Position numbers and translations under genes: made by a program. From NCBI GenBank assembly GCA_021813125.1, contig JAKALT010000001.1, positions 23 through 64,022 on the forward strand: DNA of 64,000 bases, written 5' to 3'. Source of the stretch: a bacterium. GTDB lineage: Bacteria > Patescibacteriota > Microgenomatia > Curtissbacterales > GWA2-41-24. The notes under the pieces are model-generated. The model was not told the origin of the DNA, made no database searches, and saw only the letters and a list, made by a program, of their open reading frames with translations. Positions 1 through 64,000 of the stretch are shown here, piece by piece (positions within the stretch are counted from its first letter, which is position 1; the number at the start of each line of letters is the position of its first letter).

Positions 1-2
1 TT

Positions 3-314
<312 letters not shown>

Positions 315-329
315 GAAGCCAAATACTAC

Positions 330-358
330 TCGACACAAAAAGTTATCATTGATATAAT
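330..358 (+). promoter_or_regulatory. Candidate sigma70-type promoter for the str operon (-35 TCGACA, 17-nt spacer, extended -10 TGaTATAAT)
   Basis: Seen directly: tcgaca at 330-335, tataat at 353-358 preceded by tga, located between rpoC stop and rpsL start. Confidence 0.45.
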
Positions 359-383
359 ATCCAAACGAATTTAAAAGGTATTT

Positions 384-851
384 ATGCCAACTATAAACCA
401 ACTGATTCGAAAAGGACGAAGCACAAAACCTAAAAGGATTAGGGCAACTGCAATGCGACGTGCTTTTAATTCTAAATTCAACCGTTATGTAGCGTATCCA
501 TCCAGCCAAAAACGGGGTGTTTGCACTGTGGTAAAAACTATGACCCCTAAAAAGCCTAACTCCGCTCTTCGAAAAGTCGCTCGTGTACGCCTTTCAAATA
601 AGCAGGAGGTTACAGCCTATATACCCGGTATCGGCCATGAACTTGCCGAACACTCAGTCGTACTGGTCAGAGGTGGAAGGGTAAAAGATCTCCCGGGTGT
701 TAAATACCACATTATTCGCGGAAAATACGACACCACAGGTGTTGTTAACCGCAAACAGGGAAGATCTTTATATGGAACTAAAAAATCTGGTGCGGTTTCT
801 GGGGTACAAGCCGCAGCCTCAGTGGGCGCCGGTGCAGTGGGTGGACAATAA
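384..851 (+). CDS. rpsL: 30S ribosomal protein S12 with about 20-aa Gly/Ala/Val-rich C-terminal extension
   Basis: [12 protein letters not shown]...[16 protein letters not shown] is canonical S12. The ORF continues past the usual end into [21 protein letters not shown]. Confidence 0.95.
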
Positions 852-881
852 TGAAAAATCAAGGTTGTTCAGCATATAAAT

Positions 882-915
882 ACTTTTCACTTTTCACTTT
901 TCACTTTTCACTTTG
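882..915. repeat. Tandem heptamer repeat (CTTTTCA x about 4.7) in rpsL-rpsG spacer
   Basis: Seen directly: acttttcacttttcacttttcacttttcactttgcg. Confidence 0.9.
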
Positions 916-935
916 CGACCGAAGGGAGCAATAAC

Positions 936-1433
936 ATGCCAAGAACTGGAAAAATTGAAAAACGACTTATACAGCCAGACCCGCTTTACCAAAACCCTAT
1001 GGTTGCCAGGTTAATAAATAAGGTTATGCAAAGCGGAAAAAAATCTGTCGCACAAAAAATTGTCTACGAATCGTTTCAAAACATAAAAGAAAATGGCCAA
1101 GACCCGCTGAAGACTTTTGAAAAAGCGCTTGAAAATGTTATGCCTAAAATGGAAGTAAGGCCCCGCCGCGTTGGTGGTGCTTCTTACATGGTACCCATGG
1201 AAGTAAGGGGCTCCAGACGCCAATCACTTGCCCTTTCCTGGATTGTAGAAGCAGCAAGATCTCAAGCTGCGTCCAGTGTTGTCCAAAAACCAAAAAATAA
1301 ACCGCTTATGATAGTGAAATTAACAGATGAAATCGTAAAAGCAGCAGAGGGAACCGGGAGCGCAGTCGCGAAAAAGGAGGGAATGCATCGCATGGCAGAG
1401 GCCAACAAAGCTTTTGCCCACTTTAGGTGGTAA
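936..1433 (+). CDS. rpsG: 30S ribosomal protein S7
   Basis: MPRTGKIEKRLIQPDPLYQNPMVARLINKVMQSGKKSVAQKIVY... is a typical S7 N-terminus. Position after rpsL. Confidence 0.95.
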   Translation: MPRTGKIEKRLIQPDPLYQNPMVARLINKVMQSGKKSVAQKIVYESFQNIKENGQDPLKTFEKALENVMPKMEVRPRRVGGASYMVPMEVRGSRRQSLALSWIVEAARSQAASSVVQKPKNKPLMIVKLTDEIVKAAEGTGSAVAKKEGMHRMAEANKAFAHFRW

Positions 1434-1535
1434 TCTCCAACCTAAATATTCGTCCATTTCAAGTTCTAGATAATAATTGACTCTTGTGATATGATCCTGC
1501 ATTAGTTTTCAATTTTTTAGTAAAATTTTAAAGAT

Positions 1536-1784
1536 ATGGCTATATCAAAAAATCAAAAATTAAAACAACTTAAAGCGAAGCTTACAGAGCTCGAAGAAGT
1601 AAAGTTAAAACAAGCACTTGCTAAATATGGTGAAGCTTACCAGGAATCAAGTTCGGCTTGGCAGGAAAATGCCGCTTGGGAACTTGCAGACGAGGAAGTT
1701 TCCGTTCTTAGAGCTATGGTTGCCGAAGTAAAAGGTGAAATTAAAAGCTTAGAGCACCAAGTAGAGTCAAAGTCAAAACAATAA
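1536..1784 (+). CDS. Hypothetical small coiled-coil protein (82 aa) inserted between rpsG and fusA
   Basis: ORF with K/E/A/L-rich heptad-like sequence. No recognisable family. Occupies a spacer that is normally short. Confidence 0.45.
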   Translation: MAISKNQKLKQLKAKLTELEEVKLKQALAKYGEAYQESSSAWQENAAWELADEEVSVLRAMVAEVKGEIKSLEHQVESKSKQ

Positions 1785-1847
1785 TTCCCCACAACTATGC
1801 CCAAGAAAGACTCTAATATCAAGATAAATCAGCTAAAGGATTTTTAA

Positions 1848-3989
1848 ATGGCTACTAATACTACAAACAGATTATATCCGCTCGATCGAATCCGAAACAT
1901 CGGTATCATTGCTCATATCGACGCGGGCAAAACGACAACCACGGAAAGAATCCTCTTCTATACCGGTAAATCCTACAAACTCGGTGATATCGACGAAGGT
2001 ACAACTGTTACCGACTGGATGGAGCAGGAAAAAGAAAGGGGAATAACCATAGTTTCCGCAGCCGTCACTGCATTTTGGACCCCAAAGGCGGGTCTAATGA
2101 AAGACATCGAAACCCGCATCAACATCATTGACACTCCCGGACACGTTGATTTTACGGCCGAAGTCGAAAGGTCACTGCGCGTTCTAGACGGTGGAGTAAC
2201 GGTCCTCGACGCCGAAGAAGGCGTCCAGTCACAATCCGAAACCGTTTGGCGTCAGGCAGACAAATACAATGTTCCGAGGATTTGTTTTGTTAACAAAATG
2301 GACAAAATGGGGGCAGATTATTTTGCAACGCTAAAATCTATACGCGAGCGCCTGGGCGCACCGGCGGTTCCATACAACATTCCAATAGGCAGTGAAAATG
2401 ACTTCCGCGGAGTAGTTGATCTTATAACCAAAAAAGCCTTTGTCTGGGAAGCAGACCCAAAGGGTCTTGGTAAGGAATTCAAAGAAGAAGAAATCCCGGA
2501 AAATTTAAAAGATGAGGTCGAAAAGTGGCGCGCCGAACTTGTTGAAAAGATCGCCGAAACGGATGATAGCCTGACGGAAAAATTTCTTGCGGGCGAAGAA
2601 ATAACGGAAGCCGAACTCAAAAGCGCTTTGCGTGCAGCGGTTATCAAATACAAAATCGTGCCGGTGTTGGCAGGTTCATCACTTAGAAACAAAGGTGTCC
2701 AACCGCTCCTGGACGCGGTTGTCGAATATCTTCCCTCCCCGCAGGATATTGAGACAATCGAAGGAACAAATCCTAAAACCGCCGAAAAAGAAGTCCGCAA
2801 GTTGGTAATGGAAGAACCCTTTGCAGGGCTTGCATTTAAAATTCAAATCGATCCCCATGTTGGAAAGCTCACCTACGTCCGTGTTTACTCCGGTACTCTA
2901 AAATCGGGCACGTCAGTTCTAAACACGACCAAACATGACCGCGAAAGGATTGGCAGGATTCTTTTGATGCATGCCAACACGCGCGAAGAAATAACCGAAG
3001 CTTACGCTGGTGAAATTGTGGCGATCGTCGGCCTTAAAGGAACAGGAACAGGGGATACACTTTGTGACGAAGCCCACCCAATTATTCTCGAATCGATTTC
3101 CTTCCCTGAGCCGGTTATATCACTGGCCATTGAACCACAAACAAAAGCGGACCAGGAAAAACTAGGGTATGCACTAGGTCGTCTTAGCGAAGAAGATCCG
3201 ACATTCAGAATCAAAGGTGATCCGGAAACGGGACAAACCATCATCTCCGGGATGGGCGAACTGCATTTGGAAATTTTGGTAGATCGCCTGAAGCGTGAAT
3301 TTTCCGTCGGCGCCAATGTCGGCTCCCCACAGGTTGCCTACCGCGAAACCATTAAAGAGACCGCAACTGGTGAAGGTAAATATATCCGTCAATCAGGTGG
3401 CCGTGGTCAGTACGGCCATTGTTTCCTTAGAGTTGAGCCAAAACCAAGGGGTGAAGGTTACGAATATAAATCCGAAGTTAAAGGTGGCGCTATTCCGCAG
3501 GAATATATCCCGTCTATCGAAAAAGGTGTACGCGAAAAAATGGAAATGGGTGTCCTTGCAGGATATCCTTTGGTCGATATGAAAGTCATTGTCTACGACG
3601 GAACCTACCACGATGTAGATTCTTCCGATATTGCTTTCAAAATCGCAGGATCTATGGCACTGGAAGAAGCAGCTAAACACGCCAAACTAGTTTTACTGGA
3701 ACCTATAATGAAAGTGGAAGTTACTGTCCCCGAAGAATTTATGGGCGATGTAATCGGAGATTTATCAAGTAAACGTGCTCAGATCCACGGTTCGGATCAT
3801 CACGGCAATTCCGTTATCATCAACGCACTTGTCCCCTTGGCTGAAATGTCAGGCTACGTCACAACTTTAAGGTCCATGACGCAAGGCCGCGGTTCCGCTT
3901 ACATGGAACCATCCCACTACGACGAAGTCCCCACCAATATCTCCGACAAGATAGTTGCAAAAAACAAGGGCGAGAAAAAAGAAAGCTAG
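1848..3989 (+). CDS. fusA: Translation elongation factor G
   Basis: 713 aa. G-domain motifs [21 protein letters not shown]. Full EF-G domain layout. Confidence 0.97.
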
Positions 3990-4036
3990 CCCTATAGTTT
4001 GACATTCACCTATAAAAAGTATAAAATTCATTCCTT

Positions 4037-4354
4037 ATGAATCGGGAAAATGATTATCTTGGAGGTTTACTCAGACATTATGTTTCTGGTCGCCAAGGAG
4101 ATGAAGATTACTTAAGACCACAAATTGATCTTTTTGATGGAGAAATCCAAGGTTTTCAAGTTGGAGATCGTATTAGATTTTCTGATGAAGCCTATGAACA
4201 GTTTAGAGGCAAGGAAGCAAGGGTTGCAGGCTTCGACAGCGATTTCAATATCTGGACCCAAATGGACGGTGAAAGTGGCTATAGTAGGACACCAAGAGAG
4301 TTTGCCCATAGAGCATTTACATTAGTCAGACGTGAGGAAGTGTCTGACAAGTAA
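4037..4354 (+). CDS. Hypothetical protein (105 aa), part of the segment inserted after fusA
   Basis: ORF only. Acidic protein with no recognised motifs. Lies inside the region bracketed by the fusA 3' direct repeats. Confidence 0.4.
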   Translation: MNRENDYLGGLLRHYVSGRQGDEDYLRPQIDLFDGEIQGFQVGDRIRFSDEAYEQFRGKEARVAGFDSDFNIWTQMDGESGYSRTPREFAHRAFTLVRREEVSDK

Positions 4355-4401
4355 TTTCTGCTAAAATCTTCTTGTGAAACTACTTTTAACTTCAAACGGT
4401 C

Positions 4402-4671
4402 TTATTTGCCGTAAACTTGATTATGCGTTCCGATATCTACAAAATAGGCGATATTTTTATGAATATAGTAAACAACCCTAATGTCTCCGGTTACGGAAAA
4501 AGCGTGTTTTCCTAACATTTTCTTGCCAAGCGCATGATTTTTAAGAATCGGGTCATTTTCATTTACAACGAATAATCTTAACTTTTCTTCAAACCTTAGC
4601 TTTACATTTGGCTTGTTTGAAAAACGTTTTTTGTAAATTTTGACAAATTCATGAGTAAACTCTACCTTCAT
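4402..4671 (-). CDS. Type II toxin, RelE/ParE superfamily, YafQ-like mRNA interferase
   Basis: 89 aa. ...LKNHALGKKMLGKHAFSVTGDIRVVYYI...FVDIGTHNQVY resembles YafQ/RelE (HPLxGxWKGxRxxHVxPDWxLIYxx...RTGTHxxLF). Overlaps the upstream antitoxin ORF by 4 nt. Confidence 0.7.
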   Translation of the reverse strand: MKVEFTHEFVKIYKKRFSNKPNVKLRFEEKLRLFVVNENDPILKNHALGKKMLGKHAFSVTGDIRVVYYIHKNIAYFVDIGTHNQVYGK

Positions 4672-4964
4672 GAACGAAGCAGAGTAAGAAGCTCATCTAC
4701 GTTTTTGGTTTTTGTAACATTTTTGCCGGCTTTTATATCGCTGACCGCGCGCTTAAACTTTGCTTCTGCCGCGGGAGAAAGATGATGAATTTCCTCAACA
4801 GGTTCAATTGTCATTGCCAGCTCGTTTTTGGAAAGCTTTGTAAGAAGTACCCGAATTGCTTCCTGCAGCGAAGAAAAACCCATCTCGGAAGAAGCGCTTT
4901 GCGCATTAATTTTTAATTCACGGCTCATTGGAACTTGTAAAATTACTCTTTGCATACAATACAA
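4668..4964 (-). CDS. Type II antitoxin, DinJ/RelB family (start codon uncertain: Met1, Met4 or Met13)
   Basis: ...MSRELKINAQSASSEMGFSSLQEAIRVLLTKL...EPVEEI...SPAAEAKFKRAVSDIKAGKNVTKTKNVDELLTLL parallels E. coli DinJ (RIDEDLKNQAADVLAGMGLTISDLVRITLTKVAREKALPFDL...KAKDADDLFDKL). 4-nt overlap with the toxin. Confidence 0.65.
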   Translation of the reverse strand: MYCMQRVILQVPMSRELKINAQSASSEMGFSSLQEAIRVLLTKLSKNELAMTIEPVEEIHHLSPAAEAKFKRAVSDIKAGKNVTKTKNVDELLTLLRS

Positions 4965-4997
4965 TTATATAGTTTTTGTATGTTTATGTCAACTACC

Positions 4998-5087
4998 TAC
5001 ATGGAACCATCCCATTACGACGAAGTCCCAACAAATATCTCCGACAAAATCGTCGCCAAAAACAAGGGCGAGAAAAAAGAAAGTTAA
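4998..5087 (+). pseudogene. Duplicated 3' fragment of fusA (90 bp, about 90% identical to 3900..3989 including a stop codon)
   Basis: Seen directly: tacatggaaccatccca(t)tacgacgaagtccc...aaaaacaagggcgagaaaaaagaaag(t)ta(a) repeats the fusA terminus. In-frame translation [29 protein letters not shown]. Confidence 0.9.
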
Positions 5088-5135
5088 TTTCTTCTTATAA
5101 ATTTATCTCCAAATATTTTGCTATACTGAAATTAA

Positions 5136-5918
5136 GTGAAAAAAGGTTTTACACCGATTTTTATTTTAATTTCGGCAGGCGTGCTAATCATAGCTACAGC
5201 ATTCATTTTTTTTGCAAAGGTAACTGCTCAAAAGGCTACAACTCTTTCTATACCACCAAAACAGTCAATTAACTCAAGAACAAATAGCTCACCCTCAGCG
5301 ACTATTGCTTTAAAAACACCAATCACGTCTAGTCCAACTCCAACAGATGATCCAAACAACTTTGGTAAGCTTGTCAATAATTATACGAAACAATTTAATG
5401 CAAACGATGTTGGAATAAATTCATCACTACTTTCCGGAAAGCAAGTTTCATATTTGATTTCTCGATTCCATCAAAAAGAAATAACCGAAAAGAAAATTAT
5501 AATTAGTGATACCCCATCTTATGAAGCTGTAGAAGTATGGGAATTCCCGAAAAGTTCGAATCAAACTACCTCTAATCCTGATTATGCTATTTTTTCGGGC
5601 TATGAAAATTATGCCGGTTGGCCAACCTACTTAAAGGATATTGAGTCAGGTTGGAAAGAATTCTATACCAATTCCAATTCAATCAAATTTGGATTTTCTT
5701 ATGATGGTGGTCCCCATTATCTTCAAAACGTAATCCTAGAATCATTTCAAAACTCTTCTGTAAATGGAAATCCAATATTTATCAGGCTATATATGAACAC
5801 TTCTTCAATGGTCTTTACAGATAATTTAAATTGGGAAGATATAATTAACAAACCAGCCATATTAGAAGCAAAAGATAAAATAAAACAACTTGCAGATACC
5901 ATTTCCCTCGTAAAGTAA
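5136..5918 (+). CDS. Hypothetical membrane-anchored/secreted protein (N-terminal TM helix, Ser/Thr/Pro-rich linker)
   Basis: 260 aa. Hydrophobic N-terminus FTPIFILISAGVLIIATAFIFFA followed by SSPTPTDDP linker. No recognisable family. Confidence 0.55.
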   Translation: MKKGFTPIFILISAGVLIIATAFIFFAKVTAQKATTLSIPPKQSINSRTNSSPSATIALKTPITSSPTPTDDPNNFGKLVNNYTKQFNANDVGINSSLLSGKQVSYLISRFHQKEITEKKIIISDTPSYEAVEVWEFPKSSNQTTSNPDYAIFSGYENYAGWPTYLKDIESGWKEFYTNSNSIKFGFSYDGGPHYLQNVILESFQNSSVNGNPIFIRLYMNTSSMVFTDNLNWEDIINKPAILEAKDKIKQLADTISLVK

Positions 5919-5965
5919 ACCATACTTTCCATATCGTCACGAAAAATGTTTTTTACTTTTGGGGC

Positions 5966-5994
5966 TTGCATTTTGGCAAATTTTTATTTAAACT
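5966..5994 (+). promoter_or_regulatory. Candidate promoter upstream of tuf (-35 TTGCAT, 17 nt, -10 TAAACT)
   Basis: Seen directly in the 130-bp spacer before tuf. Confidence 0.3.
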
Positions 5995-6049
5995 ATCCAA
6001 ACTGGTCAGCCTTGATGGGCTGATTGTGCTTTTATAACCAAAAAATATC

Positions 6050-7234
6050 ATGGCAACAGGAAAATACGAAAGAAGTAAACCGCACGTAAATATAGGGACA
6101 ATTGGCCACGTCGATCACGGCAAGACAACATTGACCGCGGCAATAACATCGGTCCTTTCCAAAAAAGGTTTGGCGGAAGCAAAAGCTTTCGACCAGATTG
6201 ACAACGCTCCCGAAGAGAAGCAACGCGGAATTACAATCAACATTACCCACGTCGAGTACGAAACCGAAAAGCGTCACTATGCCCACATTGACGCTCCGGG
6301 CCACGCAGACTACATCAAAAACATGATAACAGGCGCCGCTCAAATGGACGGCGCAATTCTTGTGGTTTCAGCTCCCGACGGCCCAATGCCTCAGACCCGC
6401 GAACACGTTCTTTTAGCTCGCCAGGTAAATGTGCCGGCAATTGTCGTTTTCCTCAACAAGTGCGACATGGTTCAGGATGCCGAACTTTTGGATCTGGTTG
6501 AACTTGAAGTCCGTGAACTTCTGGACAAATACGAATACGACGGCAAAAACGCAACCATCATTCGTGGCTCAGCTAAAAAAGCACTCGAAGGTGATGCCGA
6601 TTCCGTCAAAGCCATCGAAGATCTCATGGCCGCGGTCGACGAAAAAATCCCAACCCCCGTTCGCGATCTGGACAAACCATTTTTGATGCCTGTCGAAGAC
6701 GTTTTCTCGATTAAAGGTCGGGGAACTGTTGTCACCGGCAGAGTCGAGCGTGGAGTCGTTAAAGTAAACGACGAAATTGAAATCGTAGGAATCCGCCCGA
6801 CCAAAAAAACAGTTGTCACAGGAGTTGAAATGTTCCGAAAGGAACTCGACCAGGGCCAGGCCGGCGACAATATTGGAGTATTGCTGCGTGGTATCGAAAA
6901 AGACGATGTAGAACGCGGACAGGTTTTGGCAAAAACTGGTAGCGCAACTCCCCACACCGAATTTGAAGCCGAAGTTTATATTTTAACCAAAGAAGAAGGT
7001 GGTCGGCACACTCCATTTTTCACCGGTTACCGACCGCAGTTTTACATCCGAACAACCGATGTTACAGGGGAAGCCACGTTGCCGGAAGGCACCGAAATGG
7101 TAATGCCCGGTGACAATATTAAAATGAAGGTTAAGCTCATTGTCCCCGTTGCACTCGAAGAAGGCCTTAGGTTTGCCATCCGTGAGGGTGGTCATACTGT
7201 AGGCGCCGGAGTAGTTTCCAAAGTAGTTGCCTAA
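6050..7234 (+). CDS. tuf: Translation elongation factor Tu
   Basis: 394 aa. [27 protein letters not shown] motifs. Confidence 0.98.
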
Positions 7235-7240
7235 AGCAAA

Positions 7241-7266
7241 AGCCCGTCAAAAGCGGGTTTTTTACT
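7241..7266 (+). terminator. Rho-independent terminator candidate after tuf
   Basis: agcccgtcaaaagcgggtttttta: short GC stem followed by T-run directly after the tuf stop. Confidence 0.5.
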
Positions 7267-7358
7267 TTTCCGGAAGCAATTTTTATTATGATTATTGTTA
7301 GATTCGGTCAAGAACCACAAACCTCATAATATTTGCTTCTCAGGCACAAACTTTGCTA

Positions 7359-7381
7359 TAATTTTGCGTTTAGCAAAATTA
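7359..7381 (+). promoter_or_regulatory. Perfect 9-bp hairpin in the S10 operon leader (taattttgc-gttta-gcaaaatta)
   Basis: Seen directly. A second small hairpin (acccg-taaattttt-cgggt) follows. Position is analogous to L4-regulated S10 leader structures (inference). Confidence 0.35.
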
Positions 7382-7450
7382 GCTAAGCACTAGCGAAACT
7401 TAATTTACCACCCGTAAATTTTTCGGGTAGCACTTTAAAAGGTAATAATC

Positions 7451-7759
7451 ATGCCTAAAGGAAGAATACGAGTCAAGTTAAAAGCTTACGATGGTCGAGT
7501 AATCGATGCGGCTTGTCGTGACATCATCAACACTGCCCTGTCAACCGGGGCTAAAATCTCTGGTCCCATCCCGCTTCCCACAAAAATCGAAAAGTATATT
7601 GTCTTAACAAGCCCCCACACAGACAAAAATGCCAGAGAACAGTTTGAAATGCGAACTCACAAAAGATTAATCGACATAATCGAACCTACCAACAAAACAA
7701 TTGACTCTCTAACTCATTTAGACTTACCGGCAGGCGTGAATATCGAACTCAAGATGTAG
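7451..7759 (+). CDS. rpsJ: 30S ribosomal protein S10
   Basis: [26 protein letters not shown]... canonical S10. Confidence 0.95.
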
Positions 7760-7765
7760 GTAAAA

Positions 7766-7846
7766 AATTCGAAGCACGAAACCCGAAATCCGAAACAAAA
7801 TGCTAATTTTCGAATTTCGAATTTAGGATTTCGAATTTCAAATTTG
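7766..7846. repeat. Cluster of palindromic TTCGAATTT / CGAAA(T/C)C repeats forming a long imperfect inverted repeat in the rpsJ-rplC spacer
   Basis: Seen directly: ...cgaaacccgaaatccgaaac...ttttcgaatttcgaatttaggatttcgaatttc... An additional perfect hairpin aatcga-cacaaga-tcgatt lies at 7870..7887. Confidence 0.7.
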
Positions 7847-7996
7847 GGGGTTGTGGTTAAAAATTAAATAATCGACACAAGATCGATTAACGAAAAACAG
7901 AATAACGTTAATCGGTGGGACACCTGAAACCCTGATTTGCCTAACCGCGACAGTTTAATTTAAGGAGTCCTACCTTTTTGCTGTAAAAAAGGAAAA

Positions 7997-8773
7997 ATGA
8001 TAAATAGTTTGCTTGGTACAAAACAAAATATGACCGTAAGGTTTACAAAGCAAGGCGCGAGAGTTGCCGTAACTAATGTGATGGTCGAACCTAATGTAGT
8101 TTTAAATATTGTAGAAGGCAAGACCGTACTTGGTGTTGGCCAAAGGAAAAAAATCAAAAAAACAGATGGCATGTATGTTAAGGCAGCAGGTATTATGCCG
8201 CGATTTATAAAAGAGATAAAATCCGAAAAATCGGAAAATATCAAATCCGGAGACAAAATAACTGTCTCCGTTTTTGAACCAGGTGACGAAATTAAGGTAA
8301 CGGGTACTACCAAAGGGAAAGGGTTTGCAGGCGGAGTCAAAAGATGGGGATTTCGTGGTGGTCCAAAAACTCACGGCCAGTCCGACAGGCATCGCGCCCC
8401 AGGATCAATCGGGGCAGGTACCACTCCTGGCCGTGTTTATAAGGGTAAACATATGGCAGGCCATATGGGTGCTTCGCAAATCACCGTTACCGGGTTGGAA
8501 GTTATAGATGTTGATTCCACAAACAACATTTTAACTGTAAAAGGTGCAATTCCCGGCGCCAAAAACGGTTTTTTGGTAATTGAAAAAACCGGGAAAGTAA
8601 AAGGCTATACACCACCTCCCCCCCCAAACGAAGAAAAAGCTGCCGAAAAAGAAGAACAAGCAGAAGAAGAAGCAAAAGCAGCAAAGGCTGAAGCGTCTGA
8701 AAATCAAACCGAAGTTGTAGAGCAGGAGTCTCAGCCTCAGACTGAATCAGAAGGAGGGGAAAATGCCGGCTAA
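7997..8773 (+). CDS. rplC: 50S ribosomal protein L3 with acidic low-complexity C-terminal tail
   Basis: L3 core. Ends PPPPPNEEKAAEKEEQAEEEAKAAKAEASENQTEVVEQE... Confidence 0.93.
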   Translation: MINSLLGTKQNMTVRFTKQGARVAVTNVMVEPNVVLNIVEGKTVLGVGQRKKIKKTDGMYVKAAGIMPRFIKEIKSEKSENIKSGDKITVSVFEPGDEIKVTGTTKGKGFAGGVKRWGFRGGPKTHGQSDRHRAPGSIGAGTTPGRVYKGKHMAGHMGASQITVTGLEVIDVDSTNNILTVKGAIPGAKNGFLVIEKTGKVKGYTPPPPPNEEKAAEKEEQAEEEAKAAKAEASENQTEVVEQESQPQTESEGGENAG

Positions 8774-9539
8774 AAACTCAAAACCCAAAACTCAAAACGC
8801 AAAAGCTATAAAGTCCCAGCCGAAAGCTGGCCGTCCTCTGGACGAAAAAATCACAAAAGCCAAAAAAGAGGTTAAGAGTAAAAGAGTAATAGAGTCAAAA
8901 TCCCCAAACTCCAAAGGAAAAACCGCAGGTCTTTCAGCACCGCTTTTTGATATTGCAGGCAAAAGCCAGGGAACGATTAATCTTCCCAAAGAAATATTTG
9001 GCCAAAAACCTAACAAAAAACTTTTGGCTCAGGCACTCCGTGTTTATTTCGTAAATCAAACCTCACATTTTGCAAACACCAAAACAAGATCAGAAACACG
9101 CGGCGGAGGCAAAAAACCATGGCGTCAAAAAGGCACAGGAAACGCAAGAGCCGGTTCCAAAAGGTCGCCACTTTGGGTAGGCGGCGCGGTCGCTCTTGGG
9201 CCAAAACCCAGAAAAACCATATTAACCCTCCCCAAGAAAATGAAAAAGAAAGCACTAGTTTCCAGCCTTTCCCAAAAAGCATCAGAAGGCGCAATTAGTG
9301 TTGTTTCAAATTTCGAATCCATTAAGCCCAAAACTAAAGTTGTTGCAAATCTGCTTTTAAAATCAAATGCAAGCGGCTCAACACTTTTAGTGACTTCGCA
9401 AAATTCCCAAAGCATCAAGCTTGCTTCAAGAAATATTTCTAATGTTTCAGTTGATGAAGTAAGAAACCTGAACCCTTATTTAGTTTACAAAAGTAGAACA
9501 ATTATTTTTTCAAAGGAAGCAATAGGAAAACTATCATGA
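8763..9539 (+). CDS. rplD: 50S ribosomal protein L4/L1e with about 55-aa Lys-rich N-terminal extension (start uncertain)
   Basis: Canonical L4 start LSAPLFDIAGKSQGTINLPKEIFG appears about 57 aa into the ORF. 11-nt overlap with rplC. Confidence 0.9.
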   Translation: MPAKNSKPKTQNAKAIKSQPKAGRPLDEKITKAKKEVKSKRVIESKSPNSKGKTAGLSAPLFDIAGKSQGTINLPKEIFGQKPNKKLLAQALRVYFVNQTSHFANTKTRSETRGGGKKPWRQKGTGNARAGSKRSPLWVGGAVALGPKPRKTILTLPKKMKKKALVSSLSQKASEGAISVVSNFESIKPKTKVVANLLLKSNASGSTLLVTSQNSQSIKLASRNISNVSVDEVRNLNPYLVYKSRTIIFSKEAIGKLS

Positions 9540-9958
9540 TAAGAACATTCGTTATAAAAGAGGCAGTTCTCTCCGAAAAAGCACATCAACAGATGGCACG
9601 GGGAATTTACACTTTTCGCGTGGATAACAGGTCCACTAAAAAAGAAATAGCAAGCGCCATCAAAAAGCAGTTTGCTGTTGATGTTGTAAGCGTCAACATT
9701 ATTGCTCAATCGCCCAAAAAAAGGAGAATTACTGGCACACGCAGGGAAGTTGAAATAACCGGAGCAAAAAAAGCAATTATTAAGGTAAAACCTGGCCAAA
9801 CTATTGCAATGCTTTCGCCAAAGGCGGAGGGAAAGAAAGAGTCAAAGAGACAAAAAGCCAAAGAGATTAAGAAGCCGGAAGAAAAATCAGCAGCCATAAA
9901 TAAAGGTTTGCTATCAAAAATCAGAGGAAATAAATCAACAAAAGAAAAGGGTAACTAA
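9536..9958 (+). CDS. rplW: 50S ribosomal protein L23 with K-rich C-terminal extension
   Basis: L23 core (KAHQQMARGIYTFRVDNRSTKKEI...) plus about 45-aa basic tail. Confidence 0.9.
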   Translation: MIRTFVIKEAVLSEKAHQQMARGIYTFRVDNRSTKKEIASAIKKQFAVDVVSVNIIAQSPKKRRITGTRREVEITGAKKAIIKVKPGQTIAMLSPKAEGKKESKRQKAKEIKKPEEKSAAINKGLLSKIRGNKSTKEKGN

Positions 9959-9961
9959 TTC

Positions 9962-10783
9962 ATGGCACTTAGAATTTACAAACCTACAACTTCAGCGCAA
10001 AGGTTTAAATCCGGTCTAAATTTTATGGAGATCACAAAAACCGGACCGGAAAAATCTCTGATAAAAAGCCAAAACAGAGCCTCGGGTCGTTCCTTTGGAA
10101 AAATAACTGCACGGGGTATTGGCGGTGGTCACAAACAGCATTTTAGAATAATAGATTTCAAGAGAAACAAAAGAGACATTGTGGCCAGAGTTGCTTCAAT
10201 CGAATACGACCCAAACCGAACAGCCAATATTGCTCTTTTAAACTATGAAGACGGAGAAAAAAGATATATATTGGCTCCTTTAGGTCTTGAAGTTGGCGCT
10301 AAAATCACAACTTCCGACAAAACTGAGATTAAACCCGGAAACAGTATGCCGATCGGTAAGATGCCGATCGGAACAGTAGTCCATAATGTTGAGCTAATAC
10401 CAGGCGCTGGCGGCGCAATTGTAAGAAGCGCTGGAACGGGAGCAGTAATTGCAGCGCGCGAAGGAAACTACGTCCACCTAAAACTCCCCTCAAAAGAAGT
10501 TCGCAAAGTTCACACTTCATGCTACGCAACAATTGGTCAACTTGGAAATGTTGACTGGAAAAATATTTCTCTTGGAAAGGCCGGGAGATCTCGCCATATG
10601 GGTCGACGCCCTAAAGTCCGTGGTGTAGCAATGGATCCGGCTTCGCATCCGCATGGCGGCGGTGAAGGAAAATCTGGAACGGGTATGAATCCGAAAACCA
10701 GAAGCGGCAAACCGGCTTTTGGCAAAACCAGAAGACGCAGAAAACCGTCAAGCAGATTTATATTATCGAGGAGGAAGAAATAA
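9962..10783 (+). CDS. rplB: 50S ribosomal protein L2
   Basis: 273 aa. ...GRNxxGxITxRHxGGGHKxxYRxIDF... and C-terminal GGGEGKSG motifs. Confidence 0.97.
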   Translation: MALRIYKPTTSAQRFKSGLNFMEITKTGPEKSLIKSQNRASGRSFGKITARGIGGGHKQHFRIIDFKRNKRDIVARVASIEYDPNRTANIALLNYEDGEKRYILAPLGLEVGAKITTSDKTEIKPGNSMPIGKMPIGTVVHNVELIPGAGGAIVRSAGTGAVIAAREGNYVHLKLPSKEVRKVHTSCYATIGQLGNVDWKNISLGKAGRSRHMGRRPKVRGVAMDPASHPHGGGEGKSGTGMNPKTRSGKPAFGKTRRRRKPSSRFILSRRKK

Positions 10784-10784
10784 A

Positions 10785-11153
10785 ATGACTGAGCAATATA
10801 GACATCAAATAGATCCAACAACAATTTTATATATGCCCGACCAGCATCCATATAGATTTGGTCGAGTTTATGCTTCGGGTAGGGGAGATCAGCAAGGTAG
10901 AATATTTTTCCACGCATGGACTGCTGCTAAACCTAATTTGGAATCAGCACTTGAAGAAGCAAAAAGAACTGAAATAGGCTATGCTGCACCAGTTGTAGTT
11001 GGTCCAGATATTGATCGCGATGCAACTTGTAAAGCCAGAAAAGCTATGTTTAATCATCAAAGTCTAGGCATTTGGAAGGAAGAAGGAGCTGACAGTAAAA
11101 CGATGAAACTTATTCGAGGAAAACTGTCTCAAAGGAAAGGGAAAAATGTCTAG
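10785..11153 (+). CDS. Hypothetical protein (122 aa) inserted between rplB and rpsS
   Basis: ATG at 10785 lies 1 nt after the rplB stop, with AGGAGG 9 nt upstream. The longer 144-aa ORF from 10719 overlaps rplB in another frame and is less likely. The 3' end overlaps the rpsS start by 8 nt. No recognised family ([48 protein letters not shown]...). Confidence 0.5.
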
Positions 11154-11430
11154 ATCAAGTAAAAAAGGTCCGTATGTAGACGAGAAATTGATGAAGAAAG
11201 TAATGACACAAAAAGAAGGTGGACAAAAATCCGCCATCAAAACCTGGGCCCGCGCAAGCCAGATTGCACCGGAATTTGTAAATCATACATTCTCAGTTCA
11301 TAATGGCCGGACTTTTATAAACGTATTCGTATCAGAACCGATGGTTGGTCATCGCTTGGGTGAATTTGCGCCGACTAGAACTTTTAGGGGTCACGGAAAA
11401 ATAACCGAAAAAGCAAAAGCCAAGAAATAA
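11146..11430 (+). CDS. rpsS: 30S ribosomal protein S19
   Basis: [19 protein letters not shown]... canonical. Confidence 0.95.
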
Positions 11431-11431
11431 T

Positions 11432-11863
11432 ATGGAAGTAACAGCTATAGCAAAAAACCAAAGAATTTCGCCCCAAAAGGCGAGGCTTGTTGTTGGCCAA
11501 ATTAAGAAAATGAAACCGCAAGAAGCTGTTCAGATTTTAGAATTTTTGCCGCAAAAGTCGTCACTCCTTATTCGAAAAGTGATTTTATCGGCTATTGCAA
11601 ATGCAAAAAATAACTATGATATTGCAGAAGAATCGCTAAAATTTAATCAAATTCAAATAGGCAGAGGCCCGATATTGAAAAGATATCGCCCTGTTGCAAG
11701 GGGAAGGGCGCACTCGATTTTAAAAAGGACTGCCAATATTAGGGTAGTTTTAGAAGGAGAGAAAAAAGCAGTATCAAAAGAGTTAAAACAACCAGAAAAA
11801 ACGATAACTGAAAAAAAGGAAATAAAATCAGAAAAGGAGAACACAAATGGGTCAAAAAGTTAA
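11432..11863 (+). CDS. rplV: 50S ribosomal protein L22 with C-terminal K/E-rich extension
   Basis: L22 core plus tail. Confidence 0.93.
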   Translation: MEVTAIAKNQRISPQKARLVVGQIKKMKPQEAVQILEFLPQKSSLLIRKVILSAIANAKNNYDIAEESLKFNQIQIGRGPILKRYRPVARGRAHSILKRTANIRVVLEGEKKAVSKELKQPEKTITEKKEIKSEKENTNGSKS

Positions 11864-12485
11864 TCCAATAGGTTTTCGCATGGGTGGTATTTATACCTGG
11901 AGCTCACGCTGGTTTGCGCCAAAGGGCGAGTTTGCCAAAAACCTCTTGGAAGATAACCAAATCAGAAAATTTTTGATGCAACATTTAAAAAACGCGGGAA
12001 TATCCAAAGTTGAAATTGAAAGGTTCTTTGACAAAAGAACCATAATAGTCCATGTTTCAAGACCTGGTGTTGCAATTGGAAGAGGTGGAACAGGAGTAGA
12101 ACAGTTAAAAGAATTATTGCTCAAAAAATTACAGATTAAAGATGCAGGAAAACTTGAAATAAAATTTGAGGAAATAAAAACACCCGACCTGGACGCATAC
12201 CTCGTTGCAGTTGGGATTGCTGACCAATTGGCCCGGAGAATTCCGTTTAGAAGAATAATGAATCAATCGCTCGAAAGGATCAAAAGGTCCGGTGCAAAAG
12301 GTGCAAGAATTGCCCTATCCGGCAGGCTTGGCGGTACCGAAATCGCCAGACGTGAGGTATTAAAGGATGGCGCAATTCCGCTTCAGACAATACGAGCAGA
12401 AATTGATTTTGCAAAAGTAGATGCAAAAGTACCAAAGGCTGGAATAATTGGAATAAAAGTTTGGATATATAAAGGGGAATCATAA
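11847..12485 (+). CDS. rpsC: 30S ribosomal protein S3
   Basis: [14 protein letters not shown]... KH domain signature. Confidence 0.96.
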
Positions 12486-12889
12486 TGCTTGCACCAAAAC
12501 GCGCGAAATTTAGGAAACAATTCAGAAACCGAAGAAAAGGCCTTGCCGTTCGAGGTAGCAGTCTCTCGTTTGGGTCTCATGGCCTGAAGAGCCAGCAGAC
12601 AGCATGGATTACTGCTCGCCAAATTGAGGCAGCTCGTCGTGCAATGACTCATTACACCAAACGTGGGGGAAGAATTTGGATAAGAATTTTTCCGGATAAA
12701 CCTGTGACTAAAAAACCGGCAGAAACTAGAATGGGCTCTGGAAAAGGAGACGTTGACCATTTTGTAGCAGTAGTTAAACCGGGTGCAATTTTATTTGAAA
12801 TGGGATCAATTGATTCTACTGTTGCCCTGGAAGCGCTAAGATTAGCCGCCCACAAATTGCCTATAAAAACAAAAATAATATCAAGATGA
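12485..12889 (+). CDS. rplP: 50S ribosomal protein L16
   Basis: [19 protein letters not shown]... canonical L16. Confidence 0.95.
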
Positions 12890-13134
12890 AAAATAAAGAT
12901 TTACAAGAATTAAAGACAAAATCCTTAAAAGAGGTAAGAGGTAGTATTTCTACTCTTGAAAAAGAAATGGTAAATGCGACACTCGAGCTTAAGATGGGCA
13001 AGATAAAAAATGTTCATCAAGTTGCTCAAATCAAAAGAAGTATTGCCCAGGGCCAAACTATTGCCCGCATGAAAGAGATTCTTGAAAAAGAAAACCAAGA
13101 AAAGATAAAAGGAGTAAAAGATGCCGCAAATTAA
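12886..13134 (+). CDS. rpmC: 50S ribosomal protein L29
   Basis: Small helical protein in conserved position. [17 protein letters not shown]... Confidence 0.85.
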
Positions 13135-13351
13135 AACCGGTACTGTGATATCAACAAAGATGCTAAAGACCGCCGTAGTCAAAATAGATACTGTCGTCAA
13201 GCACCCTTTATACAAAAAGCAAATTAAAAGGTCAAAAAAAATTAAAGCCCGTGATGAAATTGGCGTTAAGGTAAACGACAAGGTAAAAATTGTTGAAACG
13301 AAACCTATTTCAAAAAACGTTAACTTTAAAGTTTTGGAGGTTATTAAATAA
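13121..13351 (+). CDS. rpsQ: 30S ribosomal protein S17
   Basis: 76 aa, OB-fold pattern, conserved position. Confidence 0.9.
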
Positions 13352-13719
13352 TGCTTGCACCCAGATCAATTCTAACTGTTGCCGACAACAGCGGTGCCAA
13401 AAAATTAGTAGTTATTGGCATCGGAAAAGGGACAGGAAAGAGATTTGCAAAAGTCGGTGATATTATCACTTGCGCTGTTCGTGGAGCAATACCAAACAGC
13501 CAGGTTAAAGATCACGAAATAGTCAAAGCGTTAATTGTCAGAACCAGAAAAGAAATAAGACGGCGGGACGGATCTTATGTTAGGTTTTCGGACAATGCAG
13601 CAGTAGTTGTTGACAATAACAACTTGCCGAGAGCAACTCGTATTTTTGGTCCTATAGCAGGTGAAATTAAAAAGAAAGGTTTTTCTAAAATCGCTTCACT
13701 CGCAAAGGAGGTAATTTAA
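13351..13719 (+). CDS. rplN: 50S ribosomal protein L14
   Basis: 122 aa. ...[14 protein letters not shown]... canonical. Confidence 0.95.
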
Positions 13720-13720
13720 T

Positions 13721-14038
13721 ATGCTTAAATTTCAAATCGGTGATGAGGTAAAAATTACAGCAGGCAGAGAGAAGGGTAAAAAAGGAAAAGTTGAAAAAGT
13801 TCTACCCAAAGAATCCAAAGTTGTAGTAGGGGGAATTAATGTTTACAAAAGACACAAAAAGGTTACAAGGACACAGCCGGCAGGAATTTATGAGATCACG
13901 AGACCTATCTCGATTGCATCGGTGAGTCTTCTGTGTCCCAAATGTGGTAAGCAAACAAGAGTGGGTTTCACAAAAGACGGAAAAACAAAAAACAGAATAT
14001 GCAAAAAGTGCAAAAGCAGGATAACTGTGAAGGAGTAA
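13721..14038 (+). CDS. rplX: 50S ribosomal protein L24 carrying a C-terminal CxxC...CxxC zinc-ribbon-like motif
   Basis: KOW N-terminus (IGDEVKITAGREKGKKGKV). C-terminus CPKCGK...CKKCKS within normal length. Confidence 0.9.
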   Translation: MLKFQIGDEVKITAGREKGKKGKVEKVLPKESKVVVGGINVYKRHKKVTRTQPAGIYEITRPISIASVSLLCPKCGKQTRVGFTKDGKTKNRICKKCKSRITVKE

Positions 14039-14039
14039 T

Positions 14040-14585
14040 ATGAATAATCTTTATAAAAAATACAAAGAAGAAATTTTACCGATCCTAAGGGAAGAGTTTA
14101 ACATTGCAAACGATTTGGCGGCTCCGGCCATAAAAAAAGTGGTACTCAATGTAGGAGCTGGTGAAGCACTTTCAAGTAAAGATGTTATTGGAAAAATTAA
14201 GGATCAAGTCGCCCAAATTACTGGACAAAATCCAAGGATAACGCTTGCGAAGAAATCGATCTCAACCTTTAAGCTTAAAAAAGGTGACGCAATCGGTGTA
14301 ATGGTCACACTAAGAGGCAAAAAAGCTTGGGATTTTATAGAAAACTTTATTTCAATTGTAGTTCCAAGAATGAGAGATTTTAGAGGATTGGAAAAAACAA
14401 AATTCGATCATATGGGAAATTATAATTTAGGAATTACAGAACAAATTTTATTTCCCCAAATTGAGTACTCAAAAGTCGACAAAATAAGGGGCCTTGAAGT
14501 AACCTTTGTAATATCAAATAGTAATCCGGAAAAATCCGCAAGGTTTTTTGAAATAATGGGATTACCATTTAGAAAAAGTACATAA
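14040..14585 (+). CDS. rplE: 50S ribosomal protein L5
   Basis: 181 aa, conserved position, L5 motifs. Confidence 0.95.
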   Translation: MNNLYKKYKEEILPILREEFNIANDLAAPAIKKVVLNVGAGEALSSKDVIGKIKDQVAQITGQNPRITLAKKSISTFKLKKGDAIGVMVTLRGKKAWDFIENFISIVVPRMRDFRGLEKTKFDHMGNYNLGITEQILFPQIEYSKVDKIRGLEVTFVISNSNPEKSARFFEIMGLPFRKST

Positions 14586-14598
14586 ATAAATTTAAAAT

Positions 14599-14784
14599 AT
14601 GGCAAAAACATCTAAAATCGTAAAAAACGATAAAAAACAAAAATTTGCAAATCGTAGAAGGAATCGCTGCAAATTGTGTGGGAGACCAAGAGGTTATCTT
14701 AGAAAGTTTGCACTTTGCAGAATTTGTTTTAGGGATCTAGTTCATAAAGGAGAAATTCCGGGTGTTAAAAAGTCATCCTGGTAA
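14599..14784 (+). CDS. rpsN: 30S ribosomal protein S14 type Z (zinc-binding)
   Basis: 61 aa with CKLCGR...CRIC. Confidence 0.93.
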
Positions 14785-14909
14785 ACAATATGAAAACTAA
14801 AGGTTTCAAAATAAATATCAAAAGTGGATCAGGTTTTGCCTGGACAAAACCATCGAATGAAGAAAGGGGGATATTCTCGGAAAGCCGTTAGGTTTGCCGT
14901 TAAAATTTT

Positions 14910-15287
14910 ATGGACTCGATTGCAAACATGATAGTTGTAATTAAAAACGGGTACCTTGCACGCAAGGACGAAATTGTCTTGCCCTTTTCAAGGTTTAGGT
15001 TTGAAGTTGCAAAAGCCCTCGAAAAAGCAGGCTTTGTGGCTAAAGTCACGAAATCAGAAGGCACCATAAAAGTAGATCTCCTTTATTCTGAAAACAGAAA
15101 ACCGAGGATCACAGAAATTAAAAAAGTATCCAAACAAGGATTGCGACTCTACACCAAAAGTAAAAATATCCGCCCGGTAAAAGGCGGGAGGGGCATGACA
15201 ATTATTTCTACCTCGCAAGGTGTTATGACTCAAAAAGAAGCGCAAAAGAAAAATTTGGGAGGGGAGGTCATTTGCCGAGTTTGGTAA
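14910..15287 (+). CDS. rpsH: 30S ribosomal protein S8
   Basis: MDSIANMIVVIKNGYLARKDEIV... canonical S8. The 125-bp spacer before it contains a gccgtta direct repeat and a small hairpin. Confidence 0.93.
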   Translation: MDSIANMIVVIKNGYLARKDEIVLPFSRFRFEVAKALEKAGFVAKVTKSEGTIKVDLLYSENRKPRITEIKKVSKQGLRLYTKSKNIRPVKGGRGMTIISTSQGVMTQKEAQKKNLGGEVICRVW

Positions 15288-15296
15288 ATAGTTTCT

Positions 15297-15839
15297 ATGT
15301 CAAAAATCGGAAAATTACCAATAAATATACCATCAACTGTCTCAGTCATCATTGAGGGCCACGAGGTCAGCGTTAATGGCCCAAAAGGAGAGTTGAAATT
15401 TATGTTTCGCCCAGAAGTTAAAGTTGACTTGGAAAATGGCCAGCTTAAGATTTCCAGAAGGTCTGAAACCAAAATTGCCAAAGCACTGCACGGCCTAACC
15501 AGAAGTATTTTGGCAAACATGGTCAAAGGTGTTGTTGAAGGACATCAAAAAGTTTTGGAGCTTGTGGGCGTCGGTTATCGTGCAACAAAACAAGGCGAAA
15601 ATTTAGTATTAAACGTTGGCTATTCGCACCCGGTTGTGATTCAACCGGTAAATGGTATCGAGCTCGAAACCAAGGAGAATAAAATTATTGTTTCCGGACC
15701 GGACAAAGTAATAGTTGGAGAAGTTGCAGCAAAAATAAGAAGAATCCGCCCACCGGAACCCTACAAAGGCAAAGGAATAAAATATCAAGGGGAATTTATT
15801 CGCAGAAAGGCTGGAAAGGCTGTTAAAGCAGCATCATAA
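15297..15839 (+). CDS. rplF: 50S ribosomal protein L6
   Basis: 180 aa, two-domain L6 pattern. Confidence 0.93.
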   Translation: MSKIGKLPINIPSTVSVIIEGHEVSVNGPKGELKFMFRPEVKVDLENGQLKISRRSETKIAKALHGLTRSILANMVKGVVEGHQKVLELVGVGYRATKQGENLVLNVGYSHPVVIQPVNGIELETKENKIIVSGPDKVIVGEVAAKIRRIRPPEPYKGKGIKYQGEFIRRKAGKAVKAAS

Positions 15840-15841
15840 AT

Positions 15842-16204
15842 ATGATAAATAAAAAACAGCAAAAAAGACAAAGACATATAAGGGCAAGGAAAAAGTTGAC
15901 TGGCACCCAATTGGCACCACGGCTTTCGGTTTTTCGATCGTCAAAATATATTTACGCTCAGATCATAGATGACACGGTCATGAAAACAATTGTTTCCTCA
16001 TCAGATGTTAAATCAAAAAACAAGGCAAAAAGCGAAGAAGGAACTATAAAAATTCAATCTGCTTTTGCAGTTGGCCAAGATTTAGCGACAAAAGCGCTAG
16101 CTAAAAAAGTAAAAAAGGTTGTTTTTGACTCCGGAGGCAATAAGTACCATGGACGTGTTAAAGCACTCGCCGACGGAGCAAGAAAAGGAGGTTTAATTTT
16201 CTAA
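15842..16204 (+). CDS. rplR: 50S ribosomal protein L18
   Basis: 120 aa, conserved position. Confidence 0.9.
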
Positions 16205-16662
16205 TGGTAAGAGATTCAAGATATATCCCGGAAGTTAAAGAATTTGAAGAAAAAGTGATTCAGGTCAATCGTGTCTCTAAAAAAACACAAGGCGGCAACC
16301 AGATGAGCTTTTCGGCACTAGTTGTTATTGGCGACAGAAAAGGTCGTGTTGGCGTCGGGTTGGGAAAGTCAAAAGATGTCGCATCAGCTATCAGAAAAGG
16401 TGTAAATCTCGCTAAAAAACACTTGATTACTGTCCCGGTTGTAAGAGGCACAATTCCGCATGATATTTTTATTAAAAAAGGAGCAGCAAAAATTTTGCTA
16501 AAACCAGCCCCTGAAGGTTCTGGAGTTATCGCCGGCGGGGCAGTTAGAGCAGTCGTAGAAGCTGCTGGTATAAGAAACATTTCCAGTAAAGTTTTAGGCA
16601 CTAAAAATCAGGCTTCCAATGTTTATGCAACACTTGAAGCATTAAGGAGCTTTCTAGTATGA
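16204..16662 (+). CDS. rpsE: 30S ribosomal protein S5
   Basis: 152 aa. Followed directly by rplO with no intervening rpmD (L30). Confidence 0.93.
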
Positions 16663-17117
16663 ATTTAAAAGACCTTCCTAAACAAAAAGCAAAAAGTGCT
16701 AAAAGAATTGGCAGAGGTCCGGGGACTGGAAAAGGGAAAACGTCCGGTCGCGGTCAAAAGGGTCAAAATGCTAGGGGCAAACTGCCAATCACCCACTCTC
16801 ATTTCGAAGGTGGTCAGAGGCCACTTATAAAAAGACTCCCTTACCGAAAAGGCAAAGGTAACCGCAAGGTATCCAAAAAGCCAATTGTAGTCAACCTCAA
16901 AACGATTAACGTTTTACCCAAAGGAGAAGTTGTCACAATTGATTCTCTAATAAAGTACAAAATCGTTGATAAAAACGACGCAAAGATATACGGCGTAAAA
17001 ATACTCGGCGACGGAACACTTTCTAACTCCTACAAATTTAATATCAAAACATCAAAAAGCGCCGCCGAAAAAATTAAAAAAGCTGGCGGAGAAATAATGG
17101 CTTCAAAGTCAAAATAA
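16659..17117 (+). CDS. rplO: 50S ribosomal protein L15
   Basis: [19 protein letters not shown] motif. Confidence 0.93.
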
Positions 17118-17118
17118 G

Positions 17119-18408
17119 GTGAGATATTTAAATTTACTGCTCAAAATATTTAAAGTAAAAGATTTAAGAAAAAAAATCCTATTCACCGCTTTTATTTTTT
17201 TAATTTTTAGAATATTTGCCCAAGTTCCCGTTCCCGGAGTCGATATTTTGCGCTTGAAAAGTTTATTTGCAGAAAGCCAACTGCTCTCTCTTTTGGACAT
17301 ATTCTCCGGCGGTACTCTGGCAAACTTTTCGGTCATGTCGCTGGGTTTAAACCCATATATTAACGCAAGCATCATAATGCAGCTATTGCAGATGGTTTTC
17401 CCAAAGCTAGAAGAACTTGCCAAAGAAGGTGAAGCCGGTCGCGAAAAAATTAACCAATATACAAGGTATCTAACAGTTCCCCTTGGAGCGGTTCAGGCTT
17501 TTGGAATTTATATTCTCCTTAAAAACGCCAACATTTTAACAACCATTAATCCACTGACGCTTCTATCCCTGGTTGTGACAATTACCGCAGGGACATTACT
17601 TTTAATGTGGCTTGGTGAATTAATCTCGGAAAAGGGAATCGGGAACGGAATTTCCATGATAATATTTGCTGGAATCGTTGGCCGGCTTCCCATTAGTTTA
17701 TTCCAGCAGTTGTCAGTTTTTGACCCGTCGCAGCTTAGAAATATTTTAATTTTTGCCGCGATGGCAGTTGTTGTTGTAGTGTCAATTGTAATCGTCACAG
17801 AAGCCCAACGCCCCATAAGGGTTCATTATTCAAGAAGAGAAGCCCAGGGTGCCCAAAATGCAGTTTCAAGTTTTATACCGTTTCGGGTTAATCAGGCAGG
17901 TGTAATTCCAATTATCTTTGCCGTATCTCTAATTCTACTGCCAACAACCTTTGGAAGATTTTTTGAACGGTCTCCAAACGTAGTCCTTGCCAATCTTGCA
18001 CAGGAACTCCAGCGCCTATTTTCGCCTGGTAATAATGTTTACAGCGTGGTGTACTTTTTTCTTGTGATAATTTTCACCTATTTTTACACGACTGTTGCTT
18101 TCAACACAAAGCAAATTTCTGAAATGCTTATGAAGCAAGGAGGTTTTTTACCAGGTATAAGACCAGGGACTCCAACAAAAAAATATCTGGATTATGTATC
18201 TTTAAGAGTCACACTTTTTGGCGCAATCTTTCTGGGTATCATCGCCGTCTTACCGTCTATAGGCCAGCGTTTAACAGGTATCAATAATCTTTTGATTGGG
18301 GGGACCGGAATCTTAATAGTAGTTGCAGTAATTCTGGAAACAACTAAACAAGTCGAATCCCACATGGTAATGAGCGACTACGACACTTTTCTTAAAAAAA
18401 GAGGTTAA
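17119..18408 (+). CDS. secY: Preprotein translocase subunit SecY
   Basis: 429 aa, 10-TM protein, conserved position after rplO. Confidence 0.95.
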
Positions 18409-18412
18409 AATT

Positions 18413-18967
18413 ATGAAATTTGTATTTTTGGGCGGACAAGGTTCCGGTAAATCGACACAAGCAAAACTTTTGGCGGATTATTTAAATTTGCCTTTGGTTG
18501 AAATGGGACAAATCTTCCGGGAAAAATCTCAAGACAATGACGAAGAAGGTCAAGCTATTCGCGACCGCCTTGCTGCGGGCGAGCTTGTTCCTGACAATAT
18601 CGCAGTAAGCACATTGCAGAAAAAAATCAGCAATGCGGATTTCAAAGAAGGTTACATTCTAGATGGTTATCCAAGAAATGCCGCTCAACTCGAAGGATTG
18701 GAACCAGATATAGATAAAGTTTTTTTCGTGAAAGTGTCGGACGAAGAAGCAATAAAAAGGCTCAGCCTAAGAGCCAGGGCAGACGATTCAAAAGAAGCTT
18801 TAAGGCGCAGACTTCAAATTTATCATGAGCAAACAGAACCGTTGCTAGAGAAATTTAATGAAGAGGGAAAACTAATAACCATAGAAGGCGAAAGAACAAT
18901 AGAAGAAATACATAATGATATTAGAGAAAGAGTTACAAACTATGAAAAACAATTGGATCAAAAATAA
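18413..18967 (+). CDS. adk: Adenylate kinase (short-LID form, no zinc knuckle)
   Basis: GGQGSGKSTQ P-loop, 184 aa. Confidence 0.9.
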   Translation: MKFVFLGGQGSGKSTQAKLLADYLNLPLVEMGQIFREKSQDNDEEGQAIRDRLAAGELVPDNIAVSTLQKKISNADFKEGYILDGYPRNAAQLEGLEPDIDKVFFVKVSDEEAIKRLSLRARADDSKEALRRRLQIYHEQTEPLLEKFNEEGKLITIEGERTIEEIHNDIRERVTNYEKQLDQK

Positions 18968-19697
18968 AAAAGAGCTAGAACTTATGAAAAAATCAGGTCA
19001 AATTGCTGCCCTTGCTTTAAAAAAAGTCAGGAAAAACATAAAACCAGGGGTGACATGCAAATACCTGGATGACATTGCCCGCCAGGAAATAGAAAATCAG
19101 GGGGCAAAATCTTCTTTTATGACGGTTGAAGACTACAAATATACAATTTGTACAACGGTCAACGAGCAAGTAGTTCATGCTATACCAACAGACCGTGTTC
19201 TCAAAGACGGCGACATAGTAGGTATAGATATCGGCGCGCTCTACAAAGGCTATCACAGTGATTTAGCCTACACGCAACCGGTTGGAAAAGTGTCATCAGA
19301 AACTCAACAATTTCTATCTATAGGCGAATCAACTTTAAAAGCTGCAATAAAAAAAGCTGCCCCAGGGAACAAAATTGGCGATATATCTTCAGTTATCCAA
19401 AACTCAATTGAAGGTGCTGGGTATGCAGTTGTCAAAGAGCTTACAGGCCATGGAGTGGGCAGGGAGCTTCACGAAGAGCCCTATGTTCCCTGCTTCGGTA
19501 AGCCCAACACGGGGCCAATAATTTCCGAAAACATGACACTTGCAATAGAAGTAATCTACACTGCCGGTTCCGGCGAGATTGGCCTGGAGGCGGACAATTG
19601 GACAATATCGGCTGCGGATGGTTCCCTGGGAGGCTTGTTTGAACAGACTATCTTAATAACAAAATCAGGGCCTGTAGTGTTGACGCCGTATATGTAA
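18942..19697 (+). CDS. map: Methionine aminopeptidase type I
   Basis: M24 pita-bread fold motifs. Start chosen at the ATG at 18942 (MKNNWIKNKKELELMKK). The longer ORF from 18915 overlaps adk further. Confidence 0.9.
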   Translation: MKNNWIKNKKELELMKKSGQIAALALKKVRKNIKPGVTCKYLDDIARQEIENQGAKSSFMTVEDYKYTICTTVNEQVVHAIPTDRVLKDGDIVGIDIGALYKGYHSDLAYTQPVGKVSSETQQFLSIGESTLKAAIKKAAPGNKIGDISSVIQNSIEGAGYAVVKELTGHGVGRELHEEPYVPCFGKPNTGPIISENMTLAIEVIYTAGSGEIGLEADNWTISAADGSLGGLFEQTILITKSGPVVLTPYM

Positions 19698-19723
19698 ATT
19701 AGGTAAAATAACCGTTTAGATCA

Positions 19724-19966
19724 ATGACAAAATCAGGTGTAATAGAAATTCAGGGAGAAGTTACCGAAGCGCTGCCAAATACCATGTTTAGGGTTAAGGT
19801 TTCTGAGGGTCAATTGCCGGGTGTCGAAGGTGACACAGTTGTACTTTGTCACCTATCAGGGAAAATGAGAATTCATTATGTAAGAATCTTGCCGGGCGAT
19901 AAAGTTAAACTAGAGGTTACTCCTTATGATTTAACTAAAGGAAGGATAACTTATAGGTTAGGTTAA
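19724..19966 (+). CDS. infA: Translation initiation factor IF-1
   Basis: 80 aa. S1-like OB fold. [16 protein letters not shown]... Confidence 0.93.
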
Positions 19967-19967
19967 A

Positions 19968-20081
19968 ATGAAAGTTCAAGCTAGTGTAAAAAAACGCTGT
20001 GTGAATTGTAAAATTGTCAAAAGAAAAGGCAGGCTTTATGTCATTTGCATAAATCCCCGCCACAAACAAAGACAAGGTTAA
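19968..20081 (+). CDS. rpmJ: 50S ribosomal protein L36 (not in the ORF track because under 60 aa)
   Basis: Translated by eye: [37 protein letters not shown]. Canonical L36 zinc ribbon between infA and rpsM. Confidence 0.9.
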
Positions 20082-20084
20082 TAT

Positions 20085-20480
20085 ATGGCTAGAATTGCAG
20101 GAATAGATTTACCAAGCGAAAAAAGGATCGAAGCGTCGCTACCTTATATTTTTGGCATTGGTCCGACTTTAGCCAAAAAAATAATCGCATCCTGCAATAT
20201 TGACCCGGACAAAAGAACGAAAAATTTAACAGAAGATGAAGTTAACAAACTTCAAAAGGAAGTCGAAAATTACAAAGTTGAAGGCGATTTAAGGCGAGAG
20301 ATCCAAGGAAACATCAAACGTTTACAGGAAACTGGAACTTATAGAGGCATGCGCCATTCAAAAAGTTTGCCGGCACGAGGTCAGCGTACCAGGGTTAATG
20401 CAAGAACCAAAAGAGGAAAACGTGTCACAATTGGAACAGTTAGAAAAGAAGTCGTTGCCAAAATGGGGGCAGCCTCTTAG
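20085..20480 (+). CDS. rpsM: 30S ribosomal protein S13
   Basis: [26 protein letters not shown]... canonical. Confidence 0.95.
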
Positions 20481-20492
20481 TAATTAAAGTCT

Positions 20493-20882
20493 ATGGCAAA
20501 AGTAACTAAGAAAACAAAAAAATCTGTATCGAAACAAACAAGCCACGCAAAGGCGTATGTTACCGCGACTTTTAACAACACTTTAGTAACTCTTACAGAC
20601 ACAAATGGCCAAACTATTGCTTGGGGTTCTGCGGGCGCATCAAATTTCAAAGGGGCAAGAAAATCTACACCATATGCAGCAACCACGGTTGTTGAGGGAG
20701 TTGCAAAAAAAGCCAAAGAACTTGGAGTTCAAAGCGTTGAAATTTATGTCAAGGGCCCCGGACCTGGCCGAGACAGTTCAATTCGTGCTTTCAAAGCAGC
20801 AGGTTTAAATATCACTATGATTGCCGATGTCACACCAATTCCGCACAATGGTCCGCGTGCACAAAAAAGGAGAAGAGTTTAG
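20493..20882 (+). CDS. rpsK: 30S ribosomal protein S11
   Basis: 129 aa, conserved position and motifs. Confidence 0.95.
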   Translation: MAKVTKKTKKSVSKQTSHAKAYVTATFNNTLVTLTDTNGQTIAWGSAGASNFKGARKSTPYAATTVVEGVAKKAKELGVQSVEIYVKGPGPGRDSSIRAFKAAGLNITMIADVTPIPHNGPRAQKRRRV

Positions 20883-20885
20883 AAA

Positions 20886-21494
20886 ATGGCAAGATACACC
20901 GGACCAAAACACAAGTTATGCAGGGCAGAGGGGGTCGCCTTGTGTGGATCTCCAAAATGTCCTGTCATCAGAAAAAATGCTGGCCCCCCAGGCCAACACG
21001 GCCAAAAGGGCAGGAGGAAGACTTCGGAATACGGAACACAACTTAGGGAAAAACAGAAAGTAAAAAGAATGTATGGCGTTTTGGAAAGACAATTTCAAAG
21101 ATACTATGTACTGGCTTCTAAAAAGAAAGAAGCAACTGGTGAAGCCCTTTTGGAACTTTTAGAAACAAGGCTTGACAATGCTGTATACAGGTTGAATTTG
21201 GCATCAAGCAGGCAGCAGGCAAGACAGCTCGTTTCTCATGGTCATGTTTTTGTTAACAATAAAAAGGTGACTATTCCTTCGTTTAATGTTAAAATTGGCG
21301 ACATTGTATCGCTTTCTCCAAAAGCATCAAACTTTGACTTTATAAAGAAATTACAGGAAGCAACAAAAGAAAGCACCATTCCTGCCTGGCTTGAGAAAAA
21401 AGCTACTGTCGGCAAAATTAAATCTAATCCCGGAAGGGAAGATATAGACGTTGAAGTAAACGAAAGGTTAATTGTCGAATTTTACTCAAGATAA
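20886..21494 (+). CDS. rpsD: 30S ribosomal protein S4
   Basis: MARYTGPKHKLCR... with Cys cluster. Confidence 0.95.
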   Translation: MARYTGPKHKLCRAEGVALCGSPKCPVIRKNAGPPGQHGQKGRRKTSEYGTQLREKQKVKRMYGVLERQFQRYYVLASKKKEATGEALLELLETRLDNAVYRLNLASSRQQARQLVSHGHVFVNNKKVTIPSFNVKIGDIVSLSPKASNFDFIKKLQEATKESTIPAWLEKKATVGKIKSNPGREDIDVEVNERLIVEFYSR

Positions 21495-21542
21495 TAAATA
21501 TAGAATTATAAGAAGAGTCGTAAAGGAGGTGAACTCAAAAAA

Positions 21543-22472
21543 ATGCTCGATTTATCGCAAATAGAAATAGAAACAGAAAAAGAAACAGCCGATTTTGGCA
21601 AGTTTACAATAGAGCCCTTAGACCAAGGTTATGGGCACACTATTGGAAATTCCTTAAGGCGTGTCCTTTTGAGCTCTTTGCCTGGAGCTGCTATAACGCA
21701 GGTAAAAATTTCCGGAGTTCGTCATCAATTTTCATCAATGGCTGGTATGTCCGAAGATATAGTTGAATTTATCTTAAACCTTAAAAAGGTTAGGCTTGTT
21801 ATCTCTTCAGACAAACCGGTAAAGCTGACGCTGGAAGCAAAAGGTCCCGGTGAAGTTAAGGCAAAAGATATTGTTCCAAGCGCAGGCTGCGAGATCATCA
21901 ACAAAGATTTAACACTAGCCCATTTGGCAGATTCAAAATCTAAGCTTTCTGCAACTATCATTGCCGAAAGCGGTAGGGGTTATTCTTTGGCAGACGAGCG
22001 AAAAACAGGCGAAATAGGTGTTATCCCGATCGATGCAAATTTCTCACCTGTTGTAAAAGTTGACTACAAGGTAGAAGCAACCCGTATTGGAAGAGTGACA
22101 AACTTTGATAAGCTGACCCTAATTATCACCACAGATGGCACCCTTAAGCCTTCTGAAGCACTAAAGCAGGCAGCAAAAATCTTAGTTGACCATTTCTCAA
22201 CAATTTATTCGCCACAGCCAAGTGCTAAAAAGACAACCGACGTCCAAAGCGTTGCTCAGACAGCTGTTTCCGAAGACGACCTTAAAGTCTCTCTCGAAGA
22301 ATTAGATCTTCCTGTCAGGCTAACCAATAGCCTTAAGGCAGGCAAAATCGAAACAATTGGAGACTTTTTAGAAAGTGATAAGAAAAGCTTGATGAAGATG
22401 AAAAACATGGGTCCGAAATCAATTGCCATGGTAGAGGAAAAACTTAAAGAGAGAGGATTACAAGTAAAGTGA
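21543..22472 (+). CDS. rpoA: DNA-directed RNA polymerase alpha subunit
   Basis: 309 aa, NTD and CTD layout, conserved position. Confidence 0.93.
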   Translation: MLDLSQIEIETEKETADFGKFTIEPLDQGYGHTIGNSLRRVLLSSLPGAAITQVKISGVRHQFSSMAGMSEDIVEFILNLKKVRLVISSDKPVKLTLEAKGPGEVKAKDIVPSAGCEIINKDLTLAHLADSKSKLSATIIAESGRGYSLADERKTGEIGVIPIDANFSPVVKVDYKVEATRIGRVTNFDKLTLIITTDGTLKPSEALKQAAKILVDHFSTIYSPQPSAKKTTDVQSVAQTAVSEDDLKVSLEELDLPVRLTNSLKAGKIETIGDFLESDKKSLMKMKNMGPKSIAMVEEKLKERGLQVK

Positions 22473-22966
22473 GACACGCTGTATTTGGCCGAAAGCTTGG
22501 AAGGGACACCAATTCCAGAAAAGCTCTTTTGAAAAACTTGTCAGGTGCTCTGATTATAAACGAGTCAGTAACTACAACTTTGGCAAAAACAAAGTTCGTT
22601 AAGCCTTACGTGGAAAAAATGGTCACCTTGGCAAAAGTCAGTAAGTTAGGGTCCAGACGGGTTTTGGCTTCAAGCCTGCCAAAAGCCGCCTTTAAAAAAC
22701 TAACTGAAGAGATAGCGCCCGGTTTTCAAAATAGAGCTGGTGGTTATACCCGCATAATAAAAATAGCCTCAAGGCGCGGTGATGCTGCTGCCATGGCACG
22801 CATCGAATTTATTGCTTGGGATAAACCAAAAACTTTGCAAGCTAAACCCAAAAAACTTGAATCTAAAAAAGAAAGAGTAGAAAGAAAAATTAAAAAGACT
22901 GCAAAACCTAAAAAACCATTAAAAAAAGAGACAACAAAAAAGGCAGTTAAAAAAGCTAAAATATGA
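22469..22966 (+). CDS. rplQ: 50S ribosomal protein L17 with long K-rich C-terminal tail
   Basis: L17 core plus about 50-aa basic extension. Confidence 0.9.
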   Translation: MRHAVFGRKLGRDTNSRKALLKNLSGALIINESVTTTLAKTKFVKPYVEKMVTLAKVSKLGSRRVLASSLPKAAFKKLTEEIAPGFQNRAGGYTRIIKIASRRGDAAAMARIEFIAWDKPKTLQAKPKKLESKKERVERKIKKTAKPKKPLKKETTKKAVKKAKI

Positions 22967-23373
22967 AAACAATAAAACCAAAAGATATTAAAAAAAATTG
23001 GCATCTTATAGACGCTAAAGAAAAAATTCTTGGCAGGCTTTCGTCGGAAATAGCTATGCAACTGATGGGAAAAAACAAAAGCATTTATTCACCAAACTTA
23101 GACACCGGTGATTTTGTCGTTGTCGTAAACGCCCAGAAAATATTGCTGTCAGGCAAGAAAGAAAAACAAAAAAAGTACTATCGTCATTCTGGGTATCCTG
23201 GGGGTTTATATATGAAAACTGCTCAACAAGTCAGAGAAAGCAAACCAGAGAATTTAATAAGAAATGCAGTAGAAGGAATGCTTCCCAAAACCAAAATGGG
23301 GAAAGTGATGCTTAAAAAACTTTACGTTTTCCCTGCATCAAGCCATCCTTATCAGGATAAATTCAAAAATTAA
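22963..23373 (+). CDS. rplM: 50S ribosomal protein L13
   Basis: 136 aa, canonical. Confidence 0.93.
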   Translation: MKTIKPKDIKKNWHLIDAKEKILGRLSSEIAMQLMGKNKSIYSPNLDTGDFVVVVNAQKILLSGKKEKQKKYYRHSGYPGGLYMKTAQQVRESKPENLIRNAVEGMLPKTKMGKVMLKKLYVFPASSHPYQDKFKN

Positions 23374-23374
23374 A

Positions 23375-23791
23375 ATGGAAGATCAGACAACAACCAAATC
23401 AAAGCCGTATACCTACGCTGTCGGACGCAGAAAAGAAGCTGTAGCAAGGGTGAGGTTAACAAAAGGAAAAGGGGAGAATGTTGTAAACGGTATATCTATC
23501 GAAAAGTATTTTCCTTCTGAAGCCGCAAAAACTAAATATTTAAAGCCATTTCATCTCACCAAATCTCTGGATTCATATTTTGTTTCTGTAAAAGTAACAG
23601 GTTCCGGGAAAAGCGGTCAGCTTGATGCTGTGGTCCACGGCATTGCCCGTGCTCTTAACGCTGCAAGCGATGAATTCAGGCAAAACTTAAAACGCGCCGG
23701 TCTCCTAACACGGGATCCACGCGTTAAAGAACGCCGTAAATACGGCCTGGCGCAAAAAGCCCGAAAAGGCAAGCAAAGCCCCAAACGATAA
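23375..23791 (+). CDS. rpsI: 30S ribosomal protein S9
   Basis: Ends ...RKGKQSPKR, the typical S9 C-terminus. Confidence 0.93.
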   Translation: MEDQTTTKSKPYTYAVGRRKEAVARVRLTKGKGENVVNGISIEKYFPSEAAKTKYLKPFHLTKSLDSYFVSVKVTGSGKSGQLDAVVHGIARALNAASDEFRQNLKRAGLLTRDPRVKERRKYGLAQKARKGKQSPKR

Positions 23792-23815
23792 TCAAAAGAT
23801 TTTTAGTGATAGGAT

Positions 23816-24019
23816 TTATTTATCTGAACCGTTATCAGTTTTTTTAGGTAATCCACTATCAGGTGTCTGTGAACTAACAATTTGTGTTGGTGATTCGGGT
23901 ATTCGTGTTGTAAAGGGCCCCACGAGCTCAACGGGCACTTTATGCTCTCCGTCAACGGGCATAATTGGTTTTTTTACGATAGTTTTAAAAATTTCTTTAG
24001 TGCCTTCCAGAAAACCCAT
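23816..24019 (-). CDS. Hypothetical small protein (67 aa). Weak call with no clear RBS.
   Basis: ORF only. Confidence 0.2.
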   Translation of the reverse strand: MGFLEGTKEIFKTIVKKPIMPVDGEHKVPVELVGPFTTRIPESPTQIVSSQTPDSGLPKKTDNGSDK

Positions 24020-24308
24020 GACTAATTAATTAGAGCACAAACCAAAATTGTTTGTAAAGTTTGCTTAAAAATTAACAAACGAAATCTCCTCCCATGCGAA
24101 CATGTCAGCAAATCTTTTATTTAATCCACTTTTCTTGCTCGGTCTTTCATCGCTTCTCGTCGAATCCTCGCGGAATCAACAGGTGAGAAGGTTAATGGTA
24201 GCGGAACTTCCTTCCCTTTTAAAACCGGAGTAACCTCATTGGCTACTCCGTCGGGAACAGAAGTGAAAGAGGGCTCTCCCTCTTTTCCTCCATTCATGAT
24301 TAAACCTT

Positions 24309-24337
24309 AAAAAAACCGCCCGCCATTTCTGGCGACC
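24309..24337 (-). terminator. Rho-independent terminator downstream of the minus-strand tRNA-Pro
   Basis: Minus strand reads cggtcgccagaaatggcgggcgg followed by TTTTTTT. Confidence 0.5.
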
Positions 24338-24381
24338 GTTTTGGAAATTTTACCTTGTAGCTAAATTGCTGTCAATCCTCT

Positions 24382-24454
24382 TGTCGGGGAGGGGAGAATC
24401 GAACTCCCGATACTGCACCCCCAGCGCAGTGTGTTACCACTATACTACTCCCCG
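24382..24454 (-). tRNA. tRNA-Pro (anticodon GGG)
   Basis: Folded by hand from the reverse complement: acceptor CGGGGAG/CTCCCCG, D-arm GTAT-AGTGGTA-ACAC, anticodon stem CTGCG/TGCAG with loop CTGGGGG, T-arm GGGAG-TTCGATT-CTCCC, discriminator A. Confidence 0.75.
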
Positions 24455-24652
24455 GCTTAACCTAAAAATAATACCACTACTTTTTCTGAAAGAAAAAGCA
24501 AGGTTCTGTGAGAAATTTGCAACAATTTCACCTGGCAAATTTCGAGCAGGTCCTTATACTACTCCCCGTCGTCGGAACAAATTATATCAAGCATTAATAA
24601 TAACCTCTAGCGCTAACCCTTGTTTTTTAACTAGATCTATAGTAAAACTACT

Positions 24653-25729
24653 ATGAATTTAATGAATACTACAGATGCCAAAAAGCAGGCCATAGCAACC
24701 GCAATTTCCCAAATCGAAAAAGCATACGGTAAAGGGTCCATCATGAAGATGGGCGAATCTGTTGGAAAGTTTGAAGTGGAAGTAATTTCAACAGGTTGCC
24801 TGCCCGTTGACGTTGCACTCGGAACAGGCGGACTCCCGCGCGGCAGGATAATCGAAATTTTTGGTCCCGAGGCGTCTGGCAAAACTACTCTTACATTATC
24901 AACAATTGCCCAAGCCCAAAAAAATGGCGGCAGTGCGGCGCTGATTGACGCCGAGCACGCCCTGGACCCCGCTTGGGCGCAGAAAGTCGGAGTCAATTTA
25001 GATGATTTGTTAATTTCCCAGCCGGATACTGGTGAACAAGCTTTGGAAATCACCGAAACCTTAATTAGATCAGGTGCAATTGATGTCATAGTCATAGATT
25101 CTGTTGCGGCTCTTGTTCCTCGCGCAGAAATAGAAGGGGAAATGGGCGACTCTATGATGGGTGTACAAGCGCGGCTAATGTCACAAGCTTTAAGAAAATT
25201 AACCGGAGTCATCTCCAAAAGTAAAACTGTTGCCATTTTTACCAATCAGTTGCGCGAAAAAATTGGAGTTATGTTTGGCAATCCCGAAACTACACCTGGA
25301 GGTCGAGCCCTCAAATTCTACTCATCAGTTCGATTGGATATTCGGAAAATAGACAATATCAAAGAAGGTGATAAAGTAACCGGATCGCGCCATAGAGTAA
25401 AGGTAGTGAAAAACAAGGTTGCACCGCCATTTAGAATTGCCGAATTCGACATAATGGGCGATGAGGGTATTTCAAGGGAAGGTGGTCTGCTGGACGTTGC
25501 ATTGGAGGCTGGTCTTGTCACCAAAAGCGGCGCATTTTTCCGCTGGGGCACCAAATTGGTAGGTCAAGGCAGGGAAAGCACAAAAGGTTATTTTAAGGAA
25601 CACAAAAAGGATTACGCCCAGTTGGAAAAAGAAATTTGGACCAAAATTAAAAAAGGGCTTCCGACCCAAAAAATTACCAATCACGAGTCGGAAGATGAAA
25701 AAATTTTAGAAGAAATCGCACAAGCCTAA
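24653..25729 (+). CDS. recA: Recombinase RecA
   Basis: [12 protein letters not shown] Walker A. Full RecA core, 358 aa. Confidence 0.97.
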
Positions 25730-25730
25730 A

Positions 25731-26387
25731 GTGCCAAAAATAACGGCAATCACTTCACAGAAGAAAAAACCTTCAAGATACAATATTTATTTAGACGAAA
25801 AATTTGCTTTTGGAATAGAGACAGAAAGTTTGCTGAAGCGAAATCTAAAAATAGGCCAAGATTTAACTCAAGATGAAGTAAAAGAAATTACCAAAGAAGA
25901 CAAAATTGGAAATTTAGTAAACAAATCACTTAACTTTCTTTCCTACCGCCCTAGAAGCCAAAGCGAAGTTGAAGTTTACTTGGCCAAAAAAATTGCGGAT
26001 GCGGAAGATGTTAAATTTTCCCAGGCTAAACAAAGCCCAATCATAATTCAAGTTATTGATAAGTTAAAAAAATACAAATTCATAAATGATTATGAGTTTG
26101 CCAAGTGGTTCGTCCAATCAAGACTGAGGACAAATCCAAAAGGTTCAAAGGTAATAATTATGGAATTGAGAAGAAAGAAAATAGACCAATCAATAATCGA
26201 CAAAGTCCAAAATACTTTTCCCGATCAAAAATCGCAAGCCCTAAAATCACTTAAAAAAAAGCTCGAAAAATTTAGAAAATTTCCTGAACCAATATTTAAA
26301 AGCAAAGTTTATATGTACTTAGGATCACGAGGTTTTGACTCGGAAACTATTCGCGAAACGATTGCCTTTTTAGAAAAAAAACGTTAG
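25731..26387 (+). CDS. recX: Recombination regulator RecX-like protein
   Basis: 218 aa helical-repeat protein immediately downstream of recA. ...LSYRPRSQSEVEVYLAKK... pattern. Confidence 0.65.
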   Translation: MPKITAITSQKKKPSRYNIYLDEKFAFGIETESLLKRNLKIGQDLTQDEVKEITKEDKIGNLVNKSLNFLSYRPRSQSEVEVYLAKKIADAEDVKFSQAKQSPIIIQVIDKLKKYKFINDYEFAKWFVQSRLRTNPKGSKVIIMELRRKKIDQSIIDKVQNTFPDQKSQALKSLKKKLEKFRKFPEPIFKSKVYMYLGSRGFDSETIRETIAFLEKKR

Positions 26388-26511
26388 AATTGGCAGTTAG
26401 ATAACCAGTATAGAAGTAAAATTACTTTTTAAATGAAAAGAAGTAAATTTATCCCGCTTCAAGTAAAAAGTATATAACCTCATAGAGGCTTCTTTCCTGG
26501 TGTAAAAAATT

Positions 26512-27999
26512 ATGACTTATTTCGACGACCGTAACAAAAGACAAGGTCAGAGTGGCCAGGCAAAAGTAGTAGTTTCTGTTGGAGATAACCATCCGCAACA
26601 TGGTTACCAAGGTCAGGATGCCAGAGACATTATCCAAGACGCACGCGACGAAGCATTTCGGATTAAAAAGGCCGCCGAAGAAGAAGCTCGCAAAATTCGC
26701 CAAGAGTCTTTGGAAATTGAAAAAAGGATAGCGCAAAAAGAAGAATCCCTAGACTCTAAAATTTCCGAAGTGTCAAAACTTGAAGGAAAAATTGAAGTTG
26801 CAAGAAAAGCGCTTGCACAAAAAGAGCAAGAGCTTTCCAAAATACGCGCCGACTTAATAGAAAAACTTGCCAGAGTTTCATCCTTAACTGCTCAAGAGGC
26901 AAAAAAACTTGTCCTTGAAAACGTAGAAGAAGAACTGAAAAGCGAAATTTCCAAAAGGATCAAGGAGGCGGAAGAAAGAATTAAAGCAGAAGCATCTGCA
27001 AAAAGCAAAGAAATCATTGTAAATGCCATGATATCTGGAGCAACAGACTGGGTTGCGGAATATACCGTTTCAACAGTCAAACTGGAATCAGACGACCTAA
27101 AAGGAAGAATAATCGGCAAGGAAGGTCGAAACATTCGCGCGTTTGAGTTAGCAACAGGCGTTGATGTCGAGCTGGACAGTGACATTCAAGGTGAAGTTAG
27201 ACTTTCATCTTTTGACCCGGTTCGTCGTGAGATTGCCAGAAAGGCTCTCGAATGGCTTGTTAAAGATGCCAGAATTCAGCCAACCAGAATAGAGCAGCTT
27301 GTAGAAAAAGCCAAAAAAGAAGTTGCCGAAGACATGTCGGAAGCCGGCAAAAAAGCCGCTAGCGAACTTGGACTCTATAACCTTCCCCAAGAGGCCTTAG
27401 ATACACTAGGTCGTTTAAAATTCCGTTACTCGTATGGCCAAAATCAATTAATAGCTAGTCTTGAAACAGGAAAGATTGCCAAAAAAATCGCTCAAGAAGT
27501 TGGCGCAAACGACATAACTTGCGCCACAGGAGGCTTGTTTCACGATATCGGCAAAACCGAAGTCGACAAAGAAGGCACCCATGTTCAGCTTGGTGTCCAA
27601 CTGGCAAAAAAATGGAACTTTCCTCAAGCCATTGTTGATTGCATTGCGCAGCACCACGAAGACGAACCCTTTAGCTCAATAGAATCAATAATAGTGCACG
27701 TTGCAGATGCTGTATCTGGAGCACGGCCTGGCGCTCGACACGAAGCAGTAGAGGATTACATAAAGCGACTTACCGACATTGAAAACGTTGCGACATCTTT
27801 CCCGGGCGTAGAAAAAGCATACGCAATTCAAGCAGGCAGGGAAGTTAGAGTAATCGTTCAGCCAAACATAATAGATGACGAGGGAATTGTTACATTGTCA
27901 CACGACATAAGGCAAAAGCTTGAAGCTCAGCTAAACTACCCGGGACAAATAGTTGTTACTGTAATACGCGAAACTCGAGCAGTAGACATTGCCAAGTAA
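26512..27999 (+). CDS. rny: Ribonuclease Y (KH and HD domains). No N-terminal transmembrane helix in this ORF.
   Basis: KH motif GKEGRNIRAFELATGVDV and HD motif HDIGK...HHE. Coiled-coil N-terminal region. 495 aa. Confidence 0.9.
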   Translation: MTYFDDRNKRQGQSGQAKVVVSVGDNHPQHGYQGQDARDIIQDARDEAFRIKKAAEEEARKIRQESLEIEKRIAQKEESLDSKISEVSKLEGKIEVARKALAQKEQELSKIRADLIEKLARVSSLTAQEAKKLVLENVEEELKSEISKRIKEAEERIKAEASAKSKEIIVNAMISGATDWVAEYTVSTVKLESDDLKGRIIGKEGRNIRAFELATGVDVELDSDIQGEVRLSSFDPVRREIARKALEWLVKDARIQPTRIEQLVEKAKKEVAEDMSEAGKKAASELGLYNLPQEALDTLGRLKFRYSYGQNQLIASLETGKIAKKIAQEVGANDITCATGGLFHDIGKTEVDKEGTHVQLGVQLAKKWNFPQAIVDCIAQHHEDEPFSSIESIIVHVADAVSGARPGARHEAVEDYIKRLTDIENVATSFPGVEKAYAIQAGREVRVIVQPNIIDDEGIVTLSHDIRQKLEAQLNYPGQIVVTVIRETRAVDIAK

Positions 28000-28027
28000 T
28001 TTTTAGCTTGCTATAATAACTCTTCAA

Positions 28028-28300
28028 ATGACAAAAAAAGAACTTACAGAACGAGTTGCTAAAAAAGTCGGCCTAACCAGAAAATCCGCAGAACAAGCTG
28101 TTAATACTATCTTTGGCATAATCAAAGAATCAATGGTTAAAGGAGACAAAGTAGTAATTACAGGCTTTGGAACCTTTAAAGTTCGAAAACGTGCGACACG
28201 TGCTGGAAGAAATCCGCAAACAGGATCCTCAATAAAAATAGCAGGCCACAAACTGCCCGGCTTTACTGCCGGAAAAACCCTCAAGCGTCTAATCAAATAG
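28028..28300 (+). CDS. hup: DNA-binding protein HU
   Basis: MTKKELTERVAKKVGLTRKSAEQAVNTIFGII...GFGTFKVRKRATRAGRNPQTG canonical. Confidence 0.95.
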   Translation: MTKKELTERVAKKVGLTRKSAEQAVNTIFGIIKESMVKGDKVVITGFGTFKVRKRATRAGRNPQTGSSIKIAGHKLPGFTAGKTLKRLIK

Positions 28301-28307
28301 AAGATAA

Positions 28308-28634
28308 CTAAGCGGCCCGACGTAACTCTTTTAAACCATCCGCGTCAACAAGAAGGTTGGCTATCCGTTTTTGTACTCTGACCTCAGTGATTTGCGCTGG
28401 TGAATCCTTTGCAAGGGGAGCTGACAATGTACCTGAAGCAGTTTCTATCAACGGGTTATCGATTACCTCAGCATCTGTTAACTCAGATAAGGCCTCAAGC
28501 TCAAGCTGGGTGGCCGGATTGGGAAGACCTTTTTTGGTTCTTACATGTTCGACGAGACGCGCTCTAACAGCATTTAATTCTACTGGCGCATCAGTAATGT
28601 CAAGTACTTCTAATCTGTCTTTTTCGTTTCCCAT
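28308..28634 (-). CDS. Hypothetical acidic protein (108 aa), convergent with hup
   Basis: ORF only. Locally higher GC than surroundings. No recognised family. Confidence 0.4.
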   Translation of the reverse strand: MGNEKDRLEVLDITDAPVELNAVRARLVEHVRTKKGLPNPATQLELEALSELTDAEVIDNPLIETASGTLSAPLAKDSPAQITEVRVQKRIANLLVDADGLKELRRAA

Positions 28635-28672
28635 AAAAAAACGAGCCTCCTAGCTGGTCGCAATATACCCTT

Positions 28673-29869
28673 TTGTTGCCTAGAAGTCAAACGAAAACCA
28701 TGCTAAAATTTGCCAAAGTGAAGCCGTCATTTTTCATCCAAACTTTTGGTTGTCAACAAAACCTCGCCGACAGCCAAAGGATATCAAGTTATTATCTTGC
28801 ACGAGGTTATAGTCAGTCCAAGTCCGCAATATCTGCAAGTGAAATAGTGATAAATACTTGCATGATCCGCCAAACTGCGGAAGACAAAGTCACCGGTCTT
28901 GTTAAAAATATAGCTAAAGGAAGAAATCCAAAACCGAAAATTGTCATTACAGGTTGTATGGTCGGAATGGCAACTCGCGACGATTCTGGAAAATACATCA
29001 AAGCACTCAAAAAAAGGATGCCAGAAGTAGACGAATTTCTACCTTTAGAAGAAGTAGGCTTCGACTATCCTGCCTTAAGATCCGACATAACACATGCCTG
29101 GGTGCCAATCTCTAACGGTTGTAATAATTTTTGCACTTTTTGCGTTGTTCCTTTTACGAGAGGCAGAGAAATATCAAGGCCATACAAAGAAATCTTAAAA
29201 GAAATTGAGGATTTGTCCAAAAACGGATGCAAGGAGATTACGCTTTTAGGTCAAAATGTCAATTCATATGGTTCAGATCTTGTTAAAAGCCAGAAAAGCT
29301 ATAAATTGCCCAATGGAAAAATTGTAAAACCTGTTATCGTTAAACACTTAGGCAAATTCCGAATACCTACTCTTTTTCCATATCTGCTAGAAGACGTTTG
29401 CAATATTAAAGGAATCGAAACTGTAAAATTTATTTCCTCCAACCCGTGGGATTTTTCAAATGAGCTGATTTCAACTATCGCCAAAAATGAAAAAATTGAC
29501 CGCAACTTGCATATCGCTGTTCAATCTGGCGACGATAAAATCCTCAAAAAAATGAACAGATGGTACACCAGGTCTCAATATTTAAATTTGTTAAAAAAAA
29601 TCAAATCTAAAATCCCAAATGCACAAATCTCAACAGATATAATAGTCGGCTTCCCTGGAGAAGGAGAAAAGGAATTTCAAAACACAGTTAAATTATCAGA
29701 AACTGCAAACTTTGCATACGCATATATTTCCAAGTATTCAGACCGTCCGCAAACTGCAGCCCATAAAGGCCTTGGAGATGATGTGCCTTATGCCGAAAAA
29801 GAAAAGCGCTTCCGTATCCTCGATGAACTTATCAATCATAGGGGTAGTCCCAGAACCGCGGTGCACTAA
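28673..29869 (+). CDS. Radical SAM methylthiotransferase, MiaB/RimO family (likely true start at Met 28700). TRAM domain short or absent.
   Basis: MTTase N-domain cysteines (FGCQQN, NTC), radical SAM CxxxCxxC (CNNFCTFC), 390 aa. Confidence 0.85.
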   Translation: MLPRSQTKTMLKFAKVKPSFFIQTFGCQQNLADSQRISSYYLARGYSQSKSAISASEIVINTCMIRQTAEDKVTGLVKNIAKGRNPKPKIVITGCMVGMATRDDSGKYIKALKKRMPEVDEFLPLEEVGFDYPALRSDITHAWVPISNGCNNFCTFCVVPFTRGREISRPYKEILKEIEDLSKNGCKEITLLGQNVNSYGSDLVKSQKSYKLPNGKIVKPVIVKHLGKFRIPTLFPYLLEDVCNIKGIETVKFISSNPWDFSNELISTIAKNEKIDRNLHIAVQSGDDKILKKMNRWYTRSQYLNLLKKIKSKIPNAQISTDIIVGFPGEGEKEFQNTVKLSETANFAYAYISKYSDRPQTAAHKGLGDDVPYAEKEKRFRILDELINHRGSPRTAVH

Positions 29870-29891
29870 ACCATCTTAAATTAGAAGGTCA

Positions 29892-31442
29892 CTATCTCTC
29901 TAAATCTTTTTGGGTTACGGTAAAAATCAGCCAGGTGTATCCAATAGTTCCTGACGGCTTTTTATATATTTGCCTTAGCCAATCGAAAGTACCTGCTTTC
30001 CAAAGGTTAAAATCATTGACACCAACAACAATTGTTCCTACTGTTGAACCAGTAACAATTGTTCCTCCCATTGGCCATTGGGGTTCAATTATGGCATTCG
30101 GATGACTCTTCCTATAACTTTCCAGATAAAAGTTATTTTGTCCCCAGTCTAGGCTTGAGTCTACAAAGTATTTGTAAGCGTTATTTGGACCGCCAAATGC
30201 CTCATTTGTGTATTCTAAAAAATGAGGAGAAATCAAAAGTGTTTTTACAAAATACCAGATTACTAATGAAATCATAAACATACGGTAAACGTTGCTCAAC
30301 GCTAAAGATCTAGGTCTATACGTTACAACCTTACTCACTAAAATAATTACAAATGGATAAATTGGTAAAAGATATCGAAGGCCAATAGCTATATGATTTA
30401 TAAAACTCATATACCAAACAAATATAATTATGAAGAACAAAAAAATTTTTTCGGTTTGTGATTTGATAACAAATTCTTTTTTTAGAAATAGAATAAAAGC
30501 AAAAACAATTAGAATCAACAAAGGAATAGGCGTTTTTATTACAAATGACATTGGTAAGACGTACCAGGGGGATCTCATATATTGCATTCCCCAGAACCAA
30601 CCCCACCATCCATTATTCGAAGTGACAAACTGTAGATCTAAGCCTAACAAAAATGGCTTTGGCATAGAATAAAGAAGTAATCTCAATGGCGTGTGTGATA
30701 ATCCTGACCATAACCAGCTTTCGAAATACTTAGGTATTTGCAAAGACCCCCTAAAGAGATAACCCAGATTTAAGATAAAAATAGCAATAGCGAAAACAAC
30801 CACAAGATTTATAAAGGACTTTAAAAATGGCGCGCTCTTAGTTGCTAAAAGCCAATAAATCACAAAAAACGGTAAAAGAATAAGCGTCGTATACTTTGTC
30901 AGTAGAGCAAACCCAAGACTTAAACCGCAAATTATAGTTAGCGGCAATGATTTTTTAGTAACAAAGCGAGAAAACAAAAAAACTGTAAGTAAAAATCCAA
31001 AAGAATTTAGAAAATCAGGTGTTAAAAATCGGCTGTGAGCTAATATTTCAGGATTAAACGAAAAAAGTATCAAGGAAAGAAAACCAGCTAAAAAGCCATA
31101 TGTCGATTTGGCAATAAGGAAAACAGTTAATGCAAAAAAAGGAAAAAGTAAAATAAAAGGAAATCTGGCCCAAAAAAGTTGAGAGCTAGCATCATTAACT
31201 GGTGCATAGTTAGAATATAAGTTCGCCAAATAATACATCATAGGAGGATGCAACCTTTCGTACACCTGATCCCAATCGAGATTTTTGGCAAGGTTTTTAG
31301 AGGCCGTTAGATATTTTATTTCGTCATAGTTTGGTGAAAGTTGTCCTATTCGATAGAGCTGAATTATTTGTGCTGTTACAATTACAAGTGCTACTAAAAG
31401 TATTTTTAAAATTAGATAATTTTTGTATTTTAATATTTTCAT
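29892..31442 (-). CDS. GT-C fold membrane glycosyltransferase (ArnT/PMT-like, GT39/GT83 family)
   Basis: 516 aa, about 11 TM. First periplasmic loop carries the SPNYDEIKY (DE) motif characteristic of GT-C enzymes. Confidence 0.7.
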   Translation of the reverse strand: MKILKYKNYLILKILLVALVIVTAQIIQLYRIGQLSPNYDEIKYLTASKNLAKNLDWDQVYERLHPPMMYYLANLYSNYAPVNDASSQLFWARFPFILLFPFFALTVFLIAKSTYGFLAGFLSLILFSFNPEILAHSRFLTPDFLNSFGFLLTVFLFSRFVTKKSLPLTIICGLSLGFALLTKYTTLILLPFFVIYWLLATKSAPFLKSFINLVVVFAIAIFILNLGYLFRGSLQIPKYFESWLWSGLSHTPLRLLLYSMPKPFLLGLDLQFVTSNNGWWGWFWGMQYMRSPWYVLPMSFVIKTPIPLLILIVFAFILFLKKEFVIKSQTEKIFLFFIIIFVWYMSFINHIAIGLRYLLPIYPFVIILVSKVVTYRPRSLALSNVYRMFMISLVIWYFVKTLLISPHFLEYTNEAFGGPNNAYKYFVDSSLDWGQNNFYLESYRKSHPNAIIEPQWPMGGTIVTGSTVGTIVVGVNDFNLWKAGTFDWLRQIYKKPSGTIGYTWLIFTVTQKDLER

Positions 31443-31478
31443 GCTTAACGGAGAACCAATCGAAAGACGACTTTTTAA

Positions 31479-32747
31479 CTACCTCCAAGTAGAAAGCCAA
31501 AGGTAGTTTTTGATCGAAGCGGGATCAATTGGCAGACCGGAAGTAATCGGATAAAAGTAAAAAAACGCCAATATGAAAAGACCAATGATGAAAAGTGAAA
31601 CAACCATAAGTTTTGTTTTATAAATTTGCCCAAGGCAGTAACCCATCCCAACTGCCAAAAAAGGAATCGACGGCAAATAATGATAAAAGAATAGAATTCT
31701 AGGGGTAAAAATCCAGGGAAACCAAAAAACAAAATACCCCGAAAGAACCAGCAGGTACTTATTCTCCCGCTCCTCTATGTACTTTCCTATAATGTATGAA
31801 ATACCGATTATCCCTATCCAAAGCACTAAAGGATTTCCGATAGCATAGATGAAACCGGCTTTTTGGCCATACTGTTCATACGAAAAATAAACACCTCGAG
31901 CATCAAGTATCCAAGGACAAAAAGTCCTAGGGCCATCAAGTCCTTGGGGGACACAAAAAATTGGGGTTGTTGCGTAAGAGTGTTTAAGATCACGTTTGTT
32001 TTGATACCACCATATTTGTTTATGCAAATCTATAAATTGCTGTATTGAGTGCCCCTGTATCCAAAACTGGCCATAGGATGCAAGATAAATAAATGCAGGA
32101 ATTAAAAAAATCAAAATTAACCGGGAATCAATTCTCTTCTCCTTAATATTTCCCAAAAGTAAAAATAAAAAAACAGCGCCTATGGCATAAAGACCGGTCC
32201 ACTTTGAGGCAACAGATAAGCCTAAAAAGATACTTGTAAAAAGCAAGTATTTAAGTTTAGGATTTTTAAAATAGATTGCTGTAAAAATAAAAGAACACAC
32301 AACGAAAAATGTCACAAAAACGTCATTCATTGTTATTCGGCTCATCACGAATGTTAAGTTTTCAAACGCGATTGTTGTAGCAGCAAACATGGCAGCTATT
32401 GGACCAAATAAAATATAAGCTAATAAAAATGTCGCTGGGATTATCGCAGTTCCAACAACTAAACTAGGAAACCTCCACGCAAAGGGAACATCACCAATAA
32501 TTTTTATCGATGCGGCCTGAATAAGTTTAGCCAAGGGGGGGTGAAGCCAGTCGTAAGCAGTTCCTGGCTTGGGAGCCGGTGAAAAAGGATCATAAGGTGC
32601 AGGATTATTTTTTGCAAATGCCTCTGCAGTAACAGCATGATAGACCTCATCAAAATAGTAGTGATTCGGCTCCGATATTCGATAAAGCCTAATGGCAAGG
32701 GAAAATATTGTCAGAAAGGCTATAAAAAATAACGAAATTTTTTTCAT
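31479..32747 (-). CDS. Dolichyl-phosphate-mannose protein mannosyltransferase-like (PMT, GT39) membrane glycosyltransferase
   Basis: 422 aa polytopic. N-terminal loop YFDEVYHA is the classic PMT-family DE motif. Confidence 0.8.
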   Translation of the reverse strand: MKKISLFFIAFLTIFSLAIRLYRISEPNHYYFDEVYHAVTAEAFAKNNPAPYDPFSPAPKPGTAYDWLHPPLAKLIQAASIKIIGDVPFAWRFPSLVVGTAIIPATFLLAYILFGPIAAMFAATTIAFENLTFVMSRITMNDVFVTFFVVCSFIFTAIYFKNPKLKYLLFTSIFLGLSVASKWTGLYAIGAVFLFLLLGNIKEKRIDSRLILIFLIPAFIYLASYGQFWIQGHSIQQFIDLHKQIWWYQNKRDLKHSYATTPIFCVPQGLDGPRTFCPWILDARGVYFSYEQYGQKAGFIYAIGNPLVLWIGIIGISYIIGKYIEERENKYLLVLSGYFVFWFPWIFTPRILFFYHYLPSIPFLAVGMGYCLGQIYKTKLMVVSLFIIGLFILAFFYFYPITSGLPIDPASIKNYLWLSTWR

Positions 32748-32775
32748 TTTAATCTAATTTTAAATGTTAAAATAT

Positions 32776-34530
32776 TCAAATTCCAAGCTTGTAAATTTTG
32801 TACTTGCTGTTCTGGTAAACAAGCATAAAATTGTCATCAAACGTTCCTCTGGCCGCATGCCAGTCTACCATTGCAGCAGGATCTATAACAGCATACTTGC
32901 CTTCATAGGAATCAGCAATAAATTTCCAGGAGACGGGATCAGAGTAAAATAACTTCAAATCCTGCTCGCGCTTACCGTAAGAAATACCTCTCGTCCAGAG
33001 CCAGCCCGGATAACCGACTAAAACTGGACGTCCTGCTAGTGAAGAAACAGGATTTAAATGGGTTGAACTTGTGATAATATTTTGACCTTCAGCAATATTA
33101 TTTTTTACAAAGTTCGAAGCAGCAATTGCATCGGTATCAAATATAATAGGAAGTTTATCAAAAGGAACTAAAAATCTTGGAATTTGGTCAATAAAGCCTG
33201 AGTATGTTGCCAGAGTCAAAAAGATAAAAAATAGAATGGACCCTAAAATTTTTCTATTTTTCAAAATCCAAACGAAAAAAGCGACAAAAACAGGAGCTGC
33301 AAAAAATTGAAAATAAACTAAAATCTTATTATTGTCATAATCCCAGGGTTGAAACCTTATAAGCTGTACAGCCAAAAACATTGCCGCACCACAAAACCAC
33401 CACCACGAGATATCGTTAAACTGCTGCTTGAAGCTTCGACGTCCAAAGGCAATAAGAATTCCCCCCATGACAAAGATAGGTAAAATTACACCAAAATTTA
33501 AGAGTAAAAAATTGAAAAAAGGCAGTATTGATCCACCGAAGAGACCGCTATGAGCATCAAATTTTATAGATCCAATTGTTGGCTCAACCATCCATCCGAA
33601 CCTAAATTTCAAAAATGAACCCTGTGTAATCGCAGATGTATTGCCTGCAACCAGATAAATAATCTGAGGGATCGACATTAAAAAAATTATTACAGCCAAC
33701 AGTGCTAGCCTTTTTATCAACTGTAAATTTTTCTGGATAATTGCAGCAGTTCCGGTTACCAAAAGTGTTAGGCCCATTGCTATAAATGTATGAAAATGGC
33801 CTAAAGGTGAAACTCCTACCAAAATTCCGAGCATTATTGTCCAAGCATTATTTTTTGGACTTTTCAACCACTTTTCGAGCACATAGACAAAAAGCGCAAA
33901 ATTAAATATTCCAAAAAAGAATGACCTTTGGTGGAGAAAAACTAAAGAAAGTGGCGCACCCCATGTAATATTTTGCTGAGGGAACACAGCATCATATTTA
34001 GTGATTGTAGAAGCTGTATTATTAACCAAATAATTGATAAAGCCCCCCAAACTATGATTAGCGTAGTTTGCAAGGTAATTTTGAATATGCCAGTTTGCCC
34101 CAAATCCGGCCCCGAAAAGAAAAACAACAACCGCAATAACAGCTGCCCAACTAGATTTTAGAAATTTTTTGTAAATAACAAAGGTAAAAACTGTTGCCAA
34201 AGTCATAAAAATCATTGCCGGCAGTTGCATTGCCATATACCACCTTTGCGAAAAATGCAGAAGAACTCCACTTATTAAATTAATTAAAAATGAATATCTC
34301 ATTCGTTCGCCGTTAAAAATTGGTTCGTTAAAATCAAATTTTTTCTCGAAAGCAAATTTAGAAACTTCTGTCATATGAAACGGAATGTCTCCATAACCTG
34401 CCGAAGCTGCACGCATATTTCCTCGTTCGTCGATTGAAAAAGTTTTAGAAATTAAAAAAAGATGAAACAATATTAATGAGAATAAAACTAAAATGGGGCC
34501 CCAGGAAATTTTTAAAATTGACCACTTCAT
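32776..34530 (-). CDS. Large polytopic membrane protein (584 aa), possible third GT-C-type glycosyltransferase
   Basis: More than 12 predicted TM segments. Early loop FSIDERGNM. Tandem with two GT-C genes on the same strand. Confidence 0.5.
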   Translation of the reverse strand: MKWSILKISWGPILVLFSLILFHLFLISKTFSIDERGNMRAASAGYGDIPFHMTEVSKFAFEKKFDFNEPIFNGERMRYSFLINLISGVLLHFSQRWYMAMQLPAMIFMTLATVFTFVIYKKFLKSSWAAVIAVVVFLFGAGFGANWHIQNYLANYANHSLGGFINYLVNNTASTITKYDAVFPQQNITWGAPLSLVFLHQRSFFFGIFNFALFVYVLEKWLKSPKNNAWTIMLGILVGVSPLGHFHTFIAMGLTLLVTGTAAIIQKNLQLIKRLALLAVIIFLMSIPQIIYLVAGNTSAITQGSFLKFRFGWMVEPTIGSIKFDAHSGLFGGSILPFFNFLLLNFGVILPIFVMGGILIAFGRRSFKQQFNDISWWWFCGAAMFLAVQLIRFQPWDYDNNKILVYFQFFAAPVFVAFFVWILKNRKILGSILFFIFLTLATYSGFIDQIPRFLVPFDKLPIIFDTDAIAASNFVKNNIAEGQNIITSSTHLNPVSSLAGRPVLVGYPGWLWTRGISYGKREQDLKLFYSDPVSWKFIADSYEGKYAVIDPAAMVDWHAARGTFDDNFMLVYQNSKYKIYKLGI

Positions 34531-34555
34531 ATAAATCTATTATAGTCAACGGCAA

Positions 34556-35515
34556 ATGCATAAAAAAACCAATGAAACATCACCGAAATTAATTGTAATC
34601 TATGGTCCTACCGTTACAGGTAAAACAAACTTGGCAATTAAACTTGCAAAAAGACACAATGGTGAAATCATTTCTGCAGATTCGCGCCAAATTTTTAAGA
34701 ATTTGGACATAGGAACCGGAAAAGTGGATTTCAACTCAAAAGTCGAAAAACATAACGGTTATTGGATCGTCAATGGTGTAAAAATTCACGGCTTCGATAT
34801 TAAAAAACCGGAAGAAAAATATTCAGCAGCAGAGTTTATCAAATTTGCAAAAAAAACACTTGAGCAGATAAGAAAATCAAAAAAATTACCAATTTTAGTA
34901 GGTGGCACAGGATTTTATATAAAATCGTTTCTCTATGGCCTTGAATCGGCAGGCATAAAAGAGAATAGCAAGCTTCGCAGTACTTTAAGTAAACTAACCG
35001 CTTTAGAGCTTTACCATAGATTAGCCAAACTAAATGCTCAAAAAGCACAATCATTAAATGAATCGGACAAAAAAAACCCTCGCAGACTAATAAGGGCACT
35101 AGAAATCGAAAAATCAAAGCCAAAATTATCCACACAAAAAATCGAAGAATTTGAGGGAAACGTTAAAGTCATTGGACTCACAGCGTCTAACGAATATCTT
35201 TATAAGAAGGCTAATAAATGGTTATGGGCGAGATTAGACAATGGATTAGTTAGCGAAGTAGAAAAACTGCTTCAAACCGTAAATTATCGTTGGCTCTTAT
35301 CTTTAGGTTTGGAATACAAATGGTTGACACTGTTTAAAAAAGGAAAAATAGAAAAGGAACAAGCAGTCAAAAGGCTACAAGGCGAAATACATGCATTTAT
35401 AAGAAGACAAAAAATGTGGTTTAGGCAATTTAAAAAAATCGAAATTCACAATATCTCCCAAAAAAGCGCAATAAAACTTATTGAAAAAAGTATTGATGAC
35501 TTTATAAAATTTTAA
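34556..35515 (+). CDS. miaA: tRNA dimethylallyltransferase
   Basis: P-loop GPTVTGKT, ...SADSRQIFKNLDIGTGK... 319 aa. Confidence 0.9.
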   Translation: MHKKTNETSPKLIVIYGPTVTGKTNLAIKLAKRHNGEIISADSRQIFKNLDIGTGKVDFNSKVEKHNGYWIVNGVKIHGFDIKKPEEKYSAAEFIKFAKKTLEQIRKSKKLPILVGGTGFYIKSFLYGLESAGIKENSKLRSTLSKLTALELYHRLAKLNAQKAQSLNESDKKNPRRLIRALEIEKSKPKLSTQKIEEFEGNVKVIGLTASNEYLYKKANKWLWARLDNGLVSEVEKLLQTVNYRWLLSLGLEYKWLTLFKKGKIEKEQAVKRLQGEIHAFIRRQKMWFRQFKKIEIHNISQKSAIKLIEKSIDDFIKF

Positions 35516-35558
35516 ATTTGATTGCGCTTTCATGACAGGCTGATATATACTCAAGAAA

Positions 35559-36584
35559 ATGAAAGAACCAAATCCAGTTAAGATTGAAATTTCCCACAAG
35601 ACAATATTCTTTACCGCATTTTTTATCATTGCCCTCTGGCTAATAGTGAAACTTAGCAGTATTATCGTGACGTTAAGCTTGTCTTTTTTGCTCCTCTCTG
35701 CCCTTTTAAAACCAGTTCAATGGCTTACTTCTAAAAATTTACCAAGAATTGTATCAGTATTTATTGTGTACATCACAATTATTTTATTAATAAGCGTAAT
35801 TATTGGTACGATCATTCCACCTCTAATTTCACAAACAACGGAATTTACCAACAAGTTACCTGAAATCCTATCAACAACCGATAATTATCTTGTTTTCCAT
35901 AAGATACCAGTCGAAAATTTATCATCTGTAATTGCAAAACAAGTTAATCAATTTAGTGGTGATATTGTTGCAGTGACTAGCAAAGTAGTATCAAGTGTAG
36001 TCTTAATACTAACAATGTTTGTTCTCACATTTTACCTTCTATTAGATTGGAATAATTTTTTAAAAGTGATATCTTCCCCATTCTCGGGTGTCCAAGAAAA
36101 AAGAATCACGAACATTATTTCAAATGTTGAAGATGGTTTGGGAAGATGGGTTAGGGGGCAATTAGTACTTTCTGCTGTGGTCGGTGTACTAAGTTATATC
36201 GGACTTCTTGTAATTGGCATTCCTTTTGCATTGCCATTGGCCTTAATCGCCGCAATATTTGAAATTCTTCCAATTGTTGGCCCGATAATTGCCGCTATTC
36301 CGGCGATTCTGGTCGGCCTGACGTTTTCCCCGTTTATGGGATTGGCCGCTACAGCTATTTTTGTTATTGTCCAGCAACTGGAAAATCACCTTGTTGTCCC
36401 CGTTGTTATGTCTAGGGTAGTGGGGGTGCGTCCCCCAATAATTATCGTCTCTCTTTTAATTGGGGCAAAAATTGCAGGCATTACTGGGGCTTTTTTTGCA
36501 GTCCCATTAATTGTTGTTATAAAAATTTTAATAAAAGAGCTTTTAACAGAGGAAAAAAGTTTTGAAGAAAGCTTATTGGAATAG
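35559..36584 (+). CDS. AI-2E family transporter (PerM/YdiK-like, UPF0118)
   Basis: 341 aa, 8 TM. Motif LGRWVRGQLVLSAVVGVLSYIGL...FEILPIVGPIIAAIP typical of PF01594. Confidence 0.8.
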   Translation: MKEPNPVKIEISHKTIFFTAFFIIALWLIVKLSSIIVTLSLSFLLLSALLKPVQWLTSKNLPRIVSVFIVYITIILLISVIIGTIIPPLISQTTEFTNKLPEILSTTDNYLVFHKIPVENLSSVIAKQVNQFSGDIVAVTSKVVSSVVLILTMFVLTFYLLLDWNNFLKVISSPFSGVQEKRITNIISNVEDGLGRWVRGQLVLSAVVGVLSYIGLLVIGIPFALPLALIAAIFEILPIVGPIIAAIPAILVGLTFSPFMGLAATAIFVIVQQLENHLVVPVVMSRVVGVRPPIIIVSLLIGAKIAGITGAFFAVPLIVVIKILIKELLTEEKSFEESLLE

Positions 36585-36946
36585 TGCTTCTGGGAAGGGA
36601 ATAAGCCAGATTCTGTTTTAACGATCATCTGTCTCAAAATGACGCTTTGCCATTTTACCCCGCTTTAGACGGGGTGCCCCTATTTTGAACCTTCCGGAAA
36701 CGTGGTCTAATGGTTCAGTTCTGGGTTGCAGCAGTCAGGATTGCCCGTTTCACACCTACTCGTCTCTGTTGCTCTCCCGAAAGGTTAATTCCTCTCAGGT
36801 CTTAAAAGCTGTGTGTAGGTAAAGCTTTTAAGAACTAGCGCTTACGCGTCGGAACTTACGTTCCGTGACTTGTTTCCTGCTGTCTGGACTTTCCTATACA
36901 CTCAGTTTTACGTGAATGCATCAATCGTCTTCTTCCCAGAAGCGAA
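36583..36946 (-). ncRNA. rnpB: RNase P RNA, bacterial type A
   Basis: On the minus strand: AGGAAAGTCCAGACAGC (P4 5' strand), GCAACAGAGA, GGTGTGAAACGGG, CAAAATAGGGG, and 3' ACAGAATCTGGCTTAT matching E. coli ACAGAACCCGGCUUAUC. P1 helix CTTCTGGGAAG/CTTCCCAGAAG closes the molecule at about 360 nt. Confidence 0.85.
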
Positions 36947-36984
36947 GCAAATTTTACCAAAAACTGGTGCAATTCTCAAGTTGA

Positions 36985-37212
36985 TTGACTATTCTTGAGA
37001 AAAGTGCCGATAATATATTGATGGCCAAAAAACCAAAAGCTTTATTTAAGAAAAATATTCTTTCAAGATCGCTTATTGGCTTAACACTCCTTTTTGTCCT
37101 AGTTGCCGCTTTTGAAGCAGTGACCCAAAACGACTTTACAACTCTCGCCCCCACCCAACTATTTGTTGTGGCAGGCGTATTTGGGATTCTCGGCCTTTAT
37201 ACAAAAGAATAA
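36985..37212 (+). CDS. Hypothetical small membrane protein (2 TM), weak call
   Basis: ORF only. Hydrophobic stretches. Confidence 0.25.
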   Translation: MTILEKSADNILMAKKPKALFKKNILSRSLIGLTLLFVLVAAFEAVTQNDFTTLAPTQLFVVAGVFGILGLYTKE

Positions 37213-37278
37213 AACTTCAAAGGACTTGGAATGTCCAGCTTTCTAAGGTAAACTTACACTACAAAGCTGCTCAATCGT

Positions 37279-37968
37279 ATGCCAAAAAAAATACCTATCG
37301 CTGTTTTAATTGGCGGAGGTTCAAAGTTACCAGCCCTAATTGAAGCAGCAAAGAAAAAGGCAAGTAACTTTGAAATAAAACTCGTAGTAAGCCACAAATC
37401 ATCTTCCCATGGTATAAGTTTAGCCTTAAAAAACAATATCCCCGCTGTATTTTTTAATCTACCGGATTACCGAAATAGATTATTTGGCGGCAATATTAAA
37501 GCCCGTTCCGATTATATGCAAAAACTTGGTTGGTTTATTAGCCAGAGGGCATATAGTCCCAAACTTTTGGTTTTCGCGGGATGGGACTTGGTGATGGATA
37601 AAAATTTTTTCGATTTTTTTAAATGTAATTTTGGAAACGGTTATTCAGCTATAAACCTGCACCCCGCAATTTTGCCCGAAGAAAATGAAAAAGAAATAAA
37701 GATGCCGGATGGGCTAACTACTCCTGTTATAAAGGGTGAACAAACAGAAGTATTGCAGCAGGTTCTTGACAATAAATTAACATATTTTGGTCCTACAGTA
37801 CATTTTATGGTAGCAAGCGGGTATGACACCGGCAAAATAATTGAAAGGGAATTTATTAAAGTTGGCTCTGCAAAAAGTATAAGTGATCTGCGCAAAAAGT
37901 TATTACCGGTTGAGGATAAAATTATAGTCTCTTCGATAAATACTGTGATCGAAAAATATTTATCATGA
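37279..37968 (+). CDS. purN: Phosphoribosylglycinamide formyltransferase (folate-dependent GAR transformylase) with an internal insertion
   Basis: IAVLIGGGSKLPALIEA, INLHPAILP (compare NIHPSLLP), GPTVHFMVASGYDTGKII (compare HGTSVHFVTDELDGGPVI). Confidence 0.8.
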   Translation: MPKKIPIAVLIGGGSKLPALIEAAKKKASNFEIKLVVSHKSSSHGISLALKNNIPAVFFNLPDYRNRLFGGNIKARSDYMQKLGWFISQRAYSPKLLVFAGWDLVMDKNFFDFFKCNFGNGYSAINLHPAILPEENEKEIKMPDGLTTPVIKGEQTEVLQQVLDNKLTYFGPTVHFMVASGYDTGKIIEREFIKVGSAKSISDLRKKLLPVEDKIIVSSINTVIEKYLS

Positions 37969-39254
37969 AAAAAAGTACCGTTTTAGTAATCGACGGTGGA
38001 GGCAGAGGGTCTGTCCTTACGGCAAAATACCTGGAAAGTAAACTTGTCGGTAAAGTTTTGGTTACACCCGGCAACGATTTAATGCTAATTAACAAAAACG
38101 TTGAGATATTCCCCAATATTAAAACCACAGACACCAAAAATATTCTTAATGTTTGCATAAAAAACAAAGTGGACCTAGTCGATGTTGCCCAAGATGATGC
38201 CGTTGCTGTAGGTATTACTGATATTCTCCTAAAAAACAAATTTAAAGTTTTTGGACCTACAAAAGCGGCTGGCCAGATAGAATGGGATAAGTCATGGTCT
38301 AAAAATTTTATGAATAAAAATAGAATTCCAACAGCTAAATTTAAAGTTTTTAAAACTCAAAAAGCAGGGATTTTATTTATTAAAAAACATAAAGATTCTA
38401 AATGGTATGTTAAAGCCTCCGGTCTTGCTGCGGGAAAGGGCGTGATATTTGCTGCAAACAACAAGGAAGCAATACACGCCATAAATCAAATGAAAAATTT
38501 TGGTAAATCAGGCGAAACTTTTGTTATTGAGGAATCACTGGAAGGTGAAGAATTTTCATCATTCGCTGCAGTCAATGGCAAAAAATTTATTATTTTAGGC
38601 CATGCTCAAGACCACAAAACTGTTTATGACGGAAATATCGGTCCAAATACAGGCGGTATGGGGTGCTCCTCACCTCCGCTTGCAATAACCCCATACATTG
38701 AAAAGCAAGTAAATGTTATTTTTAAGAAAACTACTGCTGGTTTGGTAAAACTTAAAAGACCTTACCTGGGCATATTATATTTAGGTGGCATAATTGATTC
38801 AAAAGGCAAAGTTAAAGTTATCGAATTCAATGCAAGATGGGGAGACCCGGAAGCTCAAGTAATTTTACCTTCAATAAAAAATGATTATTATAGCTTGGTT
38901 GCCGAAATATTAAACGGTAATAAGCCAAGGATAATTAAGGATAAAAAATATAGAATTGTTGTTGCGGCAACAGCAAAAGGGTATCCAGTAGATTACAGTA
39001 AAATCGTTGGCAAGGAAATTAAAGGTATGGATAAACTAGTAAAGTCCAAGGTGAAAATTTATGGTGCCGGAGTAAAACTTCAAGGAAATAAGTATTTAGT
39101 TTCGGGCGGAAGATTATTTTATGTGCTTAGTGAGGGTAAGAATGTTGCAGAAGCTCGTAAAATAGCCTATAATGCTCTATCTCTAGTCTCTATAGCCGGT
39201 GGAAATCTTCATTATCGCCGCGATATCGGTTACAGAGACCTTAAAAGAAATTAA
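37965..39254 (+). CDS. purD: Phosphoribosylamine-glycine ligase
   Basis: 429 aa ATP-grasp. N-terminal VLVIDGGGRGSVL, conserved PurD layout. Confidence 0.9.
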   Translation: MKKSTVLVIDGGGRGSVLTAKYLESKLVGKVLVTPGNDLMLINKNVEIFPNIKTTDTKNILNVCIKNKVDLVDVAQDDAVAVGITDILLKNKFKVFGPTKAAGQIEWDKSWSKNFMNKNRIPTAKFKVFKTQKAGILFIKKHKDSKWYVKASGLAAGKGVIFAANNKEAIHAINQMKNFGKSGETFVIEESLEGEEFSSFAAVNGKKFIILGHAQDHKTVYDGNIGPNTGGMGCSSPPLAITPYIEKQVNVIFKKTTAGLVKLKRPYLGILYLGGIIDSKGKVKVIEFNARWGDPEAQVILPSIKNDYYSLVAEILNGNKPRIIKDKKYRIVVAATAKGYPVDYSKIVGKEIKGMDKLVKSKVKIYGAGVKLQGNKYLVSGGRLFYVLSEGKNVAEARKIAYNALSLVSIAGGNLHYRRDIGYRDLKRN

Positions 39255-42088
39255 TGATTTTTGAAGTTAGGGTTAAGTCAAATGACGAAAAAGATCCAAA
39301 AGGCGCGGCTCTTCTTGCGGAAATTAATAAAACTTTAAATATAAGCTCAATCAAAAAAATTCAAACTGCTAAAGTTTACCGCCTCGAAAATATTAAAAAA
39401 GAAAAAGTCAAAATATTTGCCCAAACTGCTCTTTTTGAAAAAATAGACCAAATCGCAACTTATAACAAATCCATTTTTCCAAAATCGGCAACAGTTATTG
39501 AAGTCGGATACAAACCCGGCGTTATGAATCCTGAGGTGGCATCGATCTTAAAAGTAGCAAGCGATCTTAAAATCAAAATAGACGCTTGCGATTCGTCCTG
39601 GGAATACGCCTTTTTTGGTCCGGTTACAAAATCTCAAATCGACCAAATAGTTAAAAGATTATTAGTTAATGACACAGTTGAAAACTTAATCAAAAAACCC
39701 CCAAAAACCCTAAAAATTTCCGGTGTTGCCCAAAAAGTACAAACCGTTCCAATTACAAAACTAAATGATCAAGAACTTATGGATTTAACCCACGATAAAC
39801 TATTTTTAAATCTTGAAGAAATGAAAGTAATTCAAAATTATTTTACAAAAATTAAAAGAGATCCGACAGATTGCGAACTGGAAACGATTGCACTTACTTG
39901 GTCTGAGCATTGCGGTCATAAAACTTTTCGTGCAAAAGTTACAATTGACGGCAAAACTAAAGCCCCGTTTATTTCCCGTATCAAAAAAACTGCTAAAAAT
40001 AATCAAAAATTAATTATTAGCGCTTTTGATGATAATTCAGGTGTTATTGATTTTTACGATGGGTTTGCAATAAATGGCAAGGTAGAAACACACAATTCGC
40101 CATCCGCTATTGAACCTTATGGTGGCGCAATGACCGGCTCCGGAGGTGTTTTCCGGGATATTTTAGGAACTGGACAGGGTGCAAAGCCGGTTATATCTAC
40201 CGACATTTTTTGTTTTGCACCACCGGACCTTAACGTAAAAGAACTACCCCCCGGATGCCTTCCACCAGAATATTTGCTTAGAAAAGTTGTATTCGGTGTT
40301 CGAGATTACGGTAATAGAGTTGGAATTCCTACAAATAACGGATCTGTCCATTTTCATCCTGATTTCCGCGCCAAACCGACTGTTGCCGTCGGTTCGTTCG
40401 GTCTAATCGAAAAATCAAGGGCAAAAAAGGGTAAACCAAAATCAGGAAATTTGATCATAACGCTCGGAGGGGCTACTGGGAGGGACGGTATTCACGGGGC
40501 TACATTTGCTTCCGGCGAAATGACCGACAGAACTATTAACGTTTCCGGTTCCGCTGTTCAGATTGGAAATGCCATAGAAGAAAAAAGATTAATTGATGCG
40601 ATCTTAAAGCTGAAAGAAGATAATTTGATTTCTGCTATTACAGATTGCGGTGCCGGTGGTTATGCATCGGCAATAGGCGAAATCGCCAAAGAAACCGGTG
40701 CAGAGGTTTATCTTGATAAAGTTCCGCTTAAGTACGCAAACCTTGCTCCCTGGGAAATTTTTCTCTCGGAATCTCAAGAACGAATGGTAATTGCCATAAG
40801 CCCTAAAAATCTCAAAAAAGTTCAAAATATTTGCGAAATTTACAATGTACCAAACAATGTAATTGGAAAATTCACCTCCGATAAAAAACTTAAAATCTAC
40901 TATCACAAAGAAATTGTCTGCAATCTTTCTATGGCTTTTTTACATAACGGCCTTCCCCAAAGGCATATGGTTGGAATATCAAAGATCAGAAGTCAGAGAT
41001 CAAAGAGCGGACAGTCATCAAAACCTAACAATATTAAAATTGAAAAAGTATGGCAAAAAGTAATGGCTCACGGCAATGTTTGCTCAAAAGAGCCAATTGT
41101 GCGGATGTACGACCATAATGTCCAGGGAACAGCAGCGATGCATCCGTTTTCCGGTCAAAACTTTGACGGCCCTAATGATGGCGCAATAGTAATGCCGATT
41201 TTGGGAAAACCTTACGGATTAGTTGTAACACACGGCCTAAATCCACAACTTAATAAAATCGACCCATATTGGGGAAGTATCTGGGCAATAACGGAAGCGG
41301 TCGCAAATTTTGTTTCCGTGGGTGGCAATTTAAAAGATGCTGCTCTGGTAGATAATTTCATATGGCCTTTTCCGGACGAAGAATCATTAGCAGATTTAGA
41401 TAAATCAGTCGACGCTTGTTGTAATATGGCAAATCTTTTAAACATGCCATTTATATCAGGTAAAGATTCGCTCTCCTCAACTTACAGATATCCAAACGGT
41501 CAAATTCTGAAAATTCCACCTGTGTTGTTAATTTCAGTTTTCGGAAAAATTCCCGACGTTAAAAAAACTACAAGTTCCGATTTCAAAAAAGCCGGCTCGA
41601 CAATAGTTTTGGTCGGCAAACCGGATTTTGAAAATCTCGGCGGTTCAACATATCTCGACATCATAAAATCAAGGTCTGGAGATATTCCAAAACCGGATCT
41701 CCAATCTATCACAAAAGTTTTTTCATCAATAACATCAGGTATCAAATCATCCCAGATTATTTCCTGTCATGATATTTCGGAAGGCGGTACGGCAACTGCC
41801 CTTGCAGAAATGTGTATCGGTGGAGACGTAGGCGCCGAAATCGATATTGAACAATTAAAATCGAAAGACGACCAAATATTATTTTCCGAAACGCCGGGAA
41901 CGTTTTTAGTTGAGGTTAATAACGAAAATATTGCCAAGAAACTTTTTGCTAAAGTTCCATATTATATTTTAGGAAAAACAACAAAATCTGACACAATAAT
42001 TGTCAAAGGTTCTAAAACAACAAAAGTCAAAGTAGATACTCTCAAAAAATCCTGGCAAAAACCTATGAGGGAGATTTTTAATGACTAA
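39254..42088 (+). CDS. purL: Phosphoribosylformylglycinamidine synthase subunit PurL fused to an N-terminal PurS-like tandem module
   Basis: 944 aa. First about 200 aa form two PurS-like beta-alpha-beta-beta units. PurL core motifs WSEHCGHKTF, AIEPYGGAMTGSGGVFRDI. Separate purQ follows. Confidence 0.9.
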   Translation: MIFEVRVKSNDEKDPKGAALLAEINKTLNISSIKKIQTAKVYRLENIKKEKVKIFAQTALFEKIDQIATYNKSIFPKSATVIEVGYKPGVMNPEVASILKVASDLKIKIDACDSSWEYAFFGPVTKSQIDQIVKRLLVNDTVENLIKKPPKTLKISGVAQKVQTVPITKLNDQELMDLTHDKLFLNLEEMKVIQNYFTKIKRDPTDCELETIALTWSEHCGHKTFRAKVTIDGKTKAPFISRIKKTAKNNQKLIISAFDDNSGVIDFYDGFAINGKVETHNSPSAIEPYGGAMTGSGGVFRDILGTGQGAKPVISTDIFCFAPPDLNVKELPPGCLPPEYLLRKVVFGVRDYGNRVGIPTNNGSVHFHPDFRAKPTVAVGSFGLIEKSRAKKGKPKSGNLIITLGGATGRDGIHGATFASGEMTDRTINVSGSAVQIGNAIEEKRLIDAILKLKEDNLISAITDCGAGGYASAIGEIAKETGAEVYLDKVPLKYANLAPWEIFLSESQERMVIAISPKNLKKVQNICEIYNVPNNVIGKFTSDKKLKIYYHKEIVCNLSMAFLHNGLPQRHMVGISKIRSQRSKSGQSSKPNNIKIEKVWQKVMAHGNVCSKEPIVRMYDHNVQGTAAMHPFSGQNFDGPNDGAIVMPILGKPYGLVVTHGLNPQLNKIDPYWGSIWAITEAVANFVSVGGNLKDAALVDNFIWPFPDEESLADLDKSVDACCNMANLLNMPFISGKDSLSSTYRYPNGQILKIPPVLLISVFGKIPDVKKTTSSDFKKAGSTIVLVGKPDFENLGGSTYLDIIKSRSGDIPKPDLQSITKVFSSITSGIKSSQIISCHDISEGGTATALAEMCIGGDVGAEIDIEQLKSKDDQILFSETPGTFLVEVNNENIAKKLFAKVPYYILGKTTKSDTIIVKGSKTTKVKVDTLKKSWQKPMREIFND

Positions 42089-42854
42089 ACCAAAAGTTTG
42101 TGTTTTAAGGTCGGACGGTGCTAATTGCGACGAGGAGCTTTTTTATGCATTCGAAAAATTCGGCGCATCACCTTCTATGGTTCACATCAACGAATTAAGG
42201 AATAAATCTAAAAAGCTCAAAAACTTTCAAATCCTTGCCCTCCCAGGAGGCTTTTCTTATGGGGACGATATTGCCTCCGGAAAAGTATTGGCAGTTGAAC
42301 TCATAAGCTTCTTAAAAGACGAAATCCAAACATTCGTTGACCGTAAAGGTTTGGTGCTTGGGATTTGCAACGGATTTCAAACATTGGTTCGCACAGGTCT
42401 TTTGCCGTTTGGTAATCTTGGCAAAATGGATGCAACCCTAACCCAAAATGACAGCGGCCATTTTGAATGCCGTTGGGTCAAAATTAAAGGCGAAAAAAGC
42501 AAATGCTTGTTTTTAAACCATAATGAACCAATCGATATCGCAGTCAATCACGGAGAAGGAAAATTTTACGCAGAACCATCTGTAATCAAAAAGATCGAGG
42601 ACCAAAAACTTGTCATTTTTCGATATATCGACCAAAACGGAAAGCCAACTCAAAAATATCCCGATAATCCAAACGGTTCAATAAATTCCATCGCAGGAAT
42701 CTGCGACCCGACTGGAAGAATTCTAGGTATGATGCCTCATCCGGAAAAATTTATAGAAATTACCCAACACCCGAATTGGCGCCGCCAAAAGTTTACAAAA
42801 CCTCATGGCGCATTTATTTTCGAAAATCTGATTTCGTATGCAAAAAAAAGTTGA
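42081..42854 (+). CDS. purQ: Phosphoribosylformylglycinamidine synthase glutaminase subunit
   Basis: 257 aa class I GATase. GICNGFQ, catalytic HPE. Confidence 0.9.
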   Translation: MTKPKVCVLRSDGANCDEELFYAFEKFGASPSMVHINELRNKSKKLKNFQILALPGGFSYGDDIASGKVLAVELISFLKDEIQTFVDRKGLVLGICNGFQTLVRTGLLPFGNLGKMDATLTQNDSGHFECRWVKIKGEKSKCLFLNHNEPIDIAVNHGEGKFYAEPSVIKKIEDQKLVIFRYIDQNGKPTQKYPDNPNGSINSIAGICDPTGRILGMMPHPEKFIEITQHPNWRRQKFTKPHGAFIFENLISYAKKS

Positions 42855-43731
42855 TAAAATAAAATCCCTAAAAACAACGCGCCAGATAGCAATGAAGGCG
42901 TTTTACGAAGCGTTAAACAAAGTTTTATCCAAAAATAAACCTATCGCAGAAACAGATTTAAAAAAAACGTGGCTTAAAGAACTAAGAAAATCTGGAGATA
43001 TTTTTAATAATGGTTGGTATGTCCCTCCACCTCACGGAATAACCATAATTTTTGCTCAGGATAATAAACCTCAAAGGACACAGTTTCGCAGCTTACGTTT
43101 TAAAGAAAATTTTCCCCAAAAAAATATATTCTTAAATAAAAAAAGTGGCATTATTATTGCGTATGCATCTCCGGTCAATAAGGAAACTGGCATTATTGGA
43201 GATTTCGGACTTACATTATATTTCGGAAAAAGGCCTGAATTGATAGAACACATTAAAAATATTTTAAATATCCAAAAAAAAGTTTTTAATCATGCAAAAA
43301 TTGGAATGTCTCTATCGGAGCTTTATAAATATGCAGTGACACTCTTCAAAAAAGATAATTTGTCAAACGATTGGTGGCTAAATATTACAGACCCATCCGG
43401 CAGAAATATGGGTCATTCTATTCCATCAACCGAAAAAGACTGGAGCGACAAAGAATACAAACTTCTAAGCACTGCAAATAATAATTGGGAGAAAGTTGCA
43501 AATATGATAAGCAAAAGAAGAATATTTTTTAGTCCCAAGGAAGAATTAAAAATAAAAAAAGGAATAGCTTTTTCTATAGAATGTAGATTAAAGAAAACTA
43601 ATAATCCGGCTTTTCCTGTAGTGTGGTTCCACACAGTGGCGATTTTTCAAAAAAACGGGAAAAAAGAATTCTTGACAAACTTTGATAAATTATTCAAACT
43701 TGCAGGAATGGAGTACGCACTTAATTATTAA
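42838..43731 (+). CDS. Hypothetical protein with creatinase/prolidase-like (M24 pita-bread) fold features, embedded in the pur operon
   Basis: 297 aa. Segments IIIAYASPVNKETGIIGDFGLTLYFG, GHSIP, GIAFSIECRL... are reminiscent of M24-fold enzymes. Overlaps purQ end by 17 nt and sits immediately upstream of purM. Confidence 0.5.
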   Translation: MQKKVDKIKSLKTTRQIAMKAFYEALNKVLSKNKPIAETDLKKTWLKELRKSGDIFNNGWYVPPPHGITIIFAQDNKPQRTQFRSLRFKENFPQKNIFLNKKSGIIIAYASPVNKETGIIGDFGLTLYFGKRPELIEHIKNILNIQKKVFNHAKIGMSLSELYKYAVTLFKKDNLSNDWWLNITDPSGRNMGHSIPSTEKDWSDKEYKLLSTANNNWEKVANMISKRRIFFSPKEELKIKKGIAFSIECRLKKTNNPAFPVVWFHTVAIFQKNGKKEFLTNFDKLFKLAGMEYALNY

Positions 43732-43734
43732 ACA

Positions 43735-44835
43735 ATGAAAAAAATAAGTTACGAAAAATCAGGAGTAGATTACAGAGCACTGGATCCGGCAAAAAAACTC
43801 GGACAAGAGGCAGGTCTTACAACCGCAAAAAATCTTAAAAAAGCAGGGTTTGTTGAGATAACTGACAGTCGGGGAGAGACTGCATATGTATGGGATCAAG
43901 GAAATATTTTGATGGCATCGGTCGTAGAGAGTTTAGGAACAAAAAATCTTGTTGCAGACGAAACGCGAAAAATAGCAGGCAAAACCTACTACGATGTCAT
44001 TGGACATGACGCAGTCGCAGCTATAATAAATGACTTGATTGCTGTTGGAGCAAAACCTCTTGAAACCCACGCCTTCTGGGCCGTAGGAGACGGAGCTTGG
44101 TTTAACGATCAAAAAAGGACTAAAGATTTAGTCAATGGTTGGAAAACCGCAACCGATTTATCAGAGGCATCATGGGGTGGAGGAGAATCTCCTTCTTTAA
44201 ATTCAATTGTTGACAAAAACTCAATTGTTCTCGGAGGAAGCGCAGTAGGTATCATCAAAAACAAAAAGCAATTAATCACGGATAAAAAGTTAAAGGTAGG
44301 CGACAGGATTATTCTTCTTAAGTCAAACGGCATCAACTGTAACGGCCTTTCACTTGCACGGGCAGTTGCTAAAAAATTGAAAAAAGGATACGGTGAAAAG
44401 CTATCCAATGGTCAACTTTATGGTGAAGCGATTCTTAGCAAAACCAATATATACGCGAAACTAATCCAAGATCTTTTGTCAGCTGGCATCGATATCCACT
44501 ACATTTCAAATATTACAGGTCATGGTCTTCGCAAAATTATGCGGGCTCGTGGCAACTTTACTTATGTAATAGAAAAATTATTTCCTCCACAGGAAGTCTT
44601 TCTATTTATCCAAAAACATGCTGGCCTATCTGACGACGAAATTTATCAAACACTAAACATGGGACAAGATTACGCAATCTTTGTAGATCCGAAAGATGTT
44701 AAAAAAGCACAGGTTGTTATAAAGAGAAATAAATTTGAATCAATAAACGCCGGTTATATTGAAGGTGGTCCACGCCAGGTTATTATCAAACCAAAAAACA
44801 TCAAATTTACATCAGAATCATTAGATCTAAGATGA
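43735..44835 (+). CDS. purM: Phosphoribosylformylglycinamidine cyclo-ligase (AIR synthetase)
   Basis: 366 aa. N-terminal YEKSGVDY, PurM-type AIRS N and C domains. Confidence 0.85.
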   Translation: MKKISYEKSGVDYRALDPAKKLGQEAGLTTAKNLKKAGFVEITDSRGETAYVWDQGNILMASVVESLGTKNLVADETRKIAGKTYYDVIGHDAVAAIINDLIAVGAKPLETHAFWAVGDGAWFNDQKRTKDLVNGWKTATDLSEASWGGGESPSLNSIVDKNSIVLGGSAVGIIKNKKQLITDKKLKVGDRIILLKSNGINCNGLSLARAVAKKLKKGYGEKLSNGQLYGEAILSKTNIYAKLIQDLLSAGIDIHYISNITGHGLRKIMRARGNFTYVIEKLFPPQEVFLFIQKHAGLSDDEIYQTLNMGQDYAIFVDPKDVKKAQVVIKRNKFESINAGYIEGGPRQVIIKPKNIKFTSESLDLR

Positions 44836-45095
44836 GTGATTTTGATTCACTAAAAAAAGAAATTGAAAAAATAAAAGATCGAAACAGACGGGTGGAACAA
44901 GACAAAGCGTGGGAAACAAGTTGGGCAAGAAGAATTGCAATTGCTGTTACAACTTACATTTTAATATCAATCTTTCTTATAATCATCAAAGTCGAGAAAC
45001 CCTTCCTTTCTGCAATTATTCCGTCGATAGCCTATTTAATTTCAACAGCAACAATCAACGTCCTCAAAAACTGGTGGTTTAAAAACCAAAAATAA
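44832..45095 (+). CDS. Hypothetical small membrane protein (87 aa)
   Basis: Two hydrophobic helices. Coiled-coil N-terminus. Overlaps purM stop. Confidence 0.4.
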   Translation: MSDFDSLKKEIEKIKDRNRRVEQDKAWETSWARRIAIAVTTYILISIFLIIIKVEKPFLSAIIPSIAYLISTATINVLKNWWFKNQK

Positions 45096-45130
45096 TATAA
45101 TTTGACTTTCGTATTTGCTTCGGGTATACA

Positions 45131-46397
45131 TTGCCTATGGATTTGTTCGATAAAAACCAAAAAGAATTTGCTCCGTTAGCAGATCGTATACGCCCTAAAA
45201 ATCTGCGAGAGTTTGCAGGTCAAAAACATTTAGTATCCAAGGGAAAAATATTAGAAAAAGCAATTGGTGAGGACAAATTATTTTCCATAATTTTTTGGGG
45301 ACCACCAGGATCTGGCAAAACAACACTCGCAAGAATTATCGCATCCGAAACAAAATCAAATTTCATCCAAATATCGGCAGTTACATCTAACGTTGCCGAA
45401 ATTAAAAAAATTATCCAAACAGCCCAAGATACCCAAAAACTTCAAAGCCAAAGGACGATTCTATTTATAGACGAGATACACAGGTTTAACAAAGCCCAAC
45501 AGGATGTACTGCTCCCACACGTCGAAAGGGGCACTGTCACCCTAATTGGTGCCACAACCGAAAATCCTTCTTTTGAAGTAATAGGTGCGCTACTTTCCGG
45601 GTCACGAGTATTGAAACTCGAATCTTTATCAGAAGAAGATCTAGAAAGAATAATAAAAAACGCACTTAAAGATAAAAACAACGGACTTGGAAACCAGAAA
45701 TTAAAATTTGAAAAACAAGCCCTTAAGTTTTTAATCTCACAATCAAACGGTGACGCCAGGTTTGCTCTTAACACTCTGGAAATTGCAGCATCCCAAGTTA
45801 AAAACCAGTCAACCCTAAAGGCCGAAAATATTACAAGTGCCCTGCAAAGACATACAACTTTTTACGACAAAAAAGGGGATTACCATTACGACACAATTTT
45901 GGCATACATCAAAAGCATGCGCGCCGGCAAAACAGACGCCGCTTTGCATTATTTGGCTCGGATGATCGAAGCCGGTGAAGATCCGGTTTTTATTGCCCGC
46001 CGTATGGTAATTTTTGCATCCGAAGATATCGGCAATGCCATTGCCAACCACGCTTGTAATTGCGACCTCCGCAATGCAGGCAGTTCATATGGTTGGCATG
46101 CCCGAATCAACTTTAATCCTTGCCCACGTAACTTCTTATTTATCGGAAGCCCCCAAAAGCATTGCCTCAACAGAGGCAATTTCAAAAGCCCTTTTGGACG
46201 TCAAAAATTTCCCTCTTGATCCAATACCCTTACATCTCAGAAACGCTCCGACCAAACTGATGAAGGAAATGGGTTATGGCAAAGACCATATCCGTTATCC
46301 ATGGATGGACGAAAACCGCAATAAACAAATTTTAGAGTATCAGCCTAAAAATCTAGTTGGTAAAAAATACTATCAAAATCCCAGAAAGAAAAGATAA
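45131..46397 (+). pseudogene. rarA: Replication-associated recombination protein A (RarA/MgsA), interrupted by a +1 frameshift near 46040
   Basis: Frame 1 carries GPPGSGKTTLARIIA, DEIHRFNKAQQD, GATTENPSF, SNGDARFALN, ARMIEAGEDPVFIARRMVIFASEDIGNA. Conserved continuation LPTTLVIATSAMQAVHMVGMPE...HLRNAPTKLMKEMGYGK is in frame 2 (ORF 46014..46397). Removing one A in gccattgcc (46037-46045) restores one ORF. Confidence 0.8.
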
Positions 46398-46465
46398 CTT
46401 TGGGTATCTAACTTCATTTCATCCAAATTATTCATTGACATATATTAATGCTAAAATAAATCAAG

Positions 46466-46732
46466 ATGGGTCTCTTTCTCTTATTTCTCGGATCAGTGTC
46501 GATAATCATTGGAGCTAACGCTCTTCGCTCTCAAAAACTATTTTTATCAAAAGAAGCCTTTTACTACGTACCAATTGATAACATCTTAAAAGCCATCATG
46601 GGAGAAAAAGTGCCAAAGTATACATTTACAGGTTTGGTAAAAAATATAATTAGTTTACTGTTCATTATTGGAGGAATATCTTTTATTTATGAAGCTTATA
46701 TCATTTACAAAACAGGGGTTTCCCCGATTTAA
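46466..46732 (+). CDS. Hypothetical small membrane protein (88 aa)
   Basis: ORF with two hydrophobic segments. Confidence 0.35.
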   Translation: MGLFLLFLGSVSIIIGANALRSQKLFLSKEAFYYVPIDNILKAIMGEKVPKYTFTGLVKNIISLLFIIGGISFIYEAYIIYKTGVSPI

Positions 46733-46771
46733 TTTTTTGCATTTTTAGCCTCGACCGTGTAAAATACGCAA

Positions 46772-47785
46772 ATGGAGACCCGAAAAGTATATAAAATCGC
46801 AACTCTGGGCTCCCACTCCGCGCTCCAGATCTTAAAAGGCGCCAAAGACGAAGGCTTCAAAACAATCTGCGTAACAATTCCAGACAGGGTTTCCCTCTAC
46901 AGCCGCTTTTCTTTTATCGATAAAATCGTAGTAATTGAAAAATACACCGATTTCCCAAAAGTAGAAGGTCAACTCATAAAAGACAACGCCATTATCATTC
47001 CGCATGGTTCTTTCGTTGCATATTTGGGCGTTGAAAACAATAAAAAAATGAAGGTCCCCTATTACGGTAACAAAAAAGTTCTAGATTGGGAATCCGATCG
47101 CAAAATGCAAAGGGATTGGTTAATCCAATCCGGAATTCCGGTTCCAAGAAGGTTTAAAAAGGGTGAAAAAATCGACAGGCCCATTATCGTTAAATCTTAT
47201 GGCGCGGCCGGGGGCAACGGTTACTTTTTTGCCAAGAACCAGAAAGATTTTGACCGCAGAATAAAATCATTTAAACCAAAAGACTTCATTGTCCAGGAAT
47301 ACGTAATCGGTGTTCCGCTTTATATACATTATTTTTACTCACCTATTTCAAAAAAATTGGAAATTTTATCCATCGACAAACGTTATGAATCTAATGTCGA
47401 TTCTCTCGGCAGAATCCCTTCACAAAACCAGCAGGGTTTAGGAATAGAACCTTCGTTTGTTGTTGTTGGTAACAGCCCACTGGCACTTCGCGAATCACTG
47501 CTTGCGGAGGCTTTTGAAATGGGGGAAAGGGTTGTTGCCAAATCAAAAGAACTAATTTCCGGCGGCCTTTGGGGCCCATTTTGTTTGGAAACAATAATCA
47601 CCCCGGAGCAAAAATTTTCAATTATCGAGATTTCCTGCCGAATAGTAGCCGGAACGAACTTGTTTATTAACGGCTCGCCTTATGCCGCATTATATTGGGA
47701 CAAAGAAGTTTCCACCGGACGCAGAATTGCAATGGAAATTAAAGATGCAATCAAAAAAAACAAATTAGGAAAAATATTAAACTGA
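46772..47785 (+). CDS. purP: Archaeal-type 5-formaminoimidazole-4-carboxamide ribonucleotide (FAICAR) synthetase PurP, paralog 1 (ATP-grasp, formate-dependent)
   Basis: N-terminus KIATLGSHSALQILKGAKDEGFKT. Internal HYFYSP, KRYESNVDSLGRIP, ALRESLL..FEMG, GPFCLE. These match the archaeal PurP family layout (DUF1246/DUF1297), from recalled family knowledge. Confidence 0.8.
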   Translation: METRKVYKIATLGSHSALQILKGAKDEGFKTICVTIPDRVSLYSRFSFIDKIVVIEKYTDFPKVEGQLIKDNAIIIPHGSFVAYLGVENNKKMKVPYYGNKKVLDWESDRKMQRDWLIQSGIPVPRRFKKGEKIDRPIIVKSYGAAGGNGYFFAKNQKDFDRRIKSFKPKDFIVQEYVIGVPLYIHYFYSPISKKLEILSIDKRYESNVDSLGRIPSQNQQGLGIEPSFVVVGNSPLALRESLLAEAFEMGERVVAKSKELISGGLWGPFCLETIITPEQKFSIIEISCRIVAGTNLFINGSPYAALYWDKEVSTGRRIAMEIKDAIKKNKLGKILN

Positions 47786-49059
47786 TGAAAACAAAACTTA
47801 ACAATTGGAAAGGGGCGGCAGCAGTAATTGGTATCGACTGGGGCGATTCCGGAAAAGGCCGGCTTATAGACGACCTTTCCCAAAATGCAGATATAATAGC
47901 CCGCTTCAATGGTGGTTCAAACACCGGACACACAGTTGCAAACAAATTCGGAAAATTCGCAATGCACATTACACCTTCCGGAATTTTCAACCAAAAGGCG
48001 ACATGTCTTATTGGCCGCAATGTTGCGGTTAATCTGGAAGTTTTAATGCAAGAAATGGACGCAATGAAAAAAGCTGGAGTGAGCTTTAAAAATTTGATGA
48101 TAGACGAACAAGCACCGCTAACTATGCCTTGGCACATAATGCGCGATGGTTTAAGGGAAAAAATCCGCAAATCTAAAATCGGCACAACAGGAAATGGTGT
48201 CGGGCCAACATACGCCGATTACACCGAAAGGGTTGGCCTAAAAGTTATCGATTTAATATCAAATGATTTGAAAGAAAAAATTTACAATGAAGCCCAAATT
48301 CAAAACAAATTTTTTAATCTTAAAATTTCCCCCAACGATGTTTATTTAAAATTTTCAAAGTACGCAAAAGTTGTAAAACCATTTCTTGGGAAAACTATTC
48401 AAATCCTCAAACATAATCACCAAAAAGGTAAAAACATATTGTTTGAAGGGGCACAAGGTTACTTTTTGGATATCGACGCAGGTACTTACCCATTTGTCAC
48501 ATCGTCTAACCCGGGTGTAGTTGGCATTTGGCGCTCTTACGATTTTCACCCCCAAAACTTAGATCATGTAATCGGAATTACCAAAGCCTACACTACGCGT
48601 GTAGGATCCGGTCCTATGCCGACAAAAATGGATGAAGCAACCGCAAAACAAATTATTGAAAAAGGCCATGAAGTTGGAACGACAACCGGCAGAATCCGCT
48701 CTCCCGGTTGGCAGGACTTGGTTCTTCTAAAATACGCCAACGAAGCAAACCACCTGACATCTCTGGCAATAACAAAATTGGATGTTTTGAGTGGACAAAA
48801 AAAGATTAAACTTGGTGTTGGCTATAAATTAAACGGTAAAGTTACTGAATACGTTCCCCACAATGCAGACCACTTAGGTGAAGTCAGTCCGGTTTATGAA
48901 GATTTTGACGGATGGAGTGAGAACATTTCTCATGTTAGAGATTTTAAAAAACTTCCTAAGAATGCCAAAATTTACATAAATGCCATTGAGAAATTCACGA
49001 AAATTCCTGTTAAATTTATTTCAGTTGGTCCAAAAAGGGGAGAAGTAATTTATGTCTAA
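47785..49059 (+). CDS. purA: Adenylosuccinate synthetase
   Basis: 424 aa. GIDWGDSGKGRLID P-loop variant, GTTGNGVGP, conserved PurA layout. Confidence 0.92.
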   Translation: MKTKLNNWKGAAAVIGIDWGDSGKGRLIDDLSQNADIIARFNGGSNTGHTVANKFGKFAMHITPSGIFNQKATCLIGRNVAVNLEVLMQEMDAMKKAGVSFKNLMIDEQAPLTMPWHIMRDGLREKIRKSKIGTTGNGVGPTYADYTERVGLKVIDLISNDLKEKIYNEAQIQNKFFNLKISPNDVYLKFSKYAKVVKPFLGKTIQILKHNHQKGKNILFEGAQGYFLDIDAGTYPFVTSSNPGVVGIWRSYDFHPQNLDHVIGITKAYTTRVGSGPMPTKMDEATAKQIIEKGHEVGTTTGRIRSPGWQDLVLLKYANEANHLTSLAITKLDVLSGQKKIKLGVGYKLNGKVTEYVPHNADHLGEVSPVYEDFDGWSENISHVRDFKKLPKNAKIYINAIEKFTKIPVKFISVGPKRGEVIYV

Positions 49060-50146
49060 GGTTAATGAATACACAATAGCAATAGTTGGCTCTCACAGCG
49101 CTCTTGACATCTGCCGTGGAGCAAAGGATTTAGGCTTTAAAACTTTAGTTGTTGTTGAGAAAGGTAGGGACAAAACTTACGCTGAGCACTTTAAAACACA
49201 AGGGAAAGTAGGCTGTGTCGATGAAGTTTTGGAAGTTGAGAAATTTAAGGACATTTTAGATTCCAGAAACCAGAAAATCCTAAAAGAAAAAAATTCAATC
49301 TTTATTCCCCATCGCTCATTCGAGGTGTATCTCAACGACTACGACGCAATAGAAAAAGATTTCACTGTTCCTATGTTTGGCAACAAGTTTCTTTTAAGAA
49401 TTGAAGAACGCTACGTTAAACCAAACCAATACGATCTTTTATCTGAGGCAAAAATAAAATTCCCTAAAACATATAATAGTCCTAAAGAAATAGACCGGCT
49501 AGTTTTGGTAAAAGTTGCAGAGCGCGAAAGAAAATTCGAAAGGGCTTTTTTTCTGGCAAGCTCTCCTAAAGATTTTCAAGTTGCTTCGGAAATATTGATT
49601 TTAGAAGGCAAGATTACCAAAGAAGCCCTGGGGGTTGCGGTAATAGAGGAGTTTATTTTGGGAGTGCAAATAAATTTTAATTTCTTTTATTCACCAATTA
49701 CCAAACGTGTGGAGCTAGTGGGGACAGATACCAGAAGGCAGACCAACATCGACGGGCTTTTAAGGCTACCCGCTTTTTATCAAAACCAACTCCAGGAATC
49801 TATCCAAATAAAGTATGAGGAAGCAGGCCACATTGCAGTCACAACCCTGGAATCAACTCTTGAGCCGGCTTTTGAAATGGCAAACCGCTTCGTCGAAGCA
49901 TCCCAAAAACTGTACCCGCCGGGCATCATTGGGCCATTTGGCCTTCAGTCTGTTATAACAGCCGGCCCACCCAAAAAAGAAATTGTTGTTTTTGACGTTT
50001 CGCCGCGAATGCCCGGTTCCCCCGGAATTTTTGCAACCCCCTACAGCGGCTATTTATACGGGCAGTCTATGAGTATGGGCAAAAGGGTTGCAGTGGAAAT
50101 CGAAAAAGCAATCAACAACAACATGGTAAAACAAATCATAACATGA
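49052..50146 (+). CDS. purP: Archaeal-type FAICAR synthetase PurP, paralog 2
   Basis: N-terminus TIAIVGSHSALDICRGAKDLGFKT. FFYSP, TNIDGLLRLP, GPFGLQ. Collinear with paralog 1 but divergent. Confidence 0.75.
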   Translation: MSKVNEYTIAIVGSHSALDICRGAKDLGFKTLVVVEKGRDKTYAEHFKTQGKVGCVDEVLEVEKFKDILDSRNQKILKEKNSIFIPHRSFEVYLNDYDAIEKDFTVPMFGNKFLLRIEERYVKPNQYDLLSEAKIKFPKTYNSPKEIDRLVLVKVAERERKFERAFFLASSPKDFQVASEILILEGKITKEALGVAVIEEFILGVQINFNFFYSPITKRVELVGTDTRRQTNIDGLLRLPAFYQNQLQESIQIKYEEAGHIAVTTLESTLEPAFEMANRFVEASQKLYPPGIIGPFGLQSVITAGPPKKEIVVFDVSPRMPGSPGIFATPYSGYLYGQSMSMGKRVAVEIEKAINNNMVKQIIT

Positions 50147-51525
50147 AGACGGATTTTGAAAATTATCAATCCCCCTTTTCTTGGCGTTACGGCTCAGTTG
50201 AAATGCGCAAGCTTTTTTCCGAAGTTAATCGCCGAAAAACCTGGCGTAAAGTTTGGGTTGCACTAGCAAAAGCCCAAAGCAAATTCGGCCTTATTTCCAA
50301 AAAAGAATTGGAAGATATCATAAAACACCAAAACGATATTGATATAGAAAAAGCCCACCAAATCGAAAGTGAAATAAAACACGATTTGATGGCAGAGGTC
50401 AAAACTTATGCCTCTCAGTCCAAAATCGGGGGCGGCAAAATCCACCTAGGTGCCACTTCACAAGATATCGAGGATAACGCCGATGCCATAATTTTTAATT
50501 TGGCACTCGAACTTATCGAAAAAAACCTAAAAAGCCTTCTAAAAACCTGGTCAGTAAAAATCGACCAAAATAAAGATGTAGTTTGTATGGCCTATACCCA
50601 CTTACAACCGGCAGAACCAACCACACTCGGCTACCGATTTTCGCTTTACGCACAAGATCTGCTTATCGATTTAGAACTCTTAAACTACATCAAAACCCAG
50701 ATAAAAGGTAAGGGAACAAAAGGTGCAGTTGGAAACTATGCAAGCTACACGTCTCTTTTAGGCACCAAATCTGAACAGATGGAAGAAGAGGTTCTGAAAG
50801 ATCTAGGCATCAAGGCTTTTGATGTAACAGGGCAGGTTTACCCAAGAAAACTTGACTATTTAATTTTGTGTCTGCTTTCATCTATTGCCCAAAGCCTTTA
50901 CAAATTTGCTTTCGATTTAAGGATTTTGCAATCGGCACAGTTTGGGGAATTGGCAGAGCCGTTTGCCAAAAAACAGGTAGGTTCCTCGGCAATGCCTTTT
51001 AAGAGAAACCCTCAAAATTCTGAAAGAATATGTTCCCTTGCGCGTTATATTGTTTCGCTTTCTAGGCCTGCTTGGGATAATGCTGCAAATTCGCTTCTGG
51101 AAAGAACGTTAGATGATTCTGCAGCGAAAAGGGTAATAGTTCCGGACAGCTTTCTGGCAACTGATGAAATATTAAAACTTGCCTTATATATTGTTTCAGA
51201 CTTAGTAGTAAACAAACACAACATCGAGAAAAATCTGAATTCATTCGGGCCATTTTCTGCACTCGAATCTATTCTTTTAAAAAGCGTCAAAAACGGAGCA
51301 AATCGCCAGGAAATGCACGAGATCTTGCGCGAGCATTCGATGCGAGTTTACGAAGAAATGGCAAAAACAGGTGAAAATAGATTATTTAAAAACTTGGGAA
51401 ACGATAAAGCAATATTGGAATATTTAACAAAAGCAGAAATTGAAAATCTCACAAACTACAAAAAACATATAGGTCTCTCGGAAAAGAAATCAAAATTGAT
51501 GATTTCGAAAATAAAAAACATATAA
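50143..51525 (+). CDS. purB: Adenylosuccinate lyase
   Basis: 460 aa. WRYGSVEMRKLFSE N-terminus, fumarase/ASL family signature region GSSAMPFKRNP. Confidence 0.92.
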   Translation: MKTDFENYQSPFSWRYGSVEMRKLFSEVNRRKTWRKVWVALAKAQSKFGLISKKELEDIIKHQNDIDIEKAHQIESEIKHDLMAEVKTYASQSKIGGGKIHLGATSQDIEDNADAIIFNLALELIEKNLKSLLKTWSVKIDQNKDVVCMAYTHLQPAEPTTLGYRFSLYAQDLLIDLELLNYIKTQIKGKGTKGAVGNYASYTSLLGTKSEQMEEEVLKDLGIKAFDVTGQVYPRKLDYLILCLLSSIAQSLYKFAFDLRILQSAQFGELAEPFAKKQVGSSAMPFKRNPQNSERICSLARYIVSLSRPAWDNAANSLLERTLDDSAAKRVIVPDSFLATDEILKLALYIVSDLVVNKHNIEKNLNSFGPFSALESILLKSVKNGANRQEMHEILREHSMRVYEEMAKTGENRLFKNLGNDKAILEYLTKAEIENLTNYKKHIGLSEKKSKLMISKIKNI

Positions 51526-51632
51526 TAATGAAAAAATTAATCTTGCCACTTCATAAATTCACAAAAACAATATACAATAACGAAAATAATCCTAAAAACT
51601 TGCCCAAAAAACCTGCCTATATGAGGTAAAAA

Positions 51633-52166
51633 ATGGGAAAACAAAAAAAAGTCCATCCACAAGTAGGAATAATAATGGGCTCTGATTCGGATCTTGAAAT
51701 TATGTCCGAAGCAGCAAAAATATTAGATGAGCTCAGGGTTCCCTATGAGATATCGGTAATTTCTGCGCACAGAACGCCCTCACAAACTGTCGCTTATTCA
51801 AAATCCGCCCACAATCGAGGTCTTAAGGTGATTATAGCTGGCGCAGGAGGCGCTGCGGCCCTTCCTGGTGTTGTTGCTTCCCAAACTTTATTACCGGTGA
51901 TTGGGGTGCCAATTAAATCGAAATCAGTAGACGGCTTGGATGCGTTGCTTTCTATAAGCCAAATGCCGCCGGGAATTCCTGTAGCAACAGTCGGCATCGA
52001 CGGAGCAAAAAATGCAGGACTTTTGGCCGCACTAATAATTGGGCTTTCAAACATTGAAGTGAAAAAGAAATTAAACGATTACAAAAATGGTCTTAAAAAA
52101 CAAGTTCTTGTAAAAAACTCGAAACTGCAGAAACTTGGTTGGAGTAAATATTTAAATACAAAATAA
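51633..52166 (+). CDS. purE: PurE (N5-CAIR mutase or class II AIR carboxylase). No purK seen in window.
   Basis: VGIIMGSDSDLEIM...VIIAGAGGAAALPGVVA canonical PurE fold motifs. Confidence 0.9.
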   Translation: MGKQKKVHPQVGIIMGSDSDLEIMSEAAKILDELRVPYEISVISAHRTPSQTVAYSKSAHNRGLKVIIAGAGGAAALPGVVASQTLLPVIGVPIKSKSVDGLDALLSISQMPPGIPVATVGIDGAKNAGLLAALIIGLSNIEVKKKLNDYKNGLKKQVLVKNSKLQKLGWSKYLNTK

Positions 52167-53137
52167 TGATAGATAAAAAAATCATAGTAAAAAATATCCC
52201 CAATGCTATAAAGGCAGTTCCTGTTCGGAATTTGGGCAAAAGACAAAGTGGGAAAGTCCGTGATTGGTATAGTAGAAACAACTTAAGAATCCTCATTGCA
52301 ACAGACAGGATTTCCGCATTTGACAAAGTTTTAGGCTTGATCCCATTTAGGGGTGCAGTTTTAAATAAACTTTCGGAATTTTGGTTTAACGCGACTCGGG
52401 ATATTGTTTCTAACCACATGATTGGGGTTGTCGATCCAAACGTTATGCTTGTTTCGGAGGTTCAGGCACTGCCGATTGAGGTAGTTGTTAGGGGATACAT
52501 TACTGGAGTAACCAATACCTCACTTTGGAAACAGTATAACGAAGGCAATAGAATAATCTACGGTATAAAGTTTCCGGATGGTCTCAAAAAGAACCAAAAA
52601 CTCAAGGCCCCAGTTATTACCCCCACCACAAGAGGAACTGGTCCAGGGGGCCACGATGAACCTATCACAAAGCAAGAAATTATAAAAAAGAAATTGGTAC
52701 CCCCGGCTATTTACAAGCAAATTGAAAAAGTTGCCATTAAGCTTTTTGAGAGAGGAACTACAATAGCCAGCAAAGCCGGATTTATACTTGCCGACACAAA
52801 GTACGAATTTGGAGTTGATAAAAAGGGTAAATTAATTTTAATTGACGAAATACACACTCCGGACAGTAGCAGATATTGGCTTAAAAAAACATATCTGCAG
52901 CTTGTTTCAAAAGGACAGGAACCTGAAAATTATGACAAAGAGTTTATGAGACTTTGGTTTGCCAAAAGCGGGTATACAGGAAAAGGTAAAGCGCCAACTA
53001 TGCCGGATGATCTGGTTGCAAAAATTTCACAGAGATATATGGAGGTTTACGAAAAATTAACCGGAGAAAAATTTGAAGTCGACACCAAAAGACCTCAACT
53101 TGAAAGGATTATGGAAAGCCTCGAAAAATTGATATAA
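52166..53137 (+). CDS. purC: Phosphoribosylaminoimidazole-succinocarboxamide synthase (long form)
   Basis: 323 aa. ...RDWYSRNNLRILIATDRISAFD...VVVRGYITG... SAICAR synthetase motifs. Confidence 0.88.
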   Translation: MIDKKIIVKNIPNAIKAVPVRNLGKRQSGKVRDWYSRNNLRILIATDRISAFDKVLGLIPFRGAVLNKLSEFWFNATRDIVSNHMIGVVDPNVMLVSEVQALPIEVVVRGYITGVTNTSLWKQYNEGNRIIYGIKFPDGLKKNQKLKAPVITPTTRGTGPGGHDEPITKQEIIKKKLVPPAIYKQIEKVAIKLFERGTTIASKAGFILADTKYEFGVDKKGKLILIDEIHTPDSSRYWLKKTYLQLVSKGQEPENYDKEFMRLWFAKSGYTGKGKAPTMPDDLVAKISQRYMEVYEKLTGEKFEVDTKRPQLERIMESLEKLI

Positions 53138-53141
53138 GCAT

Positions 53142-54662
53142 ATGGTCGCAGTAATTAACTTTGGCGGCCAATACGCACATCTTATTGCAAGAAGAGTTAG
53201 AGAACTCGGAGTAAAAAGTGAACTTCTTGTCCCAGAAACCTCAGCCCAAAAAATAAAAGATCTATCACCAGACGCAATAATTTTTTCTGGTAGTCCCCAT
53301 TCGGTCTTTGACAAAAATGCCCCGCGAGTAGATAAAAATATTTACGATCTAAACATTCCAATTTTGGGTATCTGCTATGGACAGCAGCTAATTTCATATC
53401 AGCTAGATGGTTTGGTCACAACCCACGAATCTAAACAGTTTGGAAAAGAGATCTTAAAAACAGAAAACTCGGTACTTTTTGAAAATCTCTCAAAAAGAGA
53501 AACTGTCTGGTTTTCTCACGGTGACCAAGTAGACAAAATCCCTTCAGGATTTAATGTTATCGGTTCGACTAAAAACGCCAAAATTGCGGCGATTGAAAAT
53601 AAAACAAAAAAAATCTACGGAATTCAGTTTCATCCGGAAGTAACCCATACATTCTCAGGCCAAAAGATTATATCTAATTTTCTTTTCAAAATATCAAATT
53701 GTAAAAAGGATTGGGATTTAAAAAAGCAAAAAGACGAAATAGTAAAATCCCTTAAACAAAAAATCAAAAGCCAGAAAGTTATTATGGCCATTTCCGGTGG
53801 TGTCGACTCGCTTGTTGCAGCGACTCTCCTAAAGGAGGCGATTGGCAAAAACCTATATTTAACTTTTATAGACACCGGACTAATGCGAAAGGGCGAAGTC
53901 AGCGAGGTTGAAACAATAGTCAATAAGGTAGGTTTTACCAACTTCAGAATTTCCAAATCAGGCGCCAGGTTTTTATTTGCCCTCAAAGGGGTGACTGATC
54001 CCGAAGAAAAACGCAAAATTATTTCTAAGCATTATTTTGCAATCTTTGAAGAAGAAGCTCAAAAAATTAAAAATGTAACATTTTTAGGTCAAGGTACTAT
54101 TTATCCCGACCGGATTGAATCAGCCCAGCCGACTAAACATGCTGACAAGATCAAAAGCCACCACAATCTCACACTCCCAAAGGGCCTCAAACTTCAAATA
54201 ATCGAGCCCTTAGCTGAATTTTATAAAGACGAAGTCAGAAAAATAGGTACAATTTTAAAAATCAATCCCGAATTCCTTGCCCGCCATCCATTTCCCGGGC
54301 CGGGCCTTGCAATACGTATCCTGGGAGAAGTAACAGAAGAAAGATTATCCATTATTCGCGAGGTCGACTATATTTTTATTTCCGAGCTTAAATCATCCGG
54401 CTTGTATAATAAAGTGGGACAAGCACTAGCGGCACTTCTGCCCGTCAAATCTGTTGGCGTTATGGGTGACGCACGTACATATTCGTACATTATCAGTTTG
54501 CGTTCTGTTGATACCCAAGATTTTATGACTGCCGATTGGTCAAAAATTCCAAATGTTGTCCTCGAAAAAATCTCTTCTCGCATTGTCAACGAAGTTCGCG
54601 GAGTTAACCGCGTTCTTTACGACATTACCCAAAAACCTCCGGCAACCATTGAGTATGAGTAA
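53142..54662 (+). CDS. guaA: GMP synthase (glutamine-hydrolysing)
   Basis: 506 aa. N-terminal GATase (GICYGQQ), ATP-PPase SGGVDS motif, C-terminal dimerisation domain ending ...IEYE. Confidence 0.95.
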   Translation: MVAVINFGGQYAHLIARRVRELGVKSELLVPETSAQKIKDLSPDAIIFSGSPHSVFDKNAPRVDKNIYDLNIPILGICYGQQLISYQLDGLVTTHESKQFGKEILKTENSVLFENLSKRETVWFSHGDQVDKIPSGFNVIGSTKNAKIAAIENKTKKIYGIQFHPEVTHTFSGQKIISNFLFKISNCKKDWDLKKQKDEIVKSLKQKIKSQKVIMAISGGVDSLVAATLLKEAIGKNLYLTFIDTGLMRKGEVSEVETIVNKVGFTNFRISKSGARFLFALKGVTDPEEKRKIISKHYFAIFEEEAQKIKNVTFLGQGTIYPDRIESAQPTKHADKIKSHHNLTLPKGLKLQIIEPLAEFYKDEVRKIGTILKINPEFLARHPFPGPGLAIRILGEVTEERLSIIREVDYIFISELKSSGLYNKVGQALAALLPVKSVGVMGDARTYSYIISLRSVDTQDFMTADWSKIPNVVLEKISSRIVNEVRGVNRVLYDITQKPPATIEYE

Positions 54663-55221
54663 ATCGAACCCCCCTAATTTCGTAATTGTCACAACCAACA
54701 AGAACAAATTATTAGAAATTAATCAAATTCTTGACACCAAGCATAAAATTTCTAAAATTGAGGTTCCCGAAATTCAATCACTCGACTTAAATCAAGTAAT
54801 AGCCCAAAAGGCAAAAGCAGCTTATGAAAAAATAAAAAAACCGGTTCTTGTTGAAGACATCAGTTTTGAAATCCAATCCCTAAAAGGACTCCCAGGGCCA
54901 TTTGTTAAATATTTTCTCCAAAGACTAGGTACGGAAGGAACAGTCAAACTTGTTGGTAACAAATCAACAAAAACAAAAGTCACCGCAGCGCTGGCCCTAT
55001 ACAACGGATCAACCCTCAAAATTTTCAAAGGTATTGTCTGGGGCACATTATCTAAAAAAAACAGGGGAGAAAGCGGGTTTGGTTTTGACAAAGTCTTTAT
55101 CCCAAAAGGCTATGATAAAACTTTTGCTGAAATGGACCTAAGCTTAAAAAACAAAATTTCCCATCGAGCCAGAGCTTTAAAAAAACTAAAAGATTACCTT
55201 ACAAATAATGAAAAGAATTAA
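54655..55221 (+). CDS. rdgB: Non-canonical purine NTP pyrophosphatase (RdgB/HAM1 family ITPase/XTPase)
   Basis: Start ATG 54655 (MSKSNPPNFVIVTTNKNKLLEI). Overlaps guaA stop by 8 nt. ...EDISFEIQSLKGLPGP...KISHRARALKKL typical HAM1. Confidence 0.85.
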   Translation: MSKSNPPNFVIVTTNKNKLLEINQILDTKHKISKIEVPEIQSLDLNQVIAQKAKAAYEKIKKPVLVEDISFEIQSLKGLPGPFVKYFLQRLGTEGTVKLVGNKSTKTKVTAALALYNGSTLKIFKGIVWGTLSKKNRGESGFGFDKVFIPKGYDKTFAEMDLSLKNKISHRARALKKLKDYLTNNEKN

Positions 55222-55813
55222 AGCAATATTTTTTGATTTAGGGGGTGTTGTTTTAACCCAAAATACTAAAGCAAGATTACAAACTATCTCCGAAGTTTTC
55301 TCTGTAAGTGACAAGGATTTGGAAAGTGTATTTAAAAAATACAATAACGATTGGTCAACTGGAAAAATAACAGTTAAAATTATGGCAAGAAAACTTAAGA
55401 ATCGTTTTAAACATAAAAAACCTATTCCTCAGCTACTAAAAACCTGGGAAGAAACTTATAAAAAGAAGACTCGGCCAAACAGAGAACTTATTAACTTTAT
55501 TGATAAGCTGAGAAAAAAATACCAACTTTATCTTCTCACAAATACTGTAGATTTACACCACAATGTCAATTCCAAGAGGGATATTTTTAATCATTTTGAT
55601 GGAGTTTTCGCTTCATTTATTATTGGAAAGAGAAAACCAGAGCAAAATTTCTACACACACGTGCTTGATGAGCTCAAATTAAAGCCTGGGGAATGTATGT
55701 TTATTGACGACATTAATGAAAATGTCGAAGCAGCAAAAAAATTGGGAATAAAAGGTATTCAGTTTGCAAATAACCAAAAACTTTTAAAGGATTTTATAAT
55801 ACTTGGAATTTGA
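55208..55813 (+). CDS. HAD superfamily hydrolase (subfamily IA-like phosphatase)
   Basis: N-terminal motif I FFDLGGVV. Later motifs compatible with HAD fold. 201 aa. Confidence 0.75.
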   Translation: MKRIKAIFFDLGGVVLTQNTKARLQTISEVFSVSDKDLESVFKKYNNDWSTGKITVKIMARKLKNRFKHKKPIPQLLKTWEETYKKKTRPNRELINFIDKLRKKYQLYLLTNTVDLHHNVNSKRDIFNHFDGVFASFIIGKRKPEQNFYTHVLDELKLKPGECMFIDDINENVEAAKKLGIKGIQFANNQKLLKDFIILGI

Positions 55814-55956
55814 GTCTAAATTACTTTTTAAGAACTACTAATTTTAGGCGGGCAATGAAGTGAACATTGTAAGTTGATTGTCTTTGAATCTATTTCTTAA
55901 AAACTATCAACTTTAGCCCCGCAGCGTAGCGAGGAGCGCAAACTAGTTACCTTAAT

Positions 55957-56553
55957 TTATTTCTTAAACACGACCAGTTTATAGCCAACAAAATTCCAAA
56001 AAAGCGTTATAACTGTTGCCAGCAGTTTCGCAACATTTGGCCTGAGATTAGCGTTCGCTATCAAATGCGGGAATATATAAGTAGAAAGAAAATAAACTAC
56101 AAGTGCATTCATCAGTAATCCGATAGCTGTAACTGTTAAAAAAGCAGTGAAATTTTGACCGGCCTTTTTTTTGGAGGAAAAAGTAAATTCCCTGTTCCAA
56201 AAATAACTATTTATTGTTGCGACACTAAAAGAAATTGCTGCCGTAAAAAATATACCGATTCCTTGAGTAATACCAGTTAAAAAAACAATCAAATTTAAAA
56301 TTCCAAAATCAATTGCAGTATTTAAAACTCCAACCAAAACAAATTTCGCAAATTGCCACATCAAAGGCACAACCCTCCCTAAAAAATTCCCGACTACTAA
56401 ACCCACTACAGCCAAAACCGGAAGGCCAACAAAAATAATCAGCCATTCATACGGTAATTTGGAATAATAGCCAGTATTAATAAGAGTGGGGACAAGAAAA
56501 ATTGCGGTTAAAAATCCCGCAGCTAAGCCAAGGAGCAGATCCTTATTTTTCAT
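55957..56553 (-). CDS. GtrA-family membrane protein (lipid-linked sugar translocase-like) with extra N-terminal TM segments
   Basis: FAKFVLVGVLNTAIDFGILNLIV...INSYFWNREFTF...LFWNFVGYKLVVFKK matches GtrA (PF04138) hallmarks. Confidence 0.75.
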   Translation of the reverse strand: MKNKDLLLGLAAGFLTAIFLVPTLINTGYYSKLPYEWLIIFVGLPVLAVVGLVVGNFLGRVVPLMWQFAKFVLVGVLNTAIDFGILNLIVFLTGITQGIGIFFTAAISFSVATINSYFWNREFTFSSKKKAGQNFTAFLTVTAIGLLMNALVVYFLSTYIFPHLIANANLRPNVAKLLATVITLFWNFVGYKLVVFKK

Positions 56554-56613
56554 TGCGCTAACACTATTGTGATATAAGCATAGAAATTTTACAATCGGGC
56601 AAAGTCTAAGTTC

Positions 56614-57798
56614 TTGGAGTTTTACTTATTTGCTAGATATAATTGGTGCATGAAGCCGTCTCTAATTAATTTTTACTATAAATATGCGGCAATTTCTCTT
56701 ATCGCTCTTTTTGCTGCTACACAATTTATACTGATCATCAGACATAAATCTGTCTTCATCTCTGACAGCTATTTTTATAAACATATTTATTATCAGATAA
56801 AAGGTGATACATACAACGAAGCACGCCAAAAAATTGTGTCTCAAGTCGACTTGAAAAACTCCGATGAAATTACAACAAATATCTTTATCAATCAAGCGGC
56901 ATATTCAAACTCTCTAACATTTTTTGTCAAACGGCCACTATACCCACTTCTGGTTGCACTTATAAGCACCCTTTCAAAAAATGAAGTATTTAATTTTATG
57001 TTCCCAGTATTTCTTGCATATGTTGGAATTGTTTTCTTGATATATAACCTTTCCGGAATAAACCTGGGGCGCTTGTTTGCCGCAATCACTTCATCTCTAT
57101 TTATTGCCTTTTACCCTTTGCTAGACTGGTCAACCTATGCGTTAACTGACACAATAGGTGCGTTTTTTTGGATACTTCAGGTATTTTTGGCCTACCTTTA
57201 TATTTCTGGGTCTAAGACAAAATGGCTGTTAGCATACGCAGTGGTGCTCGCTCTATCGCTAACAAATCGTGAACAAAGTACACTGATGATTCCTCTATTT
57301 ATTATTCTTTTTATCCTTACTAAATTTGCTAAACTTCCCGGAAAACTTAAACCTAAAATCATAAATTTAATAGTTATTAGTGTTATTTTTTCACTGGCCT
57401 ACATGATGATTATGATTATTTTGGGGCAAAGAAGTATTTTGGAAACAATTGCCTATACCCATAACAACTTTGGTTTAACAAGCAATAGATATTCTACGGC
57501 CGAACTTATAAAGTTTTCCGTTGATTCTTTTAAGACCAGCCACTTAGTCTTCTTTCATGAATTAATACAACACCACTGGTGGTTTATTATTTCTGTAATA
57601 TCAATCATGGGAATAGCCAAAACGTTGGTTACAAAAGGCAAGTCCTTAATTGATTTACTTCTTCTCTCATCAGGCATTGCTTCATACATGTTTGTATTTA
57701 TTTTCCCTTCTCTTCAGTATCGTTATTTCTTCCCAGTGCTGTTTACGATTATTTACTTTGCGGCAAAATTCATAAAAGAGTATTTTGAAACGGTATAA
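56614..57798 (+). CDS. Polytopic integral membrane protein (about 10 TM), divergent from the GtrA gene. Possible glycosyltransferase. Start may be the Met at 56650.
   Basis: ORF with many hydrophobic helices. No soluble domain recognised. Confidence 0.5.
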   Translation: MEFYLFARYNWCMKPSLINFYYKYAAISLIALFAATQFILIIRHKSVFISDSYFYKHIYYQIKGDTYNEARQKIVSQVDLKNSDEITTNIFINQAAYSNSLTFFVKRPLYPLLVALISTLSKNEVFNFMFPVFLAYVGIVFLIYNLSGINLGRLFAAITSSLFIAFYPLLDWSTYALTDTIGAFFWILQVFLAYLYISGSKTKWLLAYAVVLALSLTNREQSTLMIPLFIILFILTKFAKLPGKLKPKIINLIVISVIFSLAYMMIMIILGQRSILETIAYTHNNFGLTSNRYSTAELIKFSVDSFKTSHLVFFHELIQHHWWFIISVISIMGIAKTLVTKGKSLIDLLLLSSGIASYMFVFIFPSLQYRYFFPVLFTIIYFAAKFIKEYFETV

Positions 57799-58567
57799 AT
57801 TTAAAGTTATAATTCCACTAGCACTGTCACTTTTTTTGACAGTCGTTCTATTAGCGGTAGGTTTTTACAAGCCTCAGCCAGGGCAAAACATTAGTCCTAG
57901 CCCTAAACTGTCACAATCTGTAATTTCTGACAAAATAGTAGCCTCATCACCTCAGTCCCAAACTGAAAATCTTCAGTTACAAAAAGTCGCAAGAGTTATA
58001 GACGGTGACACAATTGAGTTAGAAAACGGCCAAAAAGTCCGCTACATCGGAATCAATACTCCAGAAACGGTTGATCCTCGAAAAGCCGCAGAATGTTTTG
58101 GAAAAGAGTCTTCGTTGAAAAATAGAGAATTGGTTGAAGGCAAAAGTGTAAGATTGGAAAAAGATGTTTCGGAAACAGATAAATATTCCCGTCTCCTTCG
58201 ATACGTCTATGTAGATGATGCCCTTATTAACGACTACCTTGTTCGTCAGGGATTTGCTTATGCAAGCGCCTTCCCGCCGGACGTAAAATATCAAGATCAA
58301 TTTCAAAATGCACAGCGCGAAGCCCAGCAGGAAAATAGGGGACTTTGGTCAAGCTGCGAGTCCGGCTCATCAGGCATTACCGATCAAAACGCAACTGCTG
58401 AAAACTGCCAGATTAAGGGCAATATCTCCTCAACCGGCGAGAAAATTTACCACGTGCCCGGCCAACGCTATTACAACCAAACAGTAGTTGACGAGTCAAA
58501 AGGTGAAAGGTGGTTTTGCTCAGAAGACGATGCTCAGCAAGCCGGTTGGCGAAAATCAAAAATTTAA
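57785..58567 (+). CDS. Membrane-anchored thermonuclease (staphylococcal nuclease, SNase-like) with Cys-containing C-terminal extension
   Basis: N-terminal TM. SNase core (VIDGDTIEL...RYIGINTPE...RLLRYVYVDD...) plus C-terminal CQIKGNISSTGEKIYHVPGQRYY...ERWFCSEDDAQQAGWR module. Confidence 0.75.
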   Translation: MKRYKFKVIIPLALSLFLTVVLLAVGFYKPQPGQNISPSPKLSQSVISDKIVASSPQSQTENLQLQKVARVIDGDTIELENGQKVRYIGINTPETVDPRKAAECFGKESSLKNRELVEGKSVRLEKDVSETDKYSRLLRYVYVDDALINDYLVRQGFAYASAFPPDVKYQDQFQNAQREAQQENRGLWSSCESGSSGITDQNATAENCQIKGNISSTGEKIYHVPGQRYYNQTVVDESKGERWFCSEDDAQQAGWRKSKI

Positions 58568-58592
58568 CAAAAAAGGTTGATATAATAAGATT

Positions 58593-59006
58593 ATGGCCAA
58601 TATTTGGGAAAGTTTGAAAAACGAAAAACGCTTAACCCGACATTATTACGGAGATTTGGTCAGGTTCCTTTTTATGCTAGCAGCCATAATCATGCTAGTC
58701 ACCCTCCCGTTTTTAATGGGAAAACTCCCAGTGCCGCTTTATATTTCGATTTTGGTAATTTTAGTAATTGGCGTTTTGGCAGGAATCACAAATCCACTTC
58801 AAAAATGGATATCGATCTTAAATGGTCTTATTTCAACCGCGGCGCTTTTCATTTTTGAATATTACGCGGTAAACTCTTTAACTATCTCCGGGGTGAAAAC
58901 TTTGTACTTTATTACAAATCAGCTTCTTGCCTTAGTTTTTCTTTTTGCCCTTTATTACAGCATCAAGACAATCCGCGCTATGTACCTCAAAGATACTAAC
59001 TTGTAA
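58593..59006 (+). CDS. Hypothetical membrane protein (137 aa, 4 TM)
   Basis: ORF with hydrophobic helices. Confidence 0.45.
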   Translation: MANIWESLKNEKRLTRHYYGDLVRFLFMLAAIIMLVTLPFLMGKLPVPLYISILVILVIGVLAGITNPLQKWISILNGLISTAALFIFEYYAVNSLTISGVKTLYFITNQLLALVFLFALYYSIKTIRAMYLKDTNL

Positions 59007-60553
59007 TGCTTGCCAAAATAATTTCTGCAGCTGTTGTTGGCCTCGATGCTGTTCCTATTACCGTCGAGGTAGACATAGCGGCCCAAGGTTTACCGTCATT
59101 TACGATTGTGGGTTTGCCTGATAAAGCGGTAGAAGAATCAAAAGAACGTGTCCGCGCCGCCATTAAGAATTCCGGTGCGGATTTTCCGGCAAAAAGAATC
59201 ACAGTCAACCTAGCACCTGCCGATCTTCCCAAAGAAGGGCCGGCATACGACCTTCCAATTGCTCTGGGAATACTAATTGCCTCCGAACAGTTAAAAGAAG
59301 ACCCGCAAATTAAAAACAGTATTTTTCTGGGTGAGCTTTCTCTCGACGGATCCTTGCGCCGGATTTGGGGAGTCCTGCCTTCGGCAATTATGGCTCGGGA
59401 CCGGGAATTTCAGGACATATTTATCCCCGAAGATAATTTGGAAGAAGCCGCAATCATCAACAAAATCAGAGTTTATCCTGTAAAGAGTTTACGCCAGATC
59501 TTTGAACATTTATCAACATTAACCTTGTCAAAAGATCAGCAAAAAGCAATAAGTTTTGCAAAAACCCTAAAACAGAATTTTAAATCGAGGCAAATAGAAG
59601 AATACGATTTTGAAAATGTCAAAGGGCAGGAAAGCGCCAAACGCGCTTTAGAAATTGCGGCAGCTGGCGCTCACAACATACTAATGAAAGGGCCACCCGG
59701 AGCTGGCAAGACCCTGATGGCAAGAAGCTTTTCTACAATCCTGCCAAAACTTACTTTCGAAGAAAGTTTGGAAGTCACAAAAATATACTCTGTTGCAAAT
59801 CTTCTAAGCCGCGAAAACCCGATAATTACAGACAGACCCTTTCGAAGTCCTCATCACACCACAAGCCACATTGGCTTAATTGGTGGGGGAAACGTACCTC
59901 ATCCTGGCGAAATTTCTCTGGCGCACAGGGGAGTTCTATTTTTAGACGAATTTCCGGAATTCCCAAGGCAGGTTTTAGAAGCACTCCGCCAGCCAATGGA
60001 GGATGGCCACGTCACAATTTCCCGGGCTGCCGGCCGTGTGCTTTTCCCGTCGCGCTTTACTCTGGTTGCCGCTGCAAATCCATGCCCTTGTGGATTTTTA
60101 GGCGACGAGGTTAGATCATGCGTTTGCTCACCGTCAGCCATTACCCGTTACCAAAAGCGCATCTCCGGTCCAATTCTAGATAGGATTGACCTCCATATCA
60201 CAGTTCCGGCAGTCAAAGTCGAAAAGTTGACTCAAGACCAAAGATCCGAAACATCAAAATCTGTCCAATCACGGGTTCAAAAAGCCCGCGATATCCAGCA
60301 AAAAAGGTTCAAAGGTACAAAAATTAAGGCCAACTGTGAAATGTCTTCCAAAATGATGAAGCAGTTTGCAGCATTAGACAACGAATCAGTCCTACTTCTC
60401 AAGCAGGCAATCTCAAAACTCAATTTGTCTGCTCGTTCATTTCATAAAGTTGTTAAAATCGCCAGAACGATAGCAGATTTAGAAGCATCTTCAAAGATAA
60501 AATTAAACCATGTTGCCGAAGCACTCCAATATCGACCTCAGGTAGAAACTTAA
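59006..60553 (+). CDS. comM: YifB/ComM family Mg-chelatase-like AAA+ ATPase
   Basis: 515 aa. N-terminal Lon-like domain (GLPDKAVEESKERV). AAA+ Walker A GPPGAGKT. C-terminal Mg_chelatase_C. Confidence 0.88.
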   Translation: MLAKIISAAVVGLDAVPITVEVDIAAQGLPSFTIVGLPDKAVEESKERVRAAIKNSGADFPAKRITVNLAPADLPKEGPAYDLPIALGILIASEQLKEDPQIKNSIFLGELSLDGSLRRIWGVLPSAIMARDREFQDIFIPEDNLEEAAIINKIRVYPVKSLRQIFEHLSTLTLSKDQQKAISFAKTLKQNFKSRQIEEYDFENVKGQESAKRALEIAAAGAHNILMKGPPGAGKTLMARSFSTILPKLTFEESLEVTKIYSVANLLSRENPIITDRPFRSPHHTTSHIGLIGGGNVPHPGEISLAHRGVLFLDEFPEFPRQVLEALRQPMEDGHVTISRAAGRVLFPSRFTLVAAANPCPCGFLGDEVRSCVCSPSAITRYQKRISGPILDRIDLHITVPAVKVEKLTQDQRSETSKSVQSRVQKARDIQQKRFKGTKIKANCEMSSKMMKQFAALDNESVLLLKQAISKLNLSARSFHKVVKIARTIADLEASSKIKLNHVAEALQYRPQVET

Positions 60554-60579
60554 ACTGTATTCAGTTAAAATGGCTTCAA

Positions 60580-61194
60580 ATGGCAAGAGTAACTATTCTC
60601 TTAGAAGGTTATGTCAAGAACGATGGTGAAAATGTGCAGTCTACTATTTCCTTGGTTCAAGACGGCGAAACTAATATTGTTATAGATCCCGGAATGGCCA
60701 AAGATTTTAATGACGTTATCAGATCACTCAGCAAAGTCGATATAAAACCAGAAGATATTGGTTACGTTTTTCTTACACATCACCACCCTGACCACACAAT
60801 AAATACTGCCAAGTTTCCAAAAGCCAAAGTTATTGACTATAACTCTATTTATGAAGGGGATATATGGCTAGATACTGGCGGTGAGTATCAATTAACTCCT
60901 AATGTTCGCATTGTTCCGACACCCGGACACACAAAAGAAGATGCCACACTGTTTGTTACAAACGTTACAAATGTTGAAAATAATAAAGATGTTACTGTGG
61001 CCATATGCCATCTTTGGTGGTTTGAAGGCAAACAGCATGACCCACTCGCTGAAGACTATAAAGAATTACTGTCCTCAAGAATTAAAATATTAAAAGTGGC
61101 AAATTACATCGTACCAGGCCACGGAGCCATATTTAAGAATAACAAAATCCAATCATATTACCGAAGCCCTACAGTACAGACCGTTAACCAATGA
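60580..61194 (+). CDS. MBL-fold metallo-hydrolase
   Basis: HHHPDH motif (THHHPDHT) and downstream His/Asp ligands. 204 aa. Confidence 0.75.
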   Translation: MARVTILLEGYVKNDGENVQSTISLVQDGETNIVIDPGMAKDFNDVIRSLSKVDIKPEDIGYVFLTHHHPDHTINTAKFPKAKVIDYNSIYEGDIWLDTGGEYQLTPNVRIVPTPGHTKEDATLFVTNVTNVENNKDVTVAICHLWWFEGKQHDPLAEDYKELLSSRIKILKVANYIVPGHGAIFKNNKIQSYYRSPTVQTVNQ

Positions 61195-61331
61195 TTAGTT
61201 CACCCTGCTTGCCCTGAGTCTCGAAGGGAGCGAATGCGGTAAGTCGAAAGGCCAACACTGCAATATCAGCCCCAAACAGACCCTTAACTCAAACTAAATC
61301 AAAAACACACACTTTTTGTTACAATGGCAAT

Positions 61332-61958
61332 GTGAAGAGGATAATTTTATTGGCACTGGCAACCTTAGTTGTAACCCTGCTTTTGGTTGTCATAACTGCC
61401 GAAATCATAAGCTTTAAAGTTGTCAAAAAAACTTCAGACCAGATAAATGCCGACCTCAACAAAAAATTTCAGCAGGTAGTAAGGATTCCGGAGGTAGTAC
61501 CACCTTCTTTTAGAGGATATTATCAAACAATCTATAGTTGGGAAATGGAAACACCTCAAAAGGAGGTCATAAAAGTCATTTTTACTCATGACACAGGCTT
61601 TTCTAAATCCCAAAACACAATTACCGCTACTTTATCAATGGAACCCAATGGTGATGCCAGCCTCTTTAACAAAGTCCTCCCTGCTGTTGTAGCAGACACA
61701 CAGGCTCTTTCCTCGGCACAGGATTTTGTACACGCGAACTTTTCTGCAAACAACCAGATCGGGTATAAAAAATTATCTCTAGAACCTTTACCTGGGGACA
61801 ATACAAAAGTAACACGAATTACATGGGAGTTCGAAAAATCCGAACTGACAAAAGGGGACGAGGCTTTGTATAGCAAACTCTACAAAATTCCCGAACCTGT
61901 TTTTAAACTTCTCTATAGCCTTCAGGAAGTCACCATCAAAGCATTTTCCGGAAATTGA
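61332..61958 (+). CDS. Hypothetical membrane-anchored protein (GTG start, N-terminal TM)
   Basis: ORF of 208 aa with N-terminal hydrophobic helix. Confidence 0.45.
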   Translation: MKRIILLALATLVVTLLLVVITAEIISFKVVKKTSDQINADLNKKFQQVVRIPEVVPPSFRGYYQTIYSWEMETPQKEVIKVIFTHDTGFSKSQNTITATLSMEPNGDASLFNKVLPAVVADTQALSSAQDFVHANFSANNQIGYKKLSLEPLPGDNTKVTRITWEFEKSELTKGDEALYSKLYKIPEPVFKLLYSLQEVTIKAFSGN

Positions 61959-61965
61959 AAAATAG

Positions 61966-62005
61966 AAAAAACCCCACAACCAAATCGGTAATTTGGGGTT
62001 TTTTC
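61966..62005. terminator. Bidirectional terminator-like hairpin between convergent genes
   Basis: aaaaaccccacaaccaaatcggtaatttggggtttttt: stem flanked by A-run and T-run. Confidence 0.5.
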
Positions 62006-62024
62006 AAATGAAACTCTATGCTTG

Positions 62025-62165
62025 ACTAGCCACCAATCTTAAACATTGATGTGCCGCAAACCGGGCATTTACCCTTAAGAGCAGGTTTACCATTTTTCAT
62101 GGTCACTTTTTGAGCGTTTGGGTCATCTCTCTTTTCTCGACACTTAACACAATACATTGTAGCCA
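62025..62165 (-). CDS. Small zinc-ribbon protein (about 46 aa, CxxC...CxxC). Not in ORF track.
   Basis: Minus-strand translation MATMYCVKCREKRDDPNAQKVTMKNGKPALKGKCPVCGTSMFKIGG*. Strong RBS AAAGGAGGTGAAATAAAAAT before the ATG. Confidence 0.6.
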
Positions 62166-62328
62166 TATTTTTATTTCACCTCCTTTAAGCAGATAGATTC
62201 AAGAAGCTTTTTGGCAACTTGTCAGTTGAGGCTATTTAGCTTCAACTAGCTTCAACCATAGCACAAGCTAAAATTCAAAGTCAAGCGTGCCTAAATTTTG
62301 CTGCTTTGTGCCTAAAAATTATATTCAA

Positions 62329-62595
62329 CTAAAAAAATTTGAAGTTCGCCAGTTTCAAGGCTAACTGAAGCCCTATAATGATTGCTGCAAGGATAGTAAT
62401 TTTTACAAGCTCTAGCCGAACGTAATCGTAGCTTTCTTCGAAGCTGAAGGCGTTGGATTTACGATTTTTGCTCTTTTCCTCCAAGCGTACTTTTTCCGAA
62501 GGTGCTTCCCTGCGATAGCTCACAAGACCACCTTCAATAAAATTTACCCGCCGGCTGGCAGCAGATTGTTTGTGTCTTTTTGTTTTAAATGGCAT
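62329..62595 (-). CDS. Hypothetical protein (88 aa) with basic N-terminus and C-terminal hydrophobic helix
   Basis: ORF only. Confidence 0.35.
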   Translation of the reverse strand: MPFKTKRHKQSAASRRVNFIEGGLVSYRREAPSEKVRLEEKSKNRKSNAFSFEESYDYVRLELVKITILAAIIIGLQLALKLANFKFF

Positions 62596-62642
62596 GATAA
62601 TTTACCTTCCTTAATATAATAACACCCCAATAAAAGCAACCG

Positions 62643-62672
62643 TTGACATTTATAAAGTTCGCATGGTAAAAG
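62643..62672 (+). promoter_or_regulatory. Candidate promoter (-35 TTGACA, about 18 nt, TGgTAAAAG)
   Basis: Seen directly upstream of the 62703 ORF. Confidence 0.3.
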
Positions 62673-62702
62673 AGTGGAGTACTAAATTTATCCAAAGATG
62701 TT

Positions 62703-63170
62703 ATGGACCAATTGACAGTTTTAGAATACCTCATCTTTGGAATAATAATTTGGCTCGCACTTTTAACTTTTTATACCCTAAGGGTAATTGGCCACTACCG
62801 GAAATTAACCCGAGGCGCAGGAAACATTGATTTGGGAAAAGTTTTGGAAAATCTTTTCGAAAAACAGGATTTTCAGGCAAGAAAAATCACAGAAATTGCC
62901 TCGGTAGTTTCAAAAAACCAGGCTCAAGCACAAGGACATATTCAAAAATATGCACTAATGCGCTTTAATCCATTTGAAGATGCTGGCGGTGACCAAAGTT
63001 TTGTAATAGCCCTTTTAGACGCCAAGGATAATGGAGTTGTAATTTCCTCGCTCCATTCCAGAAACGGGACAAGAGTCTACGCCAAAAGTGTAACTGGCGC
63101 AAAAGCAGCCAGTCATCAGTTTACAAAAGAGGAAAAAGAAGCAGTCGACAAGGCTGTAGGTAAAAAATAA
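62703..63170 (+). CDS. DUF4446-like protein (N-terminal TM. Conserved ...RFNPFEDAGGDQSFVIALLD...GVVISSLHSRNGTRVYAK...)
   Basis: Motif pattern recalled for DUF4446 proteins. 155 aa. Confidence 0.55.
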   Translation: MDQLTVLEYLIFGIIIWLALLTFYTLRVIGHYRKLTRGAGNIDLGKVLENLFEKQDFQARKITEIASVVSKNQAQAQGHIQKYALMRFNPFEDAGGDQSFVIALLDAKDNGVVISSLHSRNGTRVYAKSVTGAKAASHQFTKEEKEAVDKAVGKK

Positions 63171-63172
63171 AG

Positions 63173-64000
63173 ATGTTAAATATTATTTCAAGTAAGAAAA
63201 TTCAGATTTTACTTGGCGCAATTATCCTTTATGCAGCCTCAGCCGGTGTTTCATACCTGGCTTTTAATAAATTTCTCAAAAACCCAATAAATATTCAAAC
63301 TCCGTTTGGAAATCTCACAGATGTTACCTCCGGCGCGGAAGAAGGCACAAAAGACAAACCATGTCCGCTAAACGGTGTAATGTACACCAAGTCTAGAGAA
63401 GACCAATGGCAAAAAAGAAGGCCGCTTGGGGTAATGGTCGAAAATCATGTTGACGCCAGGCCGCAACTTGGTCTTTCCCGTGCCGATGTAATCTACGAAG
63501 CAGTAGCCGAAGGGGGAATCACCCGCTATCTTGTTCTTTATCTTTGCCAGGATGCTGGAGATATTGCCCCCGTTAGATCTGCAAGAACCTACTTTATAGA
63601 CTGGCTTTCCGAATACAGTGCTGCTTATGCCCACGTTGGCGGAGCCAACACTCCAGGACCAGCCGATGCCCTTGGTCAAATCCGCGACTACAAAATAGAC
63701 GATTTGGACCAGTTCGGTTTAGGCTTCCCGACGTATTGGAGAGGAACAGATAAACTTGCTCCTCACAACGTTCATACAACTACCCAAAAACTTTGGGCGG
63801 CAGCCGAAGAAAGGAGCTTTGGGCCAAAAGATGACAAGGGAGCACGCTGGGATGCTAATTTCACAGTCTGGAAATTTAAAGACGACGCTGCCTTAGAAAA
63901 GCGCGGTGACCAAAAACCAATTGTTGTGCCGTTTTGGGCGGACCAGTCCGACTATACTGTTACATGGAACTACGACAAAAACACAAATCTTTATAACCGC
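63173..64000 (+). CDS. DUF3048-like secreted/lipoprotein (YerB family), 3' partial. Runs off the window so it is absent from the ORF track.
   Basis: Translated by eye: MLNIISSKKIQILLGAIILYAASAGVSYLA...VENHVDARPQLGLSRADVIYEAVAEGGITRYLVLY... Open frame to the window end. Confidence 0.6.
   Translation, partial: MLNIISSKKIQILLGAIILYAASAGVSYLAFNKFLKNPINIQTPFGNLTDVTSGAEEGTKDKPCPLNGVMYTKSREDQWQKRRPLGVMVENHVDARPQLGLSRADVIYEAVAEGGITRYLVLYLCQDAGDIAPVRSARTYFIDWLSEYSAAYAHVGGANTPGPADALGQIRDYKIDDLDQFGLGFPTYWRGTDKLAPHNVHTTTQKLWAAAEERSFGPKDDKGARWDANFTVWKFKDDAALEKRGDQKPIVVPFWADQSDYTVTWNYDKNTNLYNR

Follow-up and report, generated by a model that had tools for sequence, protein, structure and literature searches.

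A displaced fusA 3' end beside a toxin-antitoxin cassette in the fusA-tuf spacer of a Curtissbacterales bacterium looks like a recombination scar

Results

We have analysed a 64-kb stretch of DNA, here called the window, in which fusA and tuf are separated by a spacer of 2,060 nt. Upstream of the spacer lies an intact fusA (1848..3989, plus strand), an open reading frame (ORF) for an elongation factor G (EF-G) of 713 aa; it shows 81% identity to Curtissbacteria EF-G, and Pfam EF-G domains are on record for the identical protein. Downstream lies an intact tuf (6050..7234, plus strand), whose EF-Tu is 95% identical to that of the related lineage L001. A first-pass annotation had described a plus-strand ORF of 105 aa and a minus-strand antitoxin-toxin pair with a 4-nt overlap between two copies of the fusA end, and the ORF list agrees with this description.

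The last 90 nt of fusA (3900-3989, copy 1) recur on the plus strand at 4998..5087 (copy 2), a displaced fusA end of 29 codons plus stop. The same annotation had put the identity at about 90%, and the count is indeed 81 of 90 positions, with a stop codon at the end of both copies. Both copies encode the identical 29 residues, and all nine mismatches fall on third codon positions and are synonymous. The homology runs precisely to the stop codons; the downstream flanks are unrelated. The identical blocks inside the repeat measure 14-26 nt, the longest exact match being 26 nt, and the repeat is by far the strongest in the window, where all others are at most 50 nt long with about 70% identity. If one copy had decayed neutrally, the chance of obtaining nine synonymous third-position changes out of nine would be about 0.001 or less. 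Because every difference is synonymous, we consider copy 2 to come from a foreign fusA allele and not from a decayed local duplication; also, because the copies differ at synonymous sites only, the repeat is not a target duplication. Copy 2 starts 5 nt past the -35 box of the toxin-antitoxin (TA) promoter, and the joint is located at 4997/4998, between this promoter and codon -29 of a fusA allele. As to which copy is the native one, comparison of the nine variant sites with the fusA ends of L001, L002, L101, L105, and L106 gave an even split, and no switch point emerged from a sliding comparison over the final 516 nt of the gene among related lineages.

The first gene behind copy 1 is ORF105 (4037..4354, plus strand). 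Its family is rare, with 16 matches among 1.8 billion representatives and members of 74-105 aa, and its domain is also present as a repeat in large AAA_5 proteins; one of the repeat-containing matches carries Pfam SH3_15. Based on an AlphaFold2 model (pLDDT 82) with Mib-repeat, CPH, and KOW-like matches, the small ORF105 product is predicted to form an SH3-like beta-barrel. The gene is preceded by a near-consensus promoter, TTGACA-N17-TAAAAT (3999..4027, plus strand; 11/12 in the promoter scan), and since this promoter ends 9 nt before the ATG, the transcript is probably leaderless. The promoters of ORF105 and of the TA pair together form a 34-nt imperfect inverted repeat (27/34 aligned positions, 12/17 in the spacer, P about 0.003), and a 30-nt pattern of the inverted repeat occurs in the window only at these two promoter sites.

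On the minus strand, the antitoxin gene (4668..4955, 95 aa) lies upstream of the toxin gene (4402..4671, 89 aa) and overlaps its start by 4 nt. The toxin belongs to the YafQ/RelE family, reaching 31.0 bits against Pfam PF15738 (YafQ_toxin; gathering cut-off 30) and 23.5 bits against NCBIfam RelE_StbE, which is under the cut-off of 27.9. It has 309 homologues, and PF15738 is annotated on all 120 listed. A profile of the toxin family matches the PDB structures of HP0894, HP0892, and YafQ at E values of 2e-5 to 3e-3. Residues H46, D63, H83, and Y87 are invariant across 20 family members, and H46 and H83 align with His residues of HP0894. The catalytic residues of YafQ are His, Asp, His, and a C-terminal aromatic. 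Presumably, F58-S59 of the family stands opposite the catalytic His63 of E. coli YafQ. The toxin is presumed to be a ribosome-dependent mRNA endonuclease. The antitoxin is DinJ/RelB-like with an N-terminus of the ribbon-helix-helix type. The best PDB matches of its family profile are the DinJ entries 4ml0_A and 4q2u_A at a weak E value of 0.015, and its match to Pfam RelB (E 0.038, 14.3 bits) is below the cut-off of 22.4. The proposal of a DinJ/YafQ-type pair is supported, with a toxin that passes the Pfam threshold and an antitoxin that stays below it. A possible antitoxin start at TTG 4964 was dropped in favour of ATG 4955, since the resulting N-terminus, MQRVILQVP, is conserved in four cassettes.

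The TA promoter, TTGACA-N17-TATAAT (4959..4992, minus strand), scored 12/12 in the promoter scan. A palindrome, ATACAA-N11-TTGTAT, covers its -10 box; the same motif is found in the cassettes of L087, L089, and L090, and it is probably the operator of the antitoxin. The cassette, bounded by the -35 box and the toxin stop, is found elsewhere in unrelated contexts and without flanking relics of gene ends, with identities of 72-80% for the toxin and 71-82% for the antitoxin, and the homology to these other copies stops at the -35 box. We also considered that the cassette itself might make such relics, and rejected this because its copies in L087, L089, L090, and L091 have no duplicated gene ends alongside. 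An apparent rpoA fragment near the L089 cassette proved to be a protein with an alpha-CTD-like domain and not a relic.

Behind copy 2 follows ORF260 (5136..5918, plus strand), whose product has an N-terminal membrane anchor and no Pfam match. An extended -10 element, TGcTATACT, is read from the sequence at 5119..5127 on the plus strand, 8 nt ahead of the GTG start, and is conserved in L105. One homologue of ORF260 was found (47% identity), and it is located directly between fusA and tuf of this lineage. The tuf promoter, CTTGCA...TTTAAACTA, and a leader hairpin (6003-6026) occupy 5965..6049 on the plus strand and are common to all sister lineages. A search of the fusA-tuf spacer for known RNA elements gave no Rfam match.

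Contigs from ENA and Logan, one from each of six samples (ERZ27237541, ERZ27237554, ERZ27237587, SRR13241953, SRR13300764, and SRR13240876), are 100% identical to the window, and several of these contigs span both repeat copies. Since these assemblies agree across the whole region, a one-off misassembly is very unlikely, and the concern for an assembly artefact that accompanied the first-pass annotation is relieved. Exact-protein look-ups of fusA, the toxin, and ORF260 retrieved only window-identical contigs as variants of the same strain, and neither an empty site nor a parental form (fusA-ORF105-TA-tuf or fusA-ORF260-tuf) of the same species was among them.

Comparison with related lineages showed where the parts of the spacer are native. 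In the closest relatives, fusA is followed directly by tuf, with a gap of 295 nt in L001 and one of 156 nt in L002, which is the arrangement that the first-pass annotation had proposed to look for as an empty site. In the sister lineage L101, the order is fusA-ORF105-tuf, with an ORF105 homologue of 64% identity, and ORF105 is found between fusA and tuf without a TA pair or relic in L101-L103. In the sister lineage L105, the order is fusA-ORF260-tuf; its native fusA end, flank, and ORF260 start are collinear with copy 2 and the sequence behind it, bases 653-819 of L105 aligning to 4998-5167 of the window at 77%. The window and L105 also agree in the ORF260 promoter element and in the region of the tuf promoter. 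These arrangements speak against a discrete integrated element of about 1 kb between the repeats, because ORF105 has its homologue at the same site of L101 without TA or repeat, and against the repeat bracketing an insert, because copy 2, its downstream flank, and ORF260 are native in L105. Instead, the repeat marks the start of a second spacer type. The event itself cannot be polarised, because any two of the six related lineages are separated by about the same distance (70-77% at the nucleotide level). TA cargo between fusA and tuf is also less unusual than first thought. In many Patescibacteria, the stretch between these genes extends over kilobases and varies greatly, and in several it includes TA or antitoxin-like genes. 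An enrichment of tuf and rpsL in patescibacterial genomic islands has been reported (PMC12455944).

With these data, a purely local origin of the repeat can be judged. Two direct repeats just 1.1 kb apart in a metagenome-assembled genome could arise by tandem duplication of the fusA end, by a long target-site duplication with insertion and drift, or as an assembly artefact. However, nine out of nine synonymous changes are incompatible with neutral decay of a dead copy, the flank of each copy matches the native arrangement of a different relative (L101 and L105), and an artefact would have to recur identically in the assemblies of six samples although the longest exact match between the copies, 26 nt, is shorter than usual assembly k-mers. 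We therefore regard these origins as very improbable.

Relics of the fusA end were found in four other Microgenomates loci (L110, L005, L001, and L106) among about 115 scanned; a scan of JGI metagenomes added no more than L106 as a close relative and L110 as a new relic case. The relics measure 90, 63, about 48, and 45 nt across loci; they start 29 codons before the stop in the window and 14-21 codons before it in the other four loci, with the same boundary in L001 and L106. Every relic retains the 3' boundary and the native flank. In L110, all 11 differences from the functional end are synonymous, and a DUF433/DUF5615 pair lies directly against the relic; in L005, the relic is adjoined by a Phd/ParE-like pair. 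Both of the other cargo-bearing relic loci thus have a TA pair unrelated to that of the window, and in all three the pair is 0-5 nt from the joint. A Zn-ribbon gene is placed 3' of the functional fusA end in L110, and its homologue is placed 3' of the relic in L005, indicating that proximal and distal blocks can both be native types. At the relic start of L110, an 11-nt sequence and the TA-proximal sequence together make up a perfect palindrome, and this would fit a joint at microhomology; nothing comparable was found in the window. Mirror-image relics of the tuf 5' end were absent from 104 loci. A hairpin motif repeated beside the relics of L001 and L106 was also considered, and it is not repeated in the window or the other loci.

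Among the ORFs from rpsL to rplD, all of which are accounted for, there is no recombinase, integrase, or transposase. That no integrase remains had been remarked before, and the ORFs between and beside the repeats are consistent with it. The cargo of L005 and L110 is likewise without recombinase, and neither the window locus nor the four comparable loci hold an integrase, a transposase, or a duplication of the target-site type. Nor does the region have the marks of a DNA transposon or casposon: transposase and casposase are lacking, and the 34-nt inverted similarity is that of two promoters. As for an integrative element, repeats are present and L001 and L002 do not have the region, yet ORF105 occurs in L101 without repeats.

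Discussion

We favour, with a confidence a little better than even, the reading that the 2,060-nt spacer is a mosaic of two native spacer types of the Curtissbacteria clade in series, with the TA cassette at the joint, produced by one-sided homologous plus illegitimate recombination. Type A would be fusA-ORF105 and type B fusA-ORF260-tuf, joined end to end with neither replacing the other. In this process, DNA of a related strain would recombine homologously on one side, inside the highly conserved fusA or tuf, and the other side would join illegitimately, 90 nt inside the fusA of the other parent, of whose allele the 90-nt relic would be the remainder. The two copies would then be the fusA ends of two lineages that diverged under protein-level selection, and for this reason all differences between them would be synonymous. 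From its family membership, the TA pair is expected to act as an ordinary type II module, in which the antitoxin would neutralise an mRNA-cleaving toxin and repress its own promoter through ATACAA-N11-TTGTAT. Loss of the pair would be harmful, so that recombinants and later deletions retaining it would persist, and we propose that the joint lies against the cassette because of this. The pattern of homology-facilitated illegitimate recombination is seen in the blocks themselves, the proximal one matching L101 and the distal one L105. Overall, the region looks like a recombination scar and does not resemble a recognisable mobile element.

An integrated element was the first reading of this locus, and part of it survives: in L001 and L002 tuf follows fusA directly and the locus contains a foreign fusA end, but there is no integrase and both blocks are native elsewhere. 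As a weaker rival, we consider a decayed integrase-type genomic island, which we regard as possible but doubtful. Its attachment site would have mimicked the fusA 3' end, copy 1 being the new end and copy 2 the displaced native one; the integrase and most of the cargo would later have been deleted, and the addictive TA pair by the right-hand site would have survived. On the one hand, a rebuilt gene end and a displaced native end followed by native flank are classic geometry, the identical blocks of 14-26 nt could act as a crossover core, TA pairs are common at island ends, and the same gene end is hit in five loci, with an identical relic boundary in L001 and L106. In archaea, moreover, casposons are documented to integrate at the 3' end of the orthologous aEF-2 gene (PMC9939771). 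On the other hand, all five loci are without integrase or other recombinase, ORF105 occupies the same place in L101 with neither relic nor TA, the supposed element side of L110 has a gene whose homologue is on the native side in L005, and the relic lengths vary. Also, no isolated fusA end, searched with the degenerate pattern YMEPSHY[DE]EVP, occurs in 2.9 million viral contigs, so that a phage- or plasmid-carried fusA end was rejected as a source, and purely synonymous divergence over all 90 nt is unexpected for the non-translated part of an attachment site.

The relic might also be kept as functional DNA, whichever its origin, if the A-rich fusA end served as an upstream promoter part of the next gene. 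Every viable insertion behind fusA would then have to leave that gene with a copy of the end. In the native arrangement of L105, the gene after fusA has its promoter no more than 50 nt from the fusA stop, the relic of L106 ends 6 nt ahead of the tuf -35 box, and the 3' boundary and native flank are kept in every relic. By hand count, the relics of L001 and L106 agree at 34 of 45 nt and the functional ends at 27 of 45, a difference that is statistically unconvincing. Considering also that 90 nt far exceeds the need of an upstream promoter element and that about 130 nt separate the L001 relic from the tuf promoter, we think such a function improbable.

Returning to the recombination scar, several observations are difficult for it. 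Illegitimate joints are expected to be random, yet the starts of four relics fall within 14-21 codons of the stop and one boundary is shared by two loci, which hints at a site preference. The promoter-bearing inverted repeat at both ends of 3990-4997 is left unexplained, and the absence of parental haplotypes weighs against it. The adjacency of TA pair and joint in three of three cargo-bearing loci is accounted for only by the selection argument. We also entertain, tentatively, a broader reading in which the Microgenomates fusA 3' end is a recurrent, possibly site-preferred entry point for DNA whose recombinants are filtered by TA pairs, or alternatively is the target of an undescribed integrase-free cassette system. 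In the former case, new DNA would be added rather than exchanged, because a replacement that loses the TA pair would be lethal; additive joints placed right behind the cassette would be the only ones to survive, and displaced fusA ends would be their traces.

The locus shows gene gain beside an essential, highly conserved operon of a very small, streamlined genome without visible mobile-element machinery, and it leaves a countable footprint, namely a displaced gene end whose only differences from the functional end are synonymous. Confirmation of the link between TA pair and joint in a wider survey would provide direct genomic evidence that recombination in uncultured bacteria is shaped by addiction modules, whose role would then extend beyond stabilising plasmids and islands. 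If the link fails, the locus is an ordinary recombination scar, and the variability of this spacer was known before. Should the entry-point reading be true, variable regions beside essential genes of streamlined genomes would grow in a manner enforced by addiction.

The TA pair shares with E. coli DinJ-YafQ and H. pylori HP0894/HP0892 the antitoxin-toxin order, the 4-nt overlap, a RelE/YafQ-type toxin of about 90 aa, a ribbon-helix-helix-like antitoxin N-terminus, and a palindrome over the promoter. It differs in its very low similarity to them, the toxin being just over and the antitoxin under the Pfam threshold, and presumably in having F-S opposite the catalytic His63 of YafQ. Genomic islands and prophages whose integration site is the 3' end of a tRNA or protein gene, which they rebuild, likewise show a duplicated end, a native copy displaced downstream, an intact target, and TA genes near one end, whereas here there is no integrase or recognisable island, the blocks match sister chromosomes, and the relic length varies. 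Casposons at aEF-2 (PMC9939771, citing Krupovic et al. 2014) share the orthologous elongation-factor 3' end and inverted repeats at the ends; casposons encode Cas1 and PolB and make identical target duplications of 14-15 bp, none of which is found here.

In the orphan 3' ends of Rhs, CDI, and T6SS loci, the conserved upstream gene is the homologous anchor and no dedicated recombinase is involved; a new 3' end with its cargo is added, the old end and the downstream genes are pushed back, and a protective gene is retained, all as proposed for this locus. For such displaced ends with retained protective genes in T6SS/Rhs loci, PMC5361080 gives homology-facilitated illegitimate recombination as the cause, citing de Vries & Wackernagel 2002 and Prudhomme et al. 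2002. The differences lie in the anchor, which is an essential translation gene here and a polymorphic toxin gene there; in the retained module, which is a type II TA pair instead of an immunity gene; and in the hosts, which are Patescibacteria carrying a single relic rather than an array.

Organization of the fusA-tuf region

In the window, rpsL (384-851), rpsG (936-1433) and fusA (1848-3989) are followed by a 105-aa ORF on the plus strand (ORF105, 4037-4354), a toxin gene (4402-4671) and an antitoxin gene (4668-4955) on the minus strand, a further fusA end (4998-5087), a 260-aa ORF on the plus strand (ORF260, 5136-5918) and tuf (6050-7234). EF-G and EF-Tu showed 81% and 95% identity to those of Candidatus Curtissbacteria locus L001, and accordingly the host belongs to Patescibacteria/Microgenomates. 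Between rpsG and fusA, an 82-aa coiled-coil ORF (1536-1784) is also predicted as a gene in independent assemblies, and its sole matches, to the GreA N-terminal domain, are weak and sub-threshold (E 0.004-0.017). The rpsJ-rplC gap (7765-7849) contains clustered direct and inverted repeats of the TTTCGAATTT type (families D11, I1 and I17). In the tuf leader, a stem-loop and then a T-rich run (6003-6026) lie just past the conserved tuf promoter; a hairpin with differing stem sequences is apparently at the same place upstream of tuf in the related loci L001, L101 and L105. This hairpin may be a conserved leader or attenuator, and the window's stem-loop had no Rfam match.

Two fusA ends and two native spacers

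The functional fusA end (copy 1, 3900-3989) and the displaced end, or relic (copy 2, 4998-5087), are identical at 81 of 90 positions, stop codon included, as the first-pass annotation had described at about 90% identity. The homology extends from the TAC of Tyr codon -29 exactly to the stop codon, the flanks on both sides are unrelated, and no other repeat in the 64-kb window comes close to this pair. Each of the nine mismatches is in a third codon position, and the 29 encoded residues are the same. For a dead duplicate drifting neutrally, about half of the differences would be expected at codon positions 1 and 2, giving the observed pattern a probability of ~0.001 or less. Both copies are therefore fusA ends that diverged under translation, in two different lineages. 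The relic also lies in frame in a 35-aa ORF (4980-5087; MFMSTT plus the 29 residues) for which one Logan contig has a gene call and which is probably non-functional.

An assembly artefact, which the first-pass annotation had considered, is very unlikely: three ENA assemblies and three Logan runs, from six samples in all, yielded six contigs 100% identical to the window, and three of these (L081, L082 and L083) each cover both copies. The two copies match exactly over no more than 26 nt at a stretch.

In L001 and L002, tuf comes straight after fusA, with gaps of 295 and 156 nt. In L101-L103, whose EF-G C-terminus is 83% identical to that of the window, the gap from fusA to the conserved tuf promoter contains a 64%-identical, frameshifted homologue of ORF105 but no TA pair, ORF260 or relic. 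L105, also 83% identical in the EF-G C-terminus, shows the order fusA, ORF260 homologue and tuf. This homologue, 47% identical, is the only one known for ORF260, and L105 653-819 aligns to window 4998-5167 at 77%, a stretch that includes the fusA end, the intergenic promoter element TGCTATACT and the start of ORF260. These arrangements indicate that copy 1 with ORF105 represents one native spacer type, and the collinearity with L105 that copy 2, ORF260 and tuf represent another. The window thus holds both native spacer types in series. The joint lies at 4997/4998, and the TA cassette abuts it, its -35 box being 5 nt off. Exact-protein look-ups with fusA, the toxin and ORF260 revealed no parental forms, and the six related lineages, roughly equidistant from one another, give no polarity to the event. 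The ORF105 homologue (L101 578-905, and L102 and L103) is likely a pseudogene, since the frameshift is seen in three independent assemblies.

ORF105 and the toxin-antitoxin cassette

ORF105 is a genuine gene. No relatives came from a word-index search, and 16 came from a complete HMMER search over 1.8 billion representatives; these are small proteins of 74-105 aa or repeats within large AAA_5 proteins. Its AlphaFold2 model (pLDDT 82) predicts an SH3-like barrel similar to Mind-bomb repeat, CPH and KOW domains.

The toxin narrowly passes the Pfam YafQ_toxin cut-off (31 bits against 30). It has 309 homologues, and this domain occurs in 120 of 120 among the matches listed; a profile of 20 family members matches solved structures of HP0894, HP0892 and E. 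coli YafQ. ATG 4955 is the start codon of the antitoxin, whose N-terminus MQRVILQVP is kept in four cassettes; against the PDB, its profile ranks two DinJ entries at the top, as a weak match (E 0.015). The TA promoter (4992-4964) is a perfect consensus, TTGACA-N17-TATAAT, and contains the palindrome ATACAA-N11-TTGTAT, which is kept in the cassette copies of L087, L089 and L090. The profile matches make the DinJ/YafQ label, already proposed from the sequence, a reasonable one. Homology among cassettes covers only the stretch between the -35 box and the toxin stop, in unrelated contexts, either beside a diversity-generating retroelement or within TA islands, which marks the cassette as a compact unit spreading horizontally. 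The retroelement case is L087 4158-6270, where a 74%-identical cassette adjoins the reverse transcriptase and bAvd accessory protein genes.

The ORF105 promoter (3994-4028, plus strand) and the TA promoter (4963-4995, minus strand) are identical at 27 of 34 positions in inverted orientation. Both are of the consensus type and face inward from the two ends of 3990-4997; their spacers match at 12 of 17 positions (P ~0.003), and the 30-nt pattern common to both is confined to these two sites within the 64 kb. The likeness could arise if the antitoxin regulates both promoters, if one promoter is a copy of the other, or if the two mark the ends of a unit. The distance from the -10 box to the gene start is 8-9 nt in ORF105 (4022-4037), the antitoxin gene (4955-4969) and ORF260 (5122-5136), which suggests leaderless transcripts.

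Relics at other fusA loci

We scanned ~115 fusA loci, each for a second copy of its own fusA end, and found relics confined to Microgenomates. In L001 and L106, the relic measures 45 nt, lies 44 nt past the fusA stop and comes with no cargo genes; L005 has one of ~48 nt 4.7 kb downstream, and L110 has one of 63 nt 1.2 kb downstream with 11 of 11 differences synonymous over 21 codons. In all three cargo-bearing loci (the window, L005 and L110), a TA pair of unrelated family is at the joint: a DUF433/DUF5615 pair abuts the L110 relic, which is 4 nt from the antitoxin ATG, and the L005 relic is contiguous with the stop codon of a ParE-like toxin whose partner is a Phd antitoxin. None of the three has a recombinase. 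No mirror-image tuf 5' relics were found in 104 loci, and no relics adjoin the other copies of the window's cassette; the relics are thus a property of the fusA locus, not of the cassette.

The L110 joint, where the DUF433 antitoxin start meets the relic, is bridged by an inverted repeat with perfect 11-nt arms and a 5-nt loop (7964-7990; AGTGATATTTT ACCAC AAAATATCACT). The right arm is inside the relic, and the inverted repeat may be an operator or a microhomology joint. The relics of L001 (10174-10221) and L106 (6795-6839) occupy the same position in lineages 71% identical in nucleotides; by hand count, they share 34 of 45 nt and the functional ends 27 of 45, which may reflect selection on the relic or independent site-specific events. 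Downstream of the L005 relic, at a distance of about 0.5-1.4 kb, are genes for a Zn-ribbon protein and an IS200-like Y1 transposase (12835-13731; Pfam Y1_Tnp for the latter, E 5.5e-9).

The first-pass annotation considered TA cargo between fusA and tuf unusual. It is less exceptional given that Patescibacteria have spacers here of about 60 nt up to 5 kb with unrelated genes inside, that a lone Phd-like gene directly precedes tuf in several Parcubacteria, and that tuf and rpsL are reported to be frequent in Patescibacteria genomic islands (PMC12455944). The solitary Phd/YefM-like antitoxin-domain genes (L028 11417-11710, L029 5729-6010 and L063 10184-10666) are sub-threshold in Pfam (E 9e-6 to 1e-2) and have no toxin gene beside them.

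Origin of the arrangement

The first-pass annotation had read the duplicated fusA end as the footprint of an integrated element. The repeat and the TA pair are confirmed, and that reading is partly supported. As the main rival, a decayed integrase-type island targeting the fusA end would account for the classic geometry and for recurrence at one gene end, with a common relic boundary in L001 and L106, and casposons at the aEF-2 3' end offer a precedent (PMC9939771). However, there is no integrase whatever at these loci, relic lengths vary, and ORF105 appears native in L101, where its homologue occupies the same site without relic or TA pair. Moreover, the Zn-ribbon gene behind the functional end in L110 has a 62%-identical homologue behind the L005 relic, with order and orientation preserved, which indicates that both blocks are chromosomal haplotypes.

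We consider that a scar of one-sided homologous and illegitimate recombination best fits the fusA-tuf spacer. Homologous recombination would be anchored in a conserved gene on one side and an illegitimate joint would close the other, so that a haplotype is added and none replaced. Selection may have set the position of the TA pairs: recombinants or later deletions losing the pair would be eliminated, and the shortest heterologous insert that still includes it would be favoured. Displaced 3' ends with retained immunity genes at Vibrio T6SS and Rhs loci have been proposed to arise through such recombination (PMC5361080). The arrangement would represent a variant of an already described recombination scar rather than a recognisable mobile element.

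Follow-up and report, generated by a model that had tools for sequence, protein, structure and literature searches.

The stretch of bacterial DNA analysed here, hereafter the window, is 64,000 nucleotides (nt) long and encodes the str, S10, spc and alpha clusters of ribosomal genes. Its gene order runs rpsL, rpsG, fusA, tuf, rpsJ, rplC, rplD, rplW, rplB, gene X, rpsS, rplV and onwards to secY, where gene X denotes an open reading frame (ORF) lodged between the genes for the ribosomal proteins uL2 and uS19. To our knowledge, the adjacency of rplB and rpsS is among the most conserved in prokaryotes and its interruption is otherwise almost unknown. The junction comprises the following features.

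9962-10783, forward strand: rplB (uL2, 273 amino acids), from the ORF list, with the Pfam domains Ribosomal_L2_N and L2_C on the identical gene in the relative L001.
10769-10774, forward strand: AGGAGG Shine-Dalgarno sequence, within the last rplB codons (protein end SRRKK, then stop) and 10 nt before the ATG of gene X.
10785-11153, forward strand: gene X, 122 amino acids, belonging to an undescribed Microgenomates family of small proteins.
11131-11143, forward strand: purine-rich stretch AAAGGAAAGGGAA in the last codons of gene X, a putative ribosome-binding site for rpsS.
11146-11153, forward strand: 8-nt overlap ATGTCTAG, comprising the rpsS start codon and the gene X stop codon.
11146-11430, forward strand: rpsS (uS19, 94 amino acids), Pfam Ribosomal_S19.

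Gene X occupies 122 codons, from an ATG at 10785 to a TAG at 11151-11153. The start codon lies 1 nt downstream of the rplB stop (TAA, 10781-10783), and the rpsS ATG at 11146 falls inside the 3' end of the gene, giving the overlap ATGTCTAG. The frame has no internal stop, while each of the remaining five frames of this stretch contains 3-14. A sequence-only reading of the locus had described an AGGAGG ribosome-binding site, a start 1 nt past rplB, an 8-nt overlap with rpsS and a 122-residue product; our coordinates reproduce this anatomy and the translation is identical. Its description of the protein as aromatic- and histidine-rich is only mildly true, with histidine at 3.3% against 1.7% in the other proteins of the window, and Phe, Tyr and Trp together at 9.0% against 7.1%. 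Gene X is not an assembly chimera, since several samples yield the identical gene on contigs assembled independently of one another (ENA ERZ27237554, ERZ27237587, ERZ27237538 and ERZ27237541; SRA SRR13300764, SRR13241953 and SRR13299515). At least seven ENA/SRA samples contain the same DNA, with 0-1 mismatches across up to 8.7 kb. A search with the family profile found no second copy in the window, and no promoter- or terminator-like signals above chance expectation bracket the gene.

Several other features of the window deserve mention in their own right. An insert of approximately 2 kb (3990-6049) separates fusA (1848-3989) from tuf (6050-7234). It comprises an uncharacterized 105-residue ORF (4037-4354, forward strand), a YafQ-like toxin (4402-4671, reverse strand; Pfam E-value 3e-7) overlapped by a weakly matching RelB-like antitoxin (4668-4964, reverse strand), and a 260-residue ORF (5136-5918, forward strand) with a hydrophobic N-terminus, no Pfam match and the second-lowest GC content at third codon positions (GC3) in the window. 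The rpsJ-rplC gap of 237 nt (7760-7996) is unusually long for a tightly packed operon and gave no Rfam match. Among the ribosomal proteins, uL3 (7997-8773) ends in PPPPP followed by an acidic tail of about 50 residues, uL4 (8763-9539) has a lysine-rich N-terminal extension of about 60 residues and uL23 (9536-9958) a lysine-rich C-terminal extension of about 40. At 16204-17117 rpsE directly precedes and overlaps rplO by 4 nt, leaving no L30 gene in between, an expected trait of CPR bacteria.

A word-indexed sequence search with the gene X protein returned only gene X itself. An exhaustive phmmer (HMMER) scan of 1.84 billion representative proteins, that is, cluster representatives, recovered about 15 full-length, stand-alone relatives of 103-135 amino acids, with 29-41% identity and E-values between 9e-10 and 8e-4. 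Four further members (L013, L015, L050 and L053) came from the rplB-rpsS junctions of relatives, whose contigs had been fetched with uL2 or uS19. In hmmsearch with the family profile, the window ORF scored an E-value of 9e-39 and the other junction members scored 1e-16 to 1e-35, across two profile versions. Six phmmer matches (P0004, P0006, P0013, P0017, P0018 and P0022) were excluded: they are eukaryote-like repeat proteins of 242-1712 amino acids whose matches cover one short stretch only, and were judged spurious. In the four repeat proteins that were read (P0004, P0006, P0017 and P0022), the matching part is a repeated KIFFPVWTCIKPNLVSK-like unit, aligned with residues 31-55 of the window protein (E-values 3e-8 to 8e-4).

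That the protein matches no recognized family, as the sequence-only reading had stated, was borne out. Pfam, NCBIfam, PHROGs and PADLOC gave no family at all for the window protein, and sequence and profile searches against PDB sequences gave no match. Curated libraries compared with 18 members produced only scattered single-member matches with E-values of 0.003 or worse, and we found no description of gene X in the literature. The family alignment is marked by the motifs HP(I/V)DPES near the N-terminus, GR(D/G)xxEG, VVGPxID..S and F(N/D)HxxLGxW. Its only invariant columns are three glycines (G32, G73 and G95); every candidate Asp, Glu, His or Ser position varies and no polar residue is invariant. 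Isoelectric points range from 4.7 to 10.1.

Across all 16 loci with known context the frame is open at 101-135 amino acids. Synonymous divergence (dS) between carriers is saturated even in rpsS, at 1.0 to more than 4, so that the family must be old. Non-synonymous divergence (dN) between carriers is 0.55-0.91 for X against 0.09-0.15 for uS19, and X nonetheless remains alignable over its whole length; its protein has evolved six- to eight-fold faster than the rpsS product. Length, motifs and fold have been kept far beyond the point at which unconstrained DNA would be recognizable, which amounts to purifying selection on the protein. A lack of such selection had been named at the outset as grounds for abandoning the gene; the protein proved alignable despite saturated synonymous sites.

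AlphaFold2 predicts a confident alpha/beta fold for the window protein (pLDDT 92.1, pTM 0.84) and the same order of elements for P0010, a divergent acidic member (pLDDT 86.5, pTM 0.77); both models derive from one shared, shallow alignment of 18 sequences and are not fully independent. The predicted topology is beta-beta-beta-alpha-beta-alpha-beta-alpha: three strands, a helix, a strand, a short helix, a long strand and a C-terminal helix, the last of which is missing in several members. A Foldseek comparison, proposed earlier as a check, was run with both models against the PDB, ribosome structures included, and gave nothing significant (best E-values 0.45-0.76, TM-scores no higher than 0.36). 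The first model likewise had no significant neighbour in the viral structure library BFVD. A resemblance to type III secretion chaperones was dismissed, being weak for the first model (TM-score 0.35, probability 0.14) and absent with the second.

The genomic context of the family is uniform. In 16 of 16 members with known context (the window, eleven located by exact sequence and four from junctions) the gene order is rplB, X, rpsS, all on one strand. The synteny survey suggested in the sequence-only reading turned up homologues of X at the very same junction in many relatives, and the description given there, of a gene embedded in the operon at the level of translation, stands. X usually begins 1-3 nt past the rplB stop, or overlapping with it, downstream of the AGGAGG in the rplB tail. 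Base-by-base reading of 11 junctions showed the X stop codon overlapping the start of rpsS in 10, as ATGA, ATGTCTAG or TAATG. The 8-nt overlap of the window recurs in L015, L043, L045, L127 and L128, and the 4-nt ATGA form is found in L013, L039, L041, L050 and L053. Judging from the 3' ends of 11 genes, the KGE(R/K)-type C-terminal tails of other members encode an equivalent AGGAG, and are best read as a putative rpsS Shine-Dalgarno sequence placed within protein-coding sequence. The overlapping stop and start codons are the arrangement expected for translational coupling of X and rpsS.

We also considered whether X is made as an extension of uL2 by frameshifting or readthrough and rejected this, the frame relation between X and rplB differing from carrier to carrier. 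In the window the X frame extends without a stop through 32 codons ahead of its ATG, but through only 0-3 codons in L050, L053 and L043, and the rplB tail read in the X frame gives YYRGGRNK in the window and FVEEEE in L041. Taken together, gene X is almost certainly a genuine protein-coding gene. It represents a family not described before, made up of stand-alone proteins 101-135 amino acids long whose known contexts are all rplB-rpsS junctions.

The hosts of X are Curtissbacteria, one Levybacteria-like lineage and other Patescibacteria. When the window uL2 was compared with one genome per species, the closest relative (L007) was 93% identical and named Curtissbacteria metagenome-assembled genomes (MAGs) were 67-72% identical, which assigns the window to Candidatus Curtissbacteria (CPR/Patescibacteria, Microgenomates). 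L043, a carrier outside the Curtissbacteria, has a uL2 that is 87% identical to that of a Levybacteria MAG, and other carriers fall in a second deep clade of Patescibacteria. On the L043 contig, the place immediately before rplC, where rpsJ would be expected, is taken by an rve-family integrase/transposase gene (1-220).

Within these groups carriage is patchy. Among 27 Curtissbacteria-like junctions fetched without reference to X, 4 contain the gene, 16 have short non-coding inserts of 45-153 nt and in 7 rplB abuts rpsS. X is thus far from the near-universal presence within a lineage that is usual for a structural ribosomal protein. About 56 more distant junctions in which both genes were readable include none with X; some have inserts (45-117 nt, and one of about 640 nt) and in most the two genes abut. 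In L007, the closest relative, the site is cleanly empty (junction TCGAGGAGGAAGAAATAAATGAGC) and the AGGAGG directly serves rpsS; any role of X must therefore be dispensable. The genes also abut in L008, L014, L017, L018, L047 and L049. Relatives with rplB abutting rpsS had been put forward as an observation that would count against the gene; some do abut, but many others carry homologous X, and the case for a real gene is not undone.

Such a distribution shows that the family, besides evolving fast, has been lost from, or never gained by, many lineages. Three pairs of sister hosts both carry X (L015 and L050, L045 and L127, L038 and L129). Pairwise identity among X proteins is nevertheless flat, at 25-40%, without correlation with host identity (Spearman 0.1, p 0.44), and the family tree is star-like. 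We do not take the flat identities as a sign of horizontal exchange, as dS is saturated for all pairs and vertical descent fits equally; ancient vertical descent with many losses and exchange between lineages explain them equally well. Comparison of codon usage with the flanking ribosomal protein genes, another check proposed from the outset, was carried out as GC3 and set X apart: X has a lower GC3 than rpsS in 13 of 15 carriers (Wilcoxon p 0.001) and ranks last in GC3 among the 67 genes of the window. This suggests that selection for translational efficiency is weaker on X than on true ribosomal protein genes. Recent horizontal acquisition was not accepted as the cause, since the deficit is family-wide and dates no acquisition.

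The junction itself appears prone to insertion. In Curtissbacteria relatives without X it often contains inserts of 45-139 nt (for example L009:2506-2569, L046:1938-2000, L016:3820-3902, L010:3820-3958 and L012:2941-2989) set between direct repeats of the 3' end of rplB, and similar inserts are present in L048, L051, L054, L056, L037, L055 and L059. The repeats are perfect over 21 nt in L009 and L046 and over 17 nt in L016. L012 and L048 have imperfect ones of roughly 30 nt (z 5-13 against shuffled sequences), and in L010 two insert units stand in tandem. Between L009 and L046 a 1-nt indel shifts the frame of the mini-ORF, and the conserved insert unit is therefore the nucleotide sequence rather than a peptide. 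Unusually stable hairpins occur in the inserts of L016 (z -3.5), L010 (z -3.4) and L011 (z -4.3), and a 10-bp inverted-repeat hairpin (z -5.4) in L013:3820-3916, the spacer between rplB and a copy of X. A conserved non-coding element, about 100 nt long and with two stable hairpins (z -4.3), is common to L011:2219-2338 and L052:1848-2000, again at this junction. No Rfam family matched the junction inserts and hairpins, so that known RNA families at the junction were set aside. More distantly, in the patescibacterial L112 (1356-2000), about 640 nt separate rplB from rpsS and hold only low-complexity ORFs without similarity to X.

Because an insertion at this point separates rpsS from a ribosome-binding site buried in rplB, only insertions that bring a second copy of that site would survive. 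The family profile found no trace of X in the mini-inserts, and with 5' similarity (ATGAC..TAGAGAAA) that is weak, we rejected the proposal that they are recognizably decayed copies of X. They may be footprints of lost genes or X copies, or independent small mobile or duplicated elements.

How, then, is gene X to be understood? That it encodes no functional protein, being an ORF open by chance or in decay within inserted intergenic sequence, is scarcely credible, and the conservation data effectively refute it: the solitary hit of the word-indexed search and the lowest GC3 in the window would fit such an ORF, but full-length homologues with conserved motifs in at least 15 diverged lineages, a frame open at 101-135 amino acids in 16 of 16 loci, confident AlphaFold2 models for two members and a dN well under the saturated dS would not. 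The sequence-only reading had offered three functions, namely a ribosome-associated factor, a regulator and a selfish insertion, and the last of these is unlikely in its nuclease-type form, in view of the lack of any conserved catalytic residue or nuclease match. A free-standing gene of the homing-endonuclease type, which would cleave unoccupied rplB-rpsS junctions and place a copy of itself in them, is accordingly very improbable. Its insertion point would indeed always be identical, between two highly conserved genes, and the mini-inserts of relatives are flanked by direct repeats of the target; filled and empty sites also occur among close relatives (the window and L007, with uL2 93% identical), an observation not specific to homing. 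Against it, LAGLIDADG, GIY-YIG, HNH and PD-(D/E)xK nucleases were unmatched in Pfam and in Foldseek against the PDB, and X has no motif, domain or structural match to these classes or to EDxHD. Acidic, histidine and tyrosine residues are never invariant, the three glycines alone being so, the core of about 100 residues has no separate DNA-binding domain, and the divergence among carriers is ancient, which does not suit a recent invasion. A regulator acting by feedback on translation of the S10 mRNA, or a coupling device that sets the uL2:uS19 translation ratio, is improbable to a lesser degree. The overlapping stop and start codons and the putative rpsS ribosome-binding site within the 3' end of X are what such a device would use, and junctions without X are often bridged by short ORFs through which coupling is still possible. 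A mere spacer, however, would not hold fold and motifs through saturated divergence, an RNA binder would have to be basic throughout the family, which X is not, the vicinity holds neither a conserved RNA structure nor an Rfam family, and the known autoregulators of ribosomal protein operons are ribosomal proteins themselves.

Two broader explanations remain to be weighed. X could be a hitchhiking accessory gene unrelated to the ribosome (encoding an immunity, anti-toxin-like, conflict or other cytosolic protein) that landed once or a few times at the junction and became locked in, rpsS translation now depending on it and only precise deletion being viable; recombination between homologous, strongly conserved flanks may carry it from lineage to lineage. 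This account is possible, if on the whole rather unlikely. It would explain the patchy distribution and the clean empty site in the sister genome L007, the very fast evolution, star-like tree and lack of correlation with host identity, and the variable charge and a GC3 below that of the flanking genes. The junction in Curtissbacteria is moreover a hotspot of unrelated short inserts with 17-21-nt direct repeats, several with hairpins, and the window genome tolerates the 2-kb insert with its YafQ-like toxin between fusA and tuf. Yet members of the family match no defence, phage or toxin-antitoxin profile: PADLOC matched 0 of 18 members, and the only neighbours at the locus are rplB and rpsS, with no toxin-antitoxin or defence partner. 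Phage, plasmid and IMG/VR viral collections hold no relative, and an origin in such elements was rejected on these grounds together with the empty PHROGs search. X is a single gene without partner or recombinase. Shared carriage by sister hosts and saturated dS make vertical descent with repeated loss a sufficient account that needs no transfer, and expression at the level of ribosomal proteins would be costly for a protein unconnected to the ribosome. The other explanation, a dispensable, non-enzymatic, putative binding protein that acts with the ribosome or with free uL2 or uS19, is the one that we tentatively prefer. Three considerations commend it, namely that selection on the fold is maintained, that the tie of expression to ribosomal proteins is long-lasting and that residents of these clusters generally serve translation. 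Long-term conservation of operon adjacency correlates with physical interaction of the gene products, and the non-ribosomal-protein genes resident in S10 and spc clusters have functions in translation or protein biogenesis. Synteny alone is no proof of a ribosomal role, because lock-in by coupling would also explain a fixed position. Neither Foldseek against the PDB nor PDB sequence and profile searches linked X to ribosome-associated proteins. Our leading hypothesis is thus an accessory role associated with the ribosome or its proteins, with the locked-in hitchhiker a close second.

The nature of that preferred role as a partner of the ribosome or its proteins can be narrowed somewhat. An enzyme is unlikely because three glycines are the only invariant columns. 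The suggestion of a ribosome-associated factor in the sequence-only reading is retained here as the leading reading, without its most familiar form: a classical basic, rRNA-binding ribosomal protein is unlikely because isoelectric points span 4.7-10.1, carriage is patchy and the gene is dispensable. The candidates are a peripheral ribosome-bound subunit and an assembly or escort factor. A more specific version, in which X is a ribosome-bound Microgenomates protein of novel fold, either an additional subunit that the ribosome can do without or an escort devoted to uL2 or uS19, is doubtful. In the working model for the preferred role, a ribosome terminating on rplB would reinitiate on X by means of the AGGAGG within rplB, and one terminating on X would reinitiate on rpsS by means of the purine-rich site in the last codons of X. 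Coupling of this kind would hold the output of X at a constant proportion to that of uL2 and uS19. Binding would be the task of the compact alpha/beta core, residues 15-100 or thereabouts, with the C-terminal helix an optional addition. Once installed, X would presumably be removable only by a near-precise deletion that restores the ribosome-binding site of rpsS.

Residence of small genes in ribosomal protein clusters has precedents. The E. coli gene priB, which does not encode a ribosomal protein, lies between rpsF and rpsR in a ribosomal protein operon, and in archaea the gene for the RNase P protein Rpp29 lies between rpl29 and rps17. The family GU_19737823, to which no function is assigned, follows rpsF-rpsR in Pseudomonadales (PMC9132574). 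X resembles these three in being a small, lineage-restricted gene, presumably co-transcribed with its neighbours from one fixed slot of a conserved ribosomal protein cluster, and differs from them in its slot, its lack of sequence or fold kinship and its much patchier carriage. Its small size, fast evolution, dispensability and uneven distribution are shared with small ribosomal or ribosome-bound proteins confined to particular lineages, of the types bS21, bS22, bL37, bTHX, bL25 and bL31. Proteins of this latter type are strongly basic and encoded outside the S10 operon, whereas X has a variable isoelectric point (4.7-10.1), is encoded within the S10 operon, shows no homology to them and is only hypothesized to bind the ribosome. 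The seg and mob genes of T-even phages offer a third comparison, being likewise present or absent at an invariant site between two conserved genes, and the target-derived direct repeats at the site of X in relatives extend the likeness. Unlike seg and mob, X has no nuclease match or catalytic residues, resides in cellular hosts whose lineages diverged anciently, and is absent from phage and plasmid collections. X is no member of any of the families compared, be they cluster residents, small ribosomal proteins or homing genes.

CPR genomes encode thousands of lineage-specific genes without assigned function. A survey of CPR ribosomal proteins described the absence of bL9 and uL30 as well as various extensions, and gene X is not reported in it (PMC9297842). 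Here, a conserved adjacency is broken by a conserved, apparently coupled and undescribed gene in at least two groups of Microgenomates, the Curtissbacteria and a Levybacteria-like lineage. Should X prove to be a hitchhiker, it would exemplify an accessory gene locked into an essential operon by translational coupling, with the repeat-flanked mini-inserts recording repeated insertion and deletion at the junction. The family is in either event a testable target, being small and soluble-looking, with a confident model and with natural carriers and non-carriers among sister genomes. If X instead binds the ribosome or the products of its neighbours, it would be a new, CPR-specific component of translation and a handle on how reduced ribosomes are built; as a ribosome-bound protein, it would be encoded at a point of the S10 operon that is otherwise hardly ever interrupted, and this among bacteria whose ribosomes are already without bL9 and uL30.

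Follow-up and report, generated by a model that had tools for sequence, protein, structure and literature searches.

The sole characterised member of the PurP family (COG1759) is the M. jannaschii protein (MJ0136, PDB 2r7k), a formate- and ATP-dependent FAICAR synthetase (EC 6.3.4.23) of cluster Ia, also called PurP I (PMC3261824). It acts alone, occurs as a single copy per genome and is accompanied by a separate PurO. The two other classes, cluster Ib (PurP II) and cluster II (PurP III), co-occur in 61 of 61 archaeal genomes (PMC6486802, PMC3261824), and activity has been shown for no protein of either class (PMC3261824). The Ib/II pair is defined by exactly one protein of each class in a genome, as a rule linked to pur genes. 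PF1517 of P. furiosus (cluster Ib, PDB 2r84) binds ATP and AICAR (PMC6486802); tested by itself, it showed no detectable FAICAR synthetase activity (PMC3261824). Where PMC6486802 and PMC3261824 cite Zhang 2008, they state that neither P. furiosus protein alone gave this activity. Cluster II, to which PF0421 belongs, has no solved structure and no known activity. The function of the Ib and II proteins has been in question since 2008-2011, as has the nature of the enzyme that serves Crenarchaeota and some Thermococcales as IMP cyclohydrolase (PMC3261824, PMC6797443). A survey of 1,403 complete genomes found PurP in archaea only (PMC6486802).

Bacterial PurH occupies the same position in the pathway, from AICAR to IMP, but has an unrelated fold and depends on folate. 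PurT and PurK share the ATP-grasp superfamily with PurP and likewise acylate an amine via an acyl-phosphate, although on other substrates.

Here we describe a window of 64,000 nucleotides, the whole stretch of DNA analysed, from a bacterium whose close relatives are Curtissbacteria, Daviesbacteria and Microgenomates, in keeping with the CPR-like host proposed in the initial annotation. One cluster Ib and one cluster II member lie within these 64 kb. They are a bacterial member of an already known pair.

Two PurP classes in a bacterial purine cluster

The relevant features are listed below; L numbers denote the loci of relatives.

37279..37968, + strand: divergent PurN-like formyltransferase, unfused to purF (Pfam Formyl_trans_N, 66 bits)
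37965..39254, + strand: purD (TIGR00877, 362 bits, cutoff 288)
39254..42088, + strand: purL with an N-terminal PurS-like segment (TIGR01736, 575 bits, residues 186-941)
42081..42854, + strand: purQ (TIGR01737, 197 bits, cutoff 178)
42838..43731, + strand: orphan pita-bread (M24-like) ORF (Pfam M24, 27 bits, weak, just above cutoff)
43735..44835, + strand: purM, divergent (Pfam AIRS and AIRS_C; TIGR00878, 156 bits, below cutoff 236)
46772..47785, + strand: PurP1, 337 aa, ATP-grasp protein of cluster Ib / PurP II type (Pfam DUF1246 and DUF1297)
47782..47788, no strand: PurP1/purA junction, site of a full-length purH in sister lineages L005 and L032
47785..49059, + strand: purA, adenylosuccinate synthase, 424 aa (NCBIfam PRK01117, 472 bits, cutoff 402)
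49052..50146, + strand: PurP2, 364 aa, cluster II / PurP III type with a remodelled active site (Pfam DUF1246 and DUF1297)
50143..51525, + strand: purB, adenylosuccinate lyase (TIGR00928, 396 bits, cutoff 326)
51526..51632, no strand: purB-purE spacer of 107 bp, occupied by purK in L003, L030, L025, L031 and L032
51633..52166, + strand: purE (TIGR01162, 208 bits)
52166..53137, + strand: purC, SAICAR synthase (NF009251, 401 bits, cutoff 371)
53142..54662, + strand: guaA, GMP synthase (Pfam GATase and GMP_synt_C)

Profile scans confirm the annotated content of the cluster: purN-like, purD, purS-purL, purQ, purM, purB, purE, purC and guaA. The PurS segment is our reading of a weak match (24 bits, E=3e-5) between purL residues 82-141 and a 74-position FGAM synthase model. 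The PurN-like ORF scores 76 bits on TIGR00639, below the cutoff of 150, and its translation shows the N-x-H motif NLHP; purF-purN fusions occur in relatives. A PurN-type formyltransferase does stand together with PurP-type genes, as the description of the pathway as a hybrid implied. In the 70s loop of purE, GGAAALPG, the window has Ala where purK-containing relatives have His. The rarA gene adjoining the cluster appears frameshifted. PurP1, purA and PurP2 all lie on the + strand with overlapping stop and start codons: the purA start overlaps the PurP1 stop, the purA end overlaps the PurP2 start, and the purB start at 50143 overlaps the PurP2 stop. AICAR, made by the purB product, is the presumed substrate of the PurP pair.

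Both ORFs belong to the PurP family, as first annotated. Pfam scans assign them an N-terminal PF06849 (DUF1246; E=1e-43 in PurP1, 4e-40 in PurP2) and a C-terminal ATP-grasp domain, PF06973 (DUF1297; E=9e-69 and 3e-62), which together span the full length, and their top NCBIfam matches are the PRK13278 formate--phosphoribosylaminoimidazolecarboxamide ligase models. In the PDB they match best to two solved PurP proteins, 2r84 and 2r7k (E=7e-111, 7e-70). All of these scores far exceed chance. The family's N-terminal motif, claimed for both proteins, is found in both, as KIATLGSHSALQILKGAKDEGFKT in one and TIAIVGSHSALDICRGAKDLGFKT in the other. The two are 36% identical, so that calling them divergent is fair. 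PurP1 is placed with cluster I in the tree and has PF1517 as its nearest PDB entry (374 bits). The purK models show weak profile similarity to PurP1; because relatives can carry purK alongside the pair, the pair does not stand in for PurK.

Which residues distinguish the two proteins? Positions below are those of M. jannaschii PurP (Mj), with contact roles from PMC3261824. His27 and Arg314 contact the formyl group, Ser94 and Ser266 the 5'-phosphate, and Asn258 the AICAR carboxamide. Asn258 also marks cluster Ia/Ib, as does the P-loop consensus (K/R)GG(K/R)G at Mj 161-165; cluster II / PurP III is marked by His at 258 and a glycine-less loop that is 2 residues longer (PMC3261824). His27, Ser94, Ser266 and Arg314 are found in both window proteins. 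His27, Ser266 and Arg314 are conserved family-wide, and Lys156, Arg228 and Glu265 join these three as residues common to the PurP1 and PurP2 classes.

PurP1 adds Asn258 (its own Asn234) and Glu310 and has a Gly-rich loop, GAAGGNG. With the two-domain ATP-grasp architecture that both window proteins share with MJ0136, it has all the listed contacts of that enzyme. It differs from MJ0136 in its P-loop, A-GG-N-G, which keeps the glycines and the length but has lost both basic residues. PF1517, the nearest solved relative of PurP1, has the same class markers and a cluster II partner; it comes from an archaeal hyperthermophile and its P-loop reads KGGKG, versus AGGNG in PurP1.

PurP2 shares His27, Ser266 and Arg314 with MJ0136 but departs from it at Asn258 (His, its own His260), Gly93 (Arg), Glu310 (Asp) and the P-loop. 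The Gly-rich loop is replaced by one of the R-x-F/Y-ERAFF type, here VAERERKFERAFF, with no glycine and 2 more residues. PurP2 retains Lys156, and its positions 297 and 310 hold acidic or amide residues. His at 258 sets PurP2 outside cluster Ia/Ib. It fits both class markers of PF0421 and the archaeal cluster II proteins and is, like them, paired with a cluster Ib gene; it differs in its bacterial (CPR) host and in being split from its partner by purA. Judged from these residues, PurP1 is the only one of the two predicted to keep the canonical FAICAR-synthetase active site. Both proteins fall below the PRK13278.x equivalog cutoffs, PurP1 with 409 bits against 580 and PurP2 with 289 against 556, in further contrast to MJ0136.

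The same markers separate the homologs. All classified PurP1-type sequences (21 from loci, 23 representatives) have Asn258, a GxxGGxG loop and Glu310, and the PurP2-type sequences (22 from loci, 42 representatives) have His258, the longer ER(A/G)FF loop and Asp310, a few truncated or aberrant representatives excepted. These comparisons show that the window ORFs are the archaeal pair of cluster Ib (PurP II) and cluster II (PurP III) in its Patescibacteria/Microgenomates version. The earlier label, two PurP paralogs, had the family right; the two are not an arbitrary duplication but a defined Ib/II pair.

Distribution of the pair and loss of purH

The pair is no peculiarity of this genome. In contrast to the archaea-only survey (PMC6486802), Patescibacteria commonly have it within pur operons of bacterial type. 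In 22 of 24 GTDB loci the two genes are neighbours or lie 1-2 genes apart, and in L025 and L030-L032 they are likewise adjacent or nearly so. Many lineages have the pair set, with translational coupling, between purM/purA and purB; within 10 kb of the pair (and of purH) in Peregrinibacteria and Gracilibacteria no other pur gene occurs. No Ib-II fusion protein is found among the homologs listed. The PurP1 and PurP2 subtrees run parallel, with distance matrices correlated at r=0.87 (0 of 2000 Mantel permutations as high). The archaeal connection is real, because CPR sequences lie among archaeal ones in both paralog clades of the tree. As to the horizontal acquisition from archaea suggested at first, any transfer was not a recent gain of this genome, as that suggestion might imply, but old and of the pair as a unit. 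The evidence shows a two-gene module inherited and exchanged between archaea and CPR bacteria as one.

The reported absence of purF, purH, purO and purK from the 64 kb is borne out. Pfam scans of the large window ORFs outside the ribosomal-protein block find none of the four, and no scanned ORF has an IMP cyclohydrolase domain, whether MGS-like IMPCH or PurO Ntn-hydrolase. Searches by tblastn (E<=10) with relatives' PurF, PurH and PurK give no match in the window and no remnants, nor do two CPR PurH proteins used as tblastn queries match there.

In L005 and L032, tblastn and called genes give the order PurP1-purH-purA-PurP2. In the window, L001-L004 and L030, which together form one nested clade, the order is PurP1-purA-PurP2 and the genes abut. 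Sister lineages also carry purK between purB and purE, and purF inside the cluster; the window's clade is without purH and in-cluster purF, and purK is absent in part of it, including the window. Compared in this way, the flanking of purA by PurP genes is read as a derived state, with purH apparently deleted from between them. The arrangement as first described, with exact coordinates, is correct; it is secondary, as L005 and L032 keep purH there. With purF and purH lost from the cluster, and purK lost in some of its members, the clade is an example of a CPR lineage that trims the pathway without abandoning it.

Full-length purH stands in the same operon as the pair in L005-L007, L018-L021, L025, L031 and L032, and in sister lineages its place is between the two PurP genes or beside them. 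PurP is not simply a replacement of PurH, as had been supposed, since the two stand together in one operon in most CPR relatives. In purH-carrying relatives the P-loop of PurP1 reads AGGKG, and it is exactly the purH-less clade in which this loop has lost both basic residues (AAGGNG, ASGGDG, ASGGHG). Such a loss is surprising if PurP1 became the sole formylase.

The retained cluster genes are all under strong purifying selection. Between the window and L001, with synonymous sites saturated and proteins 75-94% identical, dN/dS is about 0.02-0.03 for PurP1 and PurP2; across the cluster genes it is <= about 0.1 (dS saturated), and reading frames are intact. In every comparison PurP1 and PurP2 rank with the best-conserved cluster genes. 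We find it scarcely credible that the PurP genes, or the cluster as a whole, are remnants in decay: three pathway genes lost and an apparent frameshift in the adjacent rarA might suggest decay, but the intact frames, the low dN/dS and the conservation of the PurPs rule against it. In relatives with purH, conservation of the pair equals or exceeds that of purH; genes that are simply redundant would not be expected to behave in this way, and a different role is conceivable.

Possible roles of the pair

We propose that the pair is an obligate two-subunit, formate- and ATP-dependent module that takes the pathway from AICAR to IMP, a stretch for which no other route is recognisable here; from sequence comparison we put the probability of this at roughly 60%. 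PurP1, in which the ATP-grasp and formyl-phosphate chemistry of the M. jannaschii enzyme appears complete, would formylate AICAR using formate and ATP. PurP2, which keeps the 5'-phosphate and formyl-holding residues, would be its obligatory partner and possibly the site of FAICAR closure to IMP. The two would act together on AICAR, probably as a hetero-oligomer, as their co-occurrence suggests. With purH and the in-cluster purF presumably deleted in this clade, the PurP pair would be left as the only recognisable AICAR-to-IMP route, in what looks like an otherwise intact, selected and translationally coupled operon, PurP1-purA-PurP2-purB. That a bacterial clade has lost purH from between the pair and yet keeps the rest of the pathway under selection speaks, on comparative grounds, for an ability of the pair alone to run this end, and makes the clade a natural test case for the role of the pair. 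The bacterial proteins, presumably mesophilic, should be much easier to assay than the hyperthermophile proteins that gave negative results.

A sharper form of this proposal, first speculated by Brown et al. 2011, is that PurP1 is the FAICAR synthetase and the cluster II PurP a third, long-sought kind of IMP cyclohydrolase, or that the Ib/II hetero-complex is a bifunctional, folate-independent AICAR-to-IMP synthase. We hold it tentatively, at clearly less than even odds. PurP2 keeps the FAICAR-binding His27, Ser266 and Arg314, has lost the Gly-rich phosphate loop, and has an invariant His for Asn at the contact to the carboxamide, the nucleophile in ring closure. Archaea with the pair are often without any known cyclohydrolase (PMC3261824, PMC6797443), the purH-less clade keeps and selects the whole upstream pathway, and no other candidate gene in the clusters tracks purH loss. 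Against this, PurP2 retains ATP-grasp elements that ring closure would not need (Lys156, 297, 310), most CPR have both the pair and purH, and Archaeoglobi and Methanosarcinales hold the pair with a PurH-type cyclohydrolase (PMC3261824). If the idea is true, the Microgenomates clade with its purH deletion amounts to a knockout made by nature, in which the pair suffices for both steps, and the same enzyme closes the purine-pathway gap in Crenarchaeota, Thaumarchaeota and Pyrococcus.

We judge it less likely than not that the pair makes FAICAR only, with ring closure left to a purH, purJ or purO elsewhere, to an unrecognised enzyme or to a non-enzymatic reaction. MJ0136 is a precedent, being a FAICAR synthetase with a separate PurO (PMC3261824), and most CPR operons contain purH along with the pair, as if the PurH cyclohydrolase domain were normally needed. 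The genome may hold a purH, purJ, purO or purF outside the window and the few kb downstream of it. But purH sits in the cluster of relatives and is cleanly gone in the window's clade, and the need for two co-evolving paralogs would go unexplained. Nor was a PurH match found on the large, near-genome-size contigs bearing close PurP2 relatives, including those of 976 kb and 978 kb, in a cross-check that would not pick up a purH like those of L006, L007 and L019, which share about 40% identity with the query.

Might the pair do something else, such as ligation on a related ribonucleotide, in a clade that is no purine prototroph? The negative P. furiosus results (PMC3261824) would fit, as would the equal conservation of the pair with or without purH, its position far from other pur genes in Peregrinibacteria and Gracilibacteria, and the three missing pathway genes (purF, purH and, in part of the clade, purK). 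We consider this improbable. The AICAR and formyl contacts are conserved in both PurPs (with His for Asn258 in PurP2), and PF1517 binds AICAR and ATP (PMC6486802). Many lineages couple the pair translationally between purM/purA and purB, the remaining pur genes are strongly under purifying selection, and all three missing steps have known bypasses. PRA can form non-enzymatically from ribose-5-phosphate and ammonia, which bypasses purF. High CO2 bypasses purK (PMC3261824), and the purH step is bypassed through PurP.

For a neighbouring unknown, too, a different role had been suggested. The M24-like ORF at 42838-43731, between purQ and purM, would have to supply the cyclohydrolase or an amidotransferase step. 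It has no NCBIfam or PDB sequence match and 24 CPR homologs. Its AF2 model (pLDDT 92.6) gives prolidase, MetAP and creatinase as best Foldseek matches (probability 1.0, TM 0.55-0.6), which identify the pita-bread fold of Peptidase M24. The metal ligands of that family are D, D, H, E and E. Invariant in the ORF are D122, H193, E248 and four Arg; with ligands mapped by eye, no conserved second Asp follows about 11 residues past D122. A confidently predicted hydrolase-type scaffold with these invariant residues, lying just upstream of purM in the window, L001, L011-L013 and L025, would be a conceivable candidate. Its occurrence does not track the absence of purH and makes this role very improbable: the ORF is missing from the clusters of purH-less L002, L003, L004 and L030, coexists with purH and purK in L025 and with purF in L011-L013, and in L026/L027 stands outside any pur cluster.

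The pur cluster and its two PurP classes

According to the initial annotation, two divergent archaeal-type PurP paralogs flank purA in a cluster without purF, purH, purO or purK. Its placement of PurP1, purA and PurP2 proves exact, and its account of family membership, of cluster content within the 64 kb and of divergence is borne out by the profile, structural and tblastn searches described here.

Features of the window in and around the pur cluster
36585-36940, minus strand: RNase P RNA, class A, bacterial (model positions 1-367, full length; E=1e-21, 72 bits)
39254-42088, plus strand: purL, 944 amino acids with an N-terminal extension
42838-43731, plus strand: orphan pita-bread (M24-like) protein, weak profile similarity, just upstream of purM
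46772-47785, plus strand: PurP1, 337 amino acids (ORF call)
47785-49059, plus strand: purA, between PurP1 and PurP2 (ORF call)
49052-50146, plus strand: PurP2, 364 amino acids (ORF call)
from 50143, plus strand: purB, its start overlapping the PurP2 stop

PurP1, purA, PurP2 and purB are all plus-strand ORFs in which each stop codon overlaps the next start; the four are thus translationally coupled. Pfam and NCBIfam profiles identify the further members of the cluster as purN-like, purD, purL, purQ, the M24-like ORF, purM, purE, purC and guaA. The purN-like gene is divergent, scoring 76 bits where the cutoff is 150, and its translation shows an N-x-H motif; the profile match of purM is also that of a divergent gene. 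The N-terminal extension of PurL probably represents a fused purS in place of a separate gene, since PurL residues 82-141 weakly match (24 bits, E=3e-5) a 74-position model for FGAM synthase, which we read as PurS. The purL ortholog of one relative's locus, L030, has a faint PurS Pfam match. Pfam scans of the window's large ORFs outside the ribosomal-protein block found no purF, purH, purO or purK. PurF, PurH and PurK queries from Patescibacteria-type bacteria (CPR) gave no tblastn match anywhere in the 64 kb at E<=10, and no remnants of these three genes were found in the window's spacers.

Several minor features surround these genes. Downstream of guaA lie genes for a Ham1/RdgB ITPase and a HAD phosphatase. 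Outside the ribosomal-protein block, the large ORFs include no recognised guaB (IMP dehydrogenase). At 45131-46397 on the plus strand, the AAA+ ATPase gene rarA/mgsA is broken into two ORFs that overlap (45131-46219 and 46014-46397), and its MgsA_C domain stops after some 40 residues; L028 has the ortholog as a single gene of 419 amino acids. Either the gene is a pseudogene with a frameshift, or the assembly is wrong at this point. The RNase P RNA takes up about half of a 700-bp stretch before the purN-like gene that otherwise looks non-coding, and is absent from the default Rfam scan because its 72 bits fall below the gathering score of 100. At the gathering threshold, the window-wide Rfam scan returned only one tRNA and no riboswitch or other regulatory RNA; a permissive scan spanned 36400-37400.

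Which PurP proteins are these? Three groups make up the family: cluster Ia or PurP I, to which the characterised enzyme of M. jannaschii belongs; cluster Ib or PurP II, exemplified by PF1517; and cluster II or PurP III, exemplified by PF0421 (PMC3261824, PMC6486802). Clusters Ib and II co-occur, one of each, in 61 of 61 archaeal genomes surveyed in 2019 (PMC6486802). Assayed singly, the two P. furiosus proteins gave no FAICAR synthetase activity (PMC3261824), and many carriers of the pair are without any known IMP cyclohydrolase (PMC3261824, PMC6797443). Either one paralog is the cyclohydrolase, it has been speculated, or the two form a hetero-hexamer (PMC3261824).

In the window, DUF1246 and DUF1297 span the full length of both ORFs (Pfam, E 1e-40 to 1e-69), the best NCBIfam model for both is PRK13278 (formate--phosphoribosylaminoimidazolecarboxamide ligase) and their PDB relatives are limited to three PurP structures. 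Neither reaches its equivalog cutoff (PurP1 has 409 of 580 bits, PurP2 289 of 556), and they are 36% identical to each other.

The active-site comparison that the initial annotation had proposed separates the two cleanly. Residue numbers are those of M. jannaschii PurP (MJ0136), and residue roles follow Brown 2011. Two discriminators are published: position 258, which contacts the AICAR carboxamide, is Asn in cluster I and His in cluster II, and the (K/R)GG(K/R)G loop of cluster I is replaced in cluster II by a glycine-free loop two residues longer. PurP1 has Asn258, the Gly-rich loop and Glu310, with PF1517 as its nearest solved structure (374 bits); PurP2 has His258, the longer loop VAERERKFERAFF and Asp310. 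The top PDB match of PurP2 is MJ0136 because no cluster II structure exists. The class rule holds without exception in 43 locus sequences and 65 classified full-length family representatives. Class-specific G93R, N258H and E310D are 100% against 100%, and Y208N, E230Q, E297Q and A317G discriminate almost as cleanly. Common to both classes are His27, Lys156, Arg228, Glu265, Ser266 and Arg314, and PurP2 retains the contact residues for nucleotide phosphate and formyl group. This pattern indicates that PurP2 has a tightly constrained, remodelled active site and is not a degenerate copy. The window genes are bacterial members of a known, biochemically uncharacterised archaeal gene pair. No Ib-II fusion protein occurs among the listed homologs. 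The Gly-rich phosphate loop of the window's PurP1 (residues ~145-150) is missing both basic residues of the (K/R)GG(K/R)G consensus.

Loss of purH and the position of purA

In relatives, a full-length purH (MGS plus AICARFT_IMPCHas), encoding the bifunctional AICAR transformylase/IMP cyclohydrolase, usually accompanies the pair.

Gene order around the pair in the window and in relatives' loci (L handles)
L005, L032: PurP1-purH-purA-PurP2
L025, L031: PurP1-purH-His_Phos-PurP2
L006, L007, L019: PurP1-PurP2-purH
L018, L020, L021: purH a few kb upstream of the pair
window, L001-L004, L030: PurP1 abuts purA; no purH

The window and its five purH-less relatives form one nested clade in a tree of concatenated PurP1 and PurP2, read as a topology without displayed bootstrap values. 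Since this clade is nested and the sister order is PurP1-purH-purA-PurP2, a purA flanked by PurPs is what was left after purH was deleted. The arrangement is thus derived. The initial annotation was right about the PurP family and the archaeal link, but the purA-flanking arrangement is secondary, and relatives carry purH beside the pair. When longest-contig sizes were matched between the PurP2 and PurH hits, PurH gave no match on the large contigs with close relatives of PurP2, two of them 976 and 978 kb long. This cross-check recovers the purH of L005 and would miss a purH like that of L006, L007 and L019, with its roughly 40% identity to the query. It is at most suggestive of a wider purH absence in the genomes of the clade. 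Extending the window's contig brought up shorter assemblies only, and these had no pur genes.

Other steps have been trimmed as well. The purK gene lies between purB and purE in L003, L025, L030, L031 and L032. Within the purH-less clade it is kept in L003 and L030 and gone from the window, L001, L002 and L004; the window has a purB-purE spacer of 107 bp where relatives carry purK. An in-cluster purF, often fused to purN, is found in L007, L009, L011-L013, L031 and L032. Phosphoribosylamine can form non-enzymatically, or the missing purF may lie elsewhere in the genome. At high CO2, purK is dispensable (PMC3261824). The absences of purK and purF need not by themselves imply unknown genes.

Could a neighbouring unknown fill a missing step, as the initial annotation suggested? 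The M24-like ORF belongs to a family of 24 members in a homolog search, its own sequence included, of which the named few are CPR (Curtissbacteria, Patescibacteria); L011-L013, loci of Microgenomates type, add three members. Most often the gene lies just upstream of purM, and in L026 and L027 adjoins dCMP deaminase and uridine kinase. Its AF2 model (pLDDT 92.6, from an alignment that left out three locus-derived sequences) is remotely similar to prolidase, MetAP and creatinase (TM 0.55-0.6, 10-15% identity). The family keeps D122, H193, E248, H265 and four Arg invariant; the second Asp expected of a canonical metal site is not apparent. As a substitute for purH or purF the ORF is rejected: it is absent from the purH-less clusters of L002, L003, L004 and L030 and present with purH in L025, so its phyletic pattern does not track purH loss.

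Three side observations concern gene arrangement and PurE. L025 (3374-4015) and L031 (9547-10185) have a gene of the histidine-phosphatase superfamily (His_Phos_1) after purH and before the PurP2-type gene, where L005, L032 and the window have purA. A purF-purN fusion (~707-714 amino acids) is present in L031 (1-1952), L032 (1-375) and probably L007 (27-1350), and a purC-purM fusion (686 amino acids) in L032 (14921-16981); the window's purN is unfused, with no purF found. In PurE (window 51633-52166, after the spacer 51526-51632), one residue of the 70s loop tracks purK: the loop reads GG(A/S)AHLPGM in relatives with purK and GGAAALPG in those without (window, L001, L002, L004 and L008, where no purK lies between purB and purE). 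PurE of L017, a methanogen-type archaeal locus with no purK detected, also has Ala. This Ala may be an adaptation to working without PurK.

A proposed role for the pair in AICAR conversion

Is the trimmed pathway still in use? Compared with L001, which like the window has neither purH nor purK, the window shows saturation at synonymous sites (pS 0.6-0.74), yet protein identities remain at 75-94%. The dN/dS ratio is close to 0.03 for PurP1 and to 0.02 for PurP2; for the remaining pur genes it does not exceed about 0.1 where estimable. Whichever loci are compared, with or without purH, PurP1 and PurP2 rank among the best-conserved genes of the cluster; between L025 and L032, identities are 77% for PurP1, 64% for PurP2, 59% for purH, 60% for purB and 55% for purK. 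The dN/dS values and this ranking reject a reading of the genes as decaying or pseudogenes, and the pathway of the window's clade is alive. Because the pair is so strongly conserved beside purH, it is no dispensable backup there; redundancy alone does not explain its conservation in purH-bearing CPR.

In the purH-less clade, genes leading to AICAR would be useless without a conversion of AICAR to IMP. Within the cluster, only the pair can be recognised as a candidate for this conversion, and no other cluster gene tracks purH loss. We put at roughly 60% the probability that in this clade the AICAR end of the pathway is carried by the pair. PurP1 and PurP2 would act together, probably as a hetero-oligomer, with PurP1 formylating AICAR with formate and ATP via formyl phosphate and PurP2 as its obligatory partner. 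We know of no enzymatic activity for PurP classes Ib or II. The last Lys of the PurP1 loop is lost (AAGGKG to AAGGNG, ASGGDG or ASGGHG) in exactly the purH-less clade, which would not be expected of a PurP1 that had become the only formylase.

A more specific form of this reading, which we hold to be less likely than not, is that PurP2 closes FAICAR to IMP. Its appeal is that the one changed substrate contact of PurP2, invariantly His, borders the carboxamide nitrogen, whose attack on the formyl carbon closes the ring, and that PurP2 has another loop in place of the phosphate loop; yet PurP2 keeps other ATP-grasp elements, and most CPR and some archaea carry the pair alongside a cyclohydrolase of PurH type. 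A further idea, PurP2 as a substitute for PurK (AIR resembling AICAR, carboxyphosphate resembling formyl phosphate), is rejected: purK coexists with the pair in L003, L025, L030, L031 and L032. The two also coexist in Crenarchaeota (PMC3261824). The natural deletion of purH offers a comparative handle on a question open for more than 10 years, and presumably mesophilic bacterial versions are available for testing the joint role of PurP1 and PurP2.

Distribution of the pair and probable exchange with archaea

A word-indexed search finds 6,843 PurP2 homologs at E<=1e-10, and the family totals 563 representatives at 50% identity. The nearest named homologs are 'DUF1297 domain-containing protein' of Candidatus Curtissbacteria and Daviesbacteria. 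PurP has been described as restricted to archaea (PMC6486802), a statement that fails for Patescibacteria; no paper placing PurP there was found in the literature searched. A scan of GTDB species representatives gave 24 loci, from Microgenomates classes, other Patescibacteria, Peregrinibacteria, Gracilibacteria, Peribacteria, Nanoarchaeota, Thermoplasmatota and Methanofastidiosia. The PurP1-type gene adjoins the PurP2-type gene, or lies one gene apart, in 22 of them.

The PurP1 and PurP2 subtrees have the same shape, each with a Microgenomates clade and a Peregrinibacteria/Gracilibacteria clade beside DPANN/euryarchaeal sequences. Their distance matrices correlate at r=0.87, to which shared genome history contributes; none of 2000 Mantel permutations reaches this r. 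Around the CPR clades, the handful of representatives with names are all archaeal: Nitrosocosmicus, Heimdallarchaeota, Methanocella and Aenigmarchaeota. These three results together imply that the pair moves as a unit and that the CPR copies lie amid archaeal diversity. They fit an old exchange of the pair between archaea and CPR. The initial annotation's proposal of acquisition from archaea is compatible with the placement of the CPR copies, but direction is left unsettled by a neighbour-joining tree whose leaves are mostly anonymous metagenome proteins.

Five of the relatives' MAGs (L002, L006, L008, L012, L019) are titled 'uncultured Gammaproteobacteria bacterium'. They carry CPR-type pur clusters, with PurP2-type proteins 52-87% identical to the window's, and the title is probably a placeholder or an error.

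In Peregrinibacteria, Gracilibacteria and Peribacteria (L018, L020-L023), the pair sits among integrase, LysE, GlmU-like and GT2 genes, and no other de novo pur gene was detected within 10 kb, apart from purH near the pair in L018, L020 and L021 (undetected in L022 and L023) and a weak PurN-like formyltransferase match in L021-L023. Korarchaeum has the pair only (PMC3261824). The isolated pairs of these bacteria suggest a role in AICAR salvage in some lineages.
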